In this document: one piece after another, positions 1 to 64,000 of the stretch
Numbering within the stretch: position 1 is the stretch's first letter
Layout: every line of letters starts with the position of its first letter
Source of the DNA: Escherichia phage vB_EcoM-Ro157lw
Sequence record: MH051335.1
Reading direction: 5' to 3' (one strand)
Length of the DNA stretch: 64,000 nucleotides
Position numbers and translations under genes: made by a program
The notes under the pieces: generated by a model
The model's input: the letters and a program-made list of their open reading frames with translations, nothing else
Database searches by the model: none
What the model was told of the DNA's origin: nothing

Positions 1-135
1 ATTTTGAATTAATTTAAATTAATTTTTTCTACATCCTCATACTTATGTTAATTTATATATTTAACGTATTATCCGTAAGATATAAGTAAAAACAAAGACT
101 TGCGGCAATACGGATGATACGTCATGATACGCTTC
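1..135. repeat. AT-rich tract plus iteron-like decamer CGGATGATAC (111-120) with partial copies; inverted paralog of the element at 15866-15938
   Basis: Direct reading: 111-135 and flanks match the reverse complement of 15861-15885 (one mismatch over about 25 bp); shared AATTAATTTAAATTA-type AT tract. Confidence 0.5.
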
Positions 136-359
136 AACCAGCCAGCAGCGGCTAAGTCATTGATTTGCATAACACGCGGCGAAAGGGATGGATTTCTTTT
201 ATACGTATCAAACAGTACACCAAGCACCACGGTCCGCTATTCATTAAGCATTGTGATTTATGTACGTTTACAGCCAATTTGAACATCAATCTGCACTTGA
301 ATATAATGTTCAATCATTGTATAATTCACACTATTAATTTGCACTATGGGATTTGCACT

Positions 360-833
360 ATGAGTCAAGATTATGTAGCAATGCCTGAAGACTTTGAAGA
401 CCCGCGATTTGCAGAGCATAATCAGGCATTATTCGATGAGTTCATTGACCTTGTTATTCAGGGCCATGACATGCGCGCAGCTTTTGCACTAGTATTTGGC
501 ATGGAGGTTGCGACCGATAACTACACTGGCCAGCGAATCCTCTGCACGCAACGCAATCCGTACTACAAGATGCGCTACAAAAAGCGTATGGAAGAGATGC
601 CATTGAAGGAATTGTGGAGCGTAAAGAGTTCCATCCACAATTTAGTGAAGCTTGTGCGTGATCCAGAAGTCGCGGCATCAGCCAAGCTTAATGCCATTCG
701 TGAACTGAATATCATCTACGGCATTACGATGATTGATGAAAACGGCAATAGTAAAATGGGCCGTTCCATGGATGATTTCTACAAGGATTTTGGAGAGGCG
801 GCCAAAGAGGGTGAGCAATTCTCCCGCCACTAG
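360..833 (+). CDS. hypothetical protein (start uncertain; frame is open back to a TTG at 165)
   Basis: ORF track 165..833; first ATG-initiated stretch MSQDY at 360; region upstream is occupied by motif copies; no clear SD. Confidence 0.5.
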   Translation: MSQDYVAMPEDFEDPRFAEHNQALFDEFIDLVIQGHDMRAAFALVFGMEVATDNYTGQRILCTQRNPYYKMRYKKRMEEMPLKELWSVKSSIHNLVKLVRDPEVAASAKLNAIRELNIIYGITMIDENGNSKMGRSMDDFYKDFGEAAKEGEQFSRH

Positions 834-852
834 CCAATTTGCACTATAAAAC

Positions 853-886
853 GGCCCTAGAACACATTTTCTCCACTTCTAGGGCC
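853..886 (+). other. stem-loop (10-bp perfect stem GGCCCTAGAA/TTCTAGGGCC, 14-nt loop) downstream of CDS 360..833
   Basis: Inverted repeat read directly; no U-tract, so not a classic terminator. Confidence 0.4.
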
Positions 887-1261
887 ATCGGTAATACGAC
901 GGGGAAGGCTGCAACCATAAACGCGTTAGAAAGTGTATTATTATAAGTCATCTTTTAGTCACTTTACGTAACAATTTACGACCTTCAGCCGTCCAGTCGA
1001 ACGACTCCACCAGCAGATTTGCACTATAACCTAAGACGATGCGCCCTTTCTCGTTATCAACCCGCCAACAAGTCTCGAATAGCATTCGATTTGCACTATT
1101 AACTATCGCCGCAGCGCGCGTTGGGTAAGCGCAATTTGCACTATGGTCGTAAAGGGATAAGGTGCGACCACTTCCGATGGACAACGTAGCGATGAGAATA
1201 AGCGTATTCATAAGCCACCAATTTGCACTATGAAAAGCGACCCCGAAGGGCCGCCATTCGA

Positions 1262-1888
1262 TTAGATGATCTGGAAGGTGTAGGACTTGTTGCCGAACTC
1301 AAAGTTTAAGCGCCCAGCTTCCTTGAGCTTCATACGGAAGCGAATGTGCTTGCTATCCGGTAAGCCCAGCGCGGCGAACGCTACGCGGACTGATTTGAAC
1401 TCGCCTACACCCTCGACCATAACGGCGTTACGCGTGAGACGCTTTTGCGCCACTTCCTTGTTATCCCAACTTTTTGCAATACCTTCGCTATTCGAACGGC
1501 GATGGGAAGGACTGGCAATTTTATCCGCGCCAACCGGAGTATCATTCAGGCCGCTCTTGACGAATGCTTCATACTCTTCGTCGGTCATCGCGTCGAGTTC
1601 TTCCTGAGTCGGCTCGGCCTTTTTAACGACCGCACGCGCCTTATGCGTTTTTACATCGCTGGACACTTCCTCGCACGGCTTCGCGTCTGGAATGGGCGAT
1701 TCGTTGGACGGCTCATCGAGCGCGTTTAAGGACTCGATTAACGCGATGACGCGAGTCTCAGCGGTGCGACGGTCCGCAAACTTCTTAATCGGTTTTGAGC
1801 CGGAGTTAGCGTTATAGAACGCAACGAGGTCGGCGGTCTTAGTTGCGATAACGTCGCCGCTAGTAGAGAAACGATTCAAGCTAACCAT
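1262..1888 (-). CDS. hypothetical protein
   Basis: ORF track; ATG with AGGAG SD on minus strand; CpG-rich, CTG-poor codon usage; followed by a short UUCG-loop hairpin and T-run. Confidence 0.6.
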   Translation of the reverse strand: MVSLNRFSTSGDVIATKTADLVAFYNANSGSKPIKKFADRRTAETRVIALIESLNALDEPSNESPIPDAKPCEEVSSDVKTHKARAVVKKAEPTQEELDAMTDEEYEAFVKSGLNDTPVGADKIASPSHRRSNSEGIAKSWDNKEVAQKRLTRNAVMVEGVGEFKSVRVAFAALGLPDSKHIRFRMKLKEAGRLNFEFGNKSYTFQII

Positions 1889-2029
1889 AATAAACTCCTA
1901 GTTTGGGAGCGGCGTTAACGACCTATTCGCTAACTCATCCCGTCCCGATATGAGTACATTATAATATAGTGTAGAAAAAAGTAAAGCACTTTTTCGATAA
2001 AAATGCGATAAATTATTTTATCTTTTTTC

Positions 2030-2057
2030 TTTACTTCTTCGTACACTCGCGTATACT
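2030..2057 (+). promoter_or_regulatory. sigma70-like promoter TTTACT-N16-TATACT inside a conserved ~45-bp element
   Basis: Element CTTTACTT.TTCGTACACT...GTTTATATCGAGA repeated upstream of 2113 and 2523. Confidence 0.45.
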
Positions 2058-2112
2058 TGTTTATATCGAGACGGGCGATGGCCTTCCTTCTACTAGCATC
2101 GGGAGCTTTATT

Positions 2113-2415
2113 ATGACTACTTTAATCTCTTCCATCCTTACTTACGACGAAGACCGTTTAACCGTTCGCTCTCTTATCGCCGCCGTTAACGCGGAACTAG
2201 AATCCAGCGCCATTAAGGTCCGCGCGGTCGCCTTCGTCGGCCTCTCCTTCGACGAAATTAAATACGCCGAACGTAGCGCCATCCGCTTCGCGAAGACCGA
2301 CGACGAAGCCGTCACCCTTATCGAGACGGTTACGCCGCGCGACGAAGCGTTAATTATCGTCGAGTATATCGACGTAGAAGGCGATAATGCTTATAAATAT
2401 TTTATCGCAAAATAA
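2113..2415 (+). CDS. hypothetical small protein (acidic)
   Basis: ORF track; ATG with GGGAG SD; promoter-like element upstream. Confidence 0.6.
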   Translation: MTTLISSILTYDEDRLTVRSLIAAVNAELESSAIKVRAVAFVGLSFDEIKYAERSAIRFAKTDDEAVTLIETVTPRDEALIIVEYIDVEGDNAYKYFIAK

Positions 2416-2426
2416 CGAAAAAGTGC

Positions 2427-2455
2427 TTTACTTATTCGTACACTAAGACTATAAT
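2427..2455 (+). promoter_or_regulatory. sigma70-like promoter TTTACT-N17-TATAAT (second copy of the conserved element)
   Basis: Consensus -10 hexamer; leader contains an 8-bp stem hairpin at 2478-2498. Confidence 0.5.
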
Positions 2456-2522
2456 GTTTTATATCGAGAGGGGATGAGGTAGCGAATAGGTCGCTACCCT
2501 CCCGACTAACTAGGAGAATATT

Positions 2523-2813
2523 ATGATTACTTTATCCGCTATCCGTTCCGCTCGCGTCGAAACTTCCGAAAACTCTAACGTATTTGGCGAAACCTTAGAG
2601 AGCGTTTATCTCTCTAACGTAGACGCGATTATCGAGTCTATTTATGAGCCGATCAACTTTCTCGACCTTTACAAGTATCGCGACGAGGACATCGTATCCT
2701 ACCGCGTAACGATTAACGGCTTCGTCTATACGATTACCGAAATCGGCGGCGAATATATCGCTGTACCGCAACTCGGCGGCGAAGTAACTTACTTTAAAAT
2801 CGTAAGCCTTTAA
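2523..2813 (+). CDS. hypothetical small protein (acidic)
   Basis: ORF track; ATG with AGGAG SD. Confidence 0.65.
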   Translation: MITLSAIRSARVETSENSNVFGETLESVYLSNVDAIIESIYEPINFLDLYKYRDEDIVSYRVTINGFVYTITEIGGEYIAVPQLGGEVTYFKIVSL

Positions 2814-2824
2814 GGAGAAGAAAG

Positions 2825-3034
2825 ATGACTAATATGAATAACTCTCTTAACGCGCGCGCCCATCGCACCGCCGTAATCGATATGTTTCGCGAGCTTAAGG
2901 AATTATGCGATAATATGAACGCGATGTTATCCATCGGCGGCTGGGGATACGAAGAAGAAGTTAAATACGCGGTTATGCGTCGCCGTCGCGATAACGTCCT
3001 TGGGCAAATTAAACGCGCCGGATTATTCCTTTAA
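2825..3034 (+). CDS. hypothetical small protein
   Basis: ORF track; ATG with AGGAG SD. Confidence 0.6.
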   Translation: MTNMNNSLNARAHRTAVIDMFRELKELCDNMNAMLSIGGWGYEEEVKYAVMRRRRDNVLGQIKRAGLFL

Positions 3035-3060
3035 TTATAATCACCCACCGTTACTAATAG

Positions 3061-3082
3061 GCCGCGCTTAGTCGCGGCTTTT
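3061..3082 (+). terminator. intrinsic terminator (GCCGCG/CGCGGC stem, 6-nt loop, TTTT)
   Basis: Hairpin plus T-run 27 nt after the stop at 3034. Confidence 0.55.
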
Positions 3083-3204
3083 CTTCGTCCCTATCTCGAT
3101 GCGCTTCTCCTCGAAAACTCCTTTATCCTTCCCTTCTTCGTCGCATAATCTTCGTCGAGATGCGCCTTAGTTCGCATAACAGGTATTACGTTAAATGGAG
3201 AACA

Positions 3205-3278
3205 TCGCGTAAGTCGTTGTTTTATATAGACACCTATATCGGAACGTTAAGGCGGGTCGCGTAAGTCGTTGTTTTATA
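3205..3278 (+). repeat. 22-bp perfect direct repeat TCGCGTAAGTCGTTGTTTTATA x2 (3205-3226, 3257-3278)
   Basis: Direct reading, period 52 bp, non-coding region. Confidence 0.85.
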
Positions 3279-3402
3279 AAGGCGCAAAACTTTCCCTTCG
3301 TTCCGAACTAAAACGAGAAATATGCCGACCCTTCGCCCGAAAATAGTACGCATGCGAAATTACCGACATCTAGAATAATCCCCACCGATATTATTCTGCG
3401 CG

Positions 3403-3462
3403 CAATCATTCGCTTTCGAACTATTATGCTTCATATTATTATGCGTCGAATCATTCGCTTTC
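3403..3462 (+). repeat. 15-bp direct repeat (C/G)AATCATTCGCTTTC x2 (3403-3417, 3448-3462); adjacent 8-bp-stem hairpin at 3372-3397
   Basis: Direct reading, period 45 bp. Confidence 0.8.
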
Positions 3463-3555
3463 TAATTGTAACGCTGGAAACTGTAACGGCGATTGATTAT
3501 TGCGTTCGTGTGGTTTTTAGGGCATGGGTCTTTTGGTGCGTTTTGGTACTTGATG

Positions 3556-3668
3556 AAATTTGCAGTACACTAATCAAAATACGACACATTTGGCCCACTA
3601 ACTTTTCAAAGAAAAAGTCCTAGACAGTACCGTACTATTTTGTGCCCACAGTAAATTTGCAGTACACT
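3556..3668 (+). repeat. 16-bp perfect direct repeat AAATTTGCAGTACACT x2 (3556-3571, 3653-3668); shares the ATTTGCA core with the 337-1231 array
   Basis: Direct reading, period 97 bp. Confidence 0.85.
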
Positions 3669-3737
3669 CCTGCGCGGCAGGCAAAATAAAGGGCCGCCAC
3701 AGCGACCCACGATTCACGGTTAAATCAGCAACACCCA

Positions 3738-4133
3738 CTATTCACTCTTATGGGCATCACCAAAGCCATCCGCAATCTGACTGATCAATGATTCAATGGA
3801 CACAGTTTTACCAATTGATCGAGCGGTAATAGCAAGCATATTATCAATCAAACCATGATTAGACGCATATGGTCCAGGTTTTGAATCATCTTCAGGACAA
3901 CCAAAAAGCTGGTCGCGAAGACTTTCAAGAGAACGCTCAATATTTTCCAGCTTCTCTTCTAAATCGGATTGGCGACGTAAAACCCACGTTAAGTCGCGGT
4001 TGCCGACTTCCAATCCATCAGAATCGCAAGATGGAGCGTCAATTTTGATACTTCCACTAAAGGCCATTCCGCTGCCTTTAGTATATGTATTGTGAATAGA
4101 ATCATTTTTATTTGACATATCATTACCTTTCAT
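3738..4133 (-). CDS. hypothetical protein (alternative start at 4118 has the better SD)
   Basis: ORF track. Confidence 0.55.
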   Translation of the reverse strand: MKGNDMSNKNDSIHNTYTKGSGMAFSGSIKIDAPSCDSDGLEVGNRDLTWVLRRQSDLEEKLENIERSLESLRDQLFGCPEDDSKPGPYASNHGLIDNMLAITARSIGKTVSIESLISQIADGFGDAHKSE

Positions 4134-4213
4134 GAGGGTGATTAACTTGAATTATAATAAAGCCGCATAGCGCGACATTCAAATCGGTTTGTTAATTGTA
4201 ACGATTGGATTCA

Positions 4214-4408
4214 TCAATCGATACCAACTGAGCCGATGTGCTGAAAGAACTCTGAATAAACTTCCTTCCAGTATTTACGGGCTGCTTTCTGAGCCTGTCC
4301 TTTGCGCTTGAAGCTTTTACCTTGAAATATGAAGCGGTCTTTTGGTGCGTAATACTCCACCACACCTTCCAGCCATTGTAAGAACGCTACTGATTCATTT
4401 TTATTCAT
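4214..4408 (-). CDS. hypothetical small basic protein
   Basis: ORF track; ATG with GAGGT SD. Confidence 0.55.
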   Translation of the reverse strand: MNKNESVAFLQWLEGVVEYYAPKDRFIFQGKSFKRKGQAQKAARKYWKEVYSEFFQHIGSVGID

Positions 4409-4415
4409 ATTAACC

Positions 4416-4883
4416 TCAATATTTTAATAAGAAAGCGCCCAACCAACTCTCCTCAACCTCGCGGCCAGTAGCCACACGGTCGGTCTTTGCTATGGGCCTG
4501 GATTCGCCGCATGGCAATCCGTCTTGCAGTTGTGTACTATTGCCAATTCTCACCATGACCTTTCCATCAGGGTCGATATAAGCGCGACAACCCATTATTT
4601 CGAGTCGTTGTAGACACTGGCGAATCGTTTTCAGCCTTTCACCGGACCGGATAGAGCGCGGTCGCGACCTCTGACCGTTCTTATTCACTGTACGCTTGAA
4701 GACCGGAATCTCATTGGTGCGTTGCGCTTTCGGTCGGTAGTAGGCTTCCTCGCCAGGAGTCGCACCTGGTGTTAATTCTCGCTTGAGAGCCTTTTCAATA
4801 TCGATGATCATAATTATGCCGCTGCAGCGTAAACAATTGCATAAGCGATTCCAAACAGCGCGGCAATGCATACCGTGCCCCAA
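4416..4883 (-). CDS. hypothetical basic protein (start uncertain; TTG at 4883, ATG at 4871 or 4811)
   Basis: ORF track; no clear SD at any candidate start. Confidence 0.45.
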   Translation of the reverse strand: MGHGMHCRAVWNRLCNCLRCSGIIMIIDIEKALKRELTPGATPGEEAYYRPKAQRTNEIPVFKRTVNKNGQRSRPRSIRSGERLKTIRQCLQRLEIMGCRAYIDPDGKVMVRIGNSTQLQDGLPCGESRPIAKTDRVATGREVEESWLGAFLLKY

Positions 4884-4904
4884 AATGCAAAGCGTCGTGA
4901 CTCT

Positions 4905-5114
4905 TTATCCATTGTCCACCGCTCCAATATCCTTCAAGAACTTGTGCAAGTCGCCCTTCTTGTTAAGCTTTTGCATAGTTTTGATATCATCAAGTGATAT
5001 ACCTTGATCGCTTTGTTGTTTGTCAATGCAGACAATGCCGCCTTTCTTAGCCTTGATTGTCATGCCTTTGGCTTCAATACTTTTTACGAAATCGGACAAT
5101 AATTTAATTTCCAT
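4905..5114 (-). CDS. hypothetical protein
   Basis: ORF track; ATG overlaps upstream stop. Confidence 0.55.
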   Translation of the reverse strand: MEIKLLSDFVKSIEAKGMTIKAKKGGIVCIDKQQSDQGISLDDIKTMQKLNKKGDLHKFLKDIGAVDNG

Positions 5115-5395
5115 TAGAACCTTTCTCCAATATCCATAAAATTAAACACTAATTTGGCCATGTCATCTTGTGAAATCACGTTGTAGTGTTTAGGCAGATT
5201 GCTTTCTGACAATACTTTCTGGGCTTCTTCTGCTGTCTCAAACAAAGGGATACACCAATTAACTGCGTCGCCAGGATCATTGCTATCAACTTGTTTCAAG
5301 AAAACCAAGCGGTTGTCTTCAGGATCAATTCCGCAAATCACATATTTAGGCAGCGCCTTTGCTTTTTTGGCCTTATCGATGTCTTCAAATTTCAT
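5114..5395 (-). CDS. hypothetical protein (ATG at 5395 with GAGGTG SD; track extends to GTG at 5404)
   Basis: ORF track plus RBS inspection. Confidence 0.55.
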   Translation of the reverse strand: MKFEDIDKAKKAKALPKYVICGIDPEDNRLVFLKQVDSNDPGDAVNWCIPLFETAEEAQKVLSESNLPKHYNVISQDDMAKLVFNFMDIGERF

Positions 5396-5451
5396 TTCAT
5401 TCACCTCACTTGTTAACGTATAATGAGTATAACTTAATAGCGCATAAAGTA

Positions 5452-5471
5452 AAGGCGCTTTTCAGCGCCTT
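5452..5471 (-). terminator. hairpin terminator (8-bp stem AAGGCGCT/AGCGCCTT) downstream of the leftward tail-fiber gene
   Basis: Perfect inverted repeat 8 nt after the stop at 5479. Confidence 0.5.
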
Positions 5472-5478
5472 GAGTGAA

Positions 5479-7833
5479 TTATTTTGCTGATTTTAGCGCG
5501 GCTATCTCTGCCTTGAGTTCATCTATCTGATCCATCAATGCAAGAATAGCCTCGTGGTGCAGCGCCGCAGCCACTCCGTAAGTGTCGACTGATTTGATAT
5601 CCTCGACAATTGTGCCATCCTTTAGTTCCGTGTTTGAATATTTCAAAGTCTTTACTGCATCAGGGAATACGCCTTCTACGTCTTGGGCGATAAAGCCAAT
5701 TCCATTCGGTTTTTCTGATTTATCAAGACGCTCCCAAGTCACACCCTTGATCAACCTCATCTTCCCTAACGGGTCTGAAATCCTTTGAATGTTCGTCTTG
5801 ACCCTCTCATCAGACGTGCTAACCCAGTTCCCAGCACTGGCAGTCCCATCAGGGAAAAATCTGAAGTCAGCGGCTTGCCCTGCCCCGTTGTTGATTGATA
5901 TTTGCGCACGCTCTAAGGCTGTGCTGCCGCCGCGAACGCCGCCAAATGTATAGCTGCCATCATACCAATCTCCTGAAAAATATGACACATATCCAGGCGT
6001 TGATTGATTGAAGTTGACCATCCTCATGGCATTTCTTTCATGCGCTGAAACGCCTACTGAGTTCAACGGTTGCGCAACAAGGTCTTTTGGTCTGAGATAT
6101 GCATTAACAGTCAATGCGCCATCACTTCTCTGAGTCTCAATTTGCGTTATTGAGTCCGGGAAAGATAGTGCTCCATATTGGTTGAATGACCACTCTTGCA
6201 CACCATTTGAAACTATTGCTCCACATTCAGACGATGATCCATCAATCTTGCCGTATGCCTGCAAGAATGCTTGATACGCGATGTTCGTGCCAATCTTATA
6301 TTCAGATTTTACACTACCGCCTCTGACAAGCGTTCCGGTTGCAGGTTTTACTGCGTCGCCGTTGATAACGCTCCAAGACGTATTCGCGGCAACAAATCCA
6401 CCCGATGCACGAATCACCCAAACGCCTTCAAAGGCATTAGGTCGAACTTCATTTGCACCATCACGCCCATAAGCGCCATTGGAAAGGCTTGCATCAATGT
6501 TCAATCCGTTCCTATAGTTAAGGTTTGTTGCACCTCCGTCTGGACCAACTCTTAGGCCTGGAATAACAACAGGTGCTGGAACTATTGCCCCTGTCCCTGT
6601 GTTACCTGCCGTGTTATATTGCGTTGATATTGAAGTACCAATTGAACCGGTTATGTTTGGCGCTGCGTTTTGTCTTACGCGACCGTCAGAAGAAGACACT
6701 CCACCATCGCCTCGTCCAAATAAGCCTGGGATGGACCCCGCTTGGACACCGTTTCTGTCTGGTACGCGGAATGTTGTTGTTCCGTTGCCCAAAGAATATT
6801 TGCCGCGTTTTGCTGGGTCGGCAAGCCAGTCAGCATCGGCAATAGGGGAAAGCATTTGCGCATAAGCCCAAAGTTCAGGCCAGTCTGCACGATTTAACAA
6901 TTGTCCGTCAGAAACGACTTCATAAGGTTGAATATAAGCACGGCTGTCCCGTAAGTGGAAATCACCGACGCCATAGTTCATAACACCGTTCATGCTTGGG
7001 CCAACAGTTCCGGTGTTTACTAAGTTCTCAACCCAACGTTTAGTCGCGGCGTCATAATCATTTACAGGGTCGCCAGCAAGCGGAGTTGGGCCTATCGGTC
7101 GGATATTCAGCCATGCCTGCGCGTTATCACCTGATCCTGTGCCTCCCATCGAAGTAGGAACAATATTTTGATCAGCGACTTGCCCGAATCCAAAAGCGGA
7201 CTTCATCCCTTGGATGGTAGTTTGTCCTGTGCCGCCGTTGGCTACTGGGATGACAGATTCGCTGTTGTATATTTGCTCCCATCGACTCCAAACTCCATTT
7301 ACCGCGTTGTAAGTCCTTTGGTATGTAACATTGTTGTAGTATGTTGAGTATCTTTGTACACAACTTTCTATTGATGGTCCAGTTTTTAGAACTTCAAGGA
7401 CTCCTGCTTGTAAAACTGGGTAATTAAGAACAGGCTGAGCATCTGCATTGAAGTCTTGGAAATAATTTCCAAACCAAGAGCCTGTCAGAAAGTTGAGATT
7501 TATCCCAGAAGGAAGTTTGCCATAATTTCTTACAACCCCTGTTAAGGTCGCAGCAGTGTTACGAATGGAAAGCAGATCTCCAGTCGCCCATGCACGCGCT
7601 GCAGTCCCTTCCTGTGCACGCTGCACGGTCAGGACGTTCCCAACCACGGCTGTTACTGTGACGATTTCGAATTGAAGGCCTGTTGCAGCGTCAACGATTG
7701 TCGCCACTACGCTCTCGTTTGCGCCCAAGGTCGGAAAGTCCGACCCTGAGCGAATTGTGATTGTGGTGTCTGAAGTCGTCGTTGGTTGAGCCAGCGCGAC
7801 CTCAAAGTTGTTTTTGAATATTAGCCTTGGCAT
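5479..7833 (-). CDS. tail fiber protein with tail-collar domain and C-terminal intramolecular chaperone (peptidase S74-type)
   Basis: Collar-like motif LLNRADWPELWAYAQ...FRVPDRNG; C-terminal SDERVKTNI...GFIAQDVE plus terminal coiled coil typical of self-cleaving fiber chaperones; GAGGA SD. Confidence 0.75.
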   Translation of the reverse strand: MPRLIFKNNFEVALAQPTTTSDTTITIRSGSDFPTLGANESVVATIVDAATGLQFEIVTVTAVVGNVLTVQRAQEGTAARAWATGDLLSIRNTAATLTGVVRNYGKLPSGINLNFLTGSWFGNYFQDFNADAQPVLNYPVLQAGVLEVLKTGPSIESCVQRYSTYYNNVTYQRTYNAVNGVWSRWEQIYNSESVIPVANGGTGQTTIQGMKSAFGFGQVADQNIVPTSMGGTGSGDNAQAWLNIRPIGPTPLAGDPVNDYDAATKRWVENLVNTGTVGPSMNGVMNYGVGDFHLRDSRAYIQPYEVVSDGQLLNRADWPELWAYAQMLSPIADADWLADPAKRGKYSLGNGTTTFRVPDRNGVQAGSIPGLFGRGDGGVSSSDGRVRQNAAPNITGSIGTSISTQYNTAGNTGTGAIVPAPVVIPGLRVGPDGGATNLNYRNGLNIDASLSNGAYGRDGANEVRPNAFEGVWVIRASGGFVAANTSWSVINGDAVKPATGTLVRGGSVKSEYKIGTNIAYQAFLQAYGKIDGSSSECGAIVSNGVQEWSFNQYGALSFPDSITQIETQRSDGALTVNAYLRPKDLVAQPLNSVGVSAHERNAMRMVNFNQSTPGYVSYFSGDWYDGSYTFGGVRGGSTALERAQISINNGAGQAADFRFFPDGTASAGNWVSTSDERVKTNIQRISDPLGKMRLIKGVTWERLDKSEKPNGIGFIAQDVEGVFPDAVKTLKYSNTELKDGTIVEDIKSVDTYGVAAALHHEAILALMDQIDELKAEIAALKSAK

Positions 7834-7871
7834 TTTACGGTCCTCGTTTTGTCGACAACCGTATTATAACC

Positions 7872-8213
7872 TTAATTTCTTTTGAGAGGAATATGACGGT
7901 TGCTGTCATTATTTGGTTTAATAATGAGCATAAAAACGATTAGAAAGATGATGGCTGATATACTTAATTCAATCAGCGCCGCTTGAGATATGGATTGATC
8001 TTCATGATACTGCTTTTGCATTTCTGCTTTCTTCTGAGCGCAAACTTCAGGTGATATATAATCGCCTTTTGAGTTGCCATAATAAATCTCGCCATTCTCA
8101 GAAATAAGCCTGCCGCAAATATCCGTTTCAGCTTTTGCGCTTGAAATCATAATAACGGTGCCGATGATAGCGGCGATAGTCCAGATTAGCAGTTGTGATA
8201 AAGTATTGTTCAT
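7872..8213 (-). CDS. membrane protein (N- and C-terminal hydrophobic segments)
   Basis: ORF track; AGAGG SD. Confidence 0.55.
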   Translation of the reverse strand: MNNTLSQLLIWTIAAIIGTVIMISSAKAETDICGRLISENGEIYYGNSKGDYISPEVCAQKKAEMQKQYHEDQSISQAALIELSISAIIFLIVFMLIIKPNNDSNRHIPLKRN

Positions 8214-8408
8214 GATAACCTCTTTAATTCCCTTCCCATATCGGGAAGGGCAAATATTATTTTACGCGAAAGAATAGGCGCGTGCCACACAGCGAGTCCC
8301 AACGGCCCTCACCATCCCATATCGACCCAACACCAGCAGCGATTGGTCCAGCAGAATTGGCGGCATTGGCCCAGGCGAGTCGTTTAAGCTTCCAACTGCA
8401 CCAACGAT

Positions 8409-8642
8409 TCACAGTTCGCCTCCAGACTTCAAAATTAATCCCGCATAGATTATTGCCAGAGCTAAAGGCGCACCGTCGCCAGCCTCTCTATTCTCTTTGA
8501 TTTGAAGAGTATCTTTTAGGAATTGAAGCTGAACGTTGAATTCATTTTCAATTCCAAGCACTCCAGCTAATCCTTTTACAGAATCTGCATATGCCTTGTC
8601 TATCACTTCTTTTGGCACCGTTAAGGTTAATTCATTTGCCAT
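8409..8642 (-). CDS. hypothetical protein (ATG at 8642; track extends to TTG at 8660)
   Basis: ORF track. Confidence 0.5.
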   Translation of the reverse strand: MANELTLTVPKEVIDKAYADSVKGLAGVLGIENEFNVQLQFLKDTLQIKENREAGDGAPLALAIIYAGLILKSGGEL

Positions 8643-8853
8643 TTTCTTTCCACTCCACAAATGTACTGCTACTTGTTTCTCTATTTAGCAGGTATCTGCC
8701 GCGCATTCCACGAAGGCTGAATTCAACCGTCGATGGATTAGATTTTGAAAGCCACATCACTTGACCGTCGAACGGTCCGCCAACGCATGTGTATTTGGCC
8801 TTTGGCTCACTCCTTTTGGGCCTCTTTGCCCGCTCTTTGATTGATAGTCTCAT
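8632..8853 (-). CDS. hypothetical basic protein
   Basis: ORF track; AAGGTGA SD. Confidence 0.5.
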   Translation of the reverse strand: MRLSIKERAKRPKRSEPKAKYTCVGGPFDGQVMWLSKSNPSTVEFSLRGMRGRYLLNRETSSSTFVEWKENGK

Positions 8854-9068
8854 CAGTCTTCACCTTGAGATTCAAGACAAGTAAGAACAAGCCACGTCAT
8901 CGGAAGAATCAAAACCAGAGAAATAAGTGACCAAATGGACCAACACAAGATGACAGACTTGAATGTGTGAACGTCGCCAAACGCAGCAGTGAAACAAAAT
9001 CCCATTACGAAAGCAATCGCTGTGGAGTGATTATCAATGGCTTTGATGGCGCGGTCGATGAGTTTCAT
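8853..9068 (-). CDS. small membrane protein with two predicted TM segments (holin candidate, unproven)
   Basis: ORF track; GGAGGT SD; hydrophobic stretches. Confidence 0.5.
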   Translation of the reverse strand: MKLIDRAIKAIDNHSTAIAFVMGFCFTAAFGDVHTFKSVILCWSIWSLISLVLILPMTWLVLTCLESQGED

Positions 9069-9149
9069 ATTACCTCCGGTTTTGAGTTAATATGATTATA
9101 ATGCAGAATTTCAGAAAGGCAAACTTTTTGTGAATTTAAATTAAAAAAA

Positions 9150-9170
9150 TGGCCAGAAATAATCTGGCCA
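9150..9170 (-). terminator. minus-strand-oriented hairpin (7-bp stem, A7 before and A5 after on plus = U-tract on minus)
   Basis: TGGCCAG/CTGGCCA inverted repeat in the divergent region. Confidence 0.4.
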
Positions 9171-9246
9171 AAAAGATCACCCTTTATCCACTACTAAGCT
9201 GGAATCATAATTTTACTTGATATAGCTGTCTCAAGCAAACTATAAT

Positions 9247-10707
9247 ATGAATAAAATATTAACACATAATTGGAAAGTCATGTACCAGTTGAATCCTGCT
9301 TTAAGAGAAGTCTGGAAGACGAAAGCGCGATACAAAGTCATATACGGCGGTCGTGCATCTTCCAAATCGCACGATGCCGCTGGTTTTGCTATTTATTTGG
9401 CGGCAAACTTCAAATTAAAATTCCTTTGCGTTCGACAATTCCAGAACAAGATTTCTGAATCAGTATATACGCTATTAAAAGATAAAATAGAGATTTCTGA
9501 TTTTAAAGACGAGTTCAACTTATTAAAGAACTCTATTGAACACAAAAGAACAAAATCTGAATTTTTATTTTACGGTATCGCACGCAACGTTGACGAAATC
9601 AAATCAACAGAAGGTGTTGATGTTCTTTGGCTTGAAGAAGCGCATGCACTGACTGAAGAGCAATGGGACATCATTGAGCCGACAATTCGTAAGGAAGGGT
9701 CCGAAATATGGATCATATTTAACCCTGATGAAGAGGCTGATTTTGTCTACCAGAACTTTGTCATGCGACCGCCGAAGAATGCCATCGTTAAGAAGATTAA
9801 CTGGCAGGACAACCCATTCTTGTCGCAAACAATGCTGGATGTTATAGCTGGCATGTATGAGCGCGACCCGAAAAAGGCAGAACACGTTTATGGCGGAGTA
9901 CCGAAGACTGGCGGCGACAAGTCGGTCATCAACCGTGCATTTGTCAAGGCCGCGCTAAACCTCCACAAACACCCTACGCTGGGGTGGAGCTTGTCAGGGT
10001 CTAACCGTATAGGCTTCGACGTGGCGGACGACGGCGACGACTTAAACGCCACAGCGTTTGTCACAGGCAACGTATTACGTGGCATCAAGACATGGGAAGG
10101 TCTGGAAGATGAATTGCTTAAGTCCGCAAGCGGAGTTTGGAAAGACGCATTGACATTCGGCGCATCAATCACCTATGACGCCATCGGTGTTGGTGCATTT
10201 GCTGGTTCAAAATTTGATGAGCTTAATGAGTATGCAATCCATGAAAATCCAACATTCCCAAGAATCGAATTTAATGCGTTCAACGCGCAAGGTGCTGTTG
10301 ATGATCCTGATGACGTTTTCCTTGAGTTACCACACGTTGAAATACTCAATAAAGACCATTTCGCAAACATAAAAGCGCAAAAATGGACTGAGATTGCCGA
10401 ACGATTCAGAAAGACATATGAGTATGCGACAGGGCAAGCCGTATATCCGACCGATGAGTTGATTTCCATCGACACAGACGGCATCCCAGAACTTGGTATT
10501 CCCGCTTGGTCTGCCGAAGAAATTGAGACGTTTCTTTTTGAGATGTCAGCACCGCGCAAAGACACGTCTGTTCTTGGTAAGTTCAAAGTTGAATCGAAAA
10601 AAGATATGGCAAAGCGTGGAGTCAAATCGCCTAACAAAGCGGACGCAGCAATCATGGCATTGATGAAACCAATTGTTGCAGCATCCGGCTTCTTCTCTAA
10701 CCTTTAA
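9247..10707 (+). CDS. terL: terminase large subunit
   Basis: Deviant Walker A GGRASSKS, Walker B VDVLWLEEA; position ahead of portal. Confidence 0.8.
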   Translation: MNKILTHNWKVMYQLNPALREVWKTKARYKVIYGGRASSKSHDAAGFAIYLAANFKLKFLCVRQFQNKISESVYTLLKDKIEISDFKDEFNLLKNSIEHKRTKSEFLFYGIARNVDEIKSTEGVDVLWLEEAHALTEEQWDIIEPTIRKEGSEIWIIFNPDEEADFVYQNFVMRPPKNAIVKKINWQDNPFLSQTMLDVIAGMYERDPKKAEHVYGGVPKTGGDKSVINRAFVKAALNLHKHPTLGWSLSGSNRIGFDVADDGDDLNATAFVTGNVLRGIKTWEGLEDELLKSASGVWKDALTFGASITYDAIGVGAFAGSKFDELNEYAIHENPTFPRIEFNAFNAQGAVDDPDDVFLELPHVEILNKDHFANIKAQKWTEIAERFRKTYEYATGQAVYPTDELISIDTDGIPELGIPAWSAEEIETFLFEMSAPRKDTSVLGKFKVESKKDMAKRGVKSPNKADAAIMALMKPIVAASGFFSNL

Positions 10708-10710
10708 CAA

Positions 10711-10950
10711 TTAAAGCATTCCGTGCTGAAGGTCGAGCTTTCTTGCGGCAAACGACCTGGCACGGAATCGCTTACCCGCCCTTACTGCCTGTCGAATTTT
10801 CTTTTGCAAACACTTACGGTCAAAATCGTTGCGGTCGACGGCTTCGAGTAAATCGCGACGCAGTGCACCCAGTGTCGACTTATCGGAGACTTCGACGCCG
10901 AGCGCGGCTGCAACATCTTTCAAAACATCGAGTTCGGTTAAAGTTCTCAT
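10711..10950 (-). CDS. hypothetical protein with Rho-N/SAP-like N-terminus and basic tail
   Basis: ORF track; motif LTELDVLKDVAAALGV; AAGGGG SD. Confidence 0.5.
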   Translation of the reverse strand: MRTLTELDVLKDVAAALGVEVSDKSTLGALRRDLLEAVDRNDFDRKCLQKKIRQAVRAGKRFRARSFAARKLDLQHGML

Positions 10951-11363
10951 TTAATAATCCCCTTGATGTCTGATTCTGCCATGAAGATTGGAGTGCCGCC
11001 GCCAGGAACAATCGAGCGCGTAACTTTGTCAAACATATCGTTTTCTTCAACTTGAATACGATAAAATTTATTTTTGGATGAAGATGGGCACAATCCCATA
11101 AATTTGCCGATTCCGCGAACGCATTCATCTTCAAAGTATACTGTTTCACCTTGAATGGAGTCGATATTGTCTACTGGATAGACTTTGCGACCCAACAACC
11201 ACTCATCCAAAGTCGCCTGCAAGACGTTTCGCGCATCTAAAATCCACGGGTCAATAGTAGCACCTTCGTATCGCGCAGCAGTGGCCTTTGCCAGTTCTTC
11301 ATATTCGCATACGTTAACGACTTCGCCGTTGTGTAGGACGACAAATACAATTGTTGTGCTCAT
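10947..11363 (-). CDS. hypothetical protein
   Basis: ORF track; AGGAG SD; 4-bp overlap with downstream gene. Confidence 0.55.
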   Translation of the reverse strand: MSTTIVFVVLHNGEVVNVCEYEELAKATAARYEGATIDPWILDARNVLQATLDEWLLGRKVYPVDNIDSIQGETVYFEDECVRGIGKFMGLCPSSSKNKFYRIQVEENDMFDKVTRSIVPGGGTPIFMAESDIKGIIK

Positions 11364-11458
11364 TTCAATCTCCTTTCGTTTGGTTAACTAAAATATAACT
11401 CAAAATGATACAAAAGCAAAATATTTTATGAACTATTTATGATCACCATACATATCAT

Positions 11459-11487
11459 TTGCTTACAAACACATGAATATTTATAAT
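11459..11487 (+). promoter_or_regulatory. sigma70-like promoter TTGCTT-N17-TATAAT upstream of portal
   Basis: Hexamers read directly. Confidence 0.4.
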
Positions 11488-11525
11488 ATAGATTGATTCC
11501 CTTTCACTGTCAGGTGGCGTTAACA

Positions 11526-13901
11526 ATGAAAATTCTTGGCATAAAACTCTGGGAGAAGACGCAACCAGAAGCCGAACCAGCGGAGATGCCGCCAGGCGAC
11601 CCATTGGCACCGTTTGAACGCCTTGAAAGGCGCGGCAGCGGTCAACGCTGGGAAAAGACTGAAAGCAATCGACCGACCTTTAAAACGGTTGATGACTTCC
11701 CTTTATATGAGCCTGATATTAATGGCGATGGTGTTGCAATCATAAAAGGTCGTTCAGTCGATTCCGCAACAGTATCCAAAAAGGTTATGGATAATGCCTT
11801 AAAGAACATCAGTTCAGAAGGGCAAGTCAACCCATACACAGTACCTATTCAACTTCAAAACTGGTATTTGTCACAGTCATTCATCGGCTATCAAGCTTGC
11901 GCAATTATAGCGCAGCACTGGCTGGTGAACAAGGCTTGTTCCATGGTAGGCCGCGATGCGGTCCGTAAAGGCTGGGAAGTTAAATCCAGTTCTGAGTCAG
12001 AATTGTCAGTACAAGCCAGCGAACGCCTAAAGCAAATTGATAAAGAATTTAATATCAAAGAGCACTTAGTTGAAGCCGAACGATTCAAAAATATTTTTGG
12101 TATCCGCGTCATCATATTTGATGTGCGTAGCGATGACCCAGAATATTACAGCAAGCCTTTTAACATTGATGGTGTGACAAAGGGGTCTTATAAGGGAATC
12201 ATTCAGGTTGACCCTTATTGGATGATGCCATTTTTGACGTCTGAAAACACCGCCGACCCTGCATCACAGCACTTCTATGATCCAGAATACTGGGTGATCA
12301 GTGGACAACGTTATCATCGAAGTCACCTCATCATCTTGCGCAATGATGAGCCAGCTGATATTCTCAAGCCAACTTATATTTACGGCGGCATTCCTCTGAC
12401 TCAGCAGATTTATGAACGCATCTATGCCGCTGAACGTACCGCTAACGAAGCGCCATTGCTGGCGATGTCCAAGCGTACAACCACGCTGCGGACCGACGTT
12501 GACAAGGCTATTGCCAATGAGCGGTCTTTTGCAGAACGTCTGATGATGTGGATCAAGTACCGCGACAACTATGCAGTCAAAGTGCTTGGCCAAAAAGAAG
12601 AGATGGACCAGTTTGACATCAACTTGTCAGACTTCGACAGCATCATCATGAACCAGTACCAGCTTGTGGCCGCAATCGCAAAAGTTCCGTCGACCAAACT
12701 GCTTGGGACTTCGCCAAAAGGCTTTAACGCCACTGGTGAATTCGAGATGGTCAGCTATCACGAAGAGTTGGAAACGTGCCAGCAGCATGACCTGACAAAA
12801 ATTCTCGACCGCCATTACAAAATCCTTCTCAAATCAGAAGGGGTGGATGTCGATGTTAAGGTTGCATGGGAACCAGTTGGCTCACTTACTGCTACTCAAC
12901 TTGCAGAAATCAATGATAAGCGAGCCAACACTGGCAAAACTCTTATTGATGCTGGCGTCATTTCTCCTGATGAAGAGCGCGACCGCATCAAAGACGACAA
13001 AAACAGCGGCTACAACCGTCTGCCGGAAGACGCAGCAGAAGAAACCCCAGGGATGTCTCCAGAGAATATGGCATTGCTTGGCAAGTCTGCTGGTGAAGTC
13101 CTGCAAGGTAAGGCCGATATTGAACAGGCGAAAGCTGATGTCGTTAAGATGGGCGGCCAGTTCTATAGCGAAACAGGTATTATGCCAGAGGGTGCCGCGC
13201 GTGGTGAGTTGGCGGAAAACCCTGACAAGGCGCCTGTCGAAATCAACATGGACGATACCGATGATGAATCAAGCCATCAGGTTGATGTCCTAACGCAGTT
13301 GAAAGAAGGGCTGGAGGGTATTGCGGATTACTACCTGAAAGAAGGTCAGGATGTGGATTTTGACCCTCAAAAAGATTCACGGTCGGTGCAACCGTCTACC
13401 CTTCCAAGCGTTAAAGGACACGTCGTCAACTTACGCCACAACGTGGGTAAAATGGACGCAGCATCATTACCTAAGATGAAGTTGCACGGAATGATTCTTG
13501 GCATTGAGAATCCGCGAAACAGCATTCGTAGAGGAAACAGCCTTGACGGTGAATGGGCCGTGAAGATGCCGCACCACTACGGATTCATCAAGGGCACCAA
13601 GGGCGCAGACGGTGATGAAGTCGACTGCTTTGTGGGTCCAAATCTGAAGTCGCCGAAAGTCTTTATCGTGAACCAAAACGATAACTACTCTGGCGAGTTT
13701 GATGAACACAAGTGTATGCTTGGATTCGATTCAGCAGAAGAAGCGAAAGAAGCTTATCAAGCATCATTTGGTAACGGTTGGAACGGATTCGACTCAATCC
13801 ACGAATTAGATGTGAACTCATTCAAGGAGTGGTTGAAGGGTGATTGCTCTCAAGCATACGGAGCACTCAATAATCCTACTAATTCACCGAAGCAAGGTTG
13901 A
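11526..13901 (+). CDS. portal protein with ~250-aa C-terminal extension
   Basis: Position between terminase and MuF-like gene; portal-like N-terminal two-thirds; ATG at 11526 with AGGTGG SD (track extends to TTG 11493). Confidence 0.65.
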   Translation: MKILGIKLWEKTQPEAEPAEMPPGDPLAPFERLERRGSGQRWEKTESNRPTFKTVDDFPLYEPDINGDGVAIIKGRSVDSATVSKKVMDNALKNISSEGQVNPYTVPIQLQNWYLSQSFIGYQACAIIAQHWLVNKACSMVGRDAVRKGWEVKSSSESELSVQASERLKQIDKEFNIKEHLVEAERFKNIFGIRVIIFDVRSDDPEYYSKPFNIDGVTKGSYKGIIQVDPYWMMPFLTSENTADPASQHFYDPEYWVISGQRYHRSHLIILRNDEPADILKPTYIYGGIPLTQQIYERIYAAERTANEAPLLAMSKRTTTLRTDVDKAIANERSFAERLMMWIKYRDNYAVKVLGQKEEMDQFDINLSDFDSIIMNQYQLVAAIAKVPSTKLLGTSPKGFNATGEFEMVSYHEELETCQQHDLTKILDRHYKILLKSEGVDVDVKVAWEPVGSLTATQLAEINDKRANTGKTLIDAGVISPDEERDRIKDDKNSGYNRLPEDAAEETPGMSPENMALLGKSAGEVLQGKADIEQAKADVVKMGGQFYSETGIMPEGAARGELAENPDKAPVEINMDDTDDESSHQVDVLTQLKEGLEGIADYYLKEGQDVDFDPQKDSRSVQPSTLPSVKGHVVNLRHNVGKMDAASLPKMKLHGMILGIENPRNSIRRGNSLDGEWAVKMPHHYGFIKGTKGADGDEVDCFVGPNLKSPKVFIVNQNDNYSGEFDEHKCMLGFDSAEEAKEAYQASFGNGWNGFDSIHELDVNSFKEWLKGDCSQAYGALNNPTNSPKQG
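13476..13898 (+). other. inorganic-pyrophosphatase-like segment within the portal C-terminal extension
   Basis: KMPHHYGFIKGTKGADGDEVDCFV matches the family-I pyrophosphatase signature D-[SGDN]-D-[PE]-[LIVMF]-D-[LIVMGAC] and the preceding YPxNYGxI..T pattern (recalled, not searched). Confidence 0.4.
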
Positions 13902-13902
13902 T

Positions 13903-14754
13903 ATGGCTTTTAAAGCTTCGAAAAAACGTGAACGCCGCTCACCCGATAGAATCGGGCGCGGCAGTCCGATAATCCCATCAAACGCTATTGCGATGGCCTA
14001 CCGTCGTGAGATGAAAGGTCTTTGCTATGCGATGATTGATGACTATCAGGCAGGAATTTCAGAGTGGCTTGAAAAGAAGCAGGTGCAGAAGTTCTTTGCG
14101 CAAGACTCTGCTGATTCAACATTCCAAACTCTTATGAAACGTCTGCAGCTGAAATGGGCAAAGGCGTTTGCTCGTGTTGGGTCGAAGATTGCCGCTGATT
14201 TTATCAAGTCGGTTGAAAAGGGTGCTACTTCTGCTACATTCGCCAGCCTTAAGTCCGCAGGCATAGAAGCGCCAAAGGCCACATATAACAAATTCGTTGA
14301 GAACACTCTTAGAACAAGCGAGACGTTTAACACGACTCTAGTGACTAAGGTCGGCGAGGATATTCACAACAGAGTGTACGAAGCAGTCATGCTTTCGCTG
14401 ACTTCGCCCGACCCAGCCCAGCAAGGCACGTCAGGCATTCAGGCGGCGCTGCGAAACGTAAAACACTTCTCTGCAAAGAGAGTCGACTTAATCGCTAAAG
14501 ACCAGACAAGCAAATTGTATTGCGTTCTAAGCGATGAAAGGATGCGCCAGAATGGAGTTGAAGAATTTGAATGGGCGCACTCAGGAGCAGGAAAGGAGCC
14601 GCGAATCTCTCATGAACACGTCGACGGAATGAGATTTAAACTTGATGACAAGCGCCTATGGGAAGTTGGCGGAGAATTGAAGTTCAAAAAGGGTGACATC
14701 GGTCCTCCTGGATGGGCAATACACTGCAAGTGCAGGAAAATACCAATCATTTGA
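13903..14754 (+). CDS. head morphogenesis protein (MuF / SPP1 gp7-like)
   Basis: Position directly after portal; ATG at 13903. Confidence 0.55.
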   Translation: MAFKASKKRERRSPDRIGRGSPIIPSNAIAMAYRREMKGLCYAMIDDYQAGISEWLEKKQVQKFFAQDSADSTFQTLMKRLQLKWAKAFARVGSKIAADFIKSVEKGATSATFASLKSAGIEAPKATYNKFVENTLRTSETFNTTLVTKVGEDIHNRVYEAVMLSLTSPDPAQQGTSGIQAALRNVKHFSAKRVDLIAKDQTSKLYCVLSDERMRQNGVEEFEWAHSGAGKEPRISHEHVDGMRFKLDDKRLWEVGGELKFKKGDIGPPGWAIHCKCRKIPII

Positions 14755-14761
14755 GGTCATT

Positions 14762-15682
14762 ATGACGATACCAATCAGCACGTTTCCTATATCTGGACAA
14801 ACGCCAGTATTACCTGCTGTATATGCGAACGGTTTGGCGATTGTTTCAGAATTTACATCCGATAAAAATTTGATTGTTCCATTGAGTCCGCCATTGGCAT
14901 CTGGATACAATTCAGTCGGCCAATTCTTTATGATCGGTAATGATGGCGATTCTACCAGCAAGCCGAATCTGACACTTTCAGTTCCCAAAATGGACATAAC
15001 AGACGTGCAGACTGGTTTAACTGCATCTACAATCACCATCGCTTTTGGAGAAGCGGTGATTATAGGCATGGAGTCTGGAGGGTCCAAGAATGCTGTCGCC
15101 GTTAAGGTAGTCAAATCCAGCGGCAACCAATACACGTTACCAGCGGCAACGGCTTCTGTTCTCGGCGGCGTCAAGATAGGAAGTGGCATAAGTGTTGCAG
15201 GTGACGGTACAATTAGTGTTACTCAATACTCGTTACCGATTGCATCAGCATCAACCTTGGGTGGCGTAAAAGTAGGAACGACACTATCAATTGATGGTTC
15301 TGGCGTCCTTAATGCTGCTGCAAGCACTGTGCAGAACGCAAGCAACAGCGTAAGCAATCCTCCGACAACTCTGGTGAATCTGGCAACCTTAAACCTGCCT
15401 GCAGGGAAATGGCTTGTGACAGCAAGTCAGTTGACTGTCGCGACAGAAGGAGTTCAAGCGAATACCGGAATTACAGTAAAATTGTCAACAAGTAATTCAG
15501 ATATTACGGATGATGCATTCACGATGTCTGCTGGCATTCGGGCTGCAGGTCGTTTCGGCGGCAATATTCCAACAAAGATAATTACTCTTGCCGCGCCTGG
15601 CAACGTGTATCTAAACTATCAATGCACAGACGCATTGACATCTACCGTTTACGGACAGATCACCGCAATTAAGTTGAACTAA
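14762..15682 (+). CDS. fiber-like protein with tandem ~25-aa repeats
   Basis: Repeats ATASVLGGVKIGSGISVAGDGTISV / ASASTLGGVKVGTTLSIDGSGVL; ATG at 14762 with GAGGT SD. Confidence 0.55.
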   Translation: MTIPISTFPISGQTPVLPAVYANGLAIVSEFTSDKNLIVPLSPPLASGYNSVGQFFMIGNDGDSTSKPNLTLSVPKMDITDVQTGLTASTITIAFGEAVIIGMESGGSKNAVAVKVVKSSGNQYTLPAATASVLGGVKIGSGISVAGDGTISVTQYSLPIASASTLGGVKVGTTLSIDGSGVLNAAASTVQNASNSVSNPPTTLVNLATLNLPAGKWLVTASQLTVATEGVQANTGITVKLSTSNSDITDDAFTMSAGIRAAGRFGGNIPTKIITLAAPGNVYLNYQCTDALTSTVYGQITAIKLN

Positions 15683-15692
15683 AGAGGAAGTT

Positions 15693-15830
15693 ATGCAAAA
15701 GATTATTCAGTCACGTTACGTTAAAGTGCGAAATATTAATTGCAACTCTTTGCTTTCTTGGAAATGGGCTGTTTACGACTCGATGCTGATTGGCGTTTTA
15801 GTTGCTGGAGTGCTTTTTAATATTCACTGA
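15693..15830 (+). CDS. small hypothetical membrane peptide (45 aa); below ORF-track size cutoff
   Basis: ATG with AAGAGGA SD; hydrophobic C-terminus MLIGVLVAGVLF. Confidence 0.4.
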   Translation: MQKIIQSRYVKVRNINCNSLLSWKWAVYDSMLIGVLVAGVLFNIH

Positions 15831-15865
15831 ATCGCCTGGCAATGGATTGCCGCAGGATTTTACGC

Positions 15866-16136
15866 GTATAATGACGTATCATCCGTATCAAGTAAGTAGT
15901 TGTTTTCAAAAGAATCTTACGGATGATACGGATGATACGCGTTGCCGCGATAATTTATAGGAATTCAAATAAATTAATTTAAAATTATATATCTAATTTA
16001 ATTTTATTTTTTTATAAACTCTTATATATGAAAAGTATCCGTATCATCCGTATCATCCGTAGCACACCAGTGATAGCGCGGCTTATACACCGATACGGAT
16101 AAAAATACGCCTCATTTTATCCGTATCATCCGTATC
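15866..16136. repeat. iteron-like region: GTATCATCCG at 15876, 16041, 16050, 16123; inverted tandem CGGATGATAC at 15920 and 15929; ~90-bp AT-rich tract at 15951-16040
   Basis: Direct reading; coordinates anchored to ORF-track boundaries. Confidence 0.85.
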
Positions 16137-16194
16137 ACACTAATTAAGGCGCGGCTATATCGGTTGTTATACATATTCAAACCATAATTATTGT

Positions 16195-16223
16195 TTGCCT
16201 AAGTTTTTTTCATTAGATATAAT
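16195..16223 (+). promoter_or_regulatory. sigma70-like promoter TTGCCT-N17-TATAAT upstream of the scaffold/capsid genes
   Basis: Hexamers read directly, just after the iteron region. Confidence 0.4.
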
Positions 16224-16246
16224 ACACAATACTTATTTGAGGGTGG

Positions 16247-17665
16247 ATGCGAATGCAAACGGCACGCGAAATTGACAAAAATGGATTCTTGACGATTGTG
16301 GGTTGTCCCATTTCGTCATTTGGCATTTTTGATTATTCTGCAGGTCAGGTTGGACTTGATGGTGATCCGAATCGCATCGTAAAAGTTTATCGCCCAGAGT
16401 CAGCGGTGAAAGACCCCGAAGCGATAGATTCATTCAAAAATATCCCTTTCATCGACAATCACGAAATGCTTTCTGGATTCGAAGGTGATGAGGATAACAC
16501 AGCACCCGAAGAGTATGGCGTTGATGGCGTTCTGACTGGCAATGTTTATTATGACAAGCCATGGATGCGCGGCGACCTTAAAGTTTTTAGCCGTCGTCTG
16601 AAGAAGGCCATCGATTCTGGAAAGGTTGACTTGTCTTTGGGCTATGACTGTGAATTCATCATACAGTCTGGAGAGTTTGACGGGCAGCCGTATGAAGTGG
16701 TACAGACAACTCTTCGCGGCAACCACATTGCTCTCGTGGACGTTGGTCGAGTACCAGGTGCACGGGTGCTGGATGGTCGTTGCTTTGACCATCTTTGTTT
16801 GACGACTGTAACACCATCCAACGAGGATTTAGACATGCCAAAACCGTTAAAAGGTAAAGCGCGTGATAATGCTGTTGAACAGCTGAAATCACTGATCCCT
16901 GCGCTCGAACAATTTCTGAATGAAGAGAGCACCGAAGCTGCTCATCAGGACGAAGTTGAAGTGAAAGCAGAAGAGAAGGATTCAACCGAAGAACGTGAAG
17001 AAGTGATGGTTGATCCAGAAGTCAAAGCAGAAGCTGAAGAGACTCCAGAAGGTGAAGAGAAGTTTGAAGTTGAAACTGAATCTCACGCTGGCGGCGAGCT
17101 TCCGCAACTGATCAGCCAAATCGAAGCACTTATTGCAAAACTGAAAGGTGGCGCGGTAGGTGATGAAGAAGAAGTTGAAGCCGAAGTCAAAGACGAAGAA
17201 GTTGAAGTCAAGGCTGAAGATGTATCACCTTGCGACAAAGCTGAAGATGTGGTTAGCGGCCTGCAAAACAGCAACGTAAAGGGGGCTTCGGTCGAAAAAG
17301 ATGACAAACCGACAAAAGCGGCGAAAGCGTCGCCAGGTCCAGCAAAAGGGGAACACTCAATGGCATCTGATTCAGCAGTTGCTGCTTTCTACGCTGATTC
17401 TGCTCGTAAGAATAGCCTCTACCAGCGCCTGTCTAAAGTTGTTGGTGCCTTTGATCATGCAACTATGGACTCCAAGTCCGTAGCGAAATATGGCGCTAAA
17501 AAGTTAGGCTTGAAGTGCGTTGATGGTGCTGAGTTTGACGTGGTGGATAATTATCTGCGCGGCGTTGAACACGGTCAAAAACAGCGTGTAGTCGCAAAAC
17601 AAAAGGCCGCTGCGGATTCTGCAGCAACTGACGAAGCATTTGAAGCTTGGTTGAAAGGGGAATAA
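16247..17665 (+). CDS. capsid scaffolding protein (N-terminal domain possibly prohead-protease-like; acidic central region)
   Basis: Position before capsid gene; E-rich low-complexity centre. Confidence 0.5.
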   Translation: MRMQTAREIDKNGFLTIVGCPISSFGIFDYSAGQVGLDGDPNRIVKVYRPESAVKDPEAIDSFKNIPFIDNHEMLSGFEGDEDNTAPEEYGVDGVLTGNVYYDKPWMRGDLKVFSRRLKKAIDSGKVDLSLGYDCEFIIQSGEFDGQPYEVVQTTLRGNHIALVDVGRVPGARVLDGRCFDHLCLTTVTPSNEDLDMPKPLKGKARDNAVEQLKSLIPALEQFLNEESTEAAHQDEVEVKAEEKDSTEEREEVMVDPEVKAEAEETPEGEEKFEVETESHAGGELPQLISQIEALIAKLKGGAVGDEEEVEAEVKDEEVEVKAEDVSPCDKAEDVVSGLQNSNVKGASVEKDDKPTKAAKASPGPAKGEHSMASDSAVAAFYADSARKNSLYQRLSKVVGAFDHATMDSKSVAKYGAKKLGLKCVDGAEFDVVDNYLRGVEHGQKQRVVAKQKAAADSAATDEAFEAWLKGE

Positions 17666-17667
17666 AC

Positions 17668-18285
17668 ATGACTTTCCAAACTAGTGTAGGCCGTCAATAT
17701 ACAACTGGCTTTCCTGGCGACATCGTTCGCGACGGCCCACAGCGTGGGAAGCCAGGCCGAATTGCCAACGCTAACGAAGGCGCAAACGTAAACGCCATCA
17801 GCCGTGTGTTCGGTTTTAAGACTGACGTATCCTTAATGGGTACTGGTCAAACCAAAACTTTGGGCGCGCAGGACTTTGAAGTTGAGCTGGGCGGCACTAA
17901 CTACTACGGCATCCTCGGCAATAGCAAGCGTTACGCGCTGTATGGCAACTCTACTGGTCCTTTGGGTGCCAGCATGGTTCTGCCTCAATATAGCGAAGGC
18001 GAGTTCTATGATATGTGCACGGGCCTCGTAGTTGAAGTATTCAACCCAAGCACCAGTCCGCAGACGCTTAACTATGGCGACCTGCTTGCTTATGTACCTA
18101 AAGGCATTTCCAGCGGTAACAACCCGAACAACTTGCCTATTGGTGCAATTATCGCCTATACTGGCTCATTGCCAACTGGCATGGTTGCCATCCCAGGCGG
18201 TATTGTGATTGACCCGACGACTATTGCCCTTTCCGGCCCAAGCGTCCAGTCTTCCACTTATACCATTGTACAATTGACTCGTTAA
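17668..18285 (+). CDS. hypothetical head protein (decoration candidate)
   Basis: ATG at 17668 with AAAGGGG SD; between scaffold and capsid genes. Confidence 0.5.
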   Translation: MTFQTSVGRQYTTGFPGDIVRDGPQRGKPGRIANANEGANVNAISRVFGFKTDVSLMGTGQTKTLGAQDFEVELGGTNYYGILGNSKRYALYGNSTGPLGASMVLPQYSEGEFYDMCTGLVVEVFNPSTSPQTLNYGDLLAYVPKGISSGNNPNNLPIGAIIAYTGSLPTGMVAIPGGIVIDPTTIALSGPSVQSSTYTIVQLTR

Positions 18286-18299
18286 TAGGCAGGTGAATA

Positions 18300-19439
18300 A
18301 TGACTCGCATTAGCCAAACACACTCTCGCCTCCCAGCGAGCAAGGTGCGCCCTTTTGATATGCAATCCGTGACCGACGCGGCTGTTTCCCAGCTTGCGCG
18401 TATCGGTATTGTGTTTGATTCCGCGATTGTGCGTGATCAGATTGAGCACTTAAACCGTGCAGGCGCTTTCCGCGTAGGTGACGCCGCATTTACTGCGCCG
18501 CAGACCACGCCATCAATCCCGACCCCGCTGCAGTTCCTGCAACAGTGGCTGCCTGGCTTCGTCAAAATCATGACCGCTGCCCGTAAAATTGACGAGCTGG
18601 TTGGTATTGACACCGTTGGTCAGTGGGAAGATGCAGAAATCGTTCAGGGCATCGTTGAACCAGCTGGCACCGCAGTTGAATATGGTGATTTCACCTCTAT
18701 TCCTCTGGCAAGCTGGAACGTGAACTTTGAACGCCGTTCCATCGTTCGCGGTGAAATGGGCATGGCAGTCGGCATGCTGGAAGAAGGCCGCGCGTCTGCG
18801 ATGCGTCTGAACTCTGCAGAGACCAAGCGCCAGCAGGCTGCTGTATCTCTGGAAATCATGCGTAACGCAATCGGCTTCTATGGTTGGTATAACGGGAACA
18901 ACCGCACGTTCGGCTTCCTGAATGATCCAAACCTGCCAGCGGCAATGACTTCAAACACCACTTCCGGCTGGGCTACTGCGACCTTCCAACAGGTGACTGC
19001 AGACATCCGTTTGATGGTTCGTCAAATCCGTGTCAACTCTCAGGACCAGATTGATCCAGAGAAGGTTGATATGACTCTGGCGCTGCCGACCAACTCTATT
19101 GATTGGCTGTCAAACACCACCGACTTCGGTATTTCTGTACGTGACTGGATCACCCAGACTTATCCGAAGATGAAGATCAAATCCGCACCGGAACTCAACG
19201 GCGCACTTGGCAGTGACCCGACTTTCCTGAACGTGGCATATCTGTACGCTGATCACATCGATTCCTCAATTGATGGCTCAAGCGATGATGGTTCCGTATT
19301 CAGTCAGCTGGTCCAGACTAAGTTTATGACTCTGGGCGTTGAGAAACGCGCTAAGAGCTACGTTGAAGACTACGCAAACGCAACAGCAGGCGTTCTGCTC
19401 AAGCGTCCTTTCGCAGTCGTCCGTATGACTGGTATCTAA
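18300..19439 (+). CDS. major capsid protein
   Basis: Position, size 379 aa, AGGTGA SD, strong hairpin downstream. Confidence 0.55.
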
Positions 19440-19464
19440 TTGCTGTGATTACACAGTAAAACAC

Positions 19465-19494
19465 ATGGGGCGTGGTCGAAAGGCTTCGCCCCAT
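19465..19494 (+). terminator. stem-loop after capsid gene (8-bp stem ATGGGGCG/CGCCCCAT)
   Basis: Inverted repeat 26 nt after stop; weak U-tract. Confidence 0.4.
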
Positions 19495-19554
19495 ATCAAT
19501 AGACCTCAAGGGCTGTAGGGGCTTATCTGAGGCTTATATAAATAGGACTACAAA

Positions 19555-20019
19555 ATGCCAAAATACATCGTTTCAACTATGTCTATGTCAGTCAACTACA
19601 CTTTCTATACGGAAGTGAAAGAAAACCCGAATGCAAAAGCTGGTTCAGGCGCTCTTCCAAATATTCGCAAACAGATTCTGATCAAGGGCGGTGCTGGTCT
19701 TACTTCGGCAACTTCCGGCTTTGGTGAAATGGCAAAAGGCGCTGATGGTGCACCTTTGTGGACTCCTGAAGGAATCGTCACCGTTGTAAGCGATGCTGAT
19801 TTTGAACATTTAAAAGATCATCACGTATTCAAGCAGCACCTTGAAAAAGGTCTGGTTAAAGTGGTTAACCACGACATCGTTGGCAATCATAAAGCTGTCG
19901 CTAAAGAAGTGCGCGGCATGTCAGATGACCCGTTCGCACCTATGACGCGTGAGACGGCTGACAAGCGCATCAAGGTTAAATTGAGCGGCGAACAAGAAGA
20001 TGATTTGTTCCGCGTTTAA
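19555..20019 (+). CDS. hypothetical structural protein
   Basis: ORF track; AGGA SD. Confidence 0.55.
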   Translation: MPKYIVSTMSMSVNYTFYTEVKENPNAKAGSGALPNIRKQILIKGGAGLTSATSGFGEMAKGADGAPLWTPEGIVTVVSDADFEHLKDHHVFKQHLEKGLVKVVNHDIVGNHKAVAKEVRGMSDDPFAPMTRETADKRIKVKLSGEQEDDLFRV

Positions 20020-20033
20020 ATAAGGTGAATGCC

Positions 20034-20489
20034 ATGTCATTAGATTACGAAAAGTTCAGAATAAAATTTCCACAGTTTGCTGATCAGGTAAAATTCCCTG
20101 ACACAATGCTTCAAGTATTCTATGACATGGCATGTGAATTTATTGAATCACAAGACAGTCCTTGTCGTGTTTTAAATGGCAGTAAATTGGAGCTGGCATT
20201 GGAATATATGACGGCTCATCTTTTATGCATAGCCACAGACCAACAGGTGTCTGTGTCTTCTGGTGACGGAGTTGAACAAGGCGGCTTCGTGACTGGTGCA
20301 ACAATCGGTGACATCACCGTGAATAAGGTAGCGCCGCCTGCAAGTGATGGTTGGGAATACTGGCTTTCAAGCACTCCTTATGGCATGGCGCTTTGGGCGC
20401 TTCTGCAAGCACTGGCTGTCGGCGGCTTGTCGTTTGGCGGTCTTCCAGAGCGCGAAGGATTTCGTAAAATTGGTGGGGTATTCTGGTGA
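20034..20489 (+). CDS. hypothetical structural protein (head-tail joining region)
   Basis: ATG at 20034 with AAGGTGA SD. Confidence 0.55.
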   Translation: MSLDYEKFRIKFPQFADQVKFPDTMLQVFYDMACEFIESQDSPCRVLNGSKLELALEYMTAHLLCIATDQQVSVSSGDGVEQGGFVTGATIGDITVNKVAPPASDGWEYWLSSTPYGMALWALLQALAVGGLSFGGLPEREGFRKIGGVFW

Positions 20490-20872
20490 GGATTCCTGGC
20501 GTGAACTTATATCGAGTTGCGACAAAGGTCATCGGTCGCCAACCGATTCAATATTACATGTACAAGGGGCGCACTCTTGATAAAATGCGCAACTACGTTA
20601 CCACTTATGAAGAACCAATCACGCTACTTGCTTCGGTGCAGGCTGTTCTTCGAAATCAATACGTCGAGCTTGGATTGGAGCTTCAAAAGAACTATGTCAA
20701 AATCTGGGTAGACAAAGACATTGTTGACCTTGACCGCGACGCTTCCGGCGACTATTTTGTGTTTGGTGGGAAAACGTATAAAATGGAAGATGAAACGACA
20801 TGGTTTGACCAAGATGGTTGGACGACTTGCCTTGCCGTGGAAATAAAACAAAGCTTTCCAGTGTCTACTTGA
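20486..20872 (+). CDS. hypothetical structural protein
   Basis: ORF track; GTG start overlapping upstream stop. Confidence 0.5.
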   Translation: MRIPGVNLYRVATKVIGRQPIQYYMYKGRTLDKMRNYVTTYEEPITLLASVQAVLRNQYVELGLELQKNYVKIWVDKDIVDLDRDASGDYFVFGGKTYKMEDETTWFDQDGWTTCLAVEIKQSFPVST

Positions 20873-20879
20873 GGTGTAT

Positions 20880-21455
20880 ATGACAGATGTCGACCTGATT
20901 GACATGCTGGCAACGCGAATTGAAGAAGGTCTGGCGGCGTATAGTCGTGCAGACCTTTCTGCTGTTCCGGTCCAGAAAAAGTATCAACCGACTCAACAGG
21001 GTATTCCGACTGGTGACCAAATTTGGTTTAACCTTTTATTCTCAGTTCCGTTTGGATGGTCCATGAGGAAAAGTGAATTTGTCAATGATGAGTCTCAATT
21101 TGTAAACGGAAAATTCAAAGATATTGAAGATCAAATATACGCTACACGTTTTCAAATCAGCGGCTTATTTCCAGAAGTTCCTGGCAATCCAGAAAAGCCT
21201 ACTGCTAATGACGTATTGACTTATTTGGCAAGATTCATAACTCATAAAGCGAATTTGAGGGATTGGTTCAAAAAGCATCAGGCATCAGTATATCGAATCG
21301 ACATGAATAATAATGAAAAGTTTTATGATGACATGTCGCAATTTGAATCATTCCCTTCTTTTGATTTGGTAATACTTCACAGAAACGCAATTTCAATTGA
21401 TACTCCTGCTGTTGCAAGAGCTGTTAATAATGATTTGGGTGATATTCCGGTGTAA
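20880..21455 (+). CDS. hypothetical structural protein
   Basis: ATG at 20880 with GAGGTG SD. Confidence 0.55.
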   Translation: MTDVDLIDMLATRIEEGLAAYSRADLSAVPVQKKYQPTQQGIPTGDQIWFNLLFSVPFGWSMRKSEFVNDESQFVNGKFKDIEDQIYATRFQISGLFPEVPGNPEKPTANDVLTYLARFITHKANLRDWFKKHQASVYRIDMNNNEKFYDDMSQFESFPSFDLVILHRNAISIDTPAVARAVNNDLGDIPV

Positions 21456-21456
21456 T

Positions 21457-21942
21457 ATGACAAAATCAAAAATGATAGAAAAACAGATTAAGGCGCTTCA
21501 GTCTATGAAGGGTCTTACTGTTGAGGCAGGATGGTTTGATTCTACCAGATACCCTTCAGAAACTGGTGGAGAAGGAATACTGGTGTCAGAAGTCGCGCGG
21601 CTTAACGAGTTTGGTCACATAGCCGTTTTGAACTTTGGACAAGGCCCAGTCAGGGTAGAAGTGCCACCCAGACCATTCATGAGATATGCCTATGAATTAT
21701 TCGTTAGTGAGCGCAGTGAAATAGAGAATAAAATTGCTAAAAAGATTTTTTCCGGTAAAATAGACGCTAGACAGGCATTGGGTCAAATTGGGCTTGCGAT
21801 GGAAGCAAAGATTGTCGAATCAATTAAAAACGGACCGTGGCAACCAAATGCCAGATATACTGTACGTGTGAAGGGATTCGACAAGCCTTTGATTCACACT
21901 AGCCTCATGTGGCAATCTGTCAGCAGCCAAGTCATTAAATAA
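21457..21942 (+). CDS. hypothetical structural protein (tail completion candidate)
   Basis: ATG at 21457. Confidence 0.5.
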   Translation: MTKSKMIEKQIKALQSMKGLTVEAGWFDSTRYPSETGGEGILVSEVARLNEFGHIAVLNFGQGPVRVEVPPRPFMRYAYELFVSERSEIENKIAKKIFSGKIDARQALGQIGLAMEAKIVESIKNGPWQPNARYTVRVKGFDKPLIHTSLMWQSVSSQVIK

Positions 21943-21954
21943 GAGGACACCGAC

Positions 21955-23493
21955 GTGATCAGTCAATCTCGTTATATTAAAATTGTATCAGGGGTCGGAG
22001 CAGGCGCGGCTGTTGCAGTTCGCAAACTGTCGCTTCGCGTCATGACTTCTAATACAGTTCTGCCGCCGGGCATTGTAGCAGAATTTTCAACGGCTGATGC
22101 TGTTGGATCATATTTCGGTTATTCTTCCGAAGAATATAAGCGCGCAGCATTATATTTTGGATTCATCAGCAAGCAAATTAACTCGCCTGATTCAATCAGC
22201 TTCTCGCGTATTGTTTCAACTGCGATTCCAGCAATGGTAATCGGTGATACTGAGCCTAAAGTGCTTGCTACGTTTCAAGCATTCACTGGCGCTATTTTAA
22301 GCATCACTTATGATGGCACAGACTACCTGACTGACGCAATTAACCTTTCAGCGGCAACAAGTCTGGCGAATGTGGCTGAACTTCTGGAAACGGCAATCAA
22401 TACTAAATTTGCAGCAGAAGGTGGCACGTCGGTGCCTGCACTTGCTGATGCAGAAGTGTATTGGAACGCTAATACTCAGCAGTTCACGCTGGAAGCAGCG
22501 CCGTCGACCGCTGGCGCAGGCAACCTGTCTATCAACGTCACAGGCCAACCGACCGACCCGTCTCAAGCATTGGGTTGGACCACCACTGGCACCGTAACCG
22601 TTGCAGGCCAGGGCGTTTCAAGTCCGGTAGAAGCAATCGCAGCATCTGTGGAAATCTCCAACAACTTCGGCTCATTCCTTTTTGCTGGGGCTGACCGAAC
22701 TCTGGAAGAAATTACCGCTGTGGCAGCGTGGAATCATTCGCAGAATAATATGTACATGTATTTATTCTCGACTTCGTTCGCTAATATCGGGTCATACTAC
22801 ACCGCTCTGAAAGGGTACTCAGGCGTTGGCATGATGATTCGCGCCACTAACCTTGCAAACGATTACATCGACCAAGCGCCTGCTGAAATCCTCGCGGCGA
22901 CGAACTATAATACTGTGAATGCGACTCAAAACTACATGTATTATCAGTTTGATACTCGCAACGTGACTGTTTCAACTGACTCTCGCGCAGATACTGCTGA
23001 TCAAAATCGTGCTAACTACATCGGTGCAACTCAGCAGGCCGGACAAACCTTGGCATTCTTCCAGCGCGGCGTATTGATGGGCGGGTCTACCGCAGCAGTT
23101 GACATGAATACTTATGCCAACGAGATGTGGCTTAAATCTGCTATCACTTCTCAGCTGTTCAGCATGTTCTTGAATCTTGGTCGCGTGCCTGCAAACGAAG
23201 AAGGTAAAGCGACTGTACAAGCCATGATTCAAGTTGCTGTTGACAATGCGAAGGTTAACGGCACCATCTCTGTTGGCAAGGCGCTGACTGAGATTCAGAA
23301 ACAATACATCACGCAAACTTCCGGTGACAACACTGCTTGGCGGCAGGTTGAAACTATCGGTTACTGGCTGACTGTAGATTTTGATACTGAAACCACTTCC
23401 GATGGGCGCACCGAATACTATGCAACATACACGCTAATCTACTCTAAAGATGATGCTGTGCGTCGCGTTGAAGGTCGTGACGTCCTTATCTAA
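21955..23493 (+). CDS. tail sheath protein
   Basis: 512 aa, directly upstream of tube-like genes; GTG start with AAGAGGA SD. Confidence 0.5.
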   Translation: MISQSRYIKIVSGVGAGAAVAVRKLSLRVMTSNTVLPPGIVAEFSTADAVGSYFGYSSEEYKRAALYFGFISKQINSPDSISFSRIVSTAIPAMVIGDTEPKVLATFQAFTGAILSITYDGTDYLTDAINLSAATSLANVAELLETAINTKFAAEGGTSVPALADAEVYWNANTQQFTLEAAPSTAGAGNLSINVTGQPTDPSQALGWTTTGTVTVAGQGVSSPVEAIAASVEISNNFGSFLFAGADRTLEEITAVAAWNHSQNNMYMYLFSTSFANIGSYYTALKGYSGVGMMIRATNLANDYIDQAPAEILAATNYNTVNATQNYMYYQFDTRNVTVSTDSRADTADQNRANYIGATQQAGQTLAFFQRGVLMGGSTAAVDMNTYANEMWLKSAITSQLFSMFLNLGRVPANEEGKATVQAMIQVAVDNAKVNGTISVGKALTEIQKQYITQTSGDNTAWRQVETIGYWLTVDFDTETTSDGRTEYYATYTLIYSKDDAVRRVEGRDVLI

Positions 23494-23540
23494 ATAATTG
23501 CCGCCGTAACTGGCGGCCATCTCTCTGAGAGGAATCTGTA

Positions 23541-24008
23541 ATGATTAACGTTTCCGGTTTTGGCGCTTCGATTCGTTTAGTGGCATCAAACACTTTTCCA
23601 AATGGTGTAACTCTTTCTGATTTCGCAGATGATGCTGATCCGATTGACGCGCCTGATCTTCAAATCTCTGAAGCCGCAATGGGGTTGAACGGTGACCTGG
23701 TAGTCTGGAACCGTGCCAACCCTCTTGAAGTAGGCGTCAACATCATCCCTACTTCTGAAAGCGATGTAAACTTAGATGTTCTGGCAGCGGCTAACCGTGT
23801 AGGCAAGCGCAAGAACTCTGCGAAAGACGTGATCACCCTTATTCTGACCTACCCTTCTGGCATGGTCATCACACTGAACAAGGGAACTTTGACGACTGGT
23901 TCAGTGATTCCTGGCATCCAGTCTCAGGGTCGTGTAAAAACACGTCAATATCGCTTTAAGTTTGAGAACGTAGTCAAAACTGGCGTGAGCAACCAAGAGA
24001 TTTTATAA
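23541..24008 (+). CDS. tail tube protein
   Basis: 155 aa after sheath; paralog of 24959..25456. Confidence 0.5.
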   Translation: MINVSGFGASIRLVASNTFPNGVTLSDFADDADPIDAPDLQISEAAMGLNGDLVVWNRANPLEVGVNIIPTSESDVNLDVLAAANRVGKRKNSAKDVITLILTYPSGMVITLNKGTLTTGSVIPGIQSQGRVKTRQYRFKFENVVKTGVSNQEIL

Positions 24009-24337
24009 TGTATCAAATACCACTTGACAGCGTACCTAACCAGAATATCAGCTTTAACGTTGACGGTGCTTATTGGCAGCTGCACATATTCGCCGCAATT
24101 GAGCACATGTGCGCAGATGTTTACCGCAATGGCGAATTGTTGATTCAGGGGGTACGTTGTTTTGGTGGTATACCAATGGTGCCTTATAAATATCTCATGA
24201 TTGGGTACGGCAACTTTATTTTTGACAGCGTACCCGATTATGAGCATTTTAACTCTGGCGGCTGTAATTTATATTACATGTCAGAATCTGAGTTGGCTGA
24301 ATTCCAGAAAACTGCTGAAGCGGAGTTTGCAATTTGA
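24008..24337 (+). CDS. hypothetical tail protein
   Basis: ORF track. Confidence 0.5.
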   Translation: MYQIPLDSVPNQNISFNVDGAYWQLHIFAAIEHMCADVYRNGELLIQGVRCFGGIPMVPYKYLMIGYGNFIFDSVPDYEHFNSGGCNLYYMSESELAEFQKTAEAEFAI

Positions 24338-24690
24338 CAACTCTAACGATTGAAGTTAATGATAACAATGACCTGTTTCTGCCTGATGGAAGAAATTTGA
24401 ATATTCTGTCAGGAGAAAAGGCCATGGTACAAGTTATCAAGGCGGCGCATCAAATGCGACTTGGTGAAGACTTGTACGATGTTGAAAACGGAGTCGATTA
24501 TTTAGGCACTGTTTTCAAATCGCCCGTTGATGAAGACGGTGCGAGAAAGTCGATTGCAGATGCTATTCTGAAGAAAGCAGACGTTGCCGGAATCGACTCA
24601 TTGACTGTCACCATCCAAAACGGTATTCTTGGATTCACCGCTGAAGTGGTGACTATTTATGGCGAACGTATAAAGGTGAGTAATCAATAA
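24334..24690 (+). CDS. hypothetical tail protein (TTG start)
   Basis: ORF track. Confidence 0.45.
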   Translation: MTTLTIEVNDNNDLFLPDGRNLNILSGEKAMVQVIKAAHQMRLGEDLYDVENGVDYLGTVFKSPVDEDGARKSIADAILKKADVAGIDSLTVTIQNGILGFTAEVVTIYGERIKVSNQ

Positions 24691-24956
24691 TGGCACAAGT
24701 AATTCATTTTGCTAATGGCGTCATGAAATTTGGCGAAAAATTTGAAGACGCATCGGAATTATTCAAAAAGACTTCAAACCCTGTTGCGGAGAAGAAAGAA
24801 CAGGTTGAAGAGAAGGCAGTAGAATCGAAAGTTGATTTTGATTCAATGAGCGTCTCTGAATTGAAGGCTTATGCAAAGGAACATGAGATTGACATCAAAG
24901 GTCTTTCTTATAAGGATGAAATTCTTGCAGCAGTTAAATCTGCATCTGCGGAGTAA
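24690..24956 (+). CDS. hypothetical small acidic protein
   Basis: ORF track; AAGGTGAG SD. Confidence 0.5.
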   Translation: MAQVIHFANGVMKFGEKFEDASELFKKTSNPVAEKKEQVEEKAVESKVDFDSMSVSELKAYAKEHEIDIKGLSYKDEILAAVKSASAE

Positions 24957-24958
24957 AC

Positions 24959-25456
24959 ATGGTCAATATTAGTGGATTTGGCACAAGCATTAGAATTGTC
25001 GCTCTCCAATCTTTTCCTGTTGGGCTGAATATCAGTTCTTTGTCTGATGACCAGGATTCGCTAATTATTGAGGAAGTTGAATCAGTAGGCTATCAACTTA
25101 CTTATGACGGCGGCATTTGTATTTATGACAAGGCCGCCGTCGTTCGCGTATCCATTGCAGTGATCCCAAACACTGAAGACGACATAAACCTAAAGCTTTT
25201 GCTTTCCGCTCGTAAAGGCGGATTCAAGTGGCTTCCTATACAGGATGTCACATCAATGCTTATTACATATCCTGATGGCGGCAGAGTAGCATTTTCGAAC
25301 GGGACCATAATCAGCGGTCCGCTTGGCGACTCCATTGAGCAATCCGGTCGTCGTAAGACAAACAGATATACATTTGTGTTTGCCAGCTACGGCGGCGCAC
25401 AGAGCACATCACAAATTGCAAAAGGCGTGGTGCAGAGCATATTGGGGTCAATTTAA
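24959..25456 (+). CDS. tail tube protein paralog
   Basis: N-terminus MVNISGFGTSIRIVA versus MINVSGFGASIRLVA in 23541..24008; similar length and conserved blocks. Confidence 0.5.
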   Translation: MVNISGFGTSIRIVALQSFPVGLNISSLSDDQDSLIIEEVESVGYQLTYDGGICIYDKAAVVRVSIAVIPNTEDDINLKLLLSARKGGFKWLPIQDVTSMLITYPDGGRVAFSNGTIISGPLGDSIEQSGRRKTNRYTFVFASYGGAQSTSQIAKGVVQSILGSI

Positions 25457-25989
25457 TGGCTATCGATTTATTGTCATATAGTCTTTCCAACAGAAGCTTC
25501 ACAATAAGAAGCTTCAACCTTGGGGAAGTGTCAACGCTTGGTTGGGCGATTGTTAACGTTAAAATAAGACTCCAAGCAAAGATATTCAAGAACCAAAGGG
25601 AGGATGGAAGCTATATTGTCGATGGCAGGGTCAAAATGCCTAGAATATTGACTGTGACTGTAATAGCACAGACAAAAAGCGCGTCCGAAGCAATCGCAAA
25701 GATGCTGCAAAATAGGTCCACTATATACACAATAAATTCTCGTGGGCTAATATTTGAACGTATGGTGCTGCAAAATAACAATTTCAGCCAAGATGCTGAC
25801 AATATAACTTCACAACCCATACAACTGGTCTTCCACGAGATATTAACACAGCAGGATGTGTCTATTCAAACAGCGCAAGCAGCCGACTCCACTGTCATTG
25901 AGCGCGGCATCGCTTATATAAAAGAGACTACTGCCAGCGTCACTGGCGTTGCAACAAAGGTGATGAATGGCATCAAGGGGATGCTCTGA
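25456..25989 (+). CDS. hypothetical tail protein
   Basis: ORF track. Confidence 0.5.
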   Translation: MAIDLLSYSLSNRSFTIRSFNLGEVSTLGWAIVNVKIRLQAKIFKNQREDGSYIVDGRVKMPRILTVTVIAQTKSASEAIAKMLQNRSTIYTINSRGLIFERMVLQNNNFSQDADNITSQPIQLVFHEILTQQDVSIQTAQAADSTVIERGIAYIKETTASVTGVATKVMNGIKGML

Positions 25990-26549
25990 TGGACTTTGTT
26001 TCGATTCTGCTTTCTGGTCAATCTCTGACCATAACGAATGAGTCGACAGGGCTTCCTGTCTGGACAAGGCTTTCTCCAGTGTCTGCAGAAATAACATCAC
26101 CAGCAGAAACTACTCAATTTCCACTTGCTGGAACGGCGATGCAGGTGGTGGAAGTATCAAGCACATCCTCAGTAAGTAATTTACAGGCGGCAAAAGTAAT
26201 AATGCCAGCGCACATGGCGCTAAACGTAATTTGCAACGACCAATCGACTATTGAAAACATAATTAATACATTCGACAATGATGAAGTCACATTTTCAATA
26301 ACTTCTCGAAGCATAATTGCAAGCAAAATGTCGATGTCTGATGTCGAAATAACTCAGTCAGAAGAAAACCTGAATGGAGTCTCAATTGTAATAACATTTG
26401 AACAGACGTCATTTAGTATTCAAGGAAGCTTTGACCCTAAACAGTCCGCAGATGAATCGTCAAATGGCGTGGCTATTAAAGAGCCAGTCAGTTTGACTAC
26501 AACTGTGAGTTCGTTATATAATAAAATAAAATCAACAGTAGGAATATAA
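25989..26549 (+). CDS. hypothetical tail protein
   Basis: ORF track. Confidence 0.5.
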   Translation: MDFVSILLSGQSLTITNESTGLPVWTRLSPVSAEITSPAETTQFPLAGTAMQVVEVSSTSSVSNLQAAKVIMPAHMALNVICNDQSTIENIINTFDNDEVTFSITSRSIIASKMSMSDVEITQSEENLNGVSIVITFEQTSFSIQGSFDPKQSADESSNGVAIKEPVSLTTTVSSLYNKIKSTVGI

Positions 26550-26550
26550 A

Positions 26551-26967
26551 ATGAAGATCACCAATAAACAAACCGGTCGTAAAGTAGAAATTAAAATCAG
26601 CAAAATGACTGCGATGGAAGGCTGGAACATCCAGCGCCGATTTATCGAATTTGCAATGTCAAAAGACCCTGCATTCCGTTCAGAATACACAATGGAAGTA
26701 TTAAGCTTTGCAAAGGTTGAACTTGATGTCGGGCAAGAAATTCCGCTGAGCACTGGCGCACTTATTGACAACCATCTTGGCGACTGGGAAAACTTGAAAT
26801 TGGTTTTCGAAGCGGTGTTGATGGAAAACGGAATCAACCCAGAGACTCACGCTGAACGTGAAGGATACTGGGAACAAGCCGGCGGCGAAATGGCTGCAGC
26901 ATTTATTGGCGAATCGATGCGATTAATCGCGCCATTCCTCAGCGGCGAGACTCCAAACAAGGGGTAA
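26551..26967 (+). CDS. tail assembly chaperone candidate
   Basis: Immediately upstream of tape measure gene; AGGAA SD. Confidence 0.4.
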   Translation: MKITNKQTGRKVEIKISKMTAMEGWNIQRRFIEFAMSKDPAFRSEYTMEVLSFAKVELDVGQEIPLSTGALIDNHLGDWENLKLVFEAVLMENGINPETHAEREGYWEQAGGEMAAAFIGESMRLIAPFLSGETPNKG

Positions 26968-26970
26968 ACT

Positions 26971-29151
26971 GTGTCTGACTCATTAGAAAAATTTGTTCTT
27001 CAATATACGGTGGACTTGAAAGAGTCCATCAATCGTCTTGAGCAATTGCAAGATAAGGTTGATCAGACAAATAAAAAGGCAAAGGCCGCTGGTAAGGACT
27101 TCACCGGAGCATTCAAAGATGTGTTTGGTGAGCTGAAGCCTCTCACAGCTGAACTGGGGTCCATTGACGGAATCCTTGCGCGGCTTACTTACCGCTTTGC
27201 CGCGCTCGTTCCTGTTGTCGCAGGATTGGCCGTCGTCGTCAAATCCATTGTTGATGTTCGAAAAGAATATGAAGCGCAAAGGAAGCTGGGATTTGAAGCA
27301 GGTCTTTCACCAATTGGCGTGGAGCAATTACAGCGACAATTGAATGAAAGTTCAGGTGGCATTCTTGGTGCGCAGGGGTCAAGGGATTTGATCAGCAAAG
27401 CTTCTAATCTCGCATTCAACGCATACACCAACCCAGATGTGATGAACAAGGACAACTTGTTACTGAACAAGATGGGCACTAGTCCTTTCAACAGTAACGG
27501 CGGCATCAAAGACACAAACCAGCTTCTTGATGAAATTGGCACAAAGCTGAGAAGTGTGAATGAGCAAACCGCTCGTGCTATTGGTGCTCTGGCAGGTTTT
27601 ACCGCCGATGAAGTCCGTGCGCTTCGTGAGCGAAATCAATCAGTCAAAGAAAGCACCCGTATAAGCGACGAAGAAACCGCGAAGCTGCAAAGACAGCAGG
27701 CCGCTCTTGAAACGATACGAAACAGCATGGGCCAAATTCAAGAAGACTGGCGACGCATTGAACTGGTAATCGGTGAGAACGTGATGCCTGCATTCTCGAC
27801 GCTTGTCAGCAAAACCGCCGATACAGTCGAAGGATTCCAGATGATGTTCCAAAGAATGTCTGATGGATGGTCCGAATTTGTCGACAATTTCATTGCTGAC
27901 TTGAAGCACCCGTTTGATAAACAGGCGGCTGTCAACGAGCGCCACGAGCGTGCCGTTGACAGATGGATCACTCAGATGGCTGACGGCGATGTGAAACGCC
28001 AGAGGAATCAGGAGCAAAACGCGGCTGAACAACGTTCTGCGCAAGCACTTTTCACTCGCGATATAAACCTGTTTTCAAGCGCCGTTTCAACCTTTGCTGG
28101 TGTTATTGATGAGCGACAAGCGTGGGCTGCATGGGCTGGTGAGATAGGACGAAGCGCAGGCCAATCCGCAATGCCTGGCACGCCAGCACTAAGCACTGGT
28201 GCGACCGTAGGCAACAACTTGGGGTCAGGAAATCCGACTGCATATGACTCAATCTATGAGGAAGCCTCCAAGCGTTATGGAATCCCTGTTGCGATGATGA
28301 AGGCCGTCACAGAAGTCGAATCTGGATTCAACCCTAATGCCGTAAGCGGAGCAGGCGCGACCGGACTGATGCAAATAATGCCTTCCAACTTCAAGGGACT
28401 TGGTATCACAGACGGTAATGACCCAAGACAAAACATTATGGGCGGCGCTCAACTTCTCAAGGAATATTTAACTGCTGCCAATGGCGATTGGAATCTTGCA
28501 CTGACTATGTATCACGGCGGATATGACCGCAGCGGATGGGGAAAGAACACCCGTGCATACCCTGGCAAGGTGATGGCCGCTCTCGAACGACAGGCGAATG
28601 GAGAATACGCCACGGGAGCGCCGCAAGGTGCACCAGTTACTCCAGTGCTTAGCGGTAGCGGAGTAGAAGCGCCAAAAGGCAGCTACGCTCCAGTACAGGG
28701 CCAATCCCGCCAAACGGTGCAATACAGACAGTTGCAAGAAGCAATTGCAGGATACCTAAACGTGCCAGTTGAGCAGCTGATGCAAGGACAAGTCAACAAA
28801 GGTGATATTGACTTTGCTCAAACTTACCTTAAACTTGGAACGCAAAGGGATTATATTAAAAACATGCAGCTGGCTTCAACTCCAGGTGTAAGGCCGAACA
28901 TTCAGGCCGAAGCCATGAAGAATGCTCGTCTCGCGGCATTCCAGCTTGAAGCATTCCAGAAATACGGCGGCGACCTTTCCGCGAATAGTCGACCTGGTGG
29001 GCGTGATATTACTATGGGTCAGAAAAACGTTGTCATCAACGTCAACGGCGCTCAAGACCCAAGAAGCACGGCGATTGAGACTAAGCGTGTGCTTGAACAA
29101 GATGATATCAACGACATAAACAACCTTACTGCTACACCTTTGAAGTGGTGA
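26971..29151 (+). CDS. tail tape measure protein with C-terminal lytic transglycosylase domain
   Basis: Transglycosylase motifs AMMKAVTEVESGFNPNAVSGAGATGLMQIMPS; coiled-coil N-terminal half; GTG start with AAGGGG SD. Confidence 0.65.
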   Translation: MSDSLEKFVLQYTVDLKESINRLEQLQDKVDQTNKKAKAAGKDFTGAFKDVFGELKPLTAELGSIDGILARLTYRFAALVPVVAGLAVVVKSIVDVRKEYEAQRKLGFEAGLSPIGVEQLQRQLNESSGGILGAQGSRDLISKASNLAFNAYTNPDVMNKDNLLLNKMGTSPFNSNGGIKDTNQLLDEIGTKLRSVNEQTARAIGALAGFTADEVRALRERNQSVKESTRISDEETAKLQRQQAALETIRNSMGQIQEDWRRIELVIGENVMPAFSTLVSKTADTVEGFQMMFQRMSDGWSEFVDNFIADLKHPFDKQAAVNERHERAVDRWITQMADGDVKRQRNQEQNAAEQRSAQALFTRDINLFSSAVSTFAGVIDERQAWAAWAGEIGRSAGQSAMPGTPALSTGATVGNNLGSGNPTAYDSIYEEASKRYGIPVAMMKAVTEVESGFNPNAVSGAGATGLMQIMPSNFKGLGITDGNDPRQNIMGGAQLLKEYLTAANGDWNLALTMYHGGYDRSGWGKNTRAYPGKVMAALERQANGEYATGAPQGAPVTPVLSGSGVEAPKGSYAPVQGQSRQTVQYRQLQEAIAGYLNVPVEQLMQGQVNKGDIDFAQTYLKLGTQRDYIKNMQLASTPGVRPNIQAEAMKNARLAAFQLEAFQKYGGDLSANSRPGGRDITMGQKNVVINVNGAQDPRSTAIETKRVLEQDDINDINNLTATPLKW

Positions 29152-29155
29152 TAAT

Positions 29156-30028
29156 TTGAAAAAGAGAATCCTTAAGGTCACCTTATCTATGCCGGATGGC
29201 ACAAGCCAAGTTCTTGATGAAGGATTGATGCTCAGATGCCGAATCAAAAAGGCAGCACTTTCCGTTCAGAATAAGGCCACGATTGAAGTCGCAGGATTAA
29301 CAGGGTACTTGAGAGAGTACCTGCTTTCCAACTTCACGGCATTCAACAAACGTCTGCGTGATCAAGGTCAGTTGGCGGCGAACTACGTTAATGTGACTAT
29401 TGAAGCTGGATACAGAGAAGGGAGCGTAATCAGCAGCAACTTGGTATACAAGGGACAGGTGACTACGGTGGAGATAACAGCGCCGCCGCCGAATATCGTC
29501 ATCAGAATCACGTGTTATACAAACCAAATAAACAGAACGAAGTTCATAACTCAAGCCGCGCCATCCAACCCGACTTTCAAAGAGTTTGTGGAATGGTCTG
29601 CAAAGCAAATGGACATTGATACTGTTATTTGCGACACGTCGATTAACAATCAGCGCCTTGTAAACCCAGGAAGAACGACATATGTTGCTGCTGCGCTGCT
29701 GCTTGAGATCCAGAACTATCAACGCAACTCCATCGCGGCATACATTGATGACGATACGTTAATTGTTAAGGATAAAGACAAAATTCTAAATCCAGACCAG
29801 ATTACGGTCATTGAGGAATTTGTCGGAATACCGATGTGGAACGAGTGGGGTGCAGACTTCACTTGTATGTATAACGCAGATTTGAAGCTTGCACAAGGTG
29901 TTAAATTCAAATCAGTCTTAAACCCAAGCTTGAACGACACCACATTTGTCATCATGCAACTTGAATATGATTTAGCGAGTCGTGATGACATATTTACGGT
30001 GACGGGCGGCGTTGCACCATCGGCATAA
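29156..30028 (+). CDS. baseplate/distal tail protein
   Basis: Position after tape measure; TTG start (alternative ATG at 29189). Confidence 0.45.
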   Translation: MKKRILKVTLSMPDGTSQVLDEGLMLRCRIKKAALSVQNKATIEVAGLTGYLREYLLSNFTAFNKRLRDQGQLAANYVNVTIEAGYREGSVISSNLVYKGQVTTVEITAPPPNIVIRITCYTNQINRTKFITQAAPSNPTFKEFVEWSAKQMDIDTVICDTSINNQRLVNPGRTTYVAAALLLEIQNYQRNSIAAYIDDDTLIVKDKDKILNPDQITVIEEFVGIPMWNEWGADFTCMYNADLKLAQGVKFKSVLNPSLNDTTFVIMQLEYDLASRDDIFTVTGGVAPSA

Positions 30029-30030
30029 AT

Positions 30031-30552
30031 ATGAGAAAGAATAAAATAATCGACTTGTTTGGCGTAACTTATGAAATTCATCAATTCAGCGCAATAGATG
30101 CATTTGAAATGGTCGATGACATAAGTATATTAACCCCACTTGAATTATTGAGTGAATGTTATGTAATAAAATACGACGGGTCCAAAGTAAGGCTTAATTC
30201 TGAAAAAGTAATTAGTGAAGAAGTGAAAAGTATTCCTAATCACTTGCCGCCTAATCTTGTGTTGAAAGTGTTAATGGAAGCCGTTAAAAAGCACAACTTT
30301 GGATTCCTTAGCGATTGGAAAAGCACCAAAATTCCAAATAGATTCTTGGCGGATGCACCGACAGTAGAGCCTAATTATCTTGAGCCAATGGTTGCAAGTC
30401 TAATAAATAACGGCCTTGCATCTTTAAAGGAGTTGGAAGAATACTATTCACTGCGTGATGCATTTGCTATGTTTGATGGTTTAATAGCAAAATCACTTAA
30501 TGAAGCCTACTCAAACGAAGCTGCCATTAAAGAATCAAAGTCAAATCGCTAA
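30031..30552 (+). CDS. hypothetical baseplate protein
   Basis: ORF track. Confidence 0.5.
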   Translation: MRKNKIIDLFGVTYEIHQFSAIDAFEMVDDISILTPLELLSECYVIKYDGSKVRLNSEKVISEEVKSIPNHLPPNLVLKVLMEAVKKHNFGFLSDWKSTKIPNRFLADAPTVEPNYLEPMVASLINNGLASLKELEEYYSLRDAFAMFDGLIAKSLNEAYSNEAAIKESKSNR

Positions 30553-30556
30553 AATA

Positions 30557-30611
30557 TTGCTTATAGACTCCTTATAGATTATAATTTGTTGATCAGATAT
30601 AAGGAGTCTAT
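30557..30611 (+). promoter_or_regulatory. promoter TTGCTT-N17-TATAAT (30557-30585) overlapped by a 13-bp perfect inverted repeat ATAGACTCCTTAT / ATAAGGAGTCTAT (30563-30575, 30599-30611) whose right arm contains the SD and first A of the ATG
   Basis: Direct reading. Confidence 0.5.
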
Positions 30612-31338
30612 GATGGCAGAAAAGTTAACCCAACTTACAAGCCCCAACCAAACTGACAAATCAAGTATGTTTGCCGCGCTTCAGGGAATGCTGGACCGTG
30701 GCAAGTATACCACTGATGGCATGATTCCTGCGCAAGTAATATCTTATGACCGCAAGAAAAATTTAGCAGTCATAAAACCTGTTATTCATTTCGTAAGTCT
30801 TGATGATAAGCCAGTGGAGCGTCAACCTTTGGTGTCAATTCCGGTACTGGCAATCGGCGGCGGCGGATTCGTGATCAACTTCCCTTTGAAGGAAGGCGAC
30901 TTGGGCTGGATATTCGCTGGCGACCGCGAGTTGTCGACATTCCTTGAAGAATTGAAGCCGACCGCGCCTACCAATGGCCGTGTAAAAACTTTCGCTGATG
31001 GACTGTTCATACCGGATGTATTCCGAAAATACACCATAAGCGGAGAGGATGCAGGGTCAATGGTAATTCAATCCCTCAGCGGCGCTGTGAGAATTGCACT
31101 AAGCGATGACTCAATAAACATAACTGCGTCTTCTGGAGTAAACGTCAAGACCCCGATAACCACTATCGATCAACAACTGATAGTAAATGGAAAGGCAACA
31201 TTCAATGGTGGGATAGAAGGCAAAGAAGGAACGACGGCAACGCTTCCGACTGGCACAACGGTCGGCGGCATTGATGTATCCACTCACGGGCATATCGGTA
31301 ACGGGCCTGGAAACAGAACTGGGAATATGATAGAATGA
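30610..31338 (+). CDS. baseplate central spike protein (gpV/gp5-like)
   Basis: Spike-like size and a C-terminal His-rich tip (VSTHGHIG); ATG at 30610 with AAGGAG SD. Confidence 0.45.
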   Translation: MMAEKLTQLTSPNQTDKSSMFAALQGMLDRGKYTTDGMIPAQVISYDRKKNLAVIKPVIHFVSLDDKPVERQPLVSIPVLAIGGGGFVINFPLKEGDLGWIFAGDRELSTFLEELKPTAPTNGRVKTFADGLFIPDVFRKYTISGEDAGSMVIQSLSGAVRIALSDDSINITASSGVNVKTPITTIDQQLIVNGKATFNGGIEGKEGTTATLPTGTTVGGIDVSTHGHIGNGPGNRTGNMIE

Positions 31339-32606
31339 GTGCACAATATTCTTACATAGTAAGCACTGGTGTGATCACCATTGACACGGCAGATTTATTG
31401 GCTGATGTTCAAGGTGAATGGATTGAGTCTTTAGGGGTCGGGCTTGATGTTGATGCTTCGACGCCGCAAGGCACGCTAATCGCAACAGAGACGTTGGCAA
31501 GAACTTCAGTGATGAAGAATAATGCCGAATTGGGAAGTCTCATCAACCCTAACTACTCATATGGAGTATACCTTGATGCAATCGCGGCGCTTCTTGGCAT
31601 CGAGCGCACAAAGAATGTAAGCACAATGTTGAAAGGTGTGACTGCAGAGGGAACGCCGCTGCTGGAAATTCCTGCTGGAAGTCTTCTTACTGATTCAAAT
31701 GGTACATACTGGTATGTGCTGGAAGACGTTCAAATCACTTCGACTGGCAAGACAAGCAACATGACTCTTGCGTCAAAAGATTATGGCTCATTTACCGTTG
31801 CGCCTGATGAAGAGTTTACAGTGGTGCAAGGTTATGACGTCATCGGATGGTCAAGAACGTATTCAACATCAGCAACGACGACCGTGCCAGGCACCCAATA
31901 CATGGGCGACGGAGCATTAAAGGCCGCTCGCGTTAAGCGTCTTTACCAGCAGGGCATCGCATCACTTGGTGCCATCCGCGCTCGCGCCATGTCTGTCGAC
32001 GGTGTAGAGTCTGTGATGGTCGTGGAGAATGACACAGGAGCGCCTGGAACGGTGCGCGGCATTACCTTCTCAACGCCTAACGGTGTTTGGGTATGCGCAA
32101 GCGGAACATTTGACAAGCAAGTGTTTGCGGAGACGATATTCAAGGCGAAGATGGGTGGTCAACCTTGGGACTTTGGCGCTACTAATCAAGGAAATCCGGT
32201 AAACTCGCCTGATGGAATCGAAGTGGTCGATGCAGAATCACAGTTGTCTTATTTCGTCAAATTTAACACTGCAGTGATATATGATTTGTATGTTGACATA
32301 ACCGTTTCAAGAGGAACGGCGACCGCTGATGCAGAGTCCATTATTGCCGCTGTACTAAATTACGGAAATGGCAATTTTAACGGTGAGCAGGGATATACAG
32401 TAGGCCAATCTCAATCTTCTTTTGAAATTGCTTCGGCAGTATCCTGCGAATATCCAGGACTTTATATCAAAGATTGCAAAATTGCAGCAGTTAAAAGCGG
32501 ACAGGCAGCGCCAACTTATCCTTCCGATTATGGCAGCGAGTGGATTGCCAATCCTTGGGACAAGGCCAATACTATGCGCGGCTTCATCAACGTTAAATTT
32601 GTGTGA
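31335..32606 (+). CDS. baseplate wedge protein (gpJ-like by position)
   Basis: ORF track; ATGA overlap with upstream gene. Confidence 0.4.
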   Translation: MSAQYSYIVSTGVITIDTADLLADVQGEWIESLGVGLDVDASTPQGTLIATETLARTSVMKNNAELGSLINPNYSYGVYLDAIAALLGIERTKNVSTMLKGVTAEGTPLLEIPAGSLLTDSNGTYWYVLEDVQITSTGKTSNMTLASKDYGSFTVAPDEEFTVVQGYDVIGWSRTYSTSATTTVPGTQYMGDGALKAARVKRLYQQGIASLGAIRARAMSVDGVESVMVVENDTGAPGTVRGITFSTPNGVWVCASGTFDKQVFAETIFKAKMGGQPWDFGATNQGNPVNSPDGIEVVDAESQLSYFVKFNTAVIYDLYVDITVSRGTATADAESIIAAVLNYGNGNFNGEQGYTVGQSQSSFEIASAVSCEYPGLYIKDCKIAAVKSGQAAPTYPSDYGSEWIANPWDKANTMRGFINVKFV

Positions 32607-32612
32607 GGAACT

Positions 32613-35351
32613 ATGCAAAAGTTTGACACAAACCTGTTGCAAAACCTTAAGTGGATGCAGAACAACGCGCCAAACATCACATCTTTGGTTCAGAAGAAGA
32701 GTGATTGGTATGAGCGATATCAAGATCAGTTTTGGATTGACTGGTACAAAAACATATTCAACATTGATACTTGTGATGCAATGGGCATCTATATTTGGTG
32801 CGACATCCTATGCATACCAAGAGACTTTGTTGACTTAAGTAACTATGAGCACAACTGGGCATTCGGGCCAACACGCGACAACTTTGAAGGGCCGGACAAT
32901 ATCGGCGGCAACTTCTTTGGTGCTGGCGGAAAGGTTGTGAAAAACATTGAAGAAGCGCGCATCCTTCTGAAGCTTCGTTATCTGACGCTTACAAGTGATG
33001 GCCGCATCGAAAGCATCAACCGTATGCTTAAGTGGATTTTTAACCGTGGGGAAGCTTGGGATTACTCTTCATCCAGATACGCATATGTGACAGACAATAC
33101 TCAAGGCGCGGTGTCTTCTTCTGAATCAACAAACGGTTCATTCCTTCTGTATGACTGGCAGGGGTCGACTGAGATTCAGCACGATTATAAACAAATTCTT
33201 TTGAGTCACGGCAACAACGCAGGACTTACCATAAGTGGGGTGGCAGGGACTGTTTCGCGAATGGCACACCCAGACTGGTATTCATGGGGTAATGGCTCCG
33301 GCGCTGGTATTGTCGGCGGTGATACGCGCCAATATGGCGGCCCTGACTATTACGGCCAACTGTGTGGTGATTACCCAGGAGAGGCCATAGAGAATTTCGC
33401 CAACGCAGTACGGGTCATCAAGACCGCTTCCAGCGGCGAGCCTGTGTATTCTTTGGCCAGTAATCCAAGCGCCCAATCTATTGCGCTTCCTTCTCAGGCT
33501 GGTGTCAATGTTTGCTATAGCTTCTACATAAAAGTGCTTTCTGAAAACGTGGCTTCTGTTTCCGTAACAGAGAACAGTGATGCATCGAGTAATGGAAAAC
33601 TTTTCGACCCAGTGACTGGGCAGTTCAACCTTGACTCTTCTTTGAGTTATTTCATCACAGGCAAGTTCGACGGTGTGAGAAGGGAATCAAACCGTGGTGG
33701 CATCAAGGCAATCGGCGGCGATTGGTACAGAATCTGGATTGTAGAACAAACTGCGAACGCGACAGCTGGGGTAAACACAAGCTTTTCAATTGAGTTGAAA
33801 GCAACTGCCGCTGGATCAACTCAGACTCGCGAATTGCCTGAAGGGTCTGATGCGCTTCTTTTTGGATACTCAATTTGTGTTTGCGACCCTGTTCAGAATC
33901 CTAATGGGCCTGAGCCTTATTTCTATGGGACTCAAAATCCGCCTGCAGATGGCACAGCAATTTTGTCTGTTACGGCAGGAACGCTCAACAACATTTCTTG
34001 CGCAAACGGTCCGTTGACGACAAGAAATGGCGTGGTGGGCGAGTCATTTATGCAGCCTGGGTCATCACTTGCGTACTCTGGTTCAATCGGCGGCTACCCG
34101 TACCCAGGAAACGCCACTCTAATCGCAGAAACAGACGGAATCAGACGCTCATGGAACGTTAGCCGATTGGACGGAGTACCGCCGCCGCCGACCGCTGACT
34201 ATTACATGGAATATGTCATCGGGCCTTATTTCGCCAACAACTTGTCTGATAACTTTAAGACGCTAGTTGGCGACAGGAATGAAGGATTCTTGCCAGCCAA
34301 TGCCGGAATACGTTGGCAGCTTTACCAAGAAGTCGCAGACTTATCCGATATTGATTTGACTGTCAGCAACATAACAGACACGCGAGTAGGATTCGAAACG
34401 GAAGGTGTCGCATGGATTAACACTGACGGGATCATCAGAGTTGGCGGCATAAACGAGTGGCCGTTGAACAACTTTAATGGTGTTATAAGACAGCTTGAAT
34501 CTCTGAAAGGTGTGAACCAAGTCATCGACGGCGCACTTGTCAACGACTATTCAATCTCAAAAGCTTCAAGAGATGACTTTGGTCGTGAAATTCCACGCGC
34601 GGCAATCACTAACTACTGGCGATACACACAGCCCAATGACGGCACATCTTTTGGCAATATCGTCAAGGACGGAGCTAACACGGTAACGGCGACGCCAATC
34701 AGCGGTGTGCCCAACCAGTTCCCATCATTCAAGCTTTCCGCTACAATAGGGACTGTGCCAGCGTCCGGTTATGCACGCGCTGTACTTGCTACTAAATACA
34801 CTGGCACCTTGACTGGTCCTTTGTCATTTATCGCAATAGTTAAAAACAACACGGTAAACGGTCAAAAACTTTTCGTAACCGTACCGGATGGTATGGGCGG
34901 CTATATCCCTAAATTCTACAGCATAGGCGCAGGTGATTTGCAACGTATCGAAATTGACCTTGCTGCTGAGATTGTTGCAGGAACGACTTGGGATGGTTCG
35001 ACAGGTGGAATCAGCATTGGTTTGATATCAGGGAAAGACTTGCCGACCGAAGTTGGTACGACTCTTGAACTTGATATTTTAAGCTTGATGCTTGTTTCTG
35101 GTAATACGATGAATGCGCTTGCGATTTCAACAAGCGAAGACTTTACAAAGAAAACTGCAACTTCTATATACATCAAAAACCCAGGGTCACTGGCGACTGG
35201 AGTTCAATTGATAGCTTCGAATGGGGATGTTGTAGCGACAGTAAACTTTCCAAGAAGTGCTGCTGGCGGTTATGTTTCAAGCATGAATATAACTGACTTA
35301 ACTGGTGATTGGGCATCAACCCTTTTATCAAAAATTAAATACATCGTGTAG
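32613..35351 (+). CDS. large baseplate/tail fiber protein
   Basis: 912 aa; GAGGA SD; position in tail module. Confidence 0.5.
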   Translation: MQKFDTNLLQNLKWMQNNAPNITSLVQKKSDWYERYQDQFWIDWYKNIFNIDTCDAMGIYIWCDILCIPRDFVDLSNYEHNWAFGPTRDNFEGPDNIGGNFFGAGGKVVKNIEEARILLKLRYLTLTSDGRIESINRMLKWIFNRGEAWDYSSSRYAYVTDNTQGAVSSSESTNGSFLLYDWQGSTEIQHDYKQILLSHGNNAGLTISGVAGTVSRMAHPDWYSWGNGSGAGIVGGDTRQYGGPDYYGQLCGDYPGEAIENFANAVRVIKTASSGEPVYSLASNPSAQSIALPSQAGVNVCYSFYIKVLSENVASVSVTENSDASSNGKLFDPVTGQFNLDSSLSYFITGKFDGVRRESNRGGIKAIGGDWYRIWIVEQTANATAGVNTSFSIELKATAAGSTQTRELPEGSDALLFGYSICVCDPVQNPNGPEPYFYGTQNPPADGTAILSVTAGTLNNISCANGPLTTRNGVVGESFMQPGSSLAYSGSIGGYPYPGNATLIAETDGIRRSWNVSRLDGVPPPPTADYYMEYVIGPYFANNLSDNFKTLVGDRNEGFLPANAGIRWQLYQEVADLSDIDLTVSNITDTRVGFETEGVAWINTDGIIRVGGINEWPLNNFNGVIRQLESLKGVNQVIDGALVNDYSISKASRDDFGREIPRAAITNYWRYTQPNDGTSFGNIVKDGANTVTATPISGVPNQFPSFKLSATIGTVPASGYARAVLATKYTGTLTGPLSFIAIVKNNTVNGQKLFVTVPDGMGGYIPKFYSIGAGDLQRIEIDLAAEIVAGTTWDGSTGGISIGLISGKDLPTEVGTTLELDILSLMLVSGNTMNALAISTSEDFTKKTATSIYIKNPGSLATGVQLIASNGDVVATVNFPRSAAGGYVSSMNITDLTGDWASTLLSKIKYIV

Positions 35352-35361
35352 AGGAACGGCA

Positions 35362-37149
35362 ATGCCAACACTTATTAACAGACCTTTCGCGCAAAGCGGT
35401 GATGTATCCGTGGTGCCGGATGCAAGCCCAAGCGGTTATGTAAACTTCCAGCGCGGCTACACCCCTGACTATGCGCTTGCTCTGGAGGCCGGAAACGTCG
35501 CCGCGAAAGCTGTTGAGCGCGAATCGATGAACTGGTTGCTGAATTTGATTACAGACAACCTTATGTTTATTCAAGATCATGGTGCTCAACAATATTTCTC
35601 TTCTGACTTGAAGCCGGATGGATACCCGAAAAATGCCATTGTTGTCAGCAACTCTGGAACGCCTTCAGCGCCTGAGTGGCGCATCTTTCAAAGCGTGGTC
35701 GACGGCAACACAAGCGCCGTACCAGCTAACGGAGAAACGGAATCTTGGCAGGAATTAACGCTGCCCAGCGAAGCGCGAAAATACATTCCGATGCCTGCCG
35801 GAGGCGATGCGCAAAACCCGTACTTCGTTCGCGGATTGATTTCAAGCTTTGTGGACTTCGATAATATTACGACTTCCACAACTATCGTCATTCAATCCGA
35901 TGCCGTCGCCGCTCTGTGCTCTAACATCCCGAATGCGGTTGGCGCGACGAAGGTTGCAGGTCGCCTTCAGGTTTGCGCTTGGCAGGTCGATGCGCAAACC
36001 TTTGCCTTGCAGCAATATACATCAATGAATGGCTATTTGTTTACCCGCTCTTACACTTCTGGTGCTTGGAGTGCTTGGATTCAAAATGCCACTGTTCAAG
36101 ACGTGCAAATTGGAACGCCGAATCTTGCATCAGGTAAAGGAGCGCAAGACATAATCCTTACCGTCCCAGCAGGTTATTCATGGCCTCCGTCAGCAGGTAG
36201 TCGCCTGACAATCGTCAATGATGTAACGACTACCGGACCTGTCACCGTGACCATTGGTGTAAACAAAGTTGCCGTTCTTGGATTCGACGGCGGCGAGTTG
36301 CCAGCTGGCGCTATCGTAGGCTTGCTGCCATTCACCATCATTTATGACGGCACTGTTTGGCGTCTCCTTCAGGCGTTTGGCGCGGCGCAAATCGGCGTTG
36401 ATGCTACTGAGGCGCAACAGTTTGTTACAAAGCGCCAACTCGATGCTTTGGCTGCGAAATTGATCACTATGGGCGACGTATTCGAAGTCGGTGAGACTCG
36501 ATTCCTCACCAACGGAACAGACCCGAATACTAAACTGGGCGCTTACGGCCAGGTATGGACACGACTTCCTGATAACATGGTCATCAGAACATCTGGCACG
36601 GCGCGAAACGGTCTTGCCACTGGCGGCGCGGACTCTGTTACTCTCACCGCTGCAATGCTTCCTCTCCACAATCACAGCGTGAACATTACCACGCGACAAA
36701 GTGGTCCATGGTCTAATACCACTGGAGATGCTGGAAATCACAACCACACAGGTGATACAAGTCAAAACGGTGCTCACGTGCATGGAATGGATACGGCAGG
36801 CAACCATCACCATGACAGCAGCTGGGGTGAAGCCAATACTAGCGATGCGCGGTACGGCGTTTATGATGGGACACACAACAACTTCGGAAGTCGCAAAGGC
36901 GGCGACTGGGATAACTACAAATACAACACTTCGACTAACGGCAACCACGTCCATAATATTCAATCTTCTGGATCACACACCCATGGGTTGAATATAAATT
37001 ACGCTGGCAATCACAGCCACAGTTATACCCTTCCCGCTCACACTCATGATGTGGTCGGTAACACTGGCGATGCAGGACAGTCGGTGCCAACGGCTGTTGC
37101 GACTTTGCCGCGATACGTTGTTTTGAATGGCTGGTACAGAAGCGCATAA
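35362..37149 (+). CDS. tail fiber protein with His-x-His repeat tip domain
   Basis: Repeated HNH/HVH/HTH/HSH motifs in the C-terminal third, as in lambda Stf and T4 gp37-type tips; GAGGAA SD. Confidence 0.6.
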   Translation: MPTLINRPFAQSGDVSVVPDASPSGYVNFQRGYTPDYALALEAGNVAAKAVERESMNWLLNLITDNLMFIQDHGAQQYFSSDLKPDGYPKNAIVVSNSGTPSAPEWRIFQSVVDGNTSAVPANGETESWQELTLPSEARKYIPMPAGGDAQNPYFVRGLISSFVDFDNITTSTTIVIQSDAVAALCSNIPNAVGATKVAGRLQVCAWQVDAQTFALQQYTSMNGYLFTRSYTSGAWSAWIQNATVQDVQIGTPNLASGKGAQDIILTVPAGYSWPPSAGSRLTIVNDVTTTGPVTVTIGVNKVAVLGFDGGELPAGAIVGLLPFTIIYDGTVWRLLQAFGAAQIGVDATEAQQFVTKRQLDALAAKLITMGDVFEVGETRFLTNGTDPNTKLGAYGQVWTRLPDNMVIRTSGTARNGLATGGADSVTLTAAMLPLHNHSVNITTRQSGPWSNTTGDAGNHNHTGDTSQNGAHVHGMDTAGNHHHDSSWGEANTSDARYGVYDGTHNNFGSRKGGDWDNYKYNTSTNGNHVHNIQSSGSHTHGLNINYAGNHSHSYTLPAHTHDVVGNTGDAGQSVPTAVATLPRYVVLNGWYRSA

Positions 37150-37157
37150 GGTGATTT

Positions 37158-37802
37158 ATGATTAACGCAAACGTAATATCTAAAGGGACCGGATGCAGCA
37201 TGGATGTTGCAGAGAAATGGGTGGACCCTTTCAAGCAGGCTTGTGAGCACTACGGAATCAAAAGCAAGAGTGCCATCGCGGCATTCCTTGCAAACGTAGG
37301 AGTAGAGACAGGCAGCTTGAAAACATTTGTGGAAAATCTCAACTACTCTGCACAGGGTCTTGCCAACACGTGGCCTAGTCGTTACAGCGTCAACGGTCGC
37401 TCTGGAAGTTCCCCGAACTCATTGGCCCTGTCGATTGCCCGTAAACCAATGGAAATCGCCAATAATACATATGCAAACCGCATGGGAAATGGTTCGGTAG
37501 CATCTGGCGACGGCTGGAAGTACCGTGGCCGTGGTGCCATTCAGCTGACTGGCAAGGCGAACTATGCGGAATATACGCGCCAATCAGGCTATGATGCGTT
37601 GAACAATCCTGATATTCTGACTGAACCAAAATACATTGCCGACAGCGCGGCATGGTTCTTTAAGAATAGCGGTTGTATCCCTCTTGCGGATGCAGGAAAT
37701 TTTGATTCAACCGTTAAGCGAATTAACGGGGCCGCGCCGAACGCAGCAAACCACGGTGAGTTGCGAAGAAAGCGTTACAAAGATGCACTAGCAGTTATGT
37801 AA
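37158..37802 (+). CDS. endolysin, glycoside hydrolase family 19 (chitinase-like lysozyme)
   Basis: Motif YRGRGAIQLTGKANY typical of GH19 catalytic core. Confidence 0.7.
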   Translation: MINANVISKGTGCSMDVAEKWVDPFKQACEHYGIKSKSAIAAFLANVGVETGSLKTFVENLNYSAQGLANTWPSRYSVNGRSGSSPNSLALSIARKPMEIANNTYANRMGNGSVASGDGWKYRGRGAIQLTGKANYAEYTRQSGYDALNNPDILTEPKYIADSAAWFFKNSGCIPLADAGNFDSTVKRINGAAPNAANHGELRRKRYKDALAVM

Positions 37803-37805
37803 GAA

Positions 37806-37825
37806 AAAGGCCCATATGGGCCTTT
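37806..37825. terminator. bidirectional hairpin terminator (AAAGGCCC/GGGCCTTT, loop ATAT) between convergent genes
   Basis: Perfect 8-bp stem flanked by A-run and T-run. Confidence 0.6.
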
Positions 37826-37827
37826 GT

Positions 37828-38040
37828 TTATTTTACGGCTTCAACTTGGACGGGCGGAGCGGAACTTGTATCAATGTCTGGCAAGTCGAAGTAATACCCC
37901 GCCATACCAATCACACCCACAATCGCGGCCCGTGCCACCTTGCTGCTAATTGACTCCCCAATAAGCTTTACCAACAGGGATAAGATTTGAGACGTCAAAG
38001 CCTTTTTCAGCCTTTTGTTTTCTTCCAAATCTTTCTGCAT
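37828..38040 (-). CDS. small protein with C-terminal TM segment (ATG at 38040; track extends to TTG 38058)
   Basis: ORF track; GGGTGG SD. Confidence 0.45.
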   Translation of the reverse strand: MQKDLEENKRLKKALTSQILSLLVKLIGESISSKVARAAIVGVIGMAGYYFDLPDIDTSSAPPVQVEAVK

Positions 38041-38054
38041 AACTACCACCCATG

Positions 38055-38597
38055 TCAACGCACTTCCTGTGTCTTAACATTACCTGAAGCATCTCTCAAG
38101 GGCAGTGGATAGTAGGCCATTTGGTAGTCTGATACGCCTTCAATGTGATAAAACACGATTACGTCTTTGCTGTTGATGAGCATGTTAACGACATCTGATT
38201 TATCTTCTGGAGTGAGTATTAGTGCGCCGCCTGTCCTGCTGTCTACTGCAACAGGGTATGTCTTGTCGACAAGGCCGCTGTCCAATGTATTATACCTGAC
38301 AACGATTTCAGGGGCATCAACTTTTGCCATTGACATTCCGAACACAAACGACACTACTTGTCGACCGCGATCATTCATTACGCACATCTTTTCTTTGTCA
38401 AATCTTTCTTTTATTACGTCGTATTTGTTCCAGCAGAACTCAAAGGATTGCCCATTGTTGAAATATCTTGTCAAAACTTTTGCACTTCCATTCGGCGGCG
38501 TAAACATATTTTCAGCCGATGCAGTCTTGGTGAAGAATATAACTGTCAGCATAGCCATGATGATGATCAAAACAATCTTTAATTTGTTCGCTTTCAT
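38055..38597 (-). CDS. secreted/periplasmic protein (N-terminal signal peptide)
   Basis: Signal-like N-terminus MKANKLKIVLIIIMAMLTVIFFTKTASA; AAGGTGA SD. Confidence 0.55.
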   Translation of the reverse strand: MKANKLKIVLIIIMAMLTVIFFTKTASAENMFTPPNGSAKVLTRYFNNGQSFEFCWNKYDVIKERFDKEKMCVMNDRGRQVVSFVFGMSMAKVDAPEIVVRYNTLDSGLVDKTYPVAVDSRTGGALILTPEDKSDVVNMLINSKDVIVFYHIEGVSDYQMAYYPLPLRDASGNVKTQEVR

Positions 38598-38678
38598 TAT
38601 AATTCACCTTTTGATTATGAATATTAATAGTATAGGCTCAAGGTTTTGAAAGTAAATACGCCGAAAGTAAATAAAAGA

Positions 38679-38700
38679 AAAGCCGGAAATTTCCGGCTTT
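38679..38700. terminator. 22-bp perfect palindrome AAAGCCGGAAATTTCCGGCTTT, bidirectional terminator-like
   Basis: Direct reading downstream of ligase gene. Confidence 0.55.
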
Positions 38701-38772
38701 ATGTATACACTGTATATTAAATTCTAGAAAACAGCGCGATAGATTATACGCACCAATTATTTATCCAGTGTG

Positions 38773-39747
38773 TTAAAAATACTCCATATCGGTGATATCA
38801 CGGAAGCACTTATACAAGGCAGAGCGCGGCACGTCAACTATGCCAAAGTTAAAGAATTTATATGTCAGATACTTGTTTCGATAATTCTCGCGATTCTCCC
38901 AAAGCATTTTTCTCTCTGCCATAGGCATTGAACCAGCGGAGACGCGGAAGGGAATCATTTCACCTTTCTCATCAACATATTTTGGATTGACAACCACAAA
39001 TGATCCAAGGTATCCTTTTGCAACTAAGCCTTCAGCCTCTTTCGAACGCTTAGTGCGACCCAGCTCATCAATGAATGCTTCGTTGTTGTTCTCCATCATC
39101 TCAACGAAGTCTATGATCAGTCCTTCTTCATCGGTCCACGGCTTGTCCTTCCACACATCACGTGACTTTGGCGTCGCGCGGCCATGCTTGTATTTGCCCG
39201 TCCAAGACTTGCCATACAAGCCTTCATAGCCAAGCTGGTCTGCTTCGATTTGCATCGCCGCGTACTGTTCCATATTTTCGATGTTTCGATATTCGAGAGC
39301 GCGAAGGAATGGGCGTCGACCATGGTTGATGAGGTGCTGATTGACTTCAGCAACTCTAGCGCGATAGTTTGCATAACGTTTTTCAAAAGGCAAATCAGGG
39401 TCGCTGAAGTCATCAAACACCCACCATGTAAAGTTAGTGATTGCATCAGTGTTCATGCATGCAGTATAGGCCTGTTGCATGACGTTCTTGTCGTTCGGAT
39501 TGCCGTCAATTAGCTCTCCATCAAGGCCGTGAATCAATTCACCCAAAAAGAGGAACTCTTTCTTGATTTGAATGTTGCGCAACGCCATGCCGGACGTGCC
39601 CATTGGCAAATTGTCATATGCCATCGCGCGTATGCCATCGACCTTGAATGACAGTCCGCAAGGCAGCGGCACATCTTCGCCGCGCTCGATGATTTGTTTA
39701 CGCTGGCACCCTTTCATTGGTTTTAATGCTTTGATTTCTCCTGCCAT
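38773..39747 (-). CDS. ATP-dependent DNA ligase (small phage type)
   Basis: Motif I KVDGIR, motif III LDGELI, EGLYGK/EGLVAK motifs; ATG at 39747 (track extends to GTG 39750). Confidence 0.65.
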   Translation of the reverse strand: MAGEIKALKPMKGCQRKQIIERGEDVPLPCGLSFKVDGIRAMAYDNLPMGTSGMALRNIQIKKEFLFLGELIHGLDGELIDGNPNDKNVMQQAYTACMNTDAITNFTWWVFDDFSDPDLPFEKRYANYRARVAEVNQHLINHGRRPFLRALEYRNIENMEQYAAMQIEADQLGYEGLYGKSWTGKYKHGRATPKSRDVWKDKPWTDEEGLIIDFVEMMENNNEAFIDELGRTKRSKEAEGLVAKGYLGSFVVVNPKYVDEKGEMIPFRVSAGSMPMAERKMLWENRENYRNKYLTYKFFNFGIVDVPRSALYKCFRDITDMEYF

Positions 39748-40340
39748 CACTCAAACTCCTTATTCATCACTTGTTCCATTGCATAGGCGTAAGCCTGATC
39801 AGTCGATTTGATAAACGTTCCGTTGTACATCACTCCTTTACGGTCCTTGATGTCTTCATAGGCGGCTTGAGCGCAATCAGACAGTCGAAGTCCATAATCA
39901 TGCGCTACGCCGGAAAGATAATCGACTGCGGCCATGATGGTGACATCAATATCCATACTCTGATTTTTAGCAATGGCGTCACCAAGCCGTCCGAGAGTCT
40001 TTGCCAAGCGAAGGATAAACGAGTGAGGGTGGGCACCTTTGTCAGCGCAACCGCCGCCGTTGATGTCTTCGATTTTTGCACCATTTTGCGCGGCAAGAAT
40101 AGTTAACACAACAAGGCAATCGCCGATGTCATCCTTGATTGCGGCTTGTAAATCACAGATGGCCTGCTCTGTATATCCGATTTCAGGGTCAAAGAACACA
40201 AGGTCATGTAATTGATCAATGTGGTCGGTCAACTCCCCAAACTCGCTAATAAGCTTCGGGTATTGGTCCTTAAGGTCGCAGCCTTGGATGATGTTACGGT
40301 CAGAAGCCCACTGGCGAATGTTTGCATAAATCTGGTTCAT
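39747..40340 (-). CDS. MazG-like nucleotide pyrophosphohydrolase (tentative)
   Basis: Acidic helical motifs ISEFGELTD and DDIGDCLVVLTILA; AAAGGA SD. Confidence 0.4.
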   Translation of the reverse strand: MNQIYANIRQWASDRNIIQGCDLKDQYPKLISEFGELTDHIDQLHDLVFFDPEIGYTEQAICDLQAAIKDDIGDCLVVLTILAAQNGAKIEDINGGGCADKGAHPHSFILRLAKTLGRLGDAIAKNQSMDIDVTIMAAVDYLSGVAHDYGLRLSDCAQAAYEDIKDRKGVMYNGTFIKSTDQAYAYAMEQVMNKEFE

Positions 40341-40855
40341 TTATTTTCCTTTGATGCATTGAATTGATCGATTTTAATTTTAGCCTGATTATAAGTATCA
40401 ATCAAGCTATTAACCTTCTCTTTTAATCGGTTTGTTTCTGCGGCGAACTGAACAAGAAAACTGACATCTTCTTCTGATAGTCCACAGTTTCCTTCTGGGA
40501 TAGAGAGGCGTCCAGTGGTCGCAGAGTCGGGCATACTCCTGAGTAATTCACGGGAGCAGCTGAGTTGCTCGCGCAGCTTGATATTCCCAGACTTGTAACG
40601 AGCAATAGTGTCATCAGCAACCAGTTGCGCTTCCTGGCGACCCTTCTCATATGCCGATGCCGATTCAACCTGTAAAGATGCAATTTGCTCTTCGAGTGCA
40701 TTTATCTTGTCCTTACGCTCATTGAGCGATGTCAGATATTGATTATCCTTGGCCAGTGATGCGTTGGTTTGCTGAAGGTCTTCAACGTATGATCCAGCGG
40801 CGAACGCGCCAACAAGGGCCAGAATCTTCAGAAGCGGCACAATTCTTTCTATCAT
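40337..40855 (-). CDS. i-spanin (Rz-like)
   Basis: N-terminal TM then long coiled coil; contains an embedded lipoprotein ORF in another frame. Confidence 0.5.
   Translation of the reverse strand: MIERIVPLLKILALVGAFAAGSYVEDLQQTNASLAKDNQYLTSLNERKDKINALEEQIASLQVESASAYEKGRQEAQLVADDTIARYKSGNIKLREQLSCSRELLRSMPDSATTGRLSIPEGNCGLSEEDVSFLVQFAAETNRLKEKVNSLIDTYNQAKIKIDQFNASKENK
40423..40650 (-). CDS. o-spanin (Rz1-like lipoprotein) embedded in the i-spanin gene
   Basis: Alternate-frame ORF: MRRVARKRNWLLMTLLLVTSLGISS then Cys (lipobox-like ISSC); mature part has Pro and a second Cys. Confidence 0.45.
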   Translation of the reverse strand: MRRVARKRNWLLMTLLLVTSLGISSCASNSAAPVNYSGVCPTLRPLDASLSQKETVDYQKKMSVFLFSSPQKQTD

Positions 40856-40912
40856 GATGCACCAGATAAATAAAAGGCCGCCAATCGGCAGCCTTGTTGA
40901 TTTGATTGTCGA

Positions 40913-41773
40913 TTAAAACTCTTCTGCGTCGGTCGGAGTTTCATTAACAGGGCCAGCGGCACCGCTTGCTTCTTCCTGCTTGCTGCGGTCAATGTTAACG
41001 TTGCCGCCAACTACATCGTTGTGGAATGCTTTGGCGACTTCATACAGACCTTTGTCCTGCACCAGACCTTCCAGCTCAAACTTCAGAACTGACCAGGTGT
41101 TGCCATCTTTAGACTGAGACGCAGTACCCATGCGAACGATGTTCATGAAGGTCGGCGGAGTTTTCAGGCCCTGCGGAGTCTGAACTTTCTTCTGCTGCAG
41201 AGCGGTCATCAGCATGCGAGACGGCTTGATCATGGAAGAAGTCAGAGACAGCATTGCGCTACCAAATTCACCAGTTTCTTCGTTCAACAGGATCACAAAG
41301 TGGTTACGTGTATCTGCGTAGTAAGGTGATTTCTTCTCGTGCACCTTGCCGTTTTCGTCTGGCACAAACACCTTACCGTTGATTTCAACAGCGCGGCCTG
41401 CTGCGACTTCTGCATCAACGTGCTCTTTGGTGAATTCACCTTTAAAGCCTTTATCGTCGGACTCGCGACCGCCCCAAAGGATGAAGGTGCGTTTGAATGC
41501 GCAAGGGATGATCTGCACACCTTTCTTGCCGTCATACAATTCACCAGTAACGGTGTTGTACAACATACCAGCTTTTGCGCCAGGAACGTGTTTTGGATCA
41601 TCTTCGTCGACCATCGGAGACATCTTTTGCAGTACGACGATAAAAGGAATGGCATAAGCGTCGGCATCGGCACCTTCAAAGCCAGCGCCAAAATCGGTCA
41701 TGTCGACAAAATCAGCCATAGCGGACATCTGGGTGTTTTTCACTGCAACTTCGGTAGTTTCTTTCTTAGACAT
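40913..41773 (-). CDS. hypothetical protein with acidic C-terminal tail ending in Phe (SSB-like feature)
   Basis: C-terminus ETPTDAEEF. Confidence 0.4.
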   Translation of the reverse strand: MSKKETTEVAVKNTQMSAMADFVDMTDFGAGFEGADADAYAIPFIVVLQKMSPMVDEDDPKHVPGAKAGMLYNTVTGELYDGKKGVQIIPCAFKRTFILWGGRESDDKGFKGEFTKEHVDAEVAAGRAVEINGKVFVPDENGKVHEKKSPYYADTRNHFVILLNEETGEFGSAMLSLTSSMIKPSRMLMTALQQKKVQTPQGLKTPPTFMNIVRMGTASQSKDGNTWSVLKFELEGLVQDKGLYEVAKAFHNDVVGGNVNIDRSKQEEASGAAGPVNETPTDAEEF

Positions 41774-41832
41774 TTGATGTTTTCCTATAGTATCAAGTTT
41801 CGTGGCAACCTGATTTCAAGATAAAGGTTAAA

Positions 41833-42390
41833 TTACTTTTTGCTTTTAGGCAAGGTTATTTTAGCTTCTTTATACTCAAAAACGCTAATATCTTCACTAA
41901 CTGGATTACCCGCTTCCAGCTGTTCTTTTACAAATGACTTCAGTGTAGCAGAGTGAACGCCTTGTTTCAACGTGGCTTCAACACCATCTTCACGCAGCGC
42001 GGCAACAATCTCTTGCGCTTGCTCGATTTCTTCGCGACCGAACTCAGCCGTGACGCTGGACTTGATCAAGCCGCCGTAACCGTTGTTGACAAGCCAATCG
42101 AATACCTTCAATTCATTTTCTTTCTTGATTGAAGCATTGACTTTTGACTCGACCTTGATTTTGGTCTTGTCTTCAAGCTTGATTTCGGACACGCCAAGCT
42201 CATCCATGACGCCAGGAAGCAGAACAGTTTTGATTTCACTGATGCGCTGCTTTTGCATATCAGCTTCATCTTCAAGCTCTGTCAAAGCTTCTTGGCGCTC
42301 TGCCAATTCCGATACTAAGCGCGCAAGGCGCTCTTGGATGCTCTCAGGAGCGACCTGCGGCAAATCATCTTCCCAATTAATATTGCTCAT
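41833..42390 (-). CDS. hypothetical coiled-coil protein
   Basis: ORF track. Confidence 0.55.
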   Translation of the reverse strand: MSNINWEDDLPQVAPESIQERLARLVSELAERQEALTELEDEADMQKQRISEIKTVLLPGVMDELGVSEIKLEDKTKIKVESKVNASIKKENELKVFDWLVNNGYGGLIKSSVTAEFGREEIEQAQEIVAALREDGVEATLKQGVHSATLKSFVKEQLEAGNPVSEDISVFEYKEAKITLPKSKK

Positions 42391-42650
42391 ATTTTACCTT
42401 CTTGCATTAGCCCTTCAACACGGGTCATTTGATAACGTTCAGGTTTCCAAGCCGCCAAAGCCTTCTCAGCGCCTTTTAAGGTTTTATATGCCTTGATGCC
42501 AGGCATAATAACGGTATTCACCCCAGCACCGTTGCCATAATCAAACTCTTTTACAACGCGGAACATGCCGTCAATTTCTTTGACCAAAAGACGTTTGAAC
42601 GCGATTGCGCCAGTAGCTTCATTTTTGTAACGTTCAAGGATGCGTACCAT
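42387..42650 (-). CDS. hypothetical protein
   Basis: ORF track; AGAGGA SD. Confidence 0.55.
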   Translation of the reverse strand: MVRILERYKNEATGAIAFKRLLVKEIDGMFRVVKEFDYGNGAGVNTVIMPGIKAYKTLKGAEKALAAWKPERYQMTRVEGLMQEGKI

Positions 42651-42724
42651 TTTGTATTCCTCTATTTCGTTTCGATGAAGTAATTATGACTCATCTTCCG
42701 TGACAAGTCAAATTATTTTTGATA

Positions 42725-44248
42725 TTAATTCATCTTTTTGCCGTCGAGGATGTGATCAGCAAGCATTGACTTCATACTGAGTGAACGCTGAATTTCTTCG
42801 TCGATGGTATCAACACCAATAAAATCAACATACAACACGCTTGATTTGGTGCCGATGCGGTGATTTCGGTCTTCGGATTGCTTGCGCAACTCGTTATCGT
42901 AGTTGCAAGAATAATAAATTGCCAAGTCGGCGGCGGTAAGCGTGATGCCGATGCCTGCCGCTGCAGCGTGGCAAACCAAGACTTGCGTTCCGCCGTTCTC
43001 GACTGTATTCTTCTGGAAGTCATCAATTAAGAACTCTCGCTGCTCTTTGGACGTTTCACCATTGTATACACCAGTGACCACGCCTTCAGACTCAAGCCAG
43101 TCCTTAATCTGGTTCATCTCTTCCTTAAAGATGGCCCAAACGATGAATTTGCGCTCTGGGTCGTCTTCCAGCACACCTTCCACATAATCCTTAAAGGCCG
43201 TGAATCGTGGGTTGTCTTCCATGTAGACCATCTCATCATACACCTTAACAAAGCCGGATGTAACCTGCTTCATCTTAGTGCGAGACGCGATCATCTCAAA
43301 CTTGACGTTTTCTTCTTCGCCCTTGTATTCCATCAAATAGTTGTACTCATTCTTGAGTTCATCGTAAACATCACGTTGTTTAGGCGACAACTCGAAGTCG
43401 ATAAACTTGTACACCTTCTCTGGAAGGTCCGGCAAGTATTCCGCTTTTGTCGCACGAAAATAGTGCGGTTCCATCAGCCGGATAAGCTTGTCAAGGTTTT
43501 TGTACATCGGTCGACCAAACTGGTCTTTGCGCGGCACTTGCGGAATCCCATAACCATTGCCGCCGATTTTCTTGAGGATGGCTTGCATCTCTGGGTCGTG
43601 CGCTTCAAGTAGCACTGTAAATTCAGAGTTAAAGGCACGGAATGATTTGGTGCCGAGCAATCCTGCTTCAAGGAAGTGGTATTGCATGTAAATATCCGCA
43701 GGCGAGCGCGGCAACGGCGTGCCAGAAAGGATTCGACGGGCCTTTGCCAGCCGTCCCAATTCCACAACCTTGATGGAGCGTTTGGCTGTGTTATTCTTGA
43801 TGCGCGTTGATTCGTCGATGATCATCAGGCAGCGGTACTTCTTCAAGACCGACTCGATGTGTTGATAACCGACTGGTGTGTTGACAGTATCGATGTTGAA
43901 TGAGAAGATGCGCGCAGGCACTTCGCCTTCGGGGTAGTGATCAGCAAACATCTTCTCCCAAAGCGCCTTGCCCTTTTTAGTTTTCATCTTATCGTTGCCG
44001 CACCAGTAGTGCCCAATCCACTTGATGGAAAGGTGCTCTGGCGCTTCACGACGAATCCAGTTTGAGTGGACCCCGTTTGGAGCGATGACGACCATGGCGT
44101 CGAAAGCGCCAGCGGTGAAGTGCTTTTCAAACTCTGCCAAAGCGGTCCAAGTTTTACCAAGACCCTGTTCCATGAAATAGGCAAAGTATTTTCTGCGGCC
44201 TGCTTTATCAAGCGCCAGAAGCTGGTGGCGCATCCCTTGTGTTTTCAT
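42725..44248 (-). CDS. SNF2-family helicase
   Basis: DExx box MIIDESTRIKN, motif III ILSGTPL, motif VI QSEDRNHRIG. Confidence 0.8.
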   Translation of the reverse strand: MKTQGMRHQLLALDKAGRRKYFAYFMEQGLGKTWTALAEFEKHFTAGAFDAMVVIAPNGVHSNWIRREAPEHLSIKWIGHYWCGNDKMKTKKGKALWEKMFADHYPEGEVPARIFSFNIDTVNTPVGYQHIESVLKKYRCLMIIDESTRIKNNTAKRSIKVVELGRLAKARRILSGTPLPRSPADIYMQYHFLEAGLLGTKSFRAFNSEFTVLLEAHDPEMQAILKKIGGNGYGIPQVPRKDQFGRPMYKNLDKLIRLMEPHYFRATKAEYLPDLPEKVYKFIDFELSPKQRDVYDELKNEYNYLMEYKGEEENVKFEMIASRTKMKQVTSGFVKVYDEMVYMEDNPRFTAFKDYVEGVLEDDPERKFIVWAIFKEEMNQIKDWLESEGVVTGVYNGETSKEQREFLIDDFQKNTVENGGTQVLVCHAAAAGIGITLTAADLAIYYSCNYDNELRKQSEDRNHRIGTKSSVLYVDFIGVDTIDEEIQRSLSMKSMLADHILDGKKMN

Positions 44249-44667
44249 GACAATTCCTCTAAATACTTGATGATGTGATGGATGGACCCGCTCGCGGCGA
44301 CCATATCCAAAATCTCACCCTTAGTATATTCTTTTAATCGCAATGAAGGGTGAACTAAATAATAAGCCTTTTCAGAATCTACCTTCAGCAGCACAAATGA
44401 CGAGAACTTCCAATCATTCCAAGAAGTCAAAAAGCTTTGTTGGCCTTTCTCAAATGCACTTTTAAAAGGAAGAGTGGTGGCCCTTGCAGGCCACGATTCA
44501 AAAAACTTCATTTCAAGCCAAAAGCCGCGCCCTTTCCGGTTGGTGCCGATTACATCCGGCACACCATCACCCGTCATGGATTCGATTCTTTGAAGCTTCA
44601 GTACTGATTCTGAATGCTTCTTCAAAGGAACGAAAATGTATTTTTGTTCACGGTTATTTGTTGCCAT
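44245..44667 (-). CDS. VRR-NUC domain nuclease
   Basis: PD-(D/E)xK-type motif GVPDVIG...WLEMK; paired with SNF2 helicase. Confidence 0.6.
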   Translation of the reverse strand: MATNNREQKYIFVPLKKHSESVLKLQRIESMTGDGVPDVIGTNRKGRGFWLEMKFFESWPARATTLPFKSAFEKGQQSFLTSWNDWKFSSFVLLKVDSEKAYYLVHPSLRLKEYTKGEILDMVAASGSIHHIIKYLEELS

Positions 44668-45310
44668 CTGGATACACCTGTTTGATCACGTCGACTATAA
44701 ACATGTCAATGCCTTCAAGCTTTCGACCTTTCATCAGGAAGAATGCACCGTTCCCGACGTTCTCTGCAATGTATTTCCCGTATTTCTGGAACTTCTCTGG
44801 ACGAATCCTGAAGCGCATTGGCGAGTCGGTCGAGTCGTCCTTGCACATAAGGTCGATGAACTGAGTTTCAAGCTTGTTTCCATACTGATCAAACTCTGCG
44901 TAGCGGCCATCGGCCTGAAGACCCTTTTTAAGCTTGCCGTGCTTTGTATAAATGCCGCGCTCAAGACGTTTACGGATGCGTGTTGCTTCGTTCTCGTCAG
45001 CCAGCACTTTCTTGGTCAACTTGCCGATTACTATTGCACGCTCGTCATCGCCGACTTCCTTCATCTGACGTATTGAAGCACCGGAAGTAACGCCAATCAG
45101 ATAGGGGTCATTATACGCCCAGCCAAACTTGGTGTGCATCTCTGTAAGGTCGCCGTATTTGACTTCAGCATTGGCCAATGCATCCTTTTGTTTTTGCGTT
45201 AAGGTTCCGGCTTCACGTGCTTCGATGTACTTCATCGCTTTCACCATTCCGTACCCTTTAGCGTTCATGATGCCGCCAATTAGCTTTCCGTTAGCGATTG
45301 GCCAATGCAT
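44654..45310 (-). pseudogene. C-terminal fragment of the DnaE-like polymerase, separated from the main ORF by a frameshifting 127-bp tandem duplication
   Basis: N-terminus repeats the last 42 aa of ORF 45291..47678 (IANGKLIGGIMNAKGYGMVKAMKYIEAREAGTLTQKQKDALAN); no usable SD at its ATG. Confidence 0.65.
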
Positions 45311-45424
45311 CCTTTTGTTTTTGCGTTAAGGTTCCGGCTTCACGTGCTTCGATGTACTTCATCGCTTTCACCATTCCGTACCCTTTAGCGTTCATGATGC
45401 CGCCAATTAGCTTTCCGTTAGCGA
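45171..45424. repeat. perfect tandem direct duplication, 2 x 127 bp (45171-45297 and 45298-45424)
   Basis: Identical copies read directly; consistent with the ORF-track break. Confidence 0.9.
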
Positions 45425-47678
45425 TGGTCCAGTTCATTGAAGAGTGATCAGGGTCGATTGGCACATAATCCACGCCTTCCTTTGCAAGTTCACGTAATAT
45501 CGCAATCGTCTGGTCTTCGTCCTTGGCAGCGCGTAAGCAAGCAGCGGCAAATTCCAACGGATAGTGTCGTTTAAGCCACAAGGTCCAGTAGGTCACGACC
45601 GCGTATGATACGGAGTGTGACTTGTTAAATCCCCATGACCCGAACGTCGCCATTGCTTGCCAAAGCTTTCTTGCATCAGCTTCCGGTACGCCGTTATTTA
45701 TTGCGCCTGCAACGAAGTCTTCGCCAAGCTTGTTAAAGTATTCCTCACCCTTACGGCCTGACATCGCCTTACGTACAGCGGATGTCTTCGCCCAGTCAAA
45801 TGAACCAATCTCTTTAACCACGGCCATGATTTGCTCTTGGTAAAGAAACACGCCGTAAGTCTCTTTTAAGTACGGCTCAAGCTGCGGCACGTCGTACTCA
45901 ATCGGCGCACGTCCTGCCGCGCGTTCGATGTATTTCTGGGCCATACCGGATGACAACGGGCCAGGTCGGCCAAGTGCTGTCAGGTTATCGATTTTGTTAA
46001 AGTTATCAACGTGCACAAAGTTGGTTACTGAGCGTACAGCGTCGCCTTCGAACTGGAAGATTCCTGACATCTTATTTTCGTTAAGGATGTCAAGGACGCT
46101 TTGATCATTGAGCTTGATTCCGTACAGTGTTTCAGCATCTATCACGCCAGTATCAGAAATGATGCCGAGGGTACGAAGGCCCAATGCATCAAGCTTCAAA
46201 AGGTTAAGGTATTCGCTGTCAGGCTTATCAATTTGTGCAATCCCTTCCGCCGTTACCGTACAGTAATCAGAGATTGGATCATTACACACGATGATTCCCG
46301 CTGCGTGAACGCCAGTGTGGGAAGGGTGAATTTCAAGGTCACCCATGCATCGCGCGGCATCAGGATATTTAGCCACAAACTCTTGGCCCGTGGTCGTTGT
46401 TGCAAAGGTGTCCTCCAGGCCGTGGCCATAACGGGCGTCACCGGATGAGTATTCAAGCAATGCGTTTTTAATGTTGGCCGTTTCGTGATATCCAATGTTG
46501 AATTTCTTACCAACCTGAGCCATTACTGAGTTGGCCTTAAGCGTGTTGATGTTGCCAAGCTTTGCAACGTTCATTTCGCCGTATTTTTCTTTAAGGTAAT
46601 CAAACACCATATAGCGTTTGGTATCCTCAAAGTCAATATCAATATCAGGAAGGTCTGCGCGGCTTACGTCAATGAATCGGGCAAACAGTAGCTTATACGG
46701 GATTGGGTCAACTTCCGTGATGCCGAGGCAATAACAAACCAGTGAACCAGCCGATGAGCCGCGAGCGGGTCCGACGAGCATTTTTGTTTTTGCGAATCGT
46801 ACAAGGTCCGCTACCACCAGAAAGTATGAGTCGAAATCTTTCAGCTGAATCTGGTGAATCTCTTCGTTGAATCGGTCCTCATATTCCTGAGTCCATTCTT
46901 TGATGTGGCCTGCCTTAAGGCGGTACTCCATCCCCTCACGAGCAAGCTTTACCATGTCACCAGCAAGGTGGATAATCGGTGCCTTGCGCAGCTTCAGGTC
47001 AAGTCCCACGATTCCGTTTGCAATGTCAACTGCATTGGCCGTTGCTTGATTCAACTCATCTTCGGTCAATATTCCTTTAAGCTGTTTGCGCAAGTCTTCC
47101 GCGTCAACGATACAGTGCGGCTTGACCGTGTCGCGCACTTCCCAAGCATAAGCAAAGTCAACGTGCTCAGGTGAAGGCATGTGGTTGTATCCGGTTAAAA
47201 CCAGCGGCCTTCCGTTGCTGCGGTGAGCCAATACCTGGCGCTTGGCCAAAAGGAACGATGATGGGTTGACGTCTATATAATCGTAGTCCTCTGGCCGCAG
47301 CAACTCCACGGCCCCGCCACAGAATTTAACGACGCCATCGAGCGCCCCGAACTCTGCACGGGTCAGTCCGCCGCGCTGTGTTGCAAGCGTGGTCGCGTTG
47401 TAAAAGGATTTCAGGTCAAGCGCCAATATCCAAGCCTTCGGTTTGAATCCCTTTTTCGGGTCCGCATCAGGGTCGATGATTGGAATTTCCATGCCGAACA
47501 TAGGCTTAATATCATTTTTCTGGCACTCCTTTTCCCATCGAACGTGACCCCATGTATTGTTATCAACTAATGCCGCGACTTCGCAGCCCAACTCTTTGAG
47601 CCGTGCTATAATTTCAGGATGCCGTCCATATACTTCTTTGAACGTGTAACCGCTGCGAACTCTCAATTGTGGAAACAT
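45291..47678 (-). CDS. dnaE: DNA polymerase III alpha-like (DnaE, C-family) catalytic subunit, interrupted at its 3' end
   Basis: Motifs GPARGSSAGSLVCYCLGITEVDP, GIFQFEG, FNKSHSVSYA; PHP-like N-terminus. Confidence 0.8.
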   Translation of the reverse strand: MFPQLRVRSGYTFKEVYGRHPEIIARLKELGCEVAALVDNNTWGHVRWEKECQKNDIKPMFGMEIPIIDPDADPKKGFKPKAWILALDLKSFYNATTLATQRGGLTRAEFGALDGVVKFCGGAVELLRPEDYDYIDVNPSSFLLAKRQVLAHRSNGRPLVLTGYNHMPSPEHVDFAYAWEVRDTVKPHCIVDAEDLRKQLKGILTEDELNQATANAVDIANGIVGLDLKLRKAPIIHLAGDMVKLAREGMEYRLKAGHIKEWTQEYEDRFNEEIHQIQLKDFDSYFLVVADLVRFAKTKMLVGPARGSSAGSLVCYCLGITEVDPIPYKLLFARFIDVSRADLPDIDIDFEDTKRYMVFDYLKEKYGEMNVAKLGNINTLKANSVMAQVGKKFNIGYHETANIKNALLEYSSGDARYGHGLEDTFATTTTGQEFVAKYPDAARCMGDLEIHPSHTGVHAAGIIVCNDPISDYCTVTAEGIAQIDKPDSEYLNLLKLDALGLRTLGIISDTGVIDAETLYGIKLNDQSVLDILNENKMSGIFQFEGDAVRSVTNFVHVDNFNKIDNLTALGRPGPLSSGMAQKYIERAAGRAPIEYDVPQLEPYLKETYGVFLYQEQIMAVVKEIGSFDWAKTSAVRKAMSGRKGEEYFNKLGEDFVAGAINNGVPEADARKLWQAMATFGSWGFNKSHSVSYAVVTYWTLWLKRHYPLEFAAACLRAAKDEDQTIAILRELAKEGVDYVPIDPDHSSMNWTIANGKLIGGIMNAKGYGMVKAMKYIEAREAGTLTQKQKDALANR

Positions 47679-48220
47679 TATTTACTCCAGATGTCATATA
47701 CGCCAATTTGTTGGCAGACTTTGTGCAGTAATATTACGTCGTCTAATGCACGGTGCTTCTGTTCATATTTTCCGAAATATAATTCATACAGCTCTTGAAG
47801 CTTAACTCTTCGGCCAAAAATAGGCAAGGTTTGCTCGACTGTACAAATGTTTATTTCTGGAAAATTAACATCACCAAGTGTAAGACCTTCGCGCTGTAAT
47901 GCATAATCAAGGATGTTCTTATCGAATGCATGGTTGTGCGCGATAGTGGCATCAGTCTTCTTGAAGATGTCTTTTAGTTGCGGAACGAAATGAATAAAGG
48001 GTGGATTGCACTCAAGGTCTTCATTGGTTAATCCGGTAATCTTTGTGATGATTTCTTCAATCACAATTTCAGGATTAATTATGAACTCGAACGTTTCAAG
48101 AATCTCTTTGCCGTCCGTCAACAGGCCTGCAAATTCAATAGGGCGCGGCTGCATCCCAAGCGGTGCTTTCGGGTGCACGGTTAATCCGGTTGTTTCGAAG
48201 TCATAAGGGAGAAATAACAC
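47678..48220 (-). CDS. DnaQ-like 3'-5' proofreading exonuclease
   Basis: Exo I YDFETTGL, Exo II AHNHAFD, Exo III HRALDD; GTG start with AGGAGG SD. Confidence 0.8.
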   Translation of the reverse strand: MLFLPYDFETTGLTVHPKAPLGMQPRPIEFAGLLTDGKEILETFEFIINPEIVIEEIITKITGLTNEDLECNPPFIHFVPQLKDIFKKTDATIAHNHAFDKNILDYALQREGLTLGDVNFPEINICTVEQTLPIFGRRVKLQELYELYFGKYEQKHRALDDVILLHKVCQQIGVYDIWSK

Positions 48221-48273
48221 ATTGGCCTCCTACAAAAGGCCGCCCATTAGGACGGCCACAGATTCAAGATTCG

Positions 48274-48825
48274 TTATGCAGTGTACGGAGTACCATCTTG
48301 ATTCAACCGCACGATGAACTTAAGGTCGACGCCGATGATTTCACGCGTATCAAAGATCACATAGTTGTAACGACGCTGACCAGCAATATTTGGGTTGGTG
48401 TGAGAGTCAGTTACAACTTCCTGCGCAACCTGAATGCCTTCTTCTTTAAAGAACTTGCGCCATTCAGCGAGTTCAGCGGCAGTCACGTGCATACCAAGAT
48501 GGCTAACCTGATTGTCGTGTGCATCAATATATTCGATGTTTTCGTTAATCCAGTTGCGACCTTTCGTGTAGTCAAGAATTTCAAGTTCAAGAGGCTTACC
48601 AGCGCCGCCATCGGTGCCGTTGCCAGCTTGATAGTTGAAGCGCAAGTCAGCTTCGTTGGTGCAATCGCCGCGCTGACCTTTAAAGTCATCAGCTTCAAAT
48701 ACGCGACCAGTAGCAACAACATGATCATGGAACCATTCTGTCAGGCCGATTTTAGCCAGAAAATCCTGTGCGCGCTGAGCATCTGGAATTGACAGGGCGA
48801 TTTGTTCAATTTTAAAGTGTGGCAT
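48274..48825 (-). CDS. VOC/glyoxalase-fold protein (tentative)
   Basis: N-terminal pattern KIEQIALSIPDAQRAQDFLAKIGL. Confidence 0.35.
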   Translation of the reverse strand: MPHFKIEQIALSIPDAQRAQDFLAKIGLTEWFHDHVVATGRVFEADDFKGQRGDCTNEADLRFNYQAGNGTDGGAGKPLELEILDYTKGRNWINENIEYIDAHDNQVSHLGMHVTAAELAEWRKFFKEEGIQVAQEVVTDSHTNPNIAGQRRYNYVIFDTREIIGVDLKFIVRLNQDGTPYTA

Positions 48826-48845
48826 TTTGTTTCCTTAATTAAATA

Positions 48846-49016
48846 TTATTGATTAATTACTGTGTTGCCTTCGATGGAATAAGTCTCAATGGAACCGACG
48901 CGCTCGTGGTTAATCTTTGCGTTTTCGATTCTTATTACTTCAAATCCAACGCCTTCTTGATCAATCTTCACTTCTGCCACGTCGCCAATCACTTCTACAA
49001 CAACTTTGATAGTCAT
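48846..49016 (-). CDS. small hypothetical protein (56 aa); below ORF-track size cutoff
   Basis: ATG 3 nt downstream of SDR stop; GGGAAA SD-like. Confidence 0.35.
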   Translation of the reverse strand: MTIKVVVEVIGDVAEVKIDQEGVGFEVIRIENAKINHERVGSIETYSIEGNTVINQ

Positions 49017-49019
49017 GAT

Positions 49020-49703
49020 TTATTTCCCAAATGGAATATCAGTACCAGACATAAAGCGCCATGCGCCCGTAATTAAGATATGGCGAATGAAGTCAGCAAT
49101 TACTTGCGGCTCAGTCTCCAATCCGTTCATCAATGCCTTTTTCTGGTATTCAGCGGCATACTCAGGAGTCCAGCCGCGAGTCGCGCAAACAGCATCTTCA
49201 ATCTGTTTGGACATGCCAGTACCACGTAGCTTGTTAGGACTAATAGAGAATACCGTGATCCCGTATTTAGGCGTAAGCTCGTGAGCCATCTGCTTGCTAA
49301 TCATAAGCGCAGCAGCCTTGGATGCATTATAACACAAGCTGGACGTCATAGGAATATGCGCAGCATTAGAAACGATATTGATCACAAAACCTTTGTTGTC
49401 GATAAGACTTTTCAGCGCGGCCTGAGTCGTGTTGACGAAAGAGAAGGCGTTGGTGTGCATAACGCGATTGAACTCTTCGTAGTTAACATCTTCGAACCAG
49501 TTGTTGGAGTTGACGCCAGCGCAGTTGATCAAGCCTTCTACGTCGTATTGAGAGAGAAGCTCTTTCATCTGTTTCGCGTTACGGATGTCATAGCCGTTCT
49601 CCAAATCAATACCGACAACTTCATGACCGTAAGCGCCAAGGGTGTCAAAAATGGATTTACCAAGACCGGAATTGCAGCCAGTTACAACAATTACTTTTTT
49701 CAT
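49020..49703 (-). CDS. short-chain dehydrogenase/reductase (SDR)
   Basis: TGxxxGxG (VTGCNSGLGKS), NCAG, YNASK catalytic motif. Confidence 0.7.
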   Translation of the reverse strand: MKKVIVVTGCNSGLGKSIFDTLGAYGHEVVGIDLENGYDIRNAKQMKELLSQYDVEGLINCAGVNSNNWFEDVNYEEFNRVMHTNAFSFVNTTQAALKSLIDNKGFVINIVSNAAHIPMTSSLCYNASKAAALMISKQMAHELTPKYGITVFSISPNKLRGTGMSKQIEDAVCATRGWTPEYAAEYQKKALMNGLETEPQVIADFIRHILITGAWRFMSGTDIPFGK

Positions 49704-49724
49704 TTATTTATCCTTTTTGGACTT

Positions 49725-49758
49725 CGTTTCGATGAGATAAATATAACTCATCGAAACG
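49725..49758 (-). promoter_or_regulatory. 12-bp perfect inverted repeat CGTTTCGATGAG / CTCATCGAAACG with 10-bp spacer in the SDR gene leader
   Basis: Direct reading; 13-mer TTCGTTTCGATGA also at 42666-42678. Confidence 0.5.
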
Positions 49759-49768
49759 CACAAGTAAA

Positions 49769-50641
49769 CTATTTATTGAAATTAATATTATGGGTGTTAA
49801 CAAGACGTTCACACATGGCGCTGTAAACACCATCATCGTGTATAGAGTCTTCGTGCTTCAGGCCGCTGATTGCGAAGCGTGTAAGCTTGACAATCTTAAG
49901 CTCGAACAGATGCCACATGTGGTAGTCTTCCGGCGTTTTCAACGTCACGCCATTAGGGAAAAGCACTTGCATAACCTGACCTACCATCACAGCGTTATCG
50001 CCATAGACAGCGTTGCGCTCACGGAAGGTTGCTGCCATTGCATCAAGAATATCGGCGGCAGTTGCCGGAGATTGTTCAACTTCCACAGCCTTAGTCTCTT
50101 CTTGCCCTGTTGCGCTTGGATCAATTGCTAATTGTTGCACCACTTCACCTGCCTTGCAAAGATTAAATGTAAAAGCGATTTTATTTTGAGCAACGGAATT
50201 ATAATACAATGCTTCATCTTGCATCCGCGCGAGTACGTCTTGTCGGTCGTCGAATACATTGATGATTCGATAATCGCCGTGCCGCAATGCGTGCGATAGC
50301 CATGCAGATTTCATAATAGTTGATGGACGTTTGTCGCCATAGTCTCTCATCTTGATTGTAAATTCATCAAAAGGAAAAACATTATCCAGACGTTCAAAAG
50401 TCACTTGTCTGTATTTTTCTGGCCTTGCAGTCCAATATTCAACCGCCTCACCGCGAAGAGATGCCGACTCTACTGCTGATGCAATGTGAGGATAGAACTG
50501 ATCATAACCAATACCGCTGTGATAGTCATCATAGTCTGACGACGGACCTGCCACCTTTATGCGGTCTAAGCGCCAACGGTCATCAAACAGCGTTCCGTCA
50601 AGGTCGAATACATTTAAGATTTCGCTGTTTTTAATGCTCAT
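49769..50641 (-). CDS. HAD-superfamily phosphatase-like protein with extra C-terminal domain
   Basis: Motif I VFDLDGTLFD and later DD motif. Confidence 0.55.
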   Translation of the reverse strand: MSIKNSEILNVFDLDGTLFDDRWRLDRIKVAGPSSDYDDYHSGIGYDQFYPHIASAVESASLRGEAVEYWTARPEKYRQVTFERLDNVFPFDEFTIKMRDYGDKRPSTIMKSAWLSHALRHGDYRIINVFDDRQDVLARMQDEALYYNSVAQNKIAFTFNLCKAGEVVQQLAIDPSATGQEETKAVEVEQSPATAADILDAMAATFRERNAVYGDNAVMVGQVMQVLFPNGVTLKTPEDYHMWHLFELKIVKLTRFAISGLKHEDSIHDDGVYSAMCERLVNTHNINFNK

Positions 50642-51468
50642 CCTTTTGATACTCCATCTTTAGCAACTGGATTGTTGGTGATTGGCATCGCACTCCAAAA
50701 CTGGATGCGCAACTCTTCTTGCTGTGCCGTGGTATCCATCCAATCACGATACCAAGGGCAATGGGCTTTGCCATGACGAGGAAACGCGCATTTACCCATA
50801 CCGATGCATTGCGGCTGTAATAATGGATTTGCCCACGGGTGCACCTTGAGGACTTCCGCAACCATTGCGCGGAATACTTCTTGATACTCGCCTTGAGTGC
50901 GCGTGCACAAGCGGTTTGACGCCATCTGCTGCAGCGTGCGCAAGTTGAACTTTGCCATGATATGCGTTTGCATATTAGAAGGCAACACGGCACGTGCATC
51001 TTGAATCTCTGCGCCAGCCGCGCGAAGCTCTTGATACAAAGCATCGATAGTCGCCATCGCATCATCCCACTTCTCTGCTAAGTATTGCTTTTGAAGTAAA
51101 GATTGGTGCTCTTCATCAGTCCCAAACGCTTCACATTGATCAATCAACTCTGGATTTTGGTGTGAGAATGCCTTCGGACGAATCGCATCAAATGCAGACG
51201 ACTCCTGAGCGCGGCTGGTACGTTCTTGATATGCGCCTGTGCGTGTGCGCACCATCTGATGGGTCATGTTCTTTGAAACATCGGTGATGTCAAAGATATA
51301 GTCCACAAAGTCAAAAGGCGACTTGATTGTATCAAGCATGTAGCGCCAGTGCTCTTGCTTCTCTGATTCCGTCATCTCAGAGACAGGCTTGCCAGTCATG
51401 CGCGTGTTCTTTGTTTCCAGCAAAAGGTCAAGTGCATCTTGGGTGTATCGAATTAATTTAACTTTCAT
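50638..51468 (-). CDS. ThyX-like flavin-dependent thymidylate synthase homolog (divergent RTR in place of RHR)
   Basis: VRTRTGAYQERTSR aligns to the ThyX RHRxxxxxxxS region. Confidence 0.5.
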   Translation of the reverse strand: MKVKLIRYTQDALDLLLETKNTRMTGKPVSEMTESEKQEHWRYMLDTIKSPFDFVDYIFDITDVSKNMTHQMVRTRTGAYQERTSRAQESSAFDAIRPKAFSHQNPELIDQCEAFGTDEEHQSLLQKQYLAEKWDDAMATIDALYQELRAAGAEIQDARAVLPSNMQTHIMAKFNLRTLQQMASNRLCTRTQGEYQEVFRAMVAEVLKVHPWANPLLQPQCIGMGKCAFPRHGKAHCPWYRDWMDTTAQQEELRIQFWSAMPITNNPVAKDGVSKG

Positions 51469-51481
51469 TTTAATTATCCTA

Positions 51482-51928
51482 TTAACGGTAGTTCACTAGT
51501 TGCTGATCACCAGAGAAGGTGCAATGATAAACAAATTGTGCATTATAAAGCAACTGAAAACTTTTCTTTGGTTCACTATTAGCACTCATCGATGTGAATA
51601 CTTCTGCACCGGAACGGTTTTCACCGATTAAGTTGACAAAGCCGCCAGTTGTGCGAGGTTGAACGAAAGTGAAACGTTGCATCCACGGAGTCCGGTTGAC
51701 ACCTTTTCCGGTGAATCCTTGAATCTGAATATTCAGACCTTCTTGCTCATTCACACCGATGTAAGTGGTAATCTTCGCACCAGTCGTTGCTGCGGTCTTA
51801 CCGTCCATCGCTTCGCAATCATAAACAGCGATTGAATCGGAAGTACGGATGGCAGCTTCAGTCGCTTCCATATACATGGTGCCGAGAATAGCAGTTGCGG
51901 CAAGCGCGATTCCAGTGATTCGTTTCAT
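51482..51928 (-). CDS. secreted protein (signal peptide, two Cys)
   Basis: N-terminus MKRITGIALAATAILG. Confidence 0.5.
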   Translation of the reverse strand: MKRITGIALAATAILGTMYMEATEAAIRTSDSIAVYDCEAMDGKTAATTGAKITTYIGVNEQEGLNIQIQGFTGKGVNRTPWMQRFTFVQPRTTGGFVNLIGENRSGAEVFTSMSANSEPKKSFQLLYNAQFVYHCTFSGDQQLVNYR

Positions 51929-51993
51929 TTTCGTTTCCTCTATGAGTTCTGCTTCAATGATTAAAGTATACGCCCATTGAAGCAGAAAGCAAA

Positions 51994-52989
51994 TTATTTA
52001 TTAGCAATATAAGCAAATTTTTGATAGTTATTTGCTTTGATGAGTTTTTCAACTTCAACAAGATCATGAGCGACGTCATCAAGCAAAATGTTTCGCCAGG
52101 TAGCAAATCGACCGACACTAAACACGTTCAAATCCATAGTCAGCTGCAGGAGTAAGGCGTGTCGCAAGTCTTTCGGAATGTCGACAATCTTTCCATATTT
52201 CTGGTCGACCTTTTCAACTTCTTCAAGAGCGATGTCACTCCATGAGAGGCCAAATGCCGTCAGCACCTCGTCGACTTCTGCGCGCAGCTTGATGTCACGG
52301 TAACGAGTGATGCCGCCAGCGGCTTCAACTGCAGCTTCACTTACGCTGACCAAAGGAATTGTTTCAATGATAAGCGTGTCACCAGTAATTGATGCGCGGT
52401 AAGTTCTGACGGAGTAGTCAGGGAAGTAAATTGTCTGATACAAATCACACTTACGTTTAATCTTAAAGCGGTAAACACGAATGTTTGCTTTATCAAATGA
52501 GAAATCAAGCTTTTGATCAATCCCAGCCAGCTTCATCATGACTGGCAGCGGCGACGTGTTGATGATTGGCGTCTCGCTATAGCCGCAAAGAGTATCAACC
52601 GGAGTATTAAAGAATATGCGGTCACCCAGTTTGTCGACAAGCTGATCATAAAAGTCATCAGGCGCAATATAACGCGTTGCAGTCTTAAGATTCATGATTG
52701 AACGGCTGCCAAACTGATTGGTGACCTTCATGGAATACATATTGGCAAGGTTGATTGGGCAATGGTCGTGGTAGTAGTTGCCGCGAAAATACACAGCCTT
52801 GTCAACTGTCACTGCCTTAAAAGGGATTCCGGTAATACGGCTTACTTCTTCGCCACGGAAGCGTAGCAGCGCCTTGTGCTGTTGCGCTCGCTCCCCTGCT
52901 TCGTACACAACAGAGTTCGGGAAGTGACACGCTGTGATAAGTCCTGCCAATCCGCCGCCGATAATCATTACAGGTTGTTTCATGTTCAT
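51994..52989 (-). CDS. FAD/NAD(P)-binding oxidoreductase (possibly UDP-galactopyranose-mutase-like)
   Basis: N-terminal GxGxxG MIIGGGLAGL; C-terminal GRFATW motif. Confidence 0.5.
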   Translation of the reverse strand: MNMKQPVMIIGGGLAGLITACHFPNSVVYEAGERAQQHKALLRFRGEEVSRITGIPFKAVTVDKAVYFRGNYYHDHCPINLANMYSMKVTNQFGSRSIMNLKTATRYIAPDDFYDQLVDKLGDRIFFNTPVDTLCGYSETPIINTSPLPVMMKLAGIDQKLDFSFDKANIRVYRFKIKRKCDLYQTIYFPDYSVRTYRASITGDTLIIETIPLVSVSEAAVEAAGGITRYRDIKLRAEVDEVLTAFGLSWSDIALEEVEKVDQKYGKIVDIPKDLRHALLLQLTMDLNVFSVGRFATWRNILLDDVAHDLVEVEKLIKANNYQKFAYIANK

Positions 52990-53121
52990 TTGTCCTTTGT
53001 GGGTGATATGAGAAGTATAATAGCTAAATTATTTTACAGCAACAAGTCATTTTATTTAGTACAGATGAAAAAAGACCCACAACAAGTGTGGGTCAATTAC
53101 CGCTGCATAACCGTCCTAAGG

Positions 53122-53967
53122 TTATTCCGCTTGATCACCGTCTTCGGCATCTTCGTTGGATTCAACATCGACAAACTCGATGTGGCCCATCTCTTCCAGC
53201 TTGCTCAGGTAGGAGCGAACGGAAGCGCCAAACAGTTGATCTTTAACTTTTTCGCCCAGCTCATCGATAGACTGCGCCACGCCAACTTCGCCTTCTTTGA
53301 TCGCCGCCAGAACGCGTCCACGGGTGGAATGCTCTTGCGGCTGGCTCAGGCCATTGCCAGTGTAGATGAAGTGGGTTGCTTTTGCGCGACGCTGACCGTT
53401 TGCCTTTTTAGCAGCCTTACGTTCTGCGATGGCTTTGCGACGTTCTTCAGCTTCTTTCTTACGCTGTTCTTTCTGCTTTTCTGCAGCTTCTTTAGCCGCA
53501 ATCTTAGCAGCTTCACGCTCTGCCTTGCGTTTCGCTTTAGCTTCTTCTTTGGCCTTCTCTTTTTCGGCCTTCGCTGCAGCACGGGCTTGATCACGCTCTG
53601 CTTTCTTAGCAGCAGCTTGTTCAGCTTTCAGGCGCTTGGCTTCTTCTTTGGCCTTTGCCTTTTCGATTTCTTTTGCTGCTTTAGCGGCTTCACGCTCTGC
53701 TTTCTTAGCAGCTGCTTTTTCTGCACGCTCTTTGGCTTTCTTCGCTGCTTCTTCAGCACGTTTCTGTGCTTTCTCATCAGCGGCCTGCTTGCGTTTCAGT
53801 GCAGCTTCTTCACGCTTGGCTTGTTTTTCCTGCTCACGCTTCTGGCGTTTTTCTTCGGCTTCTTTCTTTTTAGCCAGGCGTTTTTCTTCAGCCACGCGAC
53901 GACGTTCTGCTGCAGCTGCTTGTTTTTCTTCTTTAGATAATACTTTGATTGCTTCGGCCATATTCAC
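53122..53967 (-). CDS. Lys/Glu/Ala-rich charged-helix protein with C-terminal globular domain
   Basis: ~190 aa of KAE-rich low-complexity sequence; AAGGA SD; same strand as all neighbours. Confidence 0.6.
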   Translation of the reverse strand: MNMAEAIKVLSKEEKQAAAAERRRVAEEKRLAKKKEAEEKRQKREQEKQAKREEAALKRKQAADEKAQKRAEEAAKKAKERAEKAAAKKAEREAAKAAKEIEKAKAKEEAKRLKAEQAAAKKAERDQARAAAKAEKEKAKEEAKAKRKAEREAAKIAAKEAAEKQKEQRKKEAEERRKAIAERKAAKKANGQRRAKATHFIYTGNGLSQPQEHSTRGRVLAAIKEGEVGVAQSIDELGEKVKDQLFGASVRSYLSKLEEMGHIEFVDVESNEDAEDGDQAE

Positions 53968-54120
53968 AGTCCTTAAATAAATTAGTTTATTTTATATTCC
54001 CCGTTTGGGATAACTTAATTATGCCTTCAGTCGCCGCCAGTAGCAACTAAAAACTCTGGCGGCAATGCCACTTTAATTAAACTGATTTTCAGTTTTATTT
54101 TTCGTAAATTTACGTCAACA

Positions 54121-55305
54121 TTAACGCGCTTTCAAATCACGGTACACAGTCAGATTCTTCTTAGCGCGGGTAATAGCTGTATACATCATCTTGGCATACG
54201 GAACGCCGCGCAAGATTTCTTCCAGCACGCACACATTGTCCCACTCGCTGCCTTGAGATTTGTGCACCGTTATGACATAGCCATAGTCCATTCCTCCAAC
54301 AGCGCGTTGGGCCTCTTTGCGCACTTCCTGATCAGTAGAGAAGGAAAGAGGATTTATCTTAACCTTTATATCTTTGCCATCGGTAAGCGAGCGCAAATTT
54401 ACATACATTATTTCATTGGACTCATCTTCATCCCTTTCAAAGTCCGGTACTGGCTCATAACTAATAACAATCCCTTGCTCGCCATTACAGAATCCTGGAC
54501 CGTGTTGGTTGAATGTACAAATAACTTTCTCGCCGATTCCTGGCATTGGCGTTATACGTCCGCTCACTTGTCGCAATAATGAATTCCATTTATCTTTAGT
54601 GCTATTATATGAGCAAATAATTTGATCATCTTCGCCCATGAATTTCTTCAGTGCGGTAACGCGCGGCGATTCAGCCAACACCTTTACGTCATCGTATTCA
54701 CGCGGAGGAAGTCGGTTGCCCTGTCGCACGAAGAAGGAAGCGCGGATTATGTTGGACTCTTTTCCCTGCCGCATGATTTCGGTTAACAGTACGTCAACGG
54801 CATCTTCAGTAAAGTAGGCGGCGGCTTTTACCGGAGGGACTTGCCCAATGTCGCCTAATGCCAGCACAGGGATGCGGTGATCAAGAAGGCGCTCTGTGTC
54901 CCACTCGCCAACCATTGAAGCTTCATCAAGGACTACAAGATGCGGCTTTTCGTCCAGCTTTGACTTTCTCGAAAATATTGGCTCATTGTCGTCATTTACG
55001 CCGCGAACGTTATAGATGAACTGGTGAAGGGTCTTCGCGCCACGACACCCTTTCTGCTTCAATCGGCTGGCGGCCTTTCCGGTCGGCGCAATATAAATGG
55101 CACCGTACTCACCGACACAACGGCGCACAATCTCACGCGCAATAGAGGTTTTACCTGTTCCTGCATAGCCAGCGATGAAAAACACGCGCTTCGTCGTTTT
55201 ACCGTCCTGCAATCGCTTGTACCATGCAACGGCCTTTTCGATGGCATCAATCTGTTGCGCGTTAAACTGAATCGCTGGCTCATTATTAAATTCTGGAATG
55301 TTCAT
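54121..55305 (-). CDS. Dda/RecD-like SF1 DNA helicase
   Basis: Walker A GYAGTGKT, Walker B VVLDEASMV, VHKSQGSEWDNV. Confidence 0.75.
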   Translation of the reverse strand: MNIPEFNNEPAIQFNAQQIDAIEKAVAWYKRLQDGKTTKRVFFIAGYAGTGKTSIAREIVRRCVGEYGAIYIAPTGKAASRLKQKGCRGAKTLHQFIYNVRGVNDDNEPIFSRKSKLDEKPHLVVLDEASMVGEWDTERLLDHRIPVLALGDIGQVPPVKAAAYFTEDAVDVLLTEIMRQGKESNIIRASFFVRQGNRLPPREYDDVKVLAESPRVTALKKFMGEDDQIICSYNSTKDKWNSLLRQVSGRITPMPGIGEKVICTFNQHGPGFCNGEQGIVISYEPVPDFERDEDESNEIMYVNLRSLTDGKDIKVKINPLSFSTDQEVRKEAQRAVGGMDYGYVITVHKSQGSEWDNVCVLEEILRGVPYAKMMYTAITRAKKNLTVYRDLKAR

Positions 55306-55631
55306 TATAACTCCACTACGCTTTCAAGGTCCAGATATACTGGAATAAAATGGCAATCTTCTTTTCGTTCAAACATCTCACCGTCAACGTGACTGAAGAA
55401 AACAGTCGTGTTTGGTATCTTCCACCCTTGCTCGTCTCGCACCAGGTACGCCATGGATTCAACAGGGATGTAAAGCGATACCGGATTTGCGGCAAAGATG
55501 AATTTGATTCTGTCTGGTTGACCCAGGAATCGCATAATTGTAAGACTTGAATTCAGTCTTGTATTAAGGAAGGACTCAACGATGCCGACGTGTGTTGCAC
55601 GTTCGCGTTGCTTCGTATCTTTTTCGTTCAT
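55305..55631 (-). CDS. hypothetical protein
   Basis: ORF track. Confidence 0.55.
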   Translation of the reverse strand: MNEKDTKQRERATHVGIVESFLNTRLNSSLTIMRFLGQPDRIKFIFAANPVSLYIPVESMAYLVRDEQGWKIPNTTVFFSHVDGEMFERKEDCHFIPVYLDLESVVEL

Positions 55632-55669
55632 TTCAGGCGACCTTTGTTAGTGCGGAAATATTTTTTGAT

Positions 55670-55698
55670 AGTATAATTGCAGATATAGTATAAAGCAA
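55670..55698 (-). promoter_or_regulatory. leftward sigma70-like promoter TTGCTT-N17-TATACT
   Basis: Hexamers read on the minus strand, ~30 nt upstream of the 55631 start. Confidence 0.4.
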
Positions 55699-55734
55699 AG
55701 TAAATCGAAATTGTGAACTAAATGGTAAATATTG

Positions 55735-55762
55735 TTGACTTTGCATCACTCAATATTATACT
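55735..55762 (+). promoter_or_regulatory. rightward sigma70-like promoter TTGACT-N16-TATACT
   Basis: Near-consensus hexamers upstream of 55792. Confidence 0.5.
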
Positions 55763-55791
55763 GCAGGTATTGATCACCGAAGGAAAGAAAG

Positions 55792-56874
55792 ATGGCTAGT
55801 TTAAGAGAAGAAGCAAAAATAATCGAAGAGTTTTTGACGGAACTCCAAAGAGGCATTCCAGAAGATGAACGCGTCATGACCGTGTTTGCGCCTGAAGCAA
55901 CGGTGCAGACCGACGAGCGCGGCAAAAAGATTAACAGCAGCTTCTGGCCTAAGCCTTGGAAGCTTGGCAAGCCGCTGATGCAACATCAGAACGGTTACGC
56001 CTGCATAAGTTCAATGCGTAAGTCTCCCAACCCAAAGACAGGCGAGATGCGATACTGGCGCACGGAATCGGCTTTCGGTCATGGCATGGCGATGATGGTC
56101 GACGACATCGGACACGGTAAAGGGTCAAAGGGCGATTTAGATTTGGAGTTCTTTTTCGAGCGCCTAAAACCAACCGTCATCGTCGAGACTTCGCCGAACA
56201 ACCATCAGCTGTGGTACTTCTTTAAAGAACCGATTGACCATCTTATTCAGTTCAAAGCATTCCTTGGGTCTTTCGTAAACATGGTACTCAAGAAGGGCGG
56301 CGACAACACGATTAAAGACGTGACGCGCGTGGGCCGTGTTCCTGGGTGCATCAACAACAAGCGTGTGACTCACGACGGCCCCTATAAATATGTCGATGAG
56401 AACGGCGACCCGTTCCGCTGCCGACTTGTCCATGCAGACTATTCCTTGCGCTACACAATCGAAGAGATTTGCCAAGCCTTCGGTTTCCACGTCGTTATGC
56501 CGCAAAAGCGTGAAATTCAAATCGACGTTGACGAATACAAATATGACGCTGTTTGGTATAAGATAGCCCAGCAAATCCTTGCGCGCAATAAGATGGGCGA
56601 AGGGTCAGATGGCGATGTGGTTGAAAACATGTCAGGTAAATGTCGCATCATCTGTCCTTGGGGTGAAGAGCACACCAACGGCGACCCATACGGCGCTTAT
56701 TTTCGCGGCCCAATCCCTGGCGCTGAACATGAATTCGTTTTCGGTTGCGCTCACGACTGTCACCGGAAAGGGGAAGGCAAGAAAGGATGGACCGCTTTTG
56801 TTGAAGCAGTAGTCATGCCTTATATTGAGAATCAACTTGATATGATAAATCGTCGCGCAGGTGGCATAAAATAG
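55792..56874 (+). CDS. primase-polymerase-like replication protein with Cys/His zinc-binding C-terminus (tentative)
   Basis: Acidic VDDIG and SPNNHQLWYF motifs; CPWGEEH...CAHDCH cluster; AAGGAAAG SD. Confidence 0.4.
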   Translation: MASLREEAKIIEEFLTELQRGIPEDERVMTVFAPEATVQTDERGKKINSSFWPKPWKLGKPLMQHQNGYACISSMRKSPNPKTGEMRYWRTESAFGHGMAMMVDDIGHGKGSKGDLDLEFFFERLKPTVIVETSPNNHQLWYFFKEPIDHLIQFKAFLGSFVNMVLKKGGDNTIKDVTRVGRVPGCINNKRVTHDGPYKYVDENGDPFRCRLVHADYSLRYTIEEICQAFGFHVVMPQKREIQIDVDEYKYDAVWYKIAQQILARNKMGEGSDGDVVENMSGKCRIICPWGEEHTNGDPYGAYFRGPIPGAEHEFVFGCAHDCHRKGEGKKGWTAFVEAVVMPYIENQLDMINRRAGGIK

Positions 56875-56875
56875 T

Positions 56876-56903
56876 TTGCTTTTATTTTTCTAGCAACTAT
56901 AAT
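56876..56903 (+). promoter_or_regulatory. sigma70-like promoter TTGCTT-N16-TATAAT
   Basis: Hexamers read directly. Confidence 0.4.
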
Positions 56904-56932
56904 CATTTTATGAACTGAAGCAGAGGTTATTT

Positions 56933-57079
56933 ATGCAAAGCGAAGAATTGAACATCGAGCTTGAAGGTCTGTTAAATTCGTTAGAACCTAAGCACGTAGA
57001 GCTTCCCACCCTTGAAGGTGTCATGGCTCACCACCAATCGGCTGCGGCCAAACAATACTCTGAATTTGTTAAGGAATAA
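56933..57079 (+). CDS. small hypothetical protein (48 aa); below ORF-track size cutoff
   Basis: ATG with AGAGG SD. Confidence 0.35.
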   Translation: MQSEELNIELEGLLNSLEPKHVELPTLEGVMAHHQSAAAKQYSEFVKE

Positions 57080-57081
57080 AA

Positions 57082-57372
57082 ATGAACGAACCAAAAATGA
57101 TGACCACTGAAGAAGCGCAAAAACTTCGCGTGGAGAACGAGCTGAAGCTTGTCAATGAAATTCTTCCTCTGTTTAAAGGCTATGCGGTTGAAGAAGTTGT
57201 TGGCGCAATCCTTAATGTTTCGACTCACGTGGCGATGAATCTGAATGCAGAGCGTTTCAATACTTTGCTGACGATTAACAACTTCACTGTCAGTGCAACG
57301 TTTACCGTTGAGCCAGTGAATTTTGAAGAAGCTGCAGCCGCGATTCAACAACGGCGAGATCAAGAGGTGTAG
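57082..57372 (+). CDS. hypothetical protein
   Basis: ORF track. Confidence 0.55.
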   Translation: MNEPKMMTTEEAQKLRVENELKLVNEILPLFKGYAVEEVVGAILNVSTHVAMNLNAERFNTLLTINNFTVSATFTVEPVNFEEAAAAIQQRRDQEV

Positions 57373-57373
57373 C

Positions 57374-57637
57374 ATGGGTGCTTTCCGCAACGAGTTTGTT
57401 TGGAACGTCACAAGCAGTCTTTCGACTTGTCCTAACTGTGCAAGCGATGTGATCAAGGTGCGGCAGCATCGCAATGCAGAGGAAGGTGCCTGGGAGGACG
57501 GCGACCTTGTAGAGTGCCAGTGTTGCTCTCACGAAGGCGTGGTGGAGCTTTACGCCGGAGAAGGTTGTCCACCAGCAGAACGTACAGCACGCGTTGAATG
57601 GGATGCGACAGACTCCATCGGTGATCCTCAACAGTAA
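57374..57637 (+). CDS. small Cys-rich (zinc-ribbon-like) protein
   Basis: CPNC...CQCC pattern; ATG at 57374 with GAGGTG SD. Confidence 0.5.
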   Translation: MGAFRNEFVWNVTSSLSTCPNCASDVIKVRQHRNAEEGAWEDGDLVECQCCSHEGVVELYAGEGCPPAERTARVEWDATDSIGDPQQ

Positions 57638-57649
57638 ATTTAGGTATAG

Positions 57650-57760
57650 ATGCATATGAAAGCCGTAAAGAAATACACATTAATCATTTCCCTTGTTATC
57701 ATCCTGGGGCTATTATATGTATTGGATATGGCATATTATTTGGCAGGGGTGAGTAAATGA
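57650..57760 (+). CDS. small hydrophobic peptide (36 aa, single TM); holin or membrane modulator candidate
   Basis: AGGT SD; hydrophobic core LIISLVIILGLLYVL; ATGA overlap with next gene. Confidence 0.3.
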   Translation: MHMKAVKKYTLIISLVIILGLLYVLDMAYYLAGVSK

Positions 57761-58047
57761 ATATTGTAATTCTTTATGGTGAGAATATCAGCGATGACGA
57801 CATCGAAGTTGCCGTTGATGTTTACGGTATCGATGAGGTGAAACGTGTTGAAGAAATTAATGGCTCAAATCTTAATGAGATTGCCAAAGAAGCTGGTTGC
57901 CCTTCGGAAGAGATTCTGGTGGTTACTAACGATGACCTGTCTTCTATGGATTGTTTGCGCCGCATCTTCACCGATTGCCAATACCTTCATTCTGTTCAGT
58001 CAGTAAACAAATTGAGAAAGGCATACGCTGACCAATTTCCTTGCTGA
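57757..58047 (+). CDS. hypothetical protein
   Basis: ORF track; GGGGTGAG SD. Confidence 0.55.
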   Translation: MNIVILYGENISDDDIEVAVDVYGIDEVKRVEEINGSNLNEIAKEAGCPSEEILVVTNDDLSSMDCLRRIFTDCQYLHSVQSVNKLRKAYADQFPC

Positions 58048-58097
58048 TAGTTCACCAGTTATATTGCTTTAAACTGAGTTTTACTATATTAATATAC

Positions 58098-58117
58098 AAC
58101 GCCAGATTTCTGGCGTT
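58098..58117 (+). terminator. intrinsic terminator (AACGCCAG/CTGGCGTT, loop ATTT, T-rich tail)
   Basis: Direct reading. Confidence 0.55.
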
Positions 58118-58183
58118 TATTTACCGCACCCTGAAAGGATATATCCATGCAACAATATAACAAAGCCGTATCAGGAGGATTAA

Positions 58184-59854
58184 ATGTCAATTGAACATGA
58201 CAATCTTCCAGAGGATACAGGTGATGAATTTGGTGCAATCTTTGACGAAATTCAAGACGCTGGTGTTTCAGAAGAGATGCAAGCGGCAGAGCAGCAAGGC
58301 ACCAGAGCTAAAATCAGCCTCCAGCATAAGGCTGTTGAGAAAGATGCAGAGCGCATGGAGTGCTACGGTGAAGAAGACTTGGTTGAAAGAGCACGTTTGC
58401 TCGCCTCACTTCAGGTAATCAAGTTCCCTCACTACAAACCGACGAAAGATGATTTTGTTCTTCAGGCGGACCGGACGAGTGACATGAACCGTTATGCGGT
58501 TTTCGACGCGTTGTTTGATAAGGGAAGCGGCATTGTCCCATTCCCTCACAAAGATACTTTTCGTGGACGCTTAGTCGACCATCGCGGCGAAACATTCACC
58601 GACCGGACGTTGGAAGTCACAGAGATAGTTGCCGCTGTAGACGCAGCAGGTCTGTCCAACCCAAACTCACGTCAGGTCGCTCAATCCTATAAGGAATGGG
58701 CTATGCGTTATCAGCGCGACGACCTGATGGACTTCTTCTACAAGAAGCTGCCTGAATGGGACGGTACTGCGCGCATTGAAAAATACCTTATCGAGCTATT
58801 CCGACCGTTCGATACAGAGTTAAACCGACAAATCGGTGTGTATTTTTGGCTATCGCTCTATAACCGCCTGACCAATCCTGGCTGTCAAGCGCCAATCTCC
58901 ATTGCGCTCATCGGCGGCCAGAACGCAGGGAAGAGTTATTTTAGTAAGCTGCTTTGCGAAGCTATTATGAACGACCGCCACGCAACACCGATTCCGTTGA
59001 ACTTGGCCGCGCAGAACTTCAACCCGTTCTTGCGAGCTATTACGGGTCGCTCAATTATCGCGAACGTTGGTGAGATGACAGGCTTTAAAAAGGCCGACAT
59101 CGAAAACATGAAAGCATTCCTGACTAAGACGGAAGATGACCTGGACTTCAAATTTGAAGATACGCAGGTTAAACCACGCCAGTGGATTGCTATCATGGAC
59201 GGCAACGAATACGCAGGCATGCAGCGTGACGATACGGGCAACCGTCGTGTGTATCCTATCTTTGTTGGCCAACTCGCCGACAAGGACGGGCAACCGAACT
59301 GGTCGAAAGACTTCCAAGCTGACCTTTCCACTTTGAAAGAAGACGTTTGGCAACTGATGGCTGAGTGTGCTGCGTGGATGGAGAAGCACGGCGAAGCAGG
59401 TTACAACGCGTTTGTCGGTGAAACATCTCGCATGCTTACTGAGTTCAGCAAGAACGAAATGGAACGCGCTCGCGGCGTTATCCGTGATGAGATGGTCGAC
59501 AACGACCTTGTTGAAGTCGTCATCACCGCGCCTTATGACCGACATCACAGCGGACGCTGGCACATCACCAGTGGTGCAATCGCTATGGGATTCAGAGCTA
59601 AGTGCGGCAAGTCGCCTTTCTCACGTACCCTTGCGCCGCACATGTCGAAGCTTGGATTTGAGCCTGCAACCTATCGCAACCAGCGTGGCTACTTTACGCC
59701 GCTGATTAAGAATGAAGCAGGGGAATACATTTCTGACTTGATGACTATCTTAGCGTATCTTATCCGCGACGAGTCTGACCCTGAAGATATTGAATTCTTG
59801 AAGAAGGTTATTGAACGCAAACGTTCTTTAGGAAGAGATAAGGATGAATTCTGA
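58184..59854 (+). CDS. VirE/D5-like P-loop NTPase (primase-helicase C-terminal type)
   Basis: Walker A GGQNAGKS; AGGAGG SD. Confidence 0.5.
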   Translation: MSIEHDNLPEDTGDEFGAIFDEIQDAGVSEEMQAAEQQGTRAKISLQHKAVEKDAERMECYGEEDLVERARLLASLQVIKFPHYKPTKDDFVLQADRTSDMNRYAVFDALFDKGSGIVPFPHKDTFRGRLVDHRGETFTDRTLEVTEIVAAVDAAGLSNPNSRQVAQSYKEWAMRYQRDDLMDFFYKKLPEWDGTARIEKYLIELFRPFDTELNRQIGVYFWLSLYNRLTNPGCQAPISIALIGGQNAGKSYFSKLLCEAIMNDRHATPIPLNLAAQNFNPFLRAITGRSIIANVGEMTGFKKADIENMKAFLTKTEDDLDFKFEDTQVKPRQWIAIMDGNEYAGMQRDDTGNRRVYPIFVGQLADKDGQPNWSKDFQADLSTLKEDVWQLMAECAAWMEKHGEAGYNAFVGETSRMLTEFSKNEMERARGVIRDEMVDNDLVEVVITAPYDRHHSGRWHITSGAIAMGFRAKCGKSPFSRTLAPHMSKLGFEPATYRNQRGYFTPLIKNEAGEYISDLMTILAYLIRDESDPEDIEFLKKVIERKRSLGRDKDEF

Positions 59855-60501
59855 TGAATAAAGCAATCAACATCGCTAAATTCTTTCAACATCTTGGTGA
59901 ACTGAACAAAGAGAGTGACGTTCACGGAGAAGAAATGAACCGGATGATTTCAACCGTGTTGCGTGGTTTTGGTTACGATAAGGACTCCATCAACTGTAAG
60001 CGCACGAAGCTTGTCGATGAGACATACCTTTACTATGTTGAATTGCGCGTAGGCAAAGATTTGATGATCATCGACCCAAAACTGGAAGGGGCGCACTGCT
60101 TTGGTGCTCACCCTCGTGCGAGTGAATTCAAGGGTCGCGGTCGCAACCGACTCCAGAAGCTTGATGATGCAGGCGACCTGAACATCTCGATGTTCCTCAA
60201 AGAGTTCCTTGCTCTGCCGAAGGTTGCATCTTCAACGGGCCGTGATGACCTGTGCAAGATTGGATTCAGAACTAAAGATTTGCGCAATGCGCTACGCAAG
60301 AAGGGATTTGTGCCTTCTTATGATAACGTCGCCGCGCTGATGGCTTCCATGGAGGAAGCTGAAGCAATGGACAAGGTGCGCGGCTATTTCCTGAATACAG
60401 GCTACACAATGTATGAGTGGCACACCAAAGGATTGACGGTCGCCGACTTCATCTATTCATTAGAGCAGAAGTATGTACGCAATATGCAGGCCACAGGATA
60501 A
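59854..60501 (+). CDS. hypothetical protein
   Basis: ORF track. Confidence 0.55.
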   Translation: MNKAINIAKFFQHLGELNKESDVHGEEMNRMISTVLRGFGYDKDSINCKRTKLVDETYLYYVELRVGKDLMIIDPKLEGAHCFGAHPRASEFKGRGRNRLQKLDDAGDLNISMFLKEFLALPKVASSTGRDDLCKIGFRTKDLRNALRKKGFVPSYDNVAALMASMEEAEAMDKVRGYFLNTGYTMYEWHTKGLTVADFIYSLEQKYVRNMQATG

Positions 60502-60540
60502 TTATCATCAAAATATTTGCTTTTCTGACGAGGTGATATT

Positions 60541-60765
60541 ATGATTAATTTAGACAGGATTGAGTTAGCACTTAGTACCTTAATCAAATATTACCAGTTT
60601 GCTTTTAAGGCTAGTTTGTTTGGCTTGTTCAATCCTCATCAAGCAGCAAAGGCGCGAAGCAATGCAAACCGTCTTCGCTGTGCTGGTATAGTCATCCACG
60701 ACCGGATATTGACAGAGGGTAGATTCAGCCATGAATACACAAGGGAGAATAACAAAGCAACGTAG
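60541..60765 (+). CDS. hypothetical protein
   Basis: ORF track; GAGGTGA SD. Confidence 0.5.
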   Translation: MINLDRIELALSTLIKYYQFAFKASLFGLFNPHQAAKARSNANRLRCAGIVIHDRILTEGRFSHEYTRENNKAT

Positions 60766-60940
60766 AGCTTTACAAGTTCTCATCCACTACCTGACACGCC
60801 TTTATCCAACGGCGCACGAGCAGAATCCATCAACGGGTCACCTGTTTAAGCGCCGTAACCTTTCGTTGAAAACATTCGCTTTAATCCAATACGACCGCTA
60901 CCTGGACGGGCGCTACTGCGGCCCGAAGGACTCACTATGA
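60731..60940 (+). CDS. hypothetical basic protein (overlaps upstream gene by 35 bp)
   Basis: ORF track; ATG with GAGGGT SD. Confidence 0.4.
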   Translation: MNTQGRITKQRRALQVLIHYLTRLYPTAHEQNPSTGHLFKRRNLSLKTFALIQYDRYLDGRYCGPKDSL

Positions 60941-61215
60941 TTACTACATACAAAGTGTTCTTTGTCAAGTGCACGTCATCGATTGATGACCAGTTTACTG
61001 CTGGAAAGAATTATCCCGTGATTTCTGAGTCAAGAATAGATATAATCTTGAACGATCATGAAATCTATGAGCCGATGCCAGCGACTGCGTTTGATGTTAT
61101 CGGTCACGTTCGGATTAAGACGAATGTTGAAACGATGCATGACCCGTTGTTCAAGAAGCAAATTAAGAATGCCATGCAGGACTTTTGCGCGGCTATGTTT
61201 AAATACTATAAGTGA
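60937..61215 (+). CDS. hypothetical protein
   Basis: ORF track. Confidence 0.5.
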   Translation: MITTYKVFFVKCTSSIDDQFTAGKNYPVISESRIDIILNDHEIYEPMPATAFDVIGHVRIKTNVETMHDPLFKKQIKNAMQDFCAAMFKYYK

Positions 61216-61222
61216 GTTGAAG

Positions 61223-61444
61223 ATGAGAAAGAAAACTCTTAAGGCTGGGGACCGCATCCGTTGGATGTCAGGACAGAATATGCGCGCAGGCACCATCCTT
61301 GAGCTGGATCAATACCTTACTGATTCGCGTGGTCGCAATCACTATCGCGTTCGAATCGATACGGTAAAAGAAGATGACAAGTCAATTGTTGGTGAAGTGG
61401 TCATCGTTACTCCACATCAAATTAAGGCGGCTTGTGAAGCATGA
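61223..61444 (+). CDS. hypothetical protein (ATG at 61223; track ORF extends upstream into previous gene)
   Basis: ORF track plus start inspection. Confidence 0.5.
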   Translation: MRKKTLKAGDRIRWMSGQNMRAGTILELDQYLTDSRGRNHYRVRIDTVKEDDKSIVGEVVIVTPHQIKAACEA

Positions 61445-61704
61445 ACAGCAAATTCGGAATCAAAGATAAATGCCAATTACTTTTTGAAATGAGAGTTGCT
61501 GAGAAAGAGCGTTTAGATTTTGAAGCAGAATTGAGAGAAGAGGAAGAGATGAATAAATTTCAGTTCAACGATAAAAAGATCAGTAAAGCAGACGCAATCA
61601 AGCAGCTTCGCCGCGTACTTGAAGCCAGCGGCCATACGAAAGAGCGTGCACGCGTCCTGGCCAAAGAACATTATAAACGTTTTGTGTCACAAATCAGAGG
61701 TTAA
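61441..61704 (+). CDS. hypothetical protein
   Basis: ORF track. Confidence 0.5.
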   Translation: MNSKFGIKDKCQLLFEMRVAEKERLDFEAELREEEEMNKFQFNDKKISKADAIKQLRRVLEASGHTKERARVLAKEHYKRFVSQIRG

Positions 61705-61706
61705 TT

Positions 61707-62198
61707 ATGATCATCCATCGCCCTTTAATGTTAAACAGAGAAGAGTGTGAAGAAATTTTACACGCATTGAGACGTGCAGAGGCAGATGTCAACATTCGTG
61801 TAAAGGTAAGAAACTTTATCATGAATGAGTTTAAAAGTGATGATGTTGGCTATGCCATCGATGAATTACTGAAGCGAAACGTCAAGGGTGCAACAAGACC
61901 TATTCACCATCAATCACGTTGCGTAAGAGTTCCTATTCAAACTTATGTTGATAAAAAGCCGCGCCTTAAGCCAATTGACATATTTGACATCAAGAACGGC
62001 GACTCAATCATAAGCAAGGACGCGGAAGAGGGCGCAATTCCTATTAATGGCCGGGTGATTTACGTGTCGCACGATGCTGACCAGACTTTAATTCAATGGG
62101 TAAGGTTTGATAAAACTGCCGGCGGCAAGTATCGCTACTATGGCGATGAGCGATTCACCACTAAATTCTATAAGGTACTCGATCATGGCTCATGTTAA
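61707..62198 (+). CDS. hypothetical protein
   Basis: ORF track; AGAGG SD. Confidence 0.55.
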   Translation: MIIHRPLMLNREECEEILHALRRAEADVNIRVKVRNFIMNEFKSDDVGYAIDELLKRNVKGATRPIHHQSRCVRVPIQTYVDKKPRLKPIDIFDIKNGDSIISKDAEEGAIPINGRVIYVSHDADQTLIQWVRFDKTAGGKYRYYGDERFTTKFYKVLDHGSC

Positions 62199-62532
62199 AG
62201 ATGAAACGCTGTATGGCGCAGAGATTAAGAAGCGCGTGCGTGAGATGGCTGAAGGCGGTACGTTGATACCGTCGCGAGTCCGTTGCGACCACGTGATTGG
62301 CGTATCCGGTACGAAGGAGATGGGTGTGTTGGTAAAAGACATTCGCGTTGGGGATGTCATGGTCATCGACCGACAAGCGCGAGTCGTTATCCAGGTGCAA
62401 CCGAACGATGATGAAGGATGTGTCCTATTGAAGCTGAAGAAGCTTTCATCCAGCCCAGCAAAAGCCGTCATCAAGAAGGTCTGGCCCGAAGGATTACGCA
62501 AACTCATTCGTCGACCCGTGGAAAATGTATAA
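62185..62532 (+). CDS. hypothetical protein
   Basis: ATG at 62185 with AAGGT SD. Confidence 0.5.
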   Translation: MAHVKDETLYGAEIKKRVREMAEGGTLIPSRVRCDHVIGVSGTKEMGVLVKDIRVGDVMVIDRQARVVIQVQPNDDEGCVLLKLKKLSSSPAKAVIKKVWPEGLRKLIRRPVENV

Positions 62533-62768
62533 TGGAAGATTATATCAATGCGATGTACATGGCATTCTATGTCGTGCAGCTTCCCAATGGCGCGGTATTT
62601 TATGGCGAGTACACCTTTGACGTTCAATATGACGTCTCAGAGCGTACAGTGTTAACAAGGGAGTTGATTGCGGACCTTAAGGACGACATCAAGCGCGTCG
62701 CGCGGCAGCAGTTCAATTTGGATGACACCGTAATTGTTCGCATCACCGGAATAACAGAGGTGCAGTGA
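62532..62768 (+). CDS. hypothetical protein
   Basis: ATG at 62532. Confidence 0.5.
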   Translation: MEDYINAMYMAFYVVQLPNGAVFYGEYTFDVQYDVSERTVLTRELIADLKDDIKRVARQQFNLDDTVIVRITGITEVQ

Positions 62769-63097
62769 TGACCCGTGATCAGATACTCGCCGCGCATGAG
62801 CGTGAAAAGGTTAAAGATATTTGTAAAAGGCACAGATTATTTGCTGACTCTTACGTCTTCTTAAAGTCCTGCATCAAGCAAAACGCAAGGATGGATAACA
62901 CCGTATTGACATTCAACCTTTTGTCTAACGGAGCAAAGCTTGATGCGATATGCGGATGCAGAATTGCCAGCAATAACTTCGCCCAAAGAGAGAGGAAAGA
63001 TGCATTCATCTACCGATTCTCTTACCGGATTGGAGACACAAAGATAACAAGGACAAGGCACGAGATAGAGATTGACCTACTCCACTATGTAAAATGA
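62768..63097 (+). CDS. hypothetical protein
   Basis: ATG at 62768 with AGAGGTG SD. Confidence 0.5.
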   Translation: MTRDQILAAHEREKVKDICKRHRLFADSYVFLKSCIKQNARMDNTVLTFNLLSNGAKLDAICGCRIASNNFAQRERKDAFIYRFSYRIGDTKITRTRHEIEIDLLHYVK

Positions 63098-63182
63098 ATA
63101 TCAAAAAGGTGAGCTAAATGCTTGCCTTTTCTTTTATCAATACTTATACTCTTTTCATCAAGACTGACAAGCGAGGTGAATT

Positions 63183-63500
63183 ATGATTTACTTAGGCATC
63201 GACAAGGAACAAGACGAGCGGTTAGGAAGCGTGTTAAACTTAGACTTGAACACAGCTGTACACACCAAGCCTTGGCCAGAGGCGCACCCCGACGTAGTTG
63301 TACCCGTTGCACCTTGGGCGCGTTACGTTGCCATTGACGATAACGGCCTTGTCCATTGTTATTCAGAAAGGCCAACGTATTTCGAGCTTCACCGCGAATG
63401 GCTGATGACTGGATGGGCAAAGGTGCGCTGCTGCGGCGAAGTCGGTCTGGAAGGATGGGGATTCAAGGCTAGTGAATCGTGTGTCGAGGTGCAATTATGA
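63183..63500 (+). CDS. hypothetical protein
   Basis: ORF track; GAGGTGA SD. Confidence 0.55.
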   Translation: MIYLGIDKEQDERLGSVLNLDLNTAVHTKPWPEAHPDVVVPVAPWARYVAIDDNGLVHCYSERPTYFELHREWLMTGWAKVRCCGEVGLEGWGFKASESCVEVQL

Positions 63501-63715
63501 ATGCCGCGCTGGGTAAGTTGTCTTTTAACAAGCGCAATGAGTTGCGCATGGTGTCTCGTTTTCAGTTTTTATTAAATGCTATGTCAAGCGTTGCCATAAC
63601 AATGCTTCGCGCCGATTGCCCTGCTGAAAAGCGTGAGACTTTATTTGAACGTCATAAACAATTACAAAAGGCTGCGTTTAAGCTGCAGCAATACGCTATG
63701 GAGTATGCAAAATGA
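63497..63715 (+). CDS. hypothetical protein
   Basis: ATG at 63497 with GAGGTG SD. Confidence 0.5.
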   Translation: MNAALGKLSFNKRNELRMVSRFQFLLNAMSSVAITMLRADCPAEKRETLFERHKQLQKAAFKLQQYAMEYAK

Positions 63716-63996
63716 AGGTGCAACGCTGCCCACATTGCTTGTTAACTATGCGACTTCCTGTTGAAGAATATTTACATCACGTTAATGTTTGTGAAGCTAA
63801 TCCTGAAAATTCGACGCGTTACTATTATCACTATCACGCAGAAGCGGAAGATGGATCAGGCGCAACAGGAATCGTTACCACGAAAGAAATGGTTATCACC
63901 AAAAAGGCGTATGAAAGCCTGCTGGATACAATAAAGGAAGTATCTGGAAAAGAAATAATCTGCATCAAATCTTTGTCTTTCTTACACGAGGTGTAA
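63712..63996 (+). CDS. hypothetical Cys/His-containing protein
   Basis: ORF track. Confidence 0.5.
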   Translation: MKVQRCPHCLLTMRLPVEEYLHHVNVCEANPENSTRYYYHYHAEAEDGSGATGIVTTKEMVITKKAYESLLDTIKEVSGKEIICIKSLSFLHEV

Positions 63997-64000
63997 AATG

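What the first reader, a model, noticed from the sequence alone, without database searches (positions are those of the whole stretch)
337..1231. Seven perfect, co-oriented copies of ATTTGCACTAT within 900 bp
An exact 11-mer occurs seven times on the plus strand (two tandem copies just before the ATG at 360, five more between 837 and 1231), with degenerate copies at 280-335. Chance occurrence is negligible. The copies flank and precede CDS 360..833 and fill the predicted minus ORF 948..1211, where they generate three S-A-N tripeptides, so that ORF is probably not real. A related 16-mer containing ATTTGCA is duplicated at 3556-3668. Candidate roles: binding array for a phage regulator or terminase small subunit (pac-like site), partition-like centromere, or phage-specific promoters.
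Basis: seen in the sequence. Interest (0 to 1): 0.6.

Follow-up and report, generated by a model that had tools for sequence, protein, structure and literature searches.

The report
Co-oriented 11-mer array beside terminase gene
Seven identical, same-strand copies of ATTTGCACTAT surround the small-terminase gene, a few hundred bases from the physical left end of an E. coli Wifcevirus phage genome; they are most likely protein-binding sites that mark the DNA for packaging, but no experiment has tested this.

Summary
ATTTGCACTAT occurs exactly seven times, all on the + strand, at 337-1231 and nowhere else in 64 kb (0.14 expected by chance).

The window is a Wifcevirus (E. coli myovirus). It starts at the left physical end of the genome, inside a direct terminal repeat (DTR) of about 3.5 kb. 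CDS 360..833 is the small terminase (TerS; E=9e-33 to the solved E217 TerS).

The motif is selected at the DNA level:
- It is kept in 14 Wifcevirus genomes.
- It recurs as 8-15 co-oriented copies in the same place in Pantoea Kylevirus phages, whose TerS is only 40% identical.
- Individual sites have turned over between the genera.

The ORF evolves as a coding gene and has homologues; the motif is overlaid on it.

The "related 16-mer" at 3556-3571 and 3653-3668 lies 23 and 120 bp beyond the right boundary of the DTR. Its homologue sits at the same offset in phage Kyle.

The best reading is a TerS/terminase recognition array, and the pair at 337/351 may also act as an operator on terS. Confidence is moderate (about 0.4). 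Promoter, centromere and origin readings fit poorly. An orientation-dependent, Chi-like signal is not excluded.

The parts
1..131 (.). Left physical end of the genome, which is the start of the direct terminal repeat. It carries its own end-proximal repeats: ATCCGTAAGA at 70-79 and ACGGATGATACGTCATGATACG at 110-131.
   Evidence: The window aligns from base 1 with the starts of the WFH and Mansfield records. Mansfield annotates a PhageTerm DTR of 1-3673. In the WFC repeat junction these elements form a 27-nt imperfect inverted repeat centred about 6 bp from the boundary.
279..325 (+). Two overlapping sigma-70-like promoters: TTGAAC-17-TATAAT (279-307) and TTGAAT-17-TATAAT (297-325). They are upstream of terS, and the inferred transcription starts are near 314 and 332.
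   Evidence: Consensus scan, 10 of 12 matches each. This is a pattern match only; the start sites are inferred.
324..334 (+). Degenerate copy ATTCACACTAT.
   Evidence: Two mismatches; matrix score 9.7 bits; invariant in 14 genomes.
337..347 (+). Motif copy 1, in the terS 5' leader.
351..361 (+). Motif copy 2, 14 bp after copy 1. It overlaps the first two bases (AT) of the terS start codon.
   Evidence: Eight of 14 relatives carry a 1-nt T insertion, giving TTTTGCACTAT at a spacing of 15.
360..833 (+). terS, the small terminase subunit (157 aa).
   Evidence: phmmer E=9e-33 over residues 3-147 to PDB 7UXE 'Small terminase', identified as phage E217 TerS in PMC9611059. Annotated as TerS in Mansfield. 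phrog_4783.
482..492 (+). Degenerate copy TTTTGCACTAG inside terS.
   Evidence: 12.6 bits.
837..847 (+). Motif copy 3, three bases after the terS stop codon.
853..886 (.). 10-bp-stem hairpin between the convergent genes terS and orf87, probably a bidirectional terminator.
   Evidence: Folds at -10.2 kcal/mol, z=-4.1. Annotated as a terminator in WFH.
948..1211 (-). orf87, a real small gene. Its 87-aa product has a hydrophobic N-terminus. It carries motif copies 4-6 on its antisense strand.
   Evidence: Codon-position variation 5/5/27. 33% identical, E=7e-13, to PA1 L012:3599-3883(-). Homologues in Kyle and the MTx group.
1007..1014 (-). A single E. coli Chi (GCTGGTGG on the minus strand), directly next to motif copy 4.
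   Evidence: Only 3 Chi sites occur in the 64 kb.
1017..1027 (+). Motif copy 4. It reads ATTCGCACTAT in 8 of 14 relatives, a synonymous GCA-to-GCG change in orf87.
1089..1099 (+). Motif copy 5.
1134..1144 (+). Motif copy 6.
1221..1231 (+). Motif copy 7, 9 nt upstream of the orf87 start codon on the other strand.
   Evidence: invariant, flanks included.
1262..1888 (-). Conserved 208-aa protein (phrog_4730, called p4730 here) that bounds the array. In 11 of the 14 aligned genomes (this window included) its gene holds a further tandem motif pair, at window-equivalent 1512-1545; that pair is absent here.
3533..3534 (.). Right boundary of the direct terminal repeat, mapped from relatives.
   Evidence: The exact terminal duplications of WFH (3701 bp) and SP13, and the Mansfield PhageTerm call, all end at the sequence equivalent to window 3533. 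WFC ends 81 bp further right.
3556..3571 (+). Boundary element AAATTTGCAGTACACT, 23 bp outside the repeat. It shares ATTTGCA with the array motif.
   Evidence: The homologue CCAATTTCACAGTACACTAATCAG sits 22 bp outside the right boundary of the Kyle repeat.
3653..3668 (+). Second copy of the boundary element.

Best explanation
The array is a set of co-oriented protein-binding sites in the terminal repeat that mark this DNA for the packaging machinery. The most likely reader is the ring-shaped small terminase, whose gene the array surrounds. TerS oligomers bound here would recruit the large terminase, which cuts at the repeat boundaries (base 1 and about 3533). The tandem pair at 337/351 fills the 5' leader of terS, so occupancy there would also damp terS expression. 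What is shown: the sites, their strand bias, their restriction to this region, their selection at the DNA level across two phage genera, the identity of terS, the position of the genome ends, and a partly similar element next to the other boundary. What is inferred: that TerS is the binder, and every step of cutting and regulation.
For: (1) CDS 360..833 is TerS. In several headful (pac) phages the recognition site lies in or next to terS (PMC9611059; P1 and lambda from my own knowledge). (2) The window begins at the physical left end, and the array starts 337 bp inside it. (3) The motif is found only in this region of the genome. (4) Selection acts on the DNA. Motif columns vary at 4-5 of 77 positions against 16% overall in 14 genomes. 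The same core recurs as about 15 co-oriented copies in Pantoea phage PA1 and 8 in Kyle, between terS and the p4730 gene, although TerS is only 40% identical. Where the motif overlaps orf87, the codons are kept as AGT-GCR-AAT at 33% protein identity. The Serratia homologue, which lies outside any such array, has no Ser-Ala-Asn at those positions. (5) Most Wifcevirus genomes carry an extra 14-bp-spaced pair written into the p4730 coding sequence, so sites are gained and lost as units. (6) A partly similar element (ATTTGCAGTAC) lies 23 bp outside the right repeat boundary, and its homologue lies at the same offset in Kyle. In Serratia phage MTx, a 9-mer from its own repeat next to terS recurs 27 bp from its right boundary. 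(7) Direct, same-strand repeats suit a rotationally symmetric ring (E217 TerS is a decamer). (8) A Glu that is invariant in nine lineages without the motif is Gln, Lys or Arg, followed by Arg, in the three lineages with it (window Q61-R62).
Against: No binding data exist. The solved homologue, E217 TerS, showed no appreciable DNA binding in vitro (review PMC9611059). The array lies 337-1231 bp from the left cut, farther and more spread out than lambda cosB or T7 pacB (my own knowledge). A different set of repeats, ATGATACG and ATCCGTAAGA in an inverted arrangement, flanks the left boundary itself and could be the true cutting signal. More distant relatives with a TerS homologue (Pbunavirus, L015, L021) have no comparable array downstream of terS. 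Motif identity does not track overall TerS divergence: PA1 TerS is about as far from MTx TerS as from Wifcevirus TerS. The TerS residue difference in point (8) could simply reflect shared ancestry. The boundary element shares only 9 of 11 bases with the motif.
Confidence: 0.4

Rival explanations
1. The array is an operator or roadblock for another DNA-binding protein, of phage or host, that controls the early genes of the terminal repeat (terS, orf87, p4730). It would have nothing directly to do with packaging.
Against: Most copies are inside or downstream of genes, not at promoters. In PA1 and Kyle no copy occupies the terS leader. The annotated 'transcriptional regulator' at 2825-3034 is present in only 8 Wifcevirus records and is absent from Kylevirus. 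p4730 is conserved in relatives that lack the motif and has no residue specific to the motif-bearing group in its C-terminal domain. Asymmetric sites in direct orientation are unusual for dimeric repressors (my own knowledge).
Confidence: 0.22
2. The motif is an orientation-dependent signal, like Chi, read by an enzyme that enters or tracks from the left DNA end. That enzyme could be a host helicase-nuclease, a defence system, or the packaging motor itself.
For: All copies share one polarity in three lineages. In Kyle (10 copies), PA1 (7) and MTx (4), exact host Chi sequences cluster in the same kilobase, all on the same strand and with the same polarity as the motif, interleaved with it. That polarity is the active one for RecBCD entering at the left end (established Chi polarity, my own knowledge). 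Site positions turn over while density and orientation are kept, as with Chi or KOPS.
Against: No enzyme is known to read ATAGTGCAAAT. Sharing orientation with Chi has a 50% chance expectation. A ring-shaped binder also explains the common orientation. Wifcevirus has only one Chi here.
Confidence: 0.12
3. The array is a replication origin, with the 11-mers acting as iterons for a phage initiator.
For: The repeats are direct, asymmetric and lie beside or inside a conserved gene (p4730) whose product may bind nucleic acid, as with lambda ori inside gene O (my own knowledge).
Against: Spacing is irregular, from 14 to 486 bp. No AT-rich unwinding element adjoins the array. Cumulative GC skew has no turning point here; its minima are near 10-12 kb and 54-56 kb and follow gene orientation. 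The replication genes lie about 40 kb away.
Confidence: 0.08
4. The copies are phage-specific promoters.
For: A short conserved word near a genome end resembles the promoter sets of T7-like phages. The core weakly resembles a T4 MotA box (7 of 9 bases; my own knowledge).
Against: Five of seven copies point against the local genes, and copy 351 overlaps the ATG. No conserved -10-like partner lies at a fixed distance on either strand (read). No RNA polymerase or sigma factor is annotated in a complete relative. The motif is absent from the other 60 kb, where most genes lie.
Confidence: 0.03
5. The motif is a by-product of a repeated peptide (Ser-Ala-Asn) in orf87, or a chance occurrence.
For: Three copies encode Ser-Ala-Asn at positions conserved between Wifcevirus and PA1. 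The five downstream copies are all in phase modulo 3.
Against: Four of the seven copies are outside orf87. Kyle and MTx homologues lack most or all of the Ser-Ala-Asn tripeptides. Codon choice is fixed. Chance expectation is 0.14 copies.
Confidence: 0.01

Closest known systems
Lambda cosB (R3-R2-R1 elements bound by gpNu1, between cosN and the Nu1 gene); my own knowledge, plus the general statement in PMC9611059
   Same: Short repeated sites lie next to the DNA end and next to the small-terminase gene, on the side of the cut that is packaged.
   Different: cosB is compact (under 200 bp), has three 16-bp sites that are not all co-oriented, needs IHF bending, and belongs to a cohesive-end phage. 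Here there are 7-10 11-mers over 0.9-1.2 kb, all co-oriented, partly inside genes, in a phage with a 3.5-kb direct terminal repeat.
P1 pac (seven hexamer elements, four plus three, flanking the cut inside pacA); SPP1 pacL/pacR boxes; the P22 22-bp pac inside gene 3. My own knowledge for P1; SPP1 and P22 as in PMC9611059
   Same: There are multiple short recognition elements in or beside the terS gene, unique in the genome. For SPP1 there are multiple contact points flanking the cut.
   Different: Those are headful phages with imprecise ends and compact sites. TerS binding to pac is itself weak or unproven in vitro for several of them.
T7/T3 concatemer-junction signals (pacB, pacC) and the heptamer repeat arrays beside the T7 terminal repeat; my own knowledge
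   Same: A phage with a direct terminal repeat carries short repeat arrays next to the repeat, which are thought to serve concatemer processing.
   Different: The T7 repeat is 160 bp and its terminase genes are far from the ends. Here terS and the array lie inside the repeat, so each virion DNA carries two copies of both.
12-bp inverted repeats bracketing the long terminal repeats of Twort-like staphylococcal phages; my own knowledge
   Same: Conserved short elements mark the boundaries of a long terminal repeat. Compare the AAATTTGCAGTACACT element at 3556 and its Kyle homologue.
   Different: Those are single inverted elements at the boundaries, not an internal co-oriented array.
Chi (GCTGGTGG), the polar signal for RecBCD
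   Same: Strict co-orientation relative to a DNA end, dispersed copies, tolerance of position turnover, and physical interleaving with true Chi sites in Kyle and PA1.
   Different: The sequence is different, no known reader exists, and the motif is confined to about 1 kb.

Membership tests
Terminase (TerS) recognition site of tailed phages (pac / cosB type) | Lies in or next to the small-terminase gene | tested here: met
   Copies flank terS 360..833 and one weak copy lies inside it. TerS identity rests on E=9e-33 to 7UXE.
Terminase (TerS) recognition site of tailed phages (pac / cosB type) | Lies close to the DNA end that terminase makes | tested here: inconclusive
   The first strong copy is 337 bp from the left end. 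A partly similar element lies 23 bp from the right boundary of the repeat. However, other repeats lie closer to the left cut.
Terminase (TerS) recognition site of tailed phages (pac / cosB type) | Unique to one region of the genome | tested here: met
Terminase (TerS) recognition site of tailed phages (pac / cosB type) | Bound sequence-specifically by TerS | not testable with these tools
   The only indirect evidence is a TerS residue change specific to the motif-bearing group. The E217 homologue did not bind DNA appreciably in vitro.
Terminase (TerS) recognition site of tailed phages (pac / cosB type) | Required in cis for packaging | not testable with these tools
   Needs a plasmid-transduction or mutant-phage assay.
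Promoters (sigma-70 or phage-specific) | Motif at a fixed distance upstream of genes, oriented with transcription, with a partner element | tested here: not met
   Five of seven copies are antisense to the local genes, one overlaps an ATG, and no conserved -10 partner exists.
Iteron-type replication origin | Regularly spaced direct repeats next to an AT-rich unwinding element and an initiator | tested here: not met
   Spacings are 14, 486, 180, 72, 45 and 87 bp. There is no skew inflection. No initiator was identified.
Partition centromere (parS with ParA/ParB) | Partner ParA/ParB genes and, usually, palindromic sites | tested here: not met
   No such genes are annotated in the complete Bas99 genome. 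The sites are asymmetric.
Polar (Chi-like) signals | Strict orientation relative to a DNA end | tested here: met
   All copies lie on one strand in Wifcevirus, PA1 and Kyle, with the same polarity as the clustered Chi sites.
Polar (Chi-like) signals | Read by a translocating enzyme whose activity changes at the site | not testable with these tools
   No candidate enzyme is known.
Known RNA families | Match to an Rfam model, or a stable structure | tested here: not met
   No relevant Rfam match. The motif regions do not fold better than shuffles.

The most novel reading that the evidence does not exclude
The 11-mer is a new orientation-dependent signal, analogous to Chi, that is read from the left DNA end by a translocating enzyme (a host nuclease or helicase, a defence system, or the terminase motor). 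It would work together with the co-oriented clusters of true Chi sites that Kylevirus and Myosmarvirus carry in the same kilobase, either to protect the entering end or to drive recombination between terminal repeats.
Probability: 0.1. Interest if true: 0.8.

Novelty: new variant of a known kind. Interest (0 to 1): 0.45.

Why it matters
To my knowledge, no packaging or end-forming signals have been defined for myoviruses with kilobase-long direct terminal repeats, and I found no published account of this motif. Wifcevirus and its Pbunavirus relatives are of interest for therapy and biotechnology, and very fast replication has been reported for Wifcevirus (PMC11990801). This array gives a concrete and easily mutated candidate for the cis signal. 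The solved E217-type TerS, which so far lacks a known DNA target, gives a matching candidate protein. If TerS binds these sites, an open question about how this TerS family recognises DNA becomes directly testable. If it does not, the array points to an unknown site-specific reader acting on the terminal repeat. Knowing the signal would also help in designing synthetic or rebooted genomes of these phages.

Tried and rejected
- Scanned IMG/VR for pairs of TTTGCACTA.
- Tested the 69-aa 'transcriptional regulator' at 2825-3034 as the binder. It is absent from Kylevirus and from most Wifcevirus records.
- Looked for equivalent arrays downstream of terS in Pbunavirus and three metagenomic relatives. 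None was convincing.
- Looked for shared words between the left and right repeat boundaries. Only CAGTACAC was shared.
- Tested helical phasing. The best period was 11.7-12.1 bp in four site sets, but each is individually weak and all are confounded by the modulo-3 spacing inside genes.
- Searched for the motif in the literature. It appears only in unrelated primer lists.
- The primary E217 terminase paper (PMC10026623) is not held.

Full report
**Observation.** ATTTGCACTAT occurs exactly seven times in the window, at 337, 351, 837, 1017, 1089, 1134 and 1221. All copies are on the + strand, against 0.14 expected from shuffles. A weight matrix built from these sites and from related ones scores only the seven above 19 bits in 64 kb. 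Weak copies lie at 324, 482, 3558 and 3655, and the remaining hits are at chance level. Copy 351-361 ends in the first two bases of the ATG at 360. The duplicated AAATTTGCAGTACACT is at 3556-3571 and 3653-3668.

**Where the window comes from.** The first 6 kb are 92-96% identical to 28 Wifcevirus genomes, which are E. coli and Shigella myoviruses such as ECML-117, WFH, WFC and Mansfield. Window base 1 aligns with base 1 of the WFH and Mansfield records. Mansfield annotates a PhageTerm-predicted direct terminal repeat (DTR) of 1-3673. The original description gives a terminal repeat of about 3.7 kb for both WFC and WFH (PMC6563267). The WFC, WFH and SP13 records carry both repeat copies. The exact duplications are 3784 bp in WFC and 3701 bp in WFH. 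The right boundary maps to window 3533|3534 for WFH, SP13 and Mansfield, and 81 bp further right for WFC. So the array lies 337-1231 bp from the left physical end, inside the repeat, and every virion DNA carries it twice.

**Genes around the array.**
- CDS 360..833 is the small terminase. phmmer gives E=9e-33 over residues 3-147 to PDB 7UXE. The review PMC9611059 identifies 7UXE as the decameric TerS of Pseudomonas phage E217, whose terS gene is likewise far from its terL gene.
- In the complete relative Bas99, terL lies about 9 kb to the right of terS. A long rightward block of small genes ends just before the repeat.
- Two sigma-70-like promoters (279-307 and 297-325, each 10 of 12 matches) precede terS. 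The inferred transcription starts are near 314 and 332, so copies 337 and 351 would fill the whole 5' leader (pattern match only).
- A strong hairpin at 853-886 separates terS from the convergent orf87.

**The minus ORF is real.** In an alignment of 14 Wifcevirus genomes, the variable sites of ORF 948..1211 fall 5/5/27 by codon position. That is the same pattern as terS (4/3/51) and gene 1262..1888 (6/10/89). Its product is 33% identical (E=7e-13) to an ORF at the same place in Pantoea phage PA1. tblastn also finds homologues in Pantoea phage Kyle and in Serratia and Erwinia phages. The motif is laid over a coding sequence on the opposite strand.

**The motif is selected as DNA.**
- Within Wifcevirus, 4-5 of the 77 motif columns vary, against 16% of all columns. 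The tolerated changes are position 4 (T to C) and position 1.
- PA1 has about 15 copies of WTYYGYACTAN and Kyle has 8. All are on the terS strand, and all but one PA1 copy (inside terS at 3197) run from the 3' end of terS to the end of the p4730 gene. No copy lies on the other strand in the 5.5-6.5 kb examined. TerS in these phages is only 40% identical to the window's.
- Where the motif overlaps orf87 in Wifcevirus and PA1, the codons are always AGT-GCA/G-AAT. Kyle keeps only one of the three Ser-Ala-Asn tripeptides. The Serratia MTx homologue, which lies elsewhere in its genome, has none. The protein therefore does not need them; the DNA does.
- Eleven of the 14 aligned genomes (this window included) carry a further pair, TTTTGCACTACGCAATTTGCACTAT, written into the p4730 coding sequence. 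Its 14-bp spacing matches that of 337/351. This window, ECML-117 and Eco4M-7 have an unrelated patch there.
- Sites are thus gained and lost, while the array and its polarity persist.

**Link to the repeat boundaries.** The element at 3556-3571 (ATTTGCAGTAC is two mismatches from the motif) begins 23 bp outside the right boundary. In Kyle, whose 3603-bp repeat is exactly duplicated in its record, the homologous CCAATTTCACAGTACACTAATCAG begins 22 bp outside the right boundary. In Serratia phage MTx (PhageTerm repeat 1-3566), a different 21-bp repeat occurs three times just downstream of terS, and a 9-mer from it recurs 27 bp before the right boundary. These parallels tie the repeats next to terS to end formation, but only loosely. 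The left boundary has its own flanking repeats, ATGATACG and ATCCGTAAGA, arranged as a 27-nt imperfect inverted repeat centred about 6 bp from the cut. The two boundaries share almost nothing else.

**Who reads the motif?** The candidates, in turn:
- TerS is the leading candidate for three reasons. Its gene sits in the array. Recognition sites of several headful phages lie in or beside terS. And identical sites in one orientation suit a rotationally symmetric ring.
- A Glu that is invariant in nine lineages without the motif is replaced by Gln, Lys or Arg, followed by Arg, in the three lineages with it. This is suggestive, but it is confounded by shared ancestry.
- Against TerS: E217 TerS did not bind DNA appreciably in vitro. 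The array is also more spread out, and farther from the cut, than known cosB or pacB sites.
- The neighbouring 208-aa protein (phrog_4730) belongs to a large family (830 clusters at 50% identity). Its model is confident (pLDDT 85), but the fold matches are weak and go to small helical nucleic-acid-binding domains. It is conserved in relatives that lack the motif, without residues specific to the motif-bearing group, so it is a poor candidate for a specific reader.
- The annotated regulator at 2825-3034 is an accessory gene that is absent from Kylevirus.

**Rivals.**
- Promoters fit poorly. Five of seven copies are antisense to the local genes, no conserved -10 partner follows any copy, and no polymerase or sigma factor is annotated.
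- An iteron origin fits poorly. Spacing is irregular and GC skew has no turning point here.
- A centromere has no support, because there are no partition genes.
- An operator role for the 337/351 pair is plausible and compatible with TerS binding. It cannot explain the conserved downstream array, because PA1 and Kyle have no copy in the terS leader.
- A polar, Chi-like role cannot be excluded. Kyle has 10 exact host Chi sequences, PA1 has 7 and MTx has 4. All are on one strand, in the same kilobase, with the same polarity as the motif, and oriented to be active for RecBCD entering at the left end. The window has a single Chi at 1007, directly next to copy 1017.

**Comparison with known systems.** The array most resembles the multi-element terminase recognition sites of lambda (cosB), P1 and SPP1 (pac), and the repeat arrays beside the T7 terminal repeat. 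It differs from them in several ways. It is spread over about 1 kb and strictly co-oriented. It is partly embedded antisense in coding genes and lies inside a kilobase-long terminal repeat. It is conserved across genera with turnover of individual sites. I found no published description: the motif string appears only in unrelated papers, and the Wifcevirus papers do not discuss it.

**Verdict.** The array is a real, conserved cis-element and is not a common word. Its most likely role is terminase recognition, with possible autoregulation of terS, at moderate confidence. It is a new variant of a known kind rather than a new kind of system. Interest is moderate.

Noticed in passing
L157 (Pantoea phage Kyle) 255-4518; L012 (PA1) 2861-4433; L010 (MTx) 179-1276; window 1007-1014: Exact host Chi sequences (GCTGGTGG) cluster on one strand in the first 1-2 kb of the terminal repeat: 10 in Kyle, 7 in PA1, 4 in MTx and none on the other strand. 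They are oriented to be active for RecBCD entering at the left genome end. Wifcevirus keeps only one, next to motif copy 1017.
   Followed up: partly
window 70-79 and 110-131; L008 3410-3860 (WFC repeat junction; boundary at 3641): The left boundary of the terminal repeat is flanked on both sides by other short repeats (ATGATACG, TACGTCATG, ATCCGTAAGA). These include a 27-nt imperfect inverted repeat centred about 6 bp from the boundary. They are a candidate cutting signal distinct from the 11-mer array.
   Followed up: partly
window 3534-3580; L157 3604-3650; L010 1-25: The sequence just outside the right repeat boundary is conserved between Wifcevirus and Kylevirus (AATTT..CAGTACACTAATCA.AAT at +22/23). 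The left end of MTx begins with a similar GTACACTAA within a near-palindrome (TAGTGTGCGTACACTA).
   Followed up: partly
window 1512-1545 (inside gene 1262..1888, minus strand): A patch of about 34 nt differs completely between this window (with ECML-117 and Eco4M-7) and the other 11 Wifcevirus genomes. In those 11 it encodes a tandem motif pair with 14-bp spacing. The reading frame is kept, so about 11 residues of the protein are exchanged.
   Followed up: partly
window ~3533 versus ~3614: The deposited terminal repeats disagree by 81 bp. WFH, SP13 and Mansfield end at the equivalent of 3533. WFC ends at about 3614, midway between the two AAATTTGCAGTACACT copies.
   Followed up: no
window 2825-3034: A 69-aa 'transcriptional regulator' (phrog_10377) in the terminal repeat is present in only 8 of the Wifcevirus records. 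Its other relatives (about 45% identity) are in some 300 Klebsiella Webervirus siphophages, so it looks like a mobile accessory gene.
   Followed up: partly
window 948-1211 (minus strand); L158 357-734: orf87 encodes a small protein with a hydrophobic N-terminus and a conserved FCWRL..EEF(D/N)W core. In Serratia Myosmarvirus its homologue lies about 5.8 kb from the end, outside the terminal repeat.
   Followed up: partly
window 1262-1888 (minus strand): phrog_4730 belongs to a very large uncharacterised family (830 clusters at 50% identity). It has two conserved domains: an N-terminal ELVAFYN..KKFADRKTAE helical motif and a C-terminal EFKSVR.AF..L.LP.SKHIRFR..LK domain. The AlphaFold model is confident (pLDDT 85), but there is no clear fold match.
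   Followed up: partly
window 337-1231; L002, L012, L157 arrays: Site positions give their best Rayleigh periodicity at 11.7-12.1 bp in all four site sets (each p about 0.01-0.05 before correction for multiple testing). The five downstream copies in the window are all in phase modulo 3. These two effects are confounded with each other.
   Followed up: partly
L011 360-715, L027 3515-3860, L022 3560-3820, L014 2685-2930: More distant relatives carry their own dense repeat clusters within about 450 bp upstream of terS. These are GATATAACGG in both orientations (Salmonella PCSE1 and L027), GAACTTGCGGA (L022) and TCGCCCACCAACG (Pseudomonas E217). Lineage-specific repeats beside terS appear to be a general feature of this phage group.
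   Followed up: no

What the first reader, a model, noticed from the sequence alone, without database searches (positions are those of the whole stretch)
1262..3300. CpG-rich, CTG-poor block with twin promoters
Genes 1262..1888 and 2113..3034 use many CG-containing codons (CGC, GCG, TCG, CGA, ACG) and almost no CTG, unlike the terminase or tail genes. Two of them are each preceded by the same ~45-bp promoter element with a near-consensus -10. The products are small and acidic, a profile seen in early host-takeover or anti-defense proteins. The block may be horizontally acquired.
Basis: seen in the sequence. Interest (0 to 1): 0.35.

Follow-up and report, generated by a model that had tools for sequence, protein, structure and literature searches.

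The report
Terminal-repeat early genes lacking CA/TG
A 2-kb set of probable first-expressed phage genes inside the genome's terminal repeat is written in DNA that almost completely avoids the dinucleotide step CA/TG, a bias kept in three phage genera that may help this first-exposed DNA escape host restriction enzymes.

Summary
The window is an Escherichia Wifcevirus genome that starts at its physical left end. The flagged block lies inside the ~3.7-kb direct terminal repeat (DTR).

The underlying bias is depletion of the CA:TG step, to 0.26-0.44 of expectation against 1.19±0.10 elsewhere (z = -8.6). CpG (2.0-2.4) and TpA (1.2-1.4) are raised as a consequence. The bias covers coding and non-coding DNA on both strands and occurs nowhere else in the 64 kb. 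GATC is also nearly absent.

There are three promoter copies, not two (CTTTACTT-N-TATAAT). They drive a 208-aa putative nucleic-acid-binding protein, two acidic orphan proteins (pI 4.2-4.5) and a 69-aa basic protein.

The same module sits in the DTR of Serratia Myosmarvirus and Pantoea Kylevirus: the same promoter type, a homologue of the 208-aa protein, acidic proteins and the same CA/TG depletion. Paralogues and homologues outside such blocks have normal composition. Simple horizontal acquisition is therefore not supported; the bias is maintained in place.

My best reading (confidence about 0.4) is a T5-like pre-early module whose DNA is purged of restriction targets. Published Wifcevirus phenotypes fit this: resistance to five restriction systems and sensitivity only to EcoP1. 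AGACC is the only tested site present in a cleavable arrangement in the DTR. Why CA:TG in particular is avoided remains unexplained.

The parts
1..3673 (.). Direct terminal repeat (DTR) of the phage genome. The window begins at the physical left end.
   Evidence: The region is 93-97% identical to Wifcevirus genomes. In phage Mansfield, PhageTerm defines the DTR as 1-3673, and its gene coordinates run within 1-2 nt of the window's as far as the 208-aa gene. The records for WFH, WFC and SP13 hold two copies of this region. The boundary in the window is inferred by homology.
1700..3480 (.). Core of the CA:TG-depleted, CpG- and TpA-enriched block. It has a sharp right edge near 3480-3500 and fades gradually on the left towards about 1262.
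   Evidence: It is the only such region in the 64 kb.
1262..1888 (-). Gene for the 208-aa protein (phrog_4730 family). It has two folded domains joined by a linker and is a putative nucleic-acid binder. CA/TG depletion is partial and graded, 0.062 to 0.105 per nt from 5' to 3'.
1958..1986 (-). Promoter P1: CTTTACTT, a 15-nt gap, then TATAAT. It drives the 208-aa gene.
   Evidence: Its leader (1916-1999) is an inverted copy of the P3 leader.
2029..2057 (+). Promoter P2: CTTTACTT ... TATACT. It drives the 100-aa gene.
2113..2415 (+). Gene for a 100-aa acidic protein (pI 4.5). It has 8 CA+TG in 300 nt, and its only Q/H/W/C/M residue is the initiator Met. The family is found only in Wifcevirus.
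2426..2455 (+). Promoter P3: CTTTACTT, a 16-nt gap, then TATAAT. It drives the 96-aa and 69-aa genes.
2523..2813 (+). Gene for a 96-aa acidic protein (pI 4.2). It belongs to a three-branch paralogous family confined to these blocks.
2825..3034 (+). Gene for a 69-aa basic protein (pI 9.5), phrog_10377, annotated 'transcriptional regulator'. It is an accessory gene present in 8 of 28 Wifcevirus records, with homologues in Klebsiella Webervirus.
3059..3080 (+). Intrinsic-terminator-like hairpin followed by a T run. It ends the rightward operon.
   Evidence: A terminator is annotated at the same place in Mansfield and WFH.
3035..3480 (.). Non-coding tail that is also CA/TG-depleted. It holds two pairs of direct repeats, 3205-3229/3257-3281 and 3388-3430/3433-3475.
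   Evidence: MyoSmar has a comparable ~300-nt depleted non-coding tail after its terminator.
337..1231 (+). Seven copies of ATTTGCACTAT, all on the + strand, flanking the block on the left. Their relation to the block is unknown.
3558..3664 (+). Two copies of the related motif AAATTTGCAGTACACT. They lie between the block and the inner DTR boundary.

Best explanation
The block is the immediate-early ('pre-early') host-takeover or anti-defence module of a Wifcevirus.

**How it is arranged.** It sits in the long direct terminal repeat, so every virion DNA carries it at both ends. Unmodified host RNA polymerase would transcribe it from three near-identical promoters (CTTTACTT-N15/16-TATAAT). The products are a conserved two-domain protein, probably nucleic-acid-binding, and a changing set of small proteins that are mostly acidic.

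**Why the composition is odd.** These genes must work before any protective phage protein exists. I propose that their DNA is under weak but persistent selection to lack targets of host DNA-cutting immunity. That selection would have removed the CA:TG step, and with it CAG/CTG, CCWGG, TGCA and most type I and type III sites. It would also have removed GATC. The CpG and TpA excess and the scarcity of Gln, His, Trp, Cys and Met would then be by-products.

**How the rest of the genome is covered.** Once made, the early products would protect the remainder of the genome, which is full of restriction sites. This is the logic known for the first-step-transfer region of phage T5.

**What is shown:** the location in the repeat, the promoter copies, the composition and its conservation, the independence of the bias from protein family, and the restriction-site maps.

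**What is inferred:** early timing, the protective function, selection by restriction systems, and any staged DNA entry.
For: **Location.** The block is inside the DTR in Wifcevirus. In Serratia phage MyoSmar the DTR is 1-3559 and the block is 200-2000; its promoter starts at 254 and reads inward from the physical end. In Pantoea phage Kyle an exact 3603-nt repeat holds the block at 1600-3400.

**Expression signals.** The window has 3 promoter copies, Kyle 4 and MyoSmar 1, all sharing the invariant CTTTACT and TATAAT elements. A terminator follows the rightward operon.

**The bias belongs to the place, not to the proteins or their ancestry.**
- In the Myosmarvirus phages, the block copy of the 208-aa family has 0.03 CA+TG per nt (measured in MyoSmar). 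The second copy elsewhere in the genome has 0.13 (measured in SMP).
- The 69-aa gene has 13 CA+TG (minimum possible 10, expected 29.7). Its Webervirus homologue has 30.
- Accessory genes in the same block of Mansfield and F13 are depleted too.

**The bias persists through divergence.** The 96-aa orthologues differ at 87 of 291 nt yet keep 8 and 5 CA+TG. Unconstrained change would give about 20 (P < 1/20000).

**No strong mutational bias.** CA/TG-creating variants do segregate within the genus: 31 gains against 9 losses, with a neutral expectation of 4.5:1. Gains are more often singletons than losses are (p = 0.02).

**GATC.** The three blocks hold 1, 1 and 0 GATC. About 9 and 7 were expected in the two blocks that were shuffled, window and MyoSmar.

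**Fit to published phenotypes.** BASEL Wifcevirus isolates resist EcoKI, EcoCFT_I, EcoRI, EcoRV and EcoCFT_II despite 19 EcoRI and 92 EcoCFT_II sites per genome. They are very sensitive only to EcoP1_I, and the authors left this unexplained (PMC11990801).
- I inferred the EcoCFT_II site as CACAG from the published site counts in two genomes.
- The DTR of Bas99 holds 0 EcoRI, 0 EcoRV, 0 EcoAI-like, 1 EcoKI and 1 CACAG site (5.1 expected, P = 0.036).
- It holds 6 AGACC sites in both orientations. The window's DTR shows the same pattern.
Against: - There are no transcript or DNA-entry data for these phages, so early timing and any two-step entry are inferred.
- Apart from CACAG against AGACC, the site counts carry little statistical weight. 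Zero EcoRI sites has P = 0.35-0.47.
- Short palindromes are more frequent in the block in absolute terms, not rarer: 84 against 57±7 four-base palindromes per kb, and CTAG is 12-fold enriched. Relative to the block's own dinucleotide content they are only modestly avoided, z = -2.2 to -2.7 in the window and weaker in MyoSmar. This is not classical palindrome avoidance.
- Removing CA:TG eliminates only 16 of the 64 six-base palindromes (by enumeration), and roughly half of random type I and III sites (my estimate).
- In a published list of Salmonella methylation motifs, removing GA:TC would have hit even more motifs (PMC4393132). The choice of CA:TG is therefore not explained.
- The rest of the DTR (1-1260) has normal composition, although it would enter together with the block.
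- Related phages Pa193 (first 50 kb examined) and PCSE1 (whole genome) lack such a block.
- No protein of the block resembles a known anti-restriction protein.
Confidence: 0.4

Rival explanations
1. The block is marked by composition for, or shielded from, one specific factor that reads the CA:TG step or a bulk property that depends on it. One candidate is a phage early function that shuts off or degrades all 'ordinary' DNA, as A1 does in T5. Another is a host DNA-binding protein that must be kept off the early genes. Under this reading the early genes are the same, but the selective agent is not the restriction repertoire.
For: - The depletion affects all eight CA/TG trinucleotide classes and non-coding DNA on both strands.
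- Even the -35 boxes read TTTACT rather than TTGACA, in three genera.
- The block's oligonucleotide usage runs opposite to that of the rest of the genome: CTAG-rich and free of CCWGG and TGCA.
Against: - 82 CA/TG steps remain in the core, so a strict dinucleotide-specific nuclease would still cut it.
- Polymorphism suggests only weak selection per site.
- The rest of the phage genome has ordinary composition and would be attacked too.
Confidence: 0.2
2. The constraint acts on RNA or on translation. The early mRNAs would avoid UG and CA: that is, start codons, UGA, particular codons or tRNAs, or the targets of a host RNase or toxin. This would ensure fast, clean expression in an intact host.
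For: - Depletion is strongest inside coding sequence: 0.1-0.3 against 0.3-0.5 in intergenic DNA.
- The amino-acid composition is bent as well, with Q/H/W/C/M at 1-2% against 11%.
- All bacterial start codons contain TG.
- These phages are reported to have very short latent periods (PMC11990801).
Against: - CA and TG are depleted equally on the same strand, whichever way the gene runs.
- The non-coding tail after the terminator and the divergent promoter region are depleted as well.
- CTG, the commonest E. coli Leu codon, is avoided, which argues against optimisation for speed.
- ACG, ACT and ACC are plentiful, so the toxins that cut at ACY are not avoided.
Confidence: 0.1
3. A region-specific mutational process created and maintains the bias without selection. 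Candidates are transcription-associated damage, a deaminase, or a peculiarity of how the repeat is copied.
For: - CA:TG converts to CG or TA by single transitions.
- The block is a heavily transcribed part of a repeated sequence.
- The amino-acid composition has shifted, as a mutational drive would predict.
Against: - Two different context-specific transitions would be needed at once (C to T and A to G within CA). GC content is unchanged, unlike RIP-type deamination.
- There is no strand asymmetry.
- The rest of the DTR is normal, so repeat copying is not the cause.
- Within the genus, CA/TG-creating variants arise at close to the neutral rate: 25.6% of polymorphisms against 33.7% expected.
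Confidence: 0.08
4. One reading: the block is a horizontally acquired island that still carries its donor's composition.
For: - The composition is unlike the rest of the genome.
- Gene content within the block varies between isolates.
- The 69-aa gene has homologues in Klebsiella siphoviruses.
- Related phages Pa193 and PCSE1 lack the block.
Against: - No donor exists. The acidic families are confined to these phages among 5.8 billion proteins and IMG/VR.
- All 28 Wifcevirus records carry the block.
- Three genera retain the bias although their sequences are saturated with change.
- The only gene with outside relatives has been recoded away from their composition.
- Orthologues 30% diverged have not drifted towards the composition of the rest of the genome.
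Confidence: 0.05

Closest known systems
Phage T5 first-step-transfer (pre-early) region in the long terminal repeat
   Same: - Early genes sit inside a long direct terminal repeat and are read from strong host-type promoters, partly divergent (for the T5 annotation).
- The expected logic is the same: restriction sites in this DNA decide sensitivity, while the rest of the genome is protected once the early proteins are made. For T5 and EcoRI this is established knowledge that I recall, not something tested here.
- The T5 repeat is also CpG-richer than the adjacent DNA, 1.3-1.5 against 0.5-0.9.
   Different: - The repeat is 3.7 kb against 10.2 kb.
- No homologues of A1, A2 or dmp were found.
- The phage is a myovirus of the Pbunavirus-related group, not a siphovirus.
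- T5 shows no CA:TG depletion, with o/e 0.8-1.08.
- Two-step DNA entry is unproven here.
Bacillus phage SPO1 host-takeover module in the terminal redundancy
   Same: A cluster of small genes of unknown function with strong early promoters and ribosome-binding sites inside the terminal repeat. This rests on my own knowledge of SPO1; it was not examined here.
   Different: No sequence relationship was looked for or seen, and the host group differs. To my knowledge no dinucleotide exclusion has been reported for SPO1.
Restriction-site avoidance in phage genomes (GATC and palindrome avoidance in coliphages; site-free early DNA)
   Same: GATC is almost eliminated: 1, 1 and 0 sites in the three blocks. 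Sites of five tested restriction systems are absent from the DTR or present only singly.
   Different: Here a whole dinucleotide step is removed from a 2-kb segment only, rather than specific sites from a whole genome. Short palindromes are more frequent than in the rest of the genome.
Acidic DNA-mimic anti-restriction proteins (Ocr, ArdA)
   Same: The products are small, acidic (pI 4.0-4.5) and encoded in early genes, in a phage that resists type I-III restriction without a known mechanism.
Repeat-induced point mutation (RIP) signature in fungi
   Same: CA/TG is depleted and TpA is raised within a duplicated sequence.
   Different: CpG is doubled and GC content is unchanged. The genes stay intact, and only part of the repeat is affected. 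It is not a RIP-like process.

Membership tests
T5-type pre-early / first-step-transfer region | Lies within the long direct terminal repeat | tested here: met
   The Mansfield DTR is 1-3673 by PhageTerm. Its gene coordinates run within 1-2 nt of the window's up to the 208-aa gene, after which an extra gene shifts them. Two copies are present in the WFH, WFC and SP13 records. The Kyle repeat is exact over 3603 nt. The MyoSmar DTR is 1-3559.
T5-type pre-early / first-step-transfer region | Transcribed first, by unmodified host RNA polymerase | tested here: inconclusive
   There are three conserved promoter-like elements with TATAAT or TATACT -10 boxes and TTTACT -35 boxes. No expression data are available.
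T5-type pre-early / first-step-transfer region | DNA entry pauses after the repeat until the early proteins are made | not testable with these tools
   This needs infection experiments, such as shearing or marker entry with protein synthesis blocked.
T5-type pre-early / first-step-transfer region | Homologues of A1, A2 or dmp | tested here: not met
   Pfam gave no family. PHROGs gave only families of unknown function and one 'transcriptional regulator' family. PDB sequence searches gave nothing below E = 0.1.
T5-type pre-early / first-step-transfer region | Restriction outcome is set by the sites in the first-entering DNA | tested here: inconclusive
   The site maps fit the published phenotypes. 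Only AGACC (EcoP1) is present in multiple, oppositely oriented copies, and the phages are sensitive only to EcoP1. This is a correlation, and essentially one contrast carries the weight.
DNA-mimic anti-restriction proteins (Ocr/ArdA-like) | Strongly acidic small protein | tested here: met
   The 100-aa and 96-aa proteins have pI 4.49 and 4.23, and their paralogues 4.05. This does not hold for the 208-aa or 69-aa proteins.
DNA-mimic anti-restriction proteins (Ocr/ArdA-like) | Sequence or fold similarity to a known mimic | tested here: inconclusive
Horizontally acquired genomic island | Homologues in a donor lineage with the same composition | tested here: not met
   The acidic families occur only in Wifcevirus. 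The Webervirus homologue of the 69-aa gene has normal composition.
Horizontally acquired genomic island | Patchy presence among close relatives | tested here: not met
   All 28 Wifcevirus records carry the block. Only single cassettes within it vary.
RIP-like deamination signature | CA to TA conversion with loss of GC and no rise in CpG | tested here: not met
   GC content is 0.43-0.50, as in the rest of the genome, and CpG o/e is doubled.

The most novel reading that the evidence does not exclude
The near-exclusion of one dinucleotide step is a deliberate, heritable 'stealth' or 'self-mark' code for pre-early phage DNA. In one version, it is a general way to place the most vulnerable 2 kb of a phage genome in a part of sequence space that few host DNA-targeting systems recognise. 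In the other, it is a composition-based label that lets a phage factor tell its own early genes from all other DNA. Either would be a new principle of phage genome design. It is conserved across at least three genera infecting Enterobacterales, and it would explain how these phages resist type I, II and III restriction without DNA modification.
Probability: 0.25. Interest if true: 0.85.

Novelty: new variant of a known kind. Interest (0 to 1): 0.62.

Why it matters
- **An unexplained resistance.** Wifcevirus phages resist most restriction systems with no known protection mechanism, and their single sensitivity, to EcoP1, is unexplained (PMC11990801). Their Pseudomonas relatives, the Pbunaviruses, are among the phages most used for therapy.
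- **A concrete, testable explanation.** A small pre-early module in the terminal repeat, written in restriction-poor DNA, would account for this. It also points to a handful of orphan proteins as candidate broad anti-restriction or takeover factors.
- **An extreme and unreported bias.** A maintained CA:TG o/e of about 0.25 with CpG o/e above 2 is far outside ordinary bacterial and phage signatures. I did not find it described: a full-text search on phage dinucleotide bias returned nothing relevant, and the passages of the Wifcevirus papers that I read do not mention it.
- **Practical uses.** If the bias is adaptive, it gives a simple compositional search key for pre-early modules in other phages. 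It also gives a design rule for engineered phages.

Tried and rejected
- **Classical palindrome avoidance.** Rejected as the main cause, because palindromes are more frequent in the block in absolute terms. They are only modestly under-represented relative to dinucleotide shuffles.
- **Chimera idea for the graded depletion of the 208-aa gene** (5' part from a block paralogue, 3' part from a normal paralogue). The N- and C-terminal parts show no differential similarity.
- **Function of the 208-aa protein.**
  - The word-indexed homologue search returned only near-identical Wifcevirus copies and was of no use for an alignment.
  - The exhaustive search gave 830 clusters and a good model.
- **DNA-mimic test for the 96-aa protein.** The model is too uncertain.
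- **RNA families.** Rfam found no family in 1-4500.
- **More genera through the acidic family.** The IMG/VR scan found only Wifcevirus.
- **Literature.** A search for phage dinucleotide bias in terminal repeats found only fungal RIP and eukaryotic-virus papers. The paper on synthesis of vB_Eco4M-7 says nothing about the termini or about toxic fragments.
- **Polymorphism test for ongoing selection.** The direction is right but the signal is weak: overall chi-square p = 0.16, gains against losses p = 0.02. The pairwise test against WFH points the same way and is not decisive.
- **T5 as a precedent for the bias.** Its repeat is CpG-richer than the adjacent DNA but not CA/TG-poor.
Full report
**What the window is.**

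The flagged region is 93-97% identical to 28 Escherichia and Shigella myoviruses of the genus Wifcevirus; the closest is ECML-117. The window starts at the same base as the records of phages Mansfield and WFH. In Mansfield, PhageTerm defines a direct terminal repeat (DTR) of 1-3673, and gene coordinates run within 1-2 nt of the window's as far as the 208-aa gene. The WFH, WFC and SP13 records contain the region twice. The finding at 1262-3300 therefore lies inside the DTR.

**Checking the observation.**

The block is CpG-rich and CTG-poor as stated.
- CpG o/e is 2.04-2.37 in 500-nt windows, against 1.09±0.18 in 240 windows elsewhere (z = 6.1).
- None of 22 Leu codons in the three + strand genes is CTG, against about 20% elsewhere (P = 0.008).

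The underlying signal is more general: the CA:TG step is depleted.
- Its o/e is 0.26-0.44, against 1.19±0.10 (z = -8.6). No other 400-nt window in the 64 kb falls below 0.75.
- All eight trinucleotide classes containing CA or TG are the most depleted. CAG/CTG is lowest at 0.12x and ATG/CAT highest at 0.67x.
- All CG- and TA-containing classes are enriched.
- Pyrimidine-purine steps are thus redistributed from CA:TG to the two self-complementary steps. GC content is unchanged.

Further properties of the bias:
- It affects both strands equally.
- It covers the divergent promoter region and a 450-nt non-coding tail as well as the genes.
- It ends sharply near 3480-3500 and fades gradually through the 208-aa gene.
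- In the three + strand genes the CpG excess lies at codon junctions: 24-31% of junctions against 8.4±3%.
- The proteins themselves are bent. Gln, His, Trp, Cys and Met make up 1-2% of the two acidic proteins, against 11±3% elsewhere.
- Recoding the same proteins with the genome's codon usage gives 30-36 CA+TG per gene. The observed counts are 5-8, and none of 5000 simulations was as low.

The 'twin' promoter is a triplet: P1 (-, 1986-1958), P2 (+, 2029-2057) and P3 (+, 2426-2455). All three share CTTTACTT and a TATAAT or TATACT box. The P1 leader is an inverted copy of the P3 leader. Two products are acidic (pI 4.5 and 4.2). The 208-aa and 69-aa products are basic.

**Is it a relic of horizontal transfer?**

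The evidence says no.
- The 208-aa gene belongs to a large family: phrog_4730, with 830 clusters at 50% identity. It is shared with Pbunavirus and other relatives at the equivalent genome position.
- The 100-aa and 96-aa families exist only in Wifcevirus. This holds for 28 phage records, for a search of 5.8 billion proteins and for IMG/VR.
- Accessory genes that some isolates carry inside the block are equally depleted.

Three natural controls show that the bias goes with the location.
- **Paralogues in Myosmarvirus.** These Serratia phages carry two paralogues of the 208-aa family. The block copy has 0.03 CA+TG per nt (measured in MyoSmar). The other copy has 0.13 (measured in SMP).
- **The 69-aa gene.** It has 13 CA+TG. 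The minimum its protein allows is 10, and 29.7 are expected. Its 45%-identical homologue in Klebsiella phage Sushi has 30.
- **The 96-aa orthologues.** The window and WFH versions differ at 87 of 291 nt and 36 of 96 residues. They still have 8 and 5 CA+TG, where unconstrained change at those positions gives 20±3.

**Conservation beyond the genus.**

Two further genera carry the same module in their DTRs.
- **Serratia phage MyoSmar and its relatives SMP and MTx.**
  - The DTR is 1-3559 by PhageTerm, and the only CA/TG-depleted region is 200-2000.
  - It starts about 250 nt from the physical left end with the promoter CTTTACTTAGCTCACATCTGCGCCTATAAT.
  - It then runs through a homologue of the 208-aa protein, two small acidic proteins and a terminator, and ends with about 300 nt of depleted non-coding DNA.
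- **Pantoea phage Kyle.**
  - An exact 3603-nt terminal repeat holds a depleted block at 1600-3400.
  - It has four CTTTACT...TATAAT promoters, a homologue of the 208-aa protein, and acidic proteins of 94 and 88 aa. The first has 0.018 CA+TG per nt.
- **Position in the repeat.** In Wifcevirus and Kyle the block ends about 200 nt before the inner DTR boundary.
- **Phages without the block.** Pseudomonas phage Pa193 (first 50 kb examined) and Salmonella phage PCSE1 (whole genome) have none.
- **GATC.** The three blocks hold 1, 1 and 0 GATC. About 9 and 7 were expected in the window and MyoSmar blocks from dinucleotide shuffles.

**Selection or mutation?**

I compared eight Wifcevirus genomes across the block core.
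- There are 31 variants that create a CA/TG, 9 that destroy one and 81 neutral ones.
- Neutral mutation from the present composition predicts a gain-to-loss ratio of 4.5; the observed ratio is 3.4.
- Gains make up 25.6% of polymorphisms against 33.7% expected, which is not significant.
- Gains are more often singletons than losses are (p = 0.02).

CA/TG-creating mutations therefore arise freely, so there is no strong mutational drive. Their long-term removal must come from weak selection at each site, of the strength seen for codon bias. That selection has nevertheless persisted across three genera. This is my inference from the polymorphism data and the deep-divergence comparisons.

**What the proteins are.**

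- **The 96-aa family.** It has three paralogous branches, some with acidic tails. Kyle's 94-aa acidic protein looks related to one branch by eye; I did not align it. The model is poor (pLDDT 66) and has no structural match. The DNA-mimic idea remains open.
- **Databases.** Pfam, PHROGs, the PDB sequence search and Rfam added nothing further.

**Most likely mechanism.**

The module has the anatomy of a pre-early host-takeover region, as in the T5 first-step-transfer DNA. It sits in the terminal repeat, and so at both ends of every virion DNA. It has host-type promoters. It encodes small orphan proteins that turn over quickly. I put the confidence that it is immediate-early at about 0.75.

For the composition, the best-supported idea is target avoidance in DNA that must function before any protection exists. 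The published phenotypes give independent support.
[quoted passage not shown] They are very sensitive to EcoP1_I, although EcoP1_I and EcoCFT_II have similar numbers of sites (PMC11990801).
- My counts reproduce the paper's for AGACC, EcoRI, EcoRV, EcoKI and the EcoAI-like site.
- CACAG is the only 5-mer that gives the published EcoCFT_II counts in both Bas99 (92) and Bas01 (51).
- The DTR of Bas99 holds 0 EcoRI, 0 EcoRV, 0 EcoAI-like, 1 EcoKI and 1 CACAG site (5.1 expected, P = 0.036).
- It holds 6 AGACC sites in both orientations, which type III enzymes need. The window's DTR is the same.
- The one system that works is thus the one whose site cannot be removed by excluding CA:TG and is present in a cleavable arrangement in the DTR.

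**Why confidence stays near 0.4.**

- The link to restriction is a correlation that rests largely on a single contrast.
- Short palindromes are more frequent in the block than elsewhere, and CTAG is 12-fold enriched.
- Excluding CA:TG removes only a minority of six-base palindromes and about half of random bipartite sites.
- In a published Salmonella motif list, about 7 of 13 motifs must contain CA/TG and 3 more may. Excluding GA:TC would have hit even more of them (PMC4393132).
- The choice of CA:TG might reflect coding cost, because GAN codons are needed for acidic proteins. That is my inference only.
- The remainder of the DTR has normal composition.
- The rivals are a dedicated factor that reads CA:TG, an RNA- or translation-level constraint, a local mutational process and a horizontal relic. 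Each is listed with its evidence in the rival explanations.

**Novelty.**

Terminal-repeat pre-early modules and restriction-site avoidance are both known. What I did not find described is the near-exclusion of one dinucleotide step from a 2-kb module, conserved in three genera together with its TG-free -35 box. I rate it a new variant of a known kind. It has an unexplained core and gives direct, cheap experimental tests.

Noticed in passing
window 337-1231 and 3558-3664: The motif ATTTGCA(C/G)TA occurs nine times, always on the + strand and only inside the terminal repeat. Seven copies lie left of the block and two lie right of it; none is inside it or elsewhere in the 64 kb (0.47 expected by chance). 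Kyle has a related TTGCACTACA three times. MyoSmar has a different 17-mer three times. They could be binding sites for the terminase, a regulator or an entry-pausing factor.
   Followed up: partly
window 3205-3281 and 3388-3475: The non-coding, CA/TG-depleted tail after the terminator holds two pairs of close direct repeats: a 25-mer 52 nt apart, and a 43-mer 45 nt apart at 79% identity. Weak promoter-like matches on the - strand fall in the second pair.
   Followed up: no
window 3480-3560: The depleted block ends abruptly and is followed at once by a G/T-rich stretch (GTTCGTGTGGTTTTTAGGGCATGGGTCTTTTGGTGCGTTTTGG). In MyoSmar the 100 nt at the physical end, next to the block, are C/A-rich.
   Followed up: no
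L016 (phage T5, NC_005859) 1-10219 against 10220-30000: The T5 terminal repeat (first-step-transfer DNA) has CpG o/e 1.3-1.5 in most 1-kb windows (0.97-1.52 overall). The next 20 kb have mostly 0.5-0.9. CA/TG is about normal throughout. This may be a milder relative of the same phenomenon.
   Followed up: partly
L015+L019 (Bas99) and L020 (Bas01): The recognition site of the type III system EcoCFT_II, which is not given in the text I could read, can be inferred as CACAG. It is the only 5-mer whose counts match the published 92 sites (Bas99) and 51 sites (Bas01).
   Followed up: yes
window 53001-54000: The composition is unusual: AT skew -0.378 for the kilobase, and GpC o/e 2.34 at 53501-54000. 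I did not examine it.
   Followed up: no
window about 15500-16500 and 10000-11500: These windows have moderately raised CpG o/e (1.3-1.6), with low GC around 15.5-16.5 kb. Their CA/TG content is normal, so this is a different effect from the block.
   Followed up: no
window 1993-2020: Between the divergent promoters P1 and P2 lies TTCGATAAAAATGCGATAAATTATTTTA. It resembles the high-affinity H-NS nucleation motif TCGATAAATT, which I recall from memory and did not test.
   Followed up: no
window 360-833: The gene just inside the left end is annotated in phage Mansfield as a small terminase subunit, on an HHpred match. In the window it lies among the repeated ATTTGCACTAT motifs. Pfam found nothing for it, and PHROGs places it in a family of unknown function.
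   Followed up: partly

What the first reader, a model, noticed from the sequence alone, without database searches (positions are those of the whole stretch)
3035..3737. 700-bp non-coding region densely packed with three different direct-repeat families
Between convergent gene blocks lies a region with a terminator (3061-3082), a 22-bp perfect direct repeat x2 (3205, 3257), a 15-bp direct repeat x2 (3403, 3448), an 8-bp-stem hairpin (3372-3397) and a 16-bp perfect repeat x2 (3556, 3653). Only a weak, SD-less ORF (3426..3623) is present. Such density suggests a regulatory or replication element, or structured non-coding RNA genes.
Basis: seen in the sequence. Interest (0 to 1): 0.5.

Follow-up and report, generated by a model that had tools for sequence, protein, structure and literature searches.

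The report
Repeat-rich spacer at terminal-repeat boundary
The repeat-dense 600-bp gap is the conserved untranslated DNA that straddles the inner edge of this E. coli phage's 3.5-kb direct terminal repeat, where the right end of the packaged genome is cut, so it is most likely a DNA-level genome-end element and not a set of small RNA genes.

Summary
All three direct-repeat families, the terminator and the non-coding status are real, and the repeat density is far above the genome background.

The window is a Wifcevirus (FEC19/ECML-117/WFH/Mansfield group) and begins at the left physical genome end. In three independently deposited relatives the 3.5-3.9 kb direct terminal repeat (DTR) ends at the homologue of window 3533|3534. 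The finding therefore straddles the DTR/unique-DNA junction, between two convergent intrinsic terminators.

The ~600-bp spacer is present in all 19 genomes compared. It is 2-3 times more conserved than the flanking genes. It contains an invariant 23-bp block across the boundary and the most G+T-skewed stretch of the 64 kb.

Nothing supports RNA genes: no Rfam or tRNA hit, fold z-scores near 0, no good promoter, and the hairpin is broken in most relatives. No ORF shows coding-type substitutions. There are no DnaA boxes.

Best reading: a cis-acting duplex-DNA element for genome-end formation (terminase nicking and DTR duplication), with the repeats as protein-binding sites. The location is shown; the role of the repeats is inferred. 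It resembles the T5 terminal-repeat "Repeat Region 3" in layout. It is a new member of a known kind, of modest interest.

The parts
3059..3086 (+). Intrinsic terminator ending the rightward early-type operon of the terminal repeat (stem 3059-3080, then a T run)
   Evidence: Found by the terminator scan. Identical in all 19 genomes, -12.7 kcal/mol. Annotated as a terminator in Mansfield, WFH and WFC.
3205..3229 (.). Repeat family D2, copy 1 (TCGCGTAAGTCGTTGTTTTATA; lies inside the DTR)
   Evidence: No other copy in the window. Present in all relatives, most with a G-to-C change at 3216, so the pair is perfect in only about a third of the genomes.
3257..3281 (.). Repeat family D2, copy 2, 52 bp downstream of copy 1
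3372..3397 (.). 8-bp-stem hairpin. Its 3' arm is the start of D1 copy 1. It is not a conserved structure.
   Evidence: 8/8 pairs only in the window and FEC19. 5-7 of 8 pairs elsewhere, with fold energy of about 0 to -1 kcal/mol.
3388..3430 (.). Repeat family D1, copy 1 (imperfect 45-bp tandem duplication; conserved core AATCATTCGCTTTC)
   Evidence: Phage Bas100 lacks exactly one 45-bp unit, so one copy is enough for a viable phage.
3433..3475 (.). Repeat family D1, copy 2
3481..3560 (+). G+T-rich (plus strand) tract containing the DTR boundary. It is the strongest strand asymmetry in the 64 kb.
   Evidence: G+T reaches 0.78 in 60-nt windows against a genome mean of 0.50 (sd 0.06). These are the only windows at or above 0.75.
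3523..3545 (.). Invariant block CATGGGTCTTT|TGGTGCGTTTTG with the inner end of the direct terminal repeat at 3533|3534. This is the inferred nick or cut site that makes the right genome end.
   Evidence: The DTR ends of Mansfield (PhageTerm, 3673), WFH (3701) and SP13 (3899) all map to window 3532-3533. The block is identical in all 19 genomes apart from one extra T in SP13. The WFC record places the end 81 bp further, at about 3614.
3556..3571 (.). Repeat family D3, copy 1 (AAATTTGCAGTACACT), 23 bp outside the DTR in unique DNA
   Evidence: Its core ATTTGCAGTA is a one-mismatch variant of ATTTGCACTA, which occurs 7 times at 337-1231 around terS, always on the plus strand. The central base varies among relatives.
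3653..3668 (.). Repeat family D3, copy 2, 97 bp downstream of copy 1
3681..3708 (-). Intrinsic terminator ending the leftward (tail-fibre) operon
   Evidence: The stem is kept in all relatives while the loop varies. Annotated in WFH and WFC.

Best explanation
The region is the untranslated junction at the inner end of the phage's roughly 3.5-kb direct terminal repeat (DTR).

**Layout**
- Two operons converge on it and stop at intrinsic terminators: the early-type genes of the repeat from the left, and the tail-fibre operon from the right.
- That leaves about 600 bp that is probably transcriptionally quiet.
- Inside it, an invariant G+T-rich block carries the point (3533|3534) where the repeat ends.

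**Inferred mechanism**
- In replicative concatemers there is one repeat copy between successive genomes.
- The terminase (TerS 360-833, TerL 9247-10707) nicks opposite strands at the two repeat boundaries.
- Extension from the 3' ends then duplicates the repeat, so each packaged genome ends at 3533.
- The three two-copy direct-repeat families flanking the boundary (two inside the repeat, one just outside) most likely act as duplex-DNA binding sites. The bound proteins would position or regulate this end-forming reaction.

**Shown:** the location at the boundary, the conservation, the non-coding and non-RNA character, and the terminators.

**Inferred:** that the boundary is cut by staggered nicking, and that the repeats take part.
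For: **Identity and position**
- The window is a Wifcevirus, 97% identical to FEC19.
- It starts at the same base as the WFH record, which begins at the left genome end.

**Boundary**
- Records that carry both repeat copies (WFH, SP13) and the PhageTerm-annotated Mansfield record all end the repeat at the homologue of window 3532-3533.
- The literature confirms a roughly 3.7-kb terminal repeat (PMC6563267; PMC6753283).
- The 23-bp block across the boundary is invariant in 19 genomes.
- That block lies in the most G+T-skewed tract of the window.

**Conservation**
- The spacer has pi of 0.043, against 0.09-0.12 in adjacent genes, and essentially no indels.

**Exclusions**
- No coding signature.
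- No RNA family, tRNA or stable fold.

**Terminase and motif link**
- TerS matches PDB 7uxe at E = 9e-33. TerL matches PF04466.
- The D3 core resembles a 7-copy, strand-specific motif array surrounding terS. The pattern ATTTGCASTA gives 9 hits against 0.47 expected, all within 1-3.7 kb and all on the plus strand.

**General mechanism**
Against: - No experiment or read data for this phage were available. The boundary is transferred by homology.
- The WFC record puts the repeat end 81 bp further right, so the end may be imprecise or one record may be wrong.
- No motif of 11 nt or more is shared between the left and right repeat boundaries.
- Each repeat family has only two copies, and the copies drift independently among relatives.
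- One D1 copy is dispensable, as shown by Bas100.
- The D3 resemblance to the terS-side motif is only 9 of 10 bases. The distinguishing base varies in relatives. At two mismatches to the 11-mer, such matches are common by chance.
- The homologous TerS of Pseudomonas phage E217 showed no appreciable DNA binding in vitro (PMC9611059).
- Other intergenic regions inside the repeat are similarly conserved (pi about 0.04), so conservation alone does not single out a packaging role.
Confidence: 0.5

Rival explanations
1. DNA-entry pause or stop signal, as proposed for phage T5. The left end with the terminal repeat enters first, its early genes are expressed, and the repeat-rich untranslated region at the inner end of the repeat halts or paces further DNA transfer by binding a host or phage protein.
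For: The layout is the same as T5 Repeat Region 3. That region is untranslated, repeat-dense, mostly inside the long terminal repeat but overruns into unique DNA, and is more conserved than the repeat's ORFs (10.1101/866236; compare). The repeat carries strong sigma-70-like promoters and small early-type genes.
Against: There are no DnaA boxes, even at one mismatch, in 3000-3800. There are no large inverted repeats or palindromes. Two-step transfer has never been reported for Wifcevirus. The DTR ORFs gave no Pfam hit that would link them to T5 pre-early genes.
Confidence: 0.1
2. Transcriptional insulator or operator region. The repeats bind a phage or host regulator, and the C-rich unstructured minus-strand RNA over 3480-3560 acts as a Rho-dependent back-up terminator. 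Together these keep late leftward transcription out of the early genes and early transcription out of the late genes.
For: Two convergent terminators flank the region. The minus strand across 3425-3575 is C/A-rich and nearly unstructured, with MFE of -4 to -8 kcal/mol per 100 nt. Other intergenic control regions in the repeat are equally conserved.
Against: No promoter in the region needs an operator. The only annotated regulator next door (69 aa, 2825-3034) is absent from 13 of 19 genomes, while the repeats are in all of them. A second G+T-rich tract near the other repeat boundary lies on the transcribed strand, which is the wrong strand for a Rho site.
Confidence: 0.13
3. Replication origin with iteron-like repeats and an A+T-rich unwinding region.
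For: There are direct repeats of 16-25 bp. The D2 spacing of 52 bp is close to five helical turns. The D1 segment is moderately A+T-rich.
Against: Each repeat has only two copies. There are no DnaA boxes or IHF sites. No initiator or replication gene is adjacent; the replication module lies at about 38-55 kb. There is no GC-skew inflection. A better iteron-like array exists at 15.9-16.1 kb.
Confidence: 0.08
4. Small non-coding RNA gene(s) transcribed from within the spacer.
For: Weak sigma-70-like sites (9/12) occur on the minus strand inside each D1 copy. The region is conserved.
Against: No Rfam hit with E below 0.26, and those hits overlap the terminator. Fold z-scores are about 0 on both strands. 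No terminator is correctly placed for an internal transcript. The only hairpin is disrupted without compensation in 17 of 19 genomes.
Confidence: 0.06
5. The repeats are functionless relics of local duplication (replication slippage or recombination near the genome end). The region would be conserved only for its terminators and the cut site.
For: All families have two copies. Copies accumulate independent substitutions. A natural one-unit D1 deletion is viable. The 22-bp pair is perfect in only about a third of the genomes.
Against: Diversity is low across the whole 600 bp, not only at the boundary (0.029-0.033 per 100 bp over D2 and D3). Both copies of every family are retained in 18 of 19 genomes.
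Confidence: 0.13

Closest known systems
Phage T5 left-terminal-repeat 'Repeat Region 3' (contains the proposed injection stop signal)
   Same: Both are large untranslated regions at the inner end of a long direct terminal repeat. Both are packed with several families of repeats and overrun the repeat end into unique DNA (270 bp in T5, about 150-170 bp here). Both are better conserved among relatives than the ORFs of the repeat (10.1101/866236).
   Different: The T5 region is 1.2 kb and has many-copy repeats, palindromes, 131-bp inverted repeats and paired DnaA boxes. Here the region is about 600 bp with three two-copy direct repeats, no DnaA boxes and no palindromes. There is no sequence similarity. 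Two-step injection is unknown for Wifcevirus.
Phage T7/T3 concatemer junction (terminal repeat flanked by short-repeat arrays and pac signals)
   Same: Fixed genome ends are produced from concatemers by site-specific nicking and duplication of the repeat (PMC5557969). From my own knowledge (Dunn & Studier 1983), non-coding repeats lie next to the repeat boundaries.
   Different: The T7 repeat is 160 bp and non-coding, and its flanking arrays are about 12 copies of a 7-bp unit. Here the repeat is 3.5 kb, carries genes including terS, and the repeats are long two-copy units.
Small-terminase recognition arrays (lambda cosB R sites; SPP1 pacL/pacR boxes; P1 pac hexamers)
   Same: Short repeated DNA motifs lie next to a terminase cut site and next to the terS gene. 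Here ATTTGCACTAT occurs 7 times around terS, and a related core occurs twice just beyond the repeat boundary.
   Different: No binding data exist. The related E217 TerS bound DNA poorly in vitro. The link between D3 and the terS-side motif is statistically weak.

Membership tests
Boundary region of a direct terminal repeat in a DTR-packaging phage (T7/T5/SPO1 class) | The virion genome has exact direct terminal repeats with fixed ends | tested here: met
   The WFH and SP13 records carry both copies. Mansfield is annotated from PhageTerm. Confirmed in papers PMC6563267 and PMC6753283.
Boundary region of a direct terminal repeat in a DTR-packaging phage (T7/T5/SPO1 class) | The locus coincides with one end of the repeat | tested here: met
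   Three records map the inner end to window 3532-3533. The WFC record maps it to about 3614, still inside the finding.
Boundary region of a direct terminal repeat in a DTR-packaging phage (T7/T5/SPO1 class) | Read-start peaks and two-fold coverage in this phage's own sequencing data | not testable with these tools
   No reads are available for the window's source.
Boundary region of a direct terminal repeat in a DTR-packaging phage (T7/T5/SPO1 class) | Terminase small and large subunits are encoded | tested here: met
   TerS at 360-833 matches PDB 7uxe at E = 9e-33. TerL at 9247-10707 matches PF04466 at E = 3e-37.
Boundary region of a direct terminal repeat in a DTR-packaging phage (T7/T5/SPO1 class) | The flanking repeats are required in cis for end formation or packaging | not testable with these tools
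   This needs mutagenesis. The natural Bas100 deletion shows that one D1 copy suffices.
T5-type injection stop region (LTR Repeat Region 3) | Untranslated, repeat-dense, conserved region at the inner end of a long terminal repeat | tested here: met
T5-type injection stop region (LTR Repeat Region 3) | Paired DnaA boxes (TTWTNCACA) | tested here: not met
   No match in 3000-3800, even with one mismatch.
T5-type injection stop region (LTR Repeat Region 3) | Large inverted repeats or palindromes | tested here: not met
   Only 10-16-nt inverted matches with distant arms. No stable folds.
T5-type injection stop region (LTR Repeat Region 3) | Two-step DNA transfer dependent on pre-early proteins | not testable with these tools
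   This is a physiological assay.
Iteron-type replication origin | Three or more iterons, an adjacent A+T-rich unwinding element, host-factor sites, and an initiator gene nearby | tested here: not met
   Each family has two copies. No DnaA boxes or IHF sites. The neighbours are small early ORFs and a tail-fibre operon.
Structured non-coding RNA gene | Match to a known RNA family, or a fold more stable than shuffled sequence | tested here: not met
   Best Rfam E-value is 0.26, on the terminator. Fold z-scores are -1.8 to +1.5. No tRNA.
Structured non-coding RNA gene | Base pairs maintained by compensatory change in relatives | tested here: not met
   The hairpin 3372-3397 loses 1-3 pairs in 17 of 19 genomes with no compensation. 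Variation elsewhere is too low to test.
Structured non-coding RNA gene | Own promoter and terminator | tested here: not met
   Only 9/12 promoter-like sites. Both terminators face inward from the flanking operons.

The most novel reading that the evidence does not exclude
The conserved spacer could be a new kind of genome-end control element. One possibility is a T5-like DNA-entry pause site that works without DnaA boxes. Another is a strand-specific nick signal built on the extreme G+T-rich invariant block, with D1-D3 as loading sites for a Wifcevirus-specific end-processing factor. Either could explain how this lineage switched from the headful, circularly permuted packaging of its Pbunavirus relatives to fixed 3.5-kb terminal repeats.
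Probability: 0.1. Interest if true: 0.6.

Novelty: new member of a known kind. Interest (0 to 1): 0.3.

Why it matters
Wifceviruses are candidate biocontrol and therapy phages for E. coli O157. They are being rebuilt synthetically (PMC11074155), and such designs must preserve the end structures.

Knowing that this spacer holds the repeat boundary and an invariant cut-site block tells engineers which DNA not to disturb. It also gives a compact target (3480-3680) for studying how long terminal repeats are made.

The close Pbunavirus relatives package by headful (PMC12345254). The comparison could show which cis elements convert one packaging mode into the other. Beyond that the feature is what one expects at the edge of a long terminal repeat.

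Tried and rejected
**RNA gene readings**
- Rfam at a permissive threshold gave only sub-threshold hits on the terminator.
- The tRNA scan found none.
- Sliding RNA folds and eight DNA folds showed no stability beyond shuffles.

**Coding potential**
- All 16 ORFs of 20 aa or more were rejected, either because they are broken in relatives or because non-synonymous changes far exceed synonymous ones.

**Host-factor sites**
- Scans for DnaA boxes, IHF sites and GATC in the region found none.

**A motif shared between the two repeat boundaries**
- Only one 10-mer was shared, at unrelated distances from the two boundaries. That is what chance would give.

**Other candidate motifs**
- A second exact copy of the boundary 14-mer GGTCTTTTGGTGCG at 4336 looked interesting. 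It is not conserved in relatives and lies in a gene, so it is a chance match.
- The inverted 13-mer ATTATGCGTCGAA is not enriched.

**Search for distant relatives to test deeper conservation**
- The distant blastn search against phages, two IMG/VR protein-seeded scans, two IMG/VR DNA-pattern scans and one metagenome scan returned only Wifcevirus at about 90% identity or more.
- The D2-pattern scan of IMG/VR returned over 100 single-copy chance hits and was uninformative.

**Other checks**
- There is no similarity to E. coli genomes.
- GC skew gives no origin signal.

Full report
**1. The observation**

- A 22-bp perfect repeat lies at 3205 and 3257. It extends to 25 nt at 96%.
- The 15-bp repeat at 3403/3448 is the core of a 43-nt, 79%-identical tandem duplication with a 45-bp period (3388-3430 / 3433-3475).
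- A 16-bp perfect repeat lies at 3556 and 3653.
- None of the three has further copies in the 64 kb.

The plus-strand terminator is real (stem 3059-3080). A second terminator on the minus strand (3708-3691) closes the leftward operon.

The density is unusual. 557 of 633 700-bp windows hold no exact direct repeat of 12 bp or more. Only four islands hold three or more families, and this is one of them.

**2. What genome this is, and the missing context**

The segment is 97% identical to Escherichia phage FEC19 and 91-96% identical to 27 other records. All are Wifcevirus myoviruses of E. coli or Shigella.

The window's first bases are those of the WFH record, which starts at the left physical end.

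Three records fix the inner end of the direct terminal repeat:
- WFH and SP13 carry the repeat at both ends.
- Mansfield annotates it from PhageTerm as 1-3673.
- Mapped through an alignment, Mansfield 3673, WFH 3701 and SP13 3899 all fall at window 3532-3533, in ...GGGCATGGGTCTTT|TGGTGCG....

The WFC record ends its repeat 81 bp further, at about window 3614. This is an unresolved discrepancy.

Two papers report the roughly 3.7-kb repeat (PMC6563267; PMC6753283).

So the finding straddles the junction between the terminal repeat and unique DNA. D2 and D1 lie inside the repeat. D3 lies 23 and 120 bp outside it.

**3. Conservation**

I aligned the region from 18 relatives with the window.
- The spacer is present in all 19 genomes.
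- The only large indel within the spacer is a clean loss of one 45-bp D1 unit in Bas100.
- Mean pairwise diversity is 0.043 for 3083-3690 and 0.030 within 60 bp of the boundary.
- The adjacent genes have 0.120, 0.108, 0.095, 0.089 and 0.234.
- The 23-bp block CATGGGTCTTTTGGTGCGTTTTG (3523-3545) is invariant apart from one extra T in SP13.

One caveat applies. Other intergenic control regions inside the repeat are about as conserved (pi about 0.04), so conservation shows constraint but not its nature.

Searches for more distant relatives found only Wifcevirus at about 90% identity or more. Deeper comparative tests are not possible at present.

**4. What it is not**

*Not coding.* All 16 ORFs of 20 aa or more in 3040-3745 are broken in some relatives or show many more non-synonymous than synonymous differences. 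ORF 3426-3623 is intact in 11 of 18 relatives, with 8 synonymous against 83 non-synonymous differences.

*Not a recognisable RNA gene.*
- Rfam gives only E = 0.26 or worse, on the terminator.
- No tRNA is found.
- RNA fold z-scores over the repeats lie between about -1.8 and +1.5 on both strands.
- DNA fold z-scores lie between -0.6 and +1.05.
- The 8-bp hairpin is perfect only here and in FEC19. It loses 1-3 pairs without compensation elsewhere.
- The best internal promoter-like sites score 9/12.

*Not a typical origin.*
- Each family has two copies.
- There are no DnaA boxes, even at one mismatch, and no IHF sites.
- There is no skew inflection.
- No replication gene lies nearby.

*Not host-derived*.

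**5. Additional anatomy**

The plus strand across 3481-3560 is the most G+T-rich stretch of the whole window (0.78 against a mean of 0.50, sd 0.06). The boundary sits in it.

In WFH a second, 250-bp G+T-rich tract lies 230-480 bp upstream of the left repeat boundary. Both boundaries are therefore accompanied by the same strand asymmetry.

The two boundaries share no motif of 11 nt or more.

The left boundary is instead flanked by copies of ACGGATGATACG.

The dominant motif inside the repeat is ATTTGCACTAT:
- It has seven exact copies at 337-1231.
- All are on the plus strand.
- They surround and overlap the start of terS (360-833).
- They are conserved in relatives.

The D3 core ATTTGCAGTA differs from this motif at one base. 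That gives 9 hits for ATTTGCASTA against 0.47 expected, all in 1-3.7 kb.

The link is only suggestive. At two mismatches to the 11-mer such hits are common, and the central base of D3 varies among relatives.

TerS is confirmed by a match to the E217 small terminase structure 7uxe (E = 9e-33). TerL is confirmed by PF04466.

**6. Mechanism**

Applied here, in a concatemer one repeat copy separates two genomes. A nick at base 1 on one strand and at 3533|3534 on the other, followed by strand-displacement synthesis, gives each genome a full repeat. The invariant block would be the right-hand nick site.

The spacer is insulated from transcription by two convergent terminators. I infer that D1-D3 are duplex-DNA protein-binding sites that help position or regulate this reaction. 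D3 may be related to the terS-side array.

The location, conservation and exclusions are shown. The nicking chemistry and any role of the repeats are inferred.

My confidence in the whole statement is about 0.5. My confidence that the region contains the repeat boundary and two terminators is about 0.9.

**7. Rivals**
- A T5-like entry-pause signal (0.10). The layout matches T5 Repeat Region 3 closely. The defining DnaA boxes and large inverted repeats are absent.
- A transcriptional insulator or operator with a Rho-dependent back-up site (0.13).
- A replication origin (0.08).
- Small RNA genes (0.06).
- Functionless duplications in a region conserved for other reasons (0.13).

**8. Comparison and novelty**

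The closest analogue in architecture is T5's untranslated Repeat Region 3. It works like the boundary regions of T7- and T5-class phages. It is not a member of the T5 iss family, because it fails the DnaA-box and inverted-repeat tests.

The terminal repeat and its coordinates are already published for relatives. The repeat families, the invariant block and the G+T skew appear not to have been described.

I rate it a new member of a known kind, of modest interest (0.3). The most interesting angle is that the nearest relatives (Pbunavirus) are reported as circularly permuted headful packagers (PMC12345254). The cis elements here may therefore mark the switch to fixed ends.

Noticed in passing
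window 337-1231 (sites at 337, 351, 837, 1017, 1089, 1134, 1221): Seven exact copies of ATTTGCACTAT, all on the plus strand and found nowhere else in the 64 kb. Two sit just before or over the terS start codon (360). Three lie inside a minus-strand ORF. They are conserved at the same places in relatives, some of which have an eighth copy near 1533. This looks like a protein-binding array, possibly for terminase or an early regulator.
   Followed up: partly
window 65-121 and 15875-16133; WFH locus L003 3515-3537: The 12-bp motif ACGGATGATACG, often as overlapping 9-bp-period tandems, flanks the left genome end on both sides. It also forms inverted arrays (22-nt perfect inverted repeat) in the 15.7-16.25 kb intergenic region. 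There are 11 hits at up to 2 mismatches against 4.1 expected. It is an operator- or iteron-like family.
   Followed up: partly
window 45170-45423: A perfect 127-bp tandem duplication (45170-45296 = 45297-45423) at the junction of two minus-strand ORFs. It is either a recent duplication or an assembly artefact.
   Followed up: no
window 1882-2018 (minus) and 2395-2540 (plus): A roughly 140-bp inverted repeat (about 78% identity) carries the same sigma-70-like promoter (TTTACT, 16/17-bp spacer, TATAAT) and 5' leader. It drives divergent early-type genes inside the terminal repeat.
   Followed up: partly
WFH locus L003 3100-3340 (right unique end, outside the window): A 250-bp tract with 65-78% G+T on the plus strand lies 230-480 bp upstream of the left terminal-repeat boundary. 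It mirrors the G+T-rich block at the right boundary (window 3481-3560).
   Followed up: partly
window 3700-3716 and homologues: The heptamer GACCCAC/CGACCCA next to the minus-strand terminator varies in copy number: 1 copy here, 2 in SP13, F13 and Bas99, and about 6 in Mansfield.
   Followed up: no
window 2825-3034: A 69-aa gene (PHROG 'transcriptional regulator', E = 2e-37) immediately left of the region is present in only 6 of the 19 genomes. It is a clean insertion or deletion next to the conserved spacer.
   Followed up: partly
window 11493-13901: The portal protein (PF06381) carries a C-terminal domain matching Pfam 'InPase' (inorganic pyrophosphatase, PF18823, E = 3e-46).
   Followed up: no
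WFC record MK373777 position 3784 (about window 3614): The WFC GenBank record ends its terminal repeat 81 bp further right than WFH, SP13 and Mansfield, although it has the same invariant block. Either the right end is imprecise in WFC or the record's boundary is approximate.
   Followed up: partly
window 53100-54200: A dense set of imperfect 33/99-bp-period direct repeats lies inside a minus-strand ORF (53122-53967). This is a repetitive, probably Ala/Lys/Glu-rich, protein and not a DNA element.
   Followed up: no
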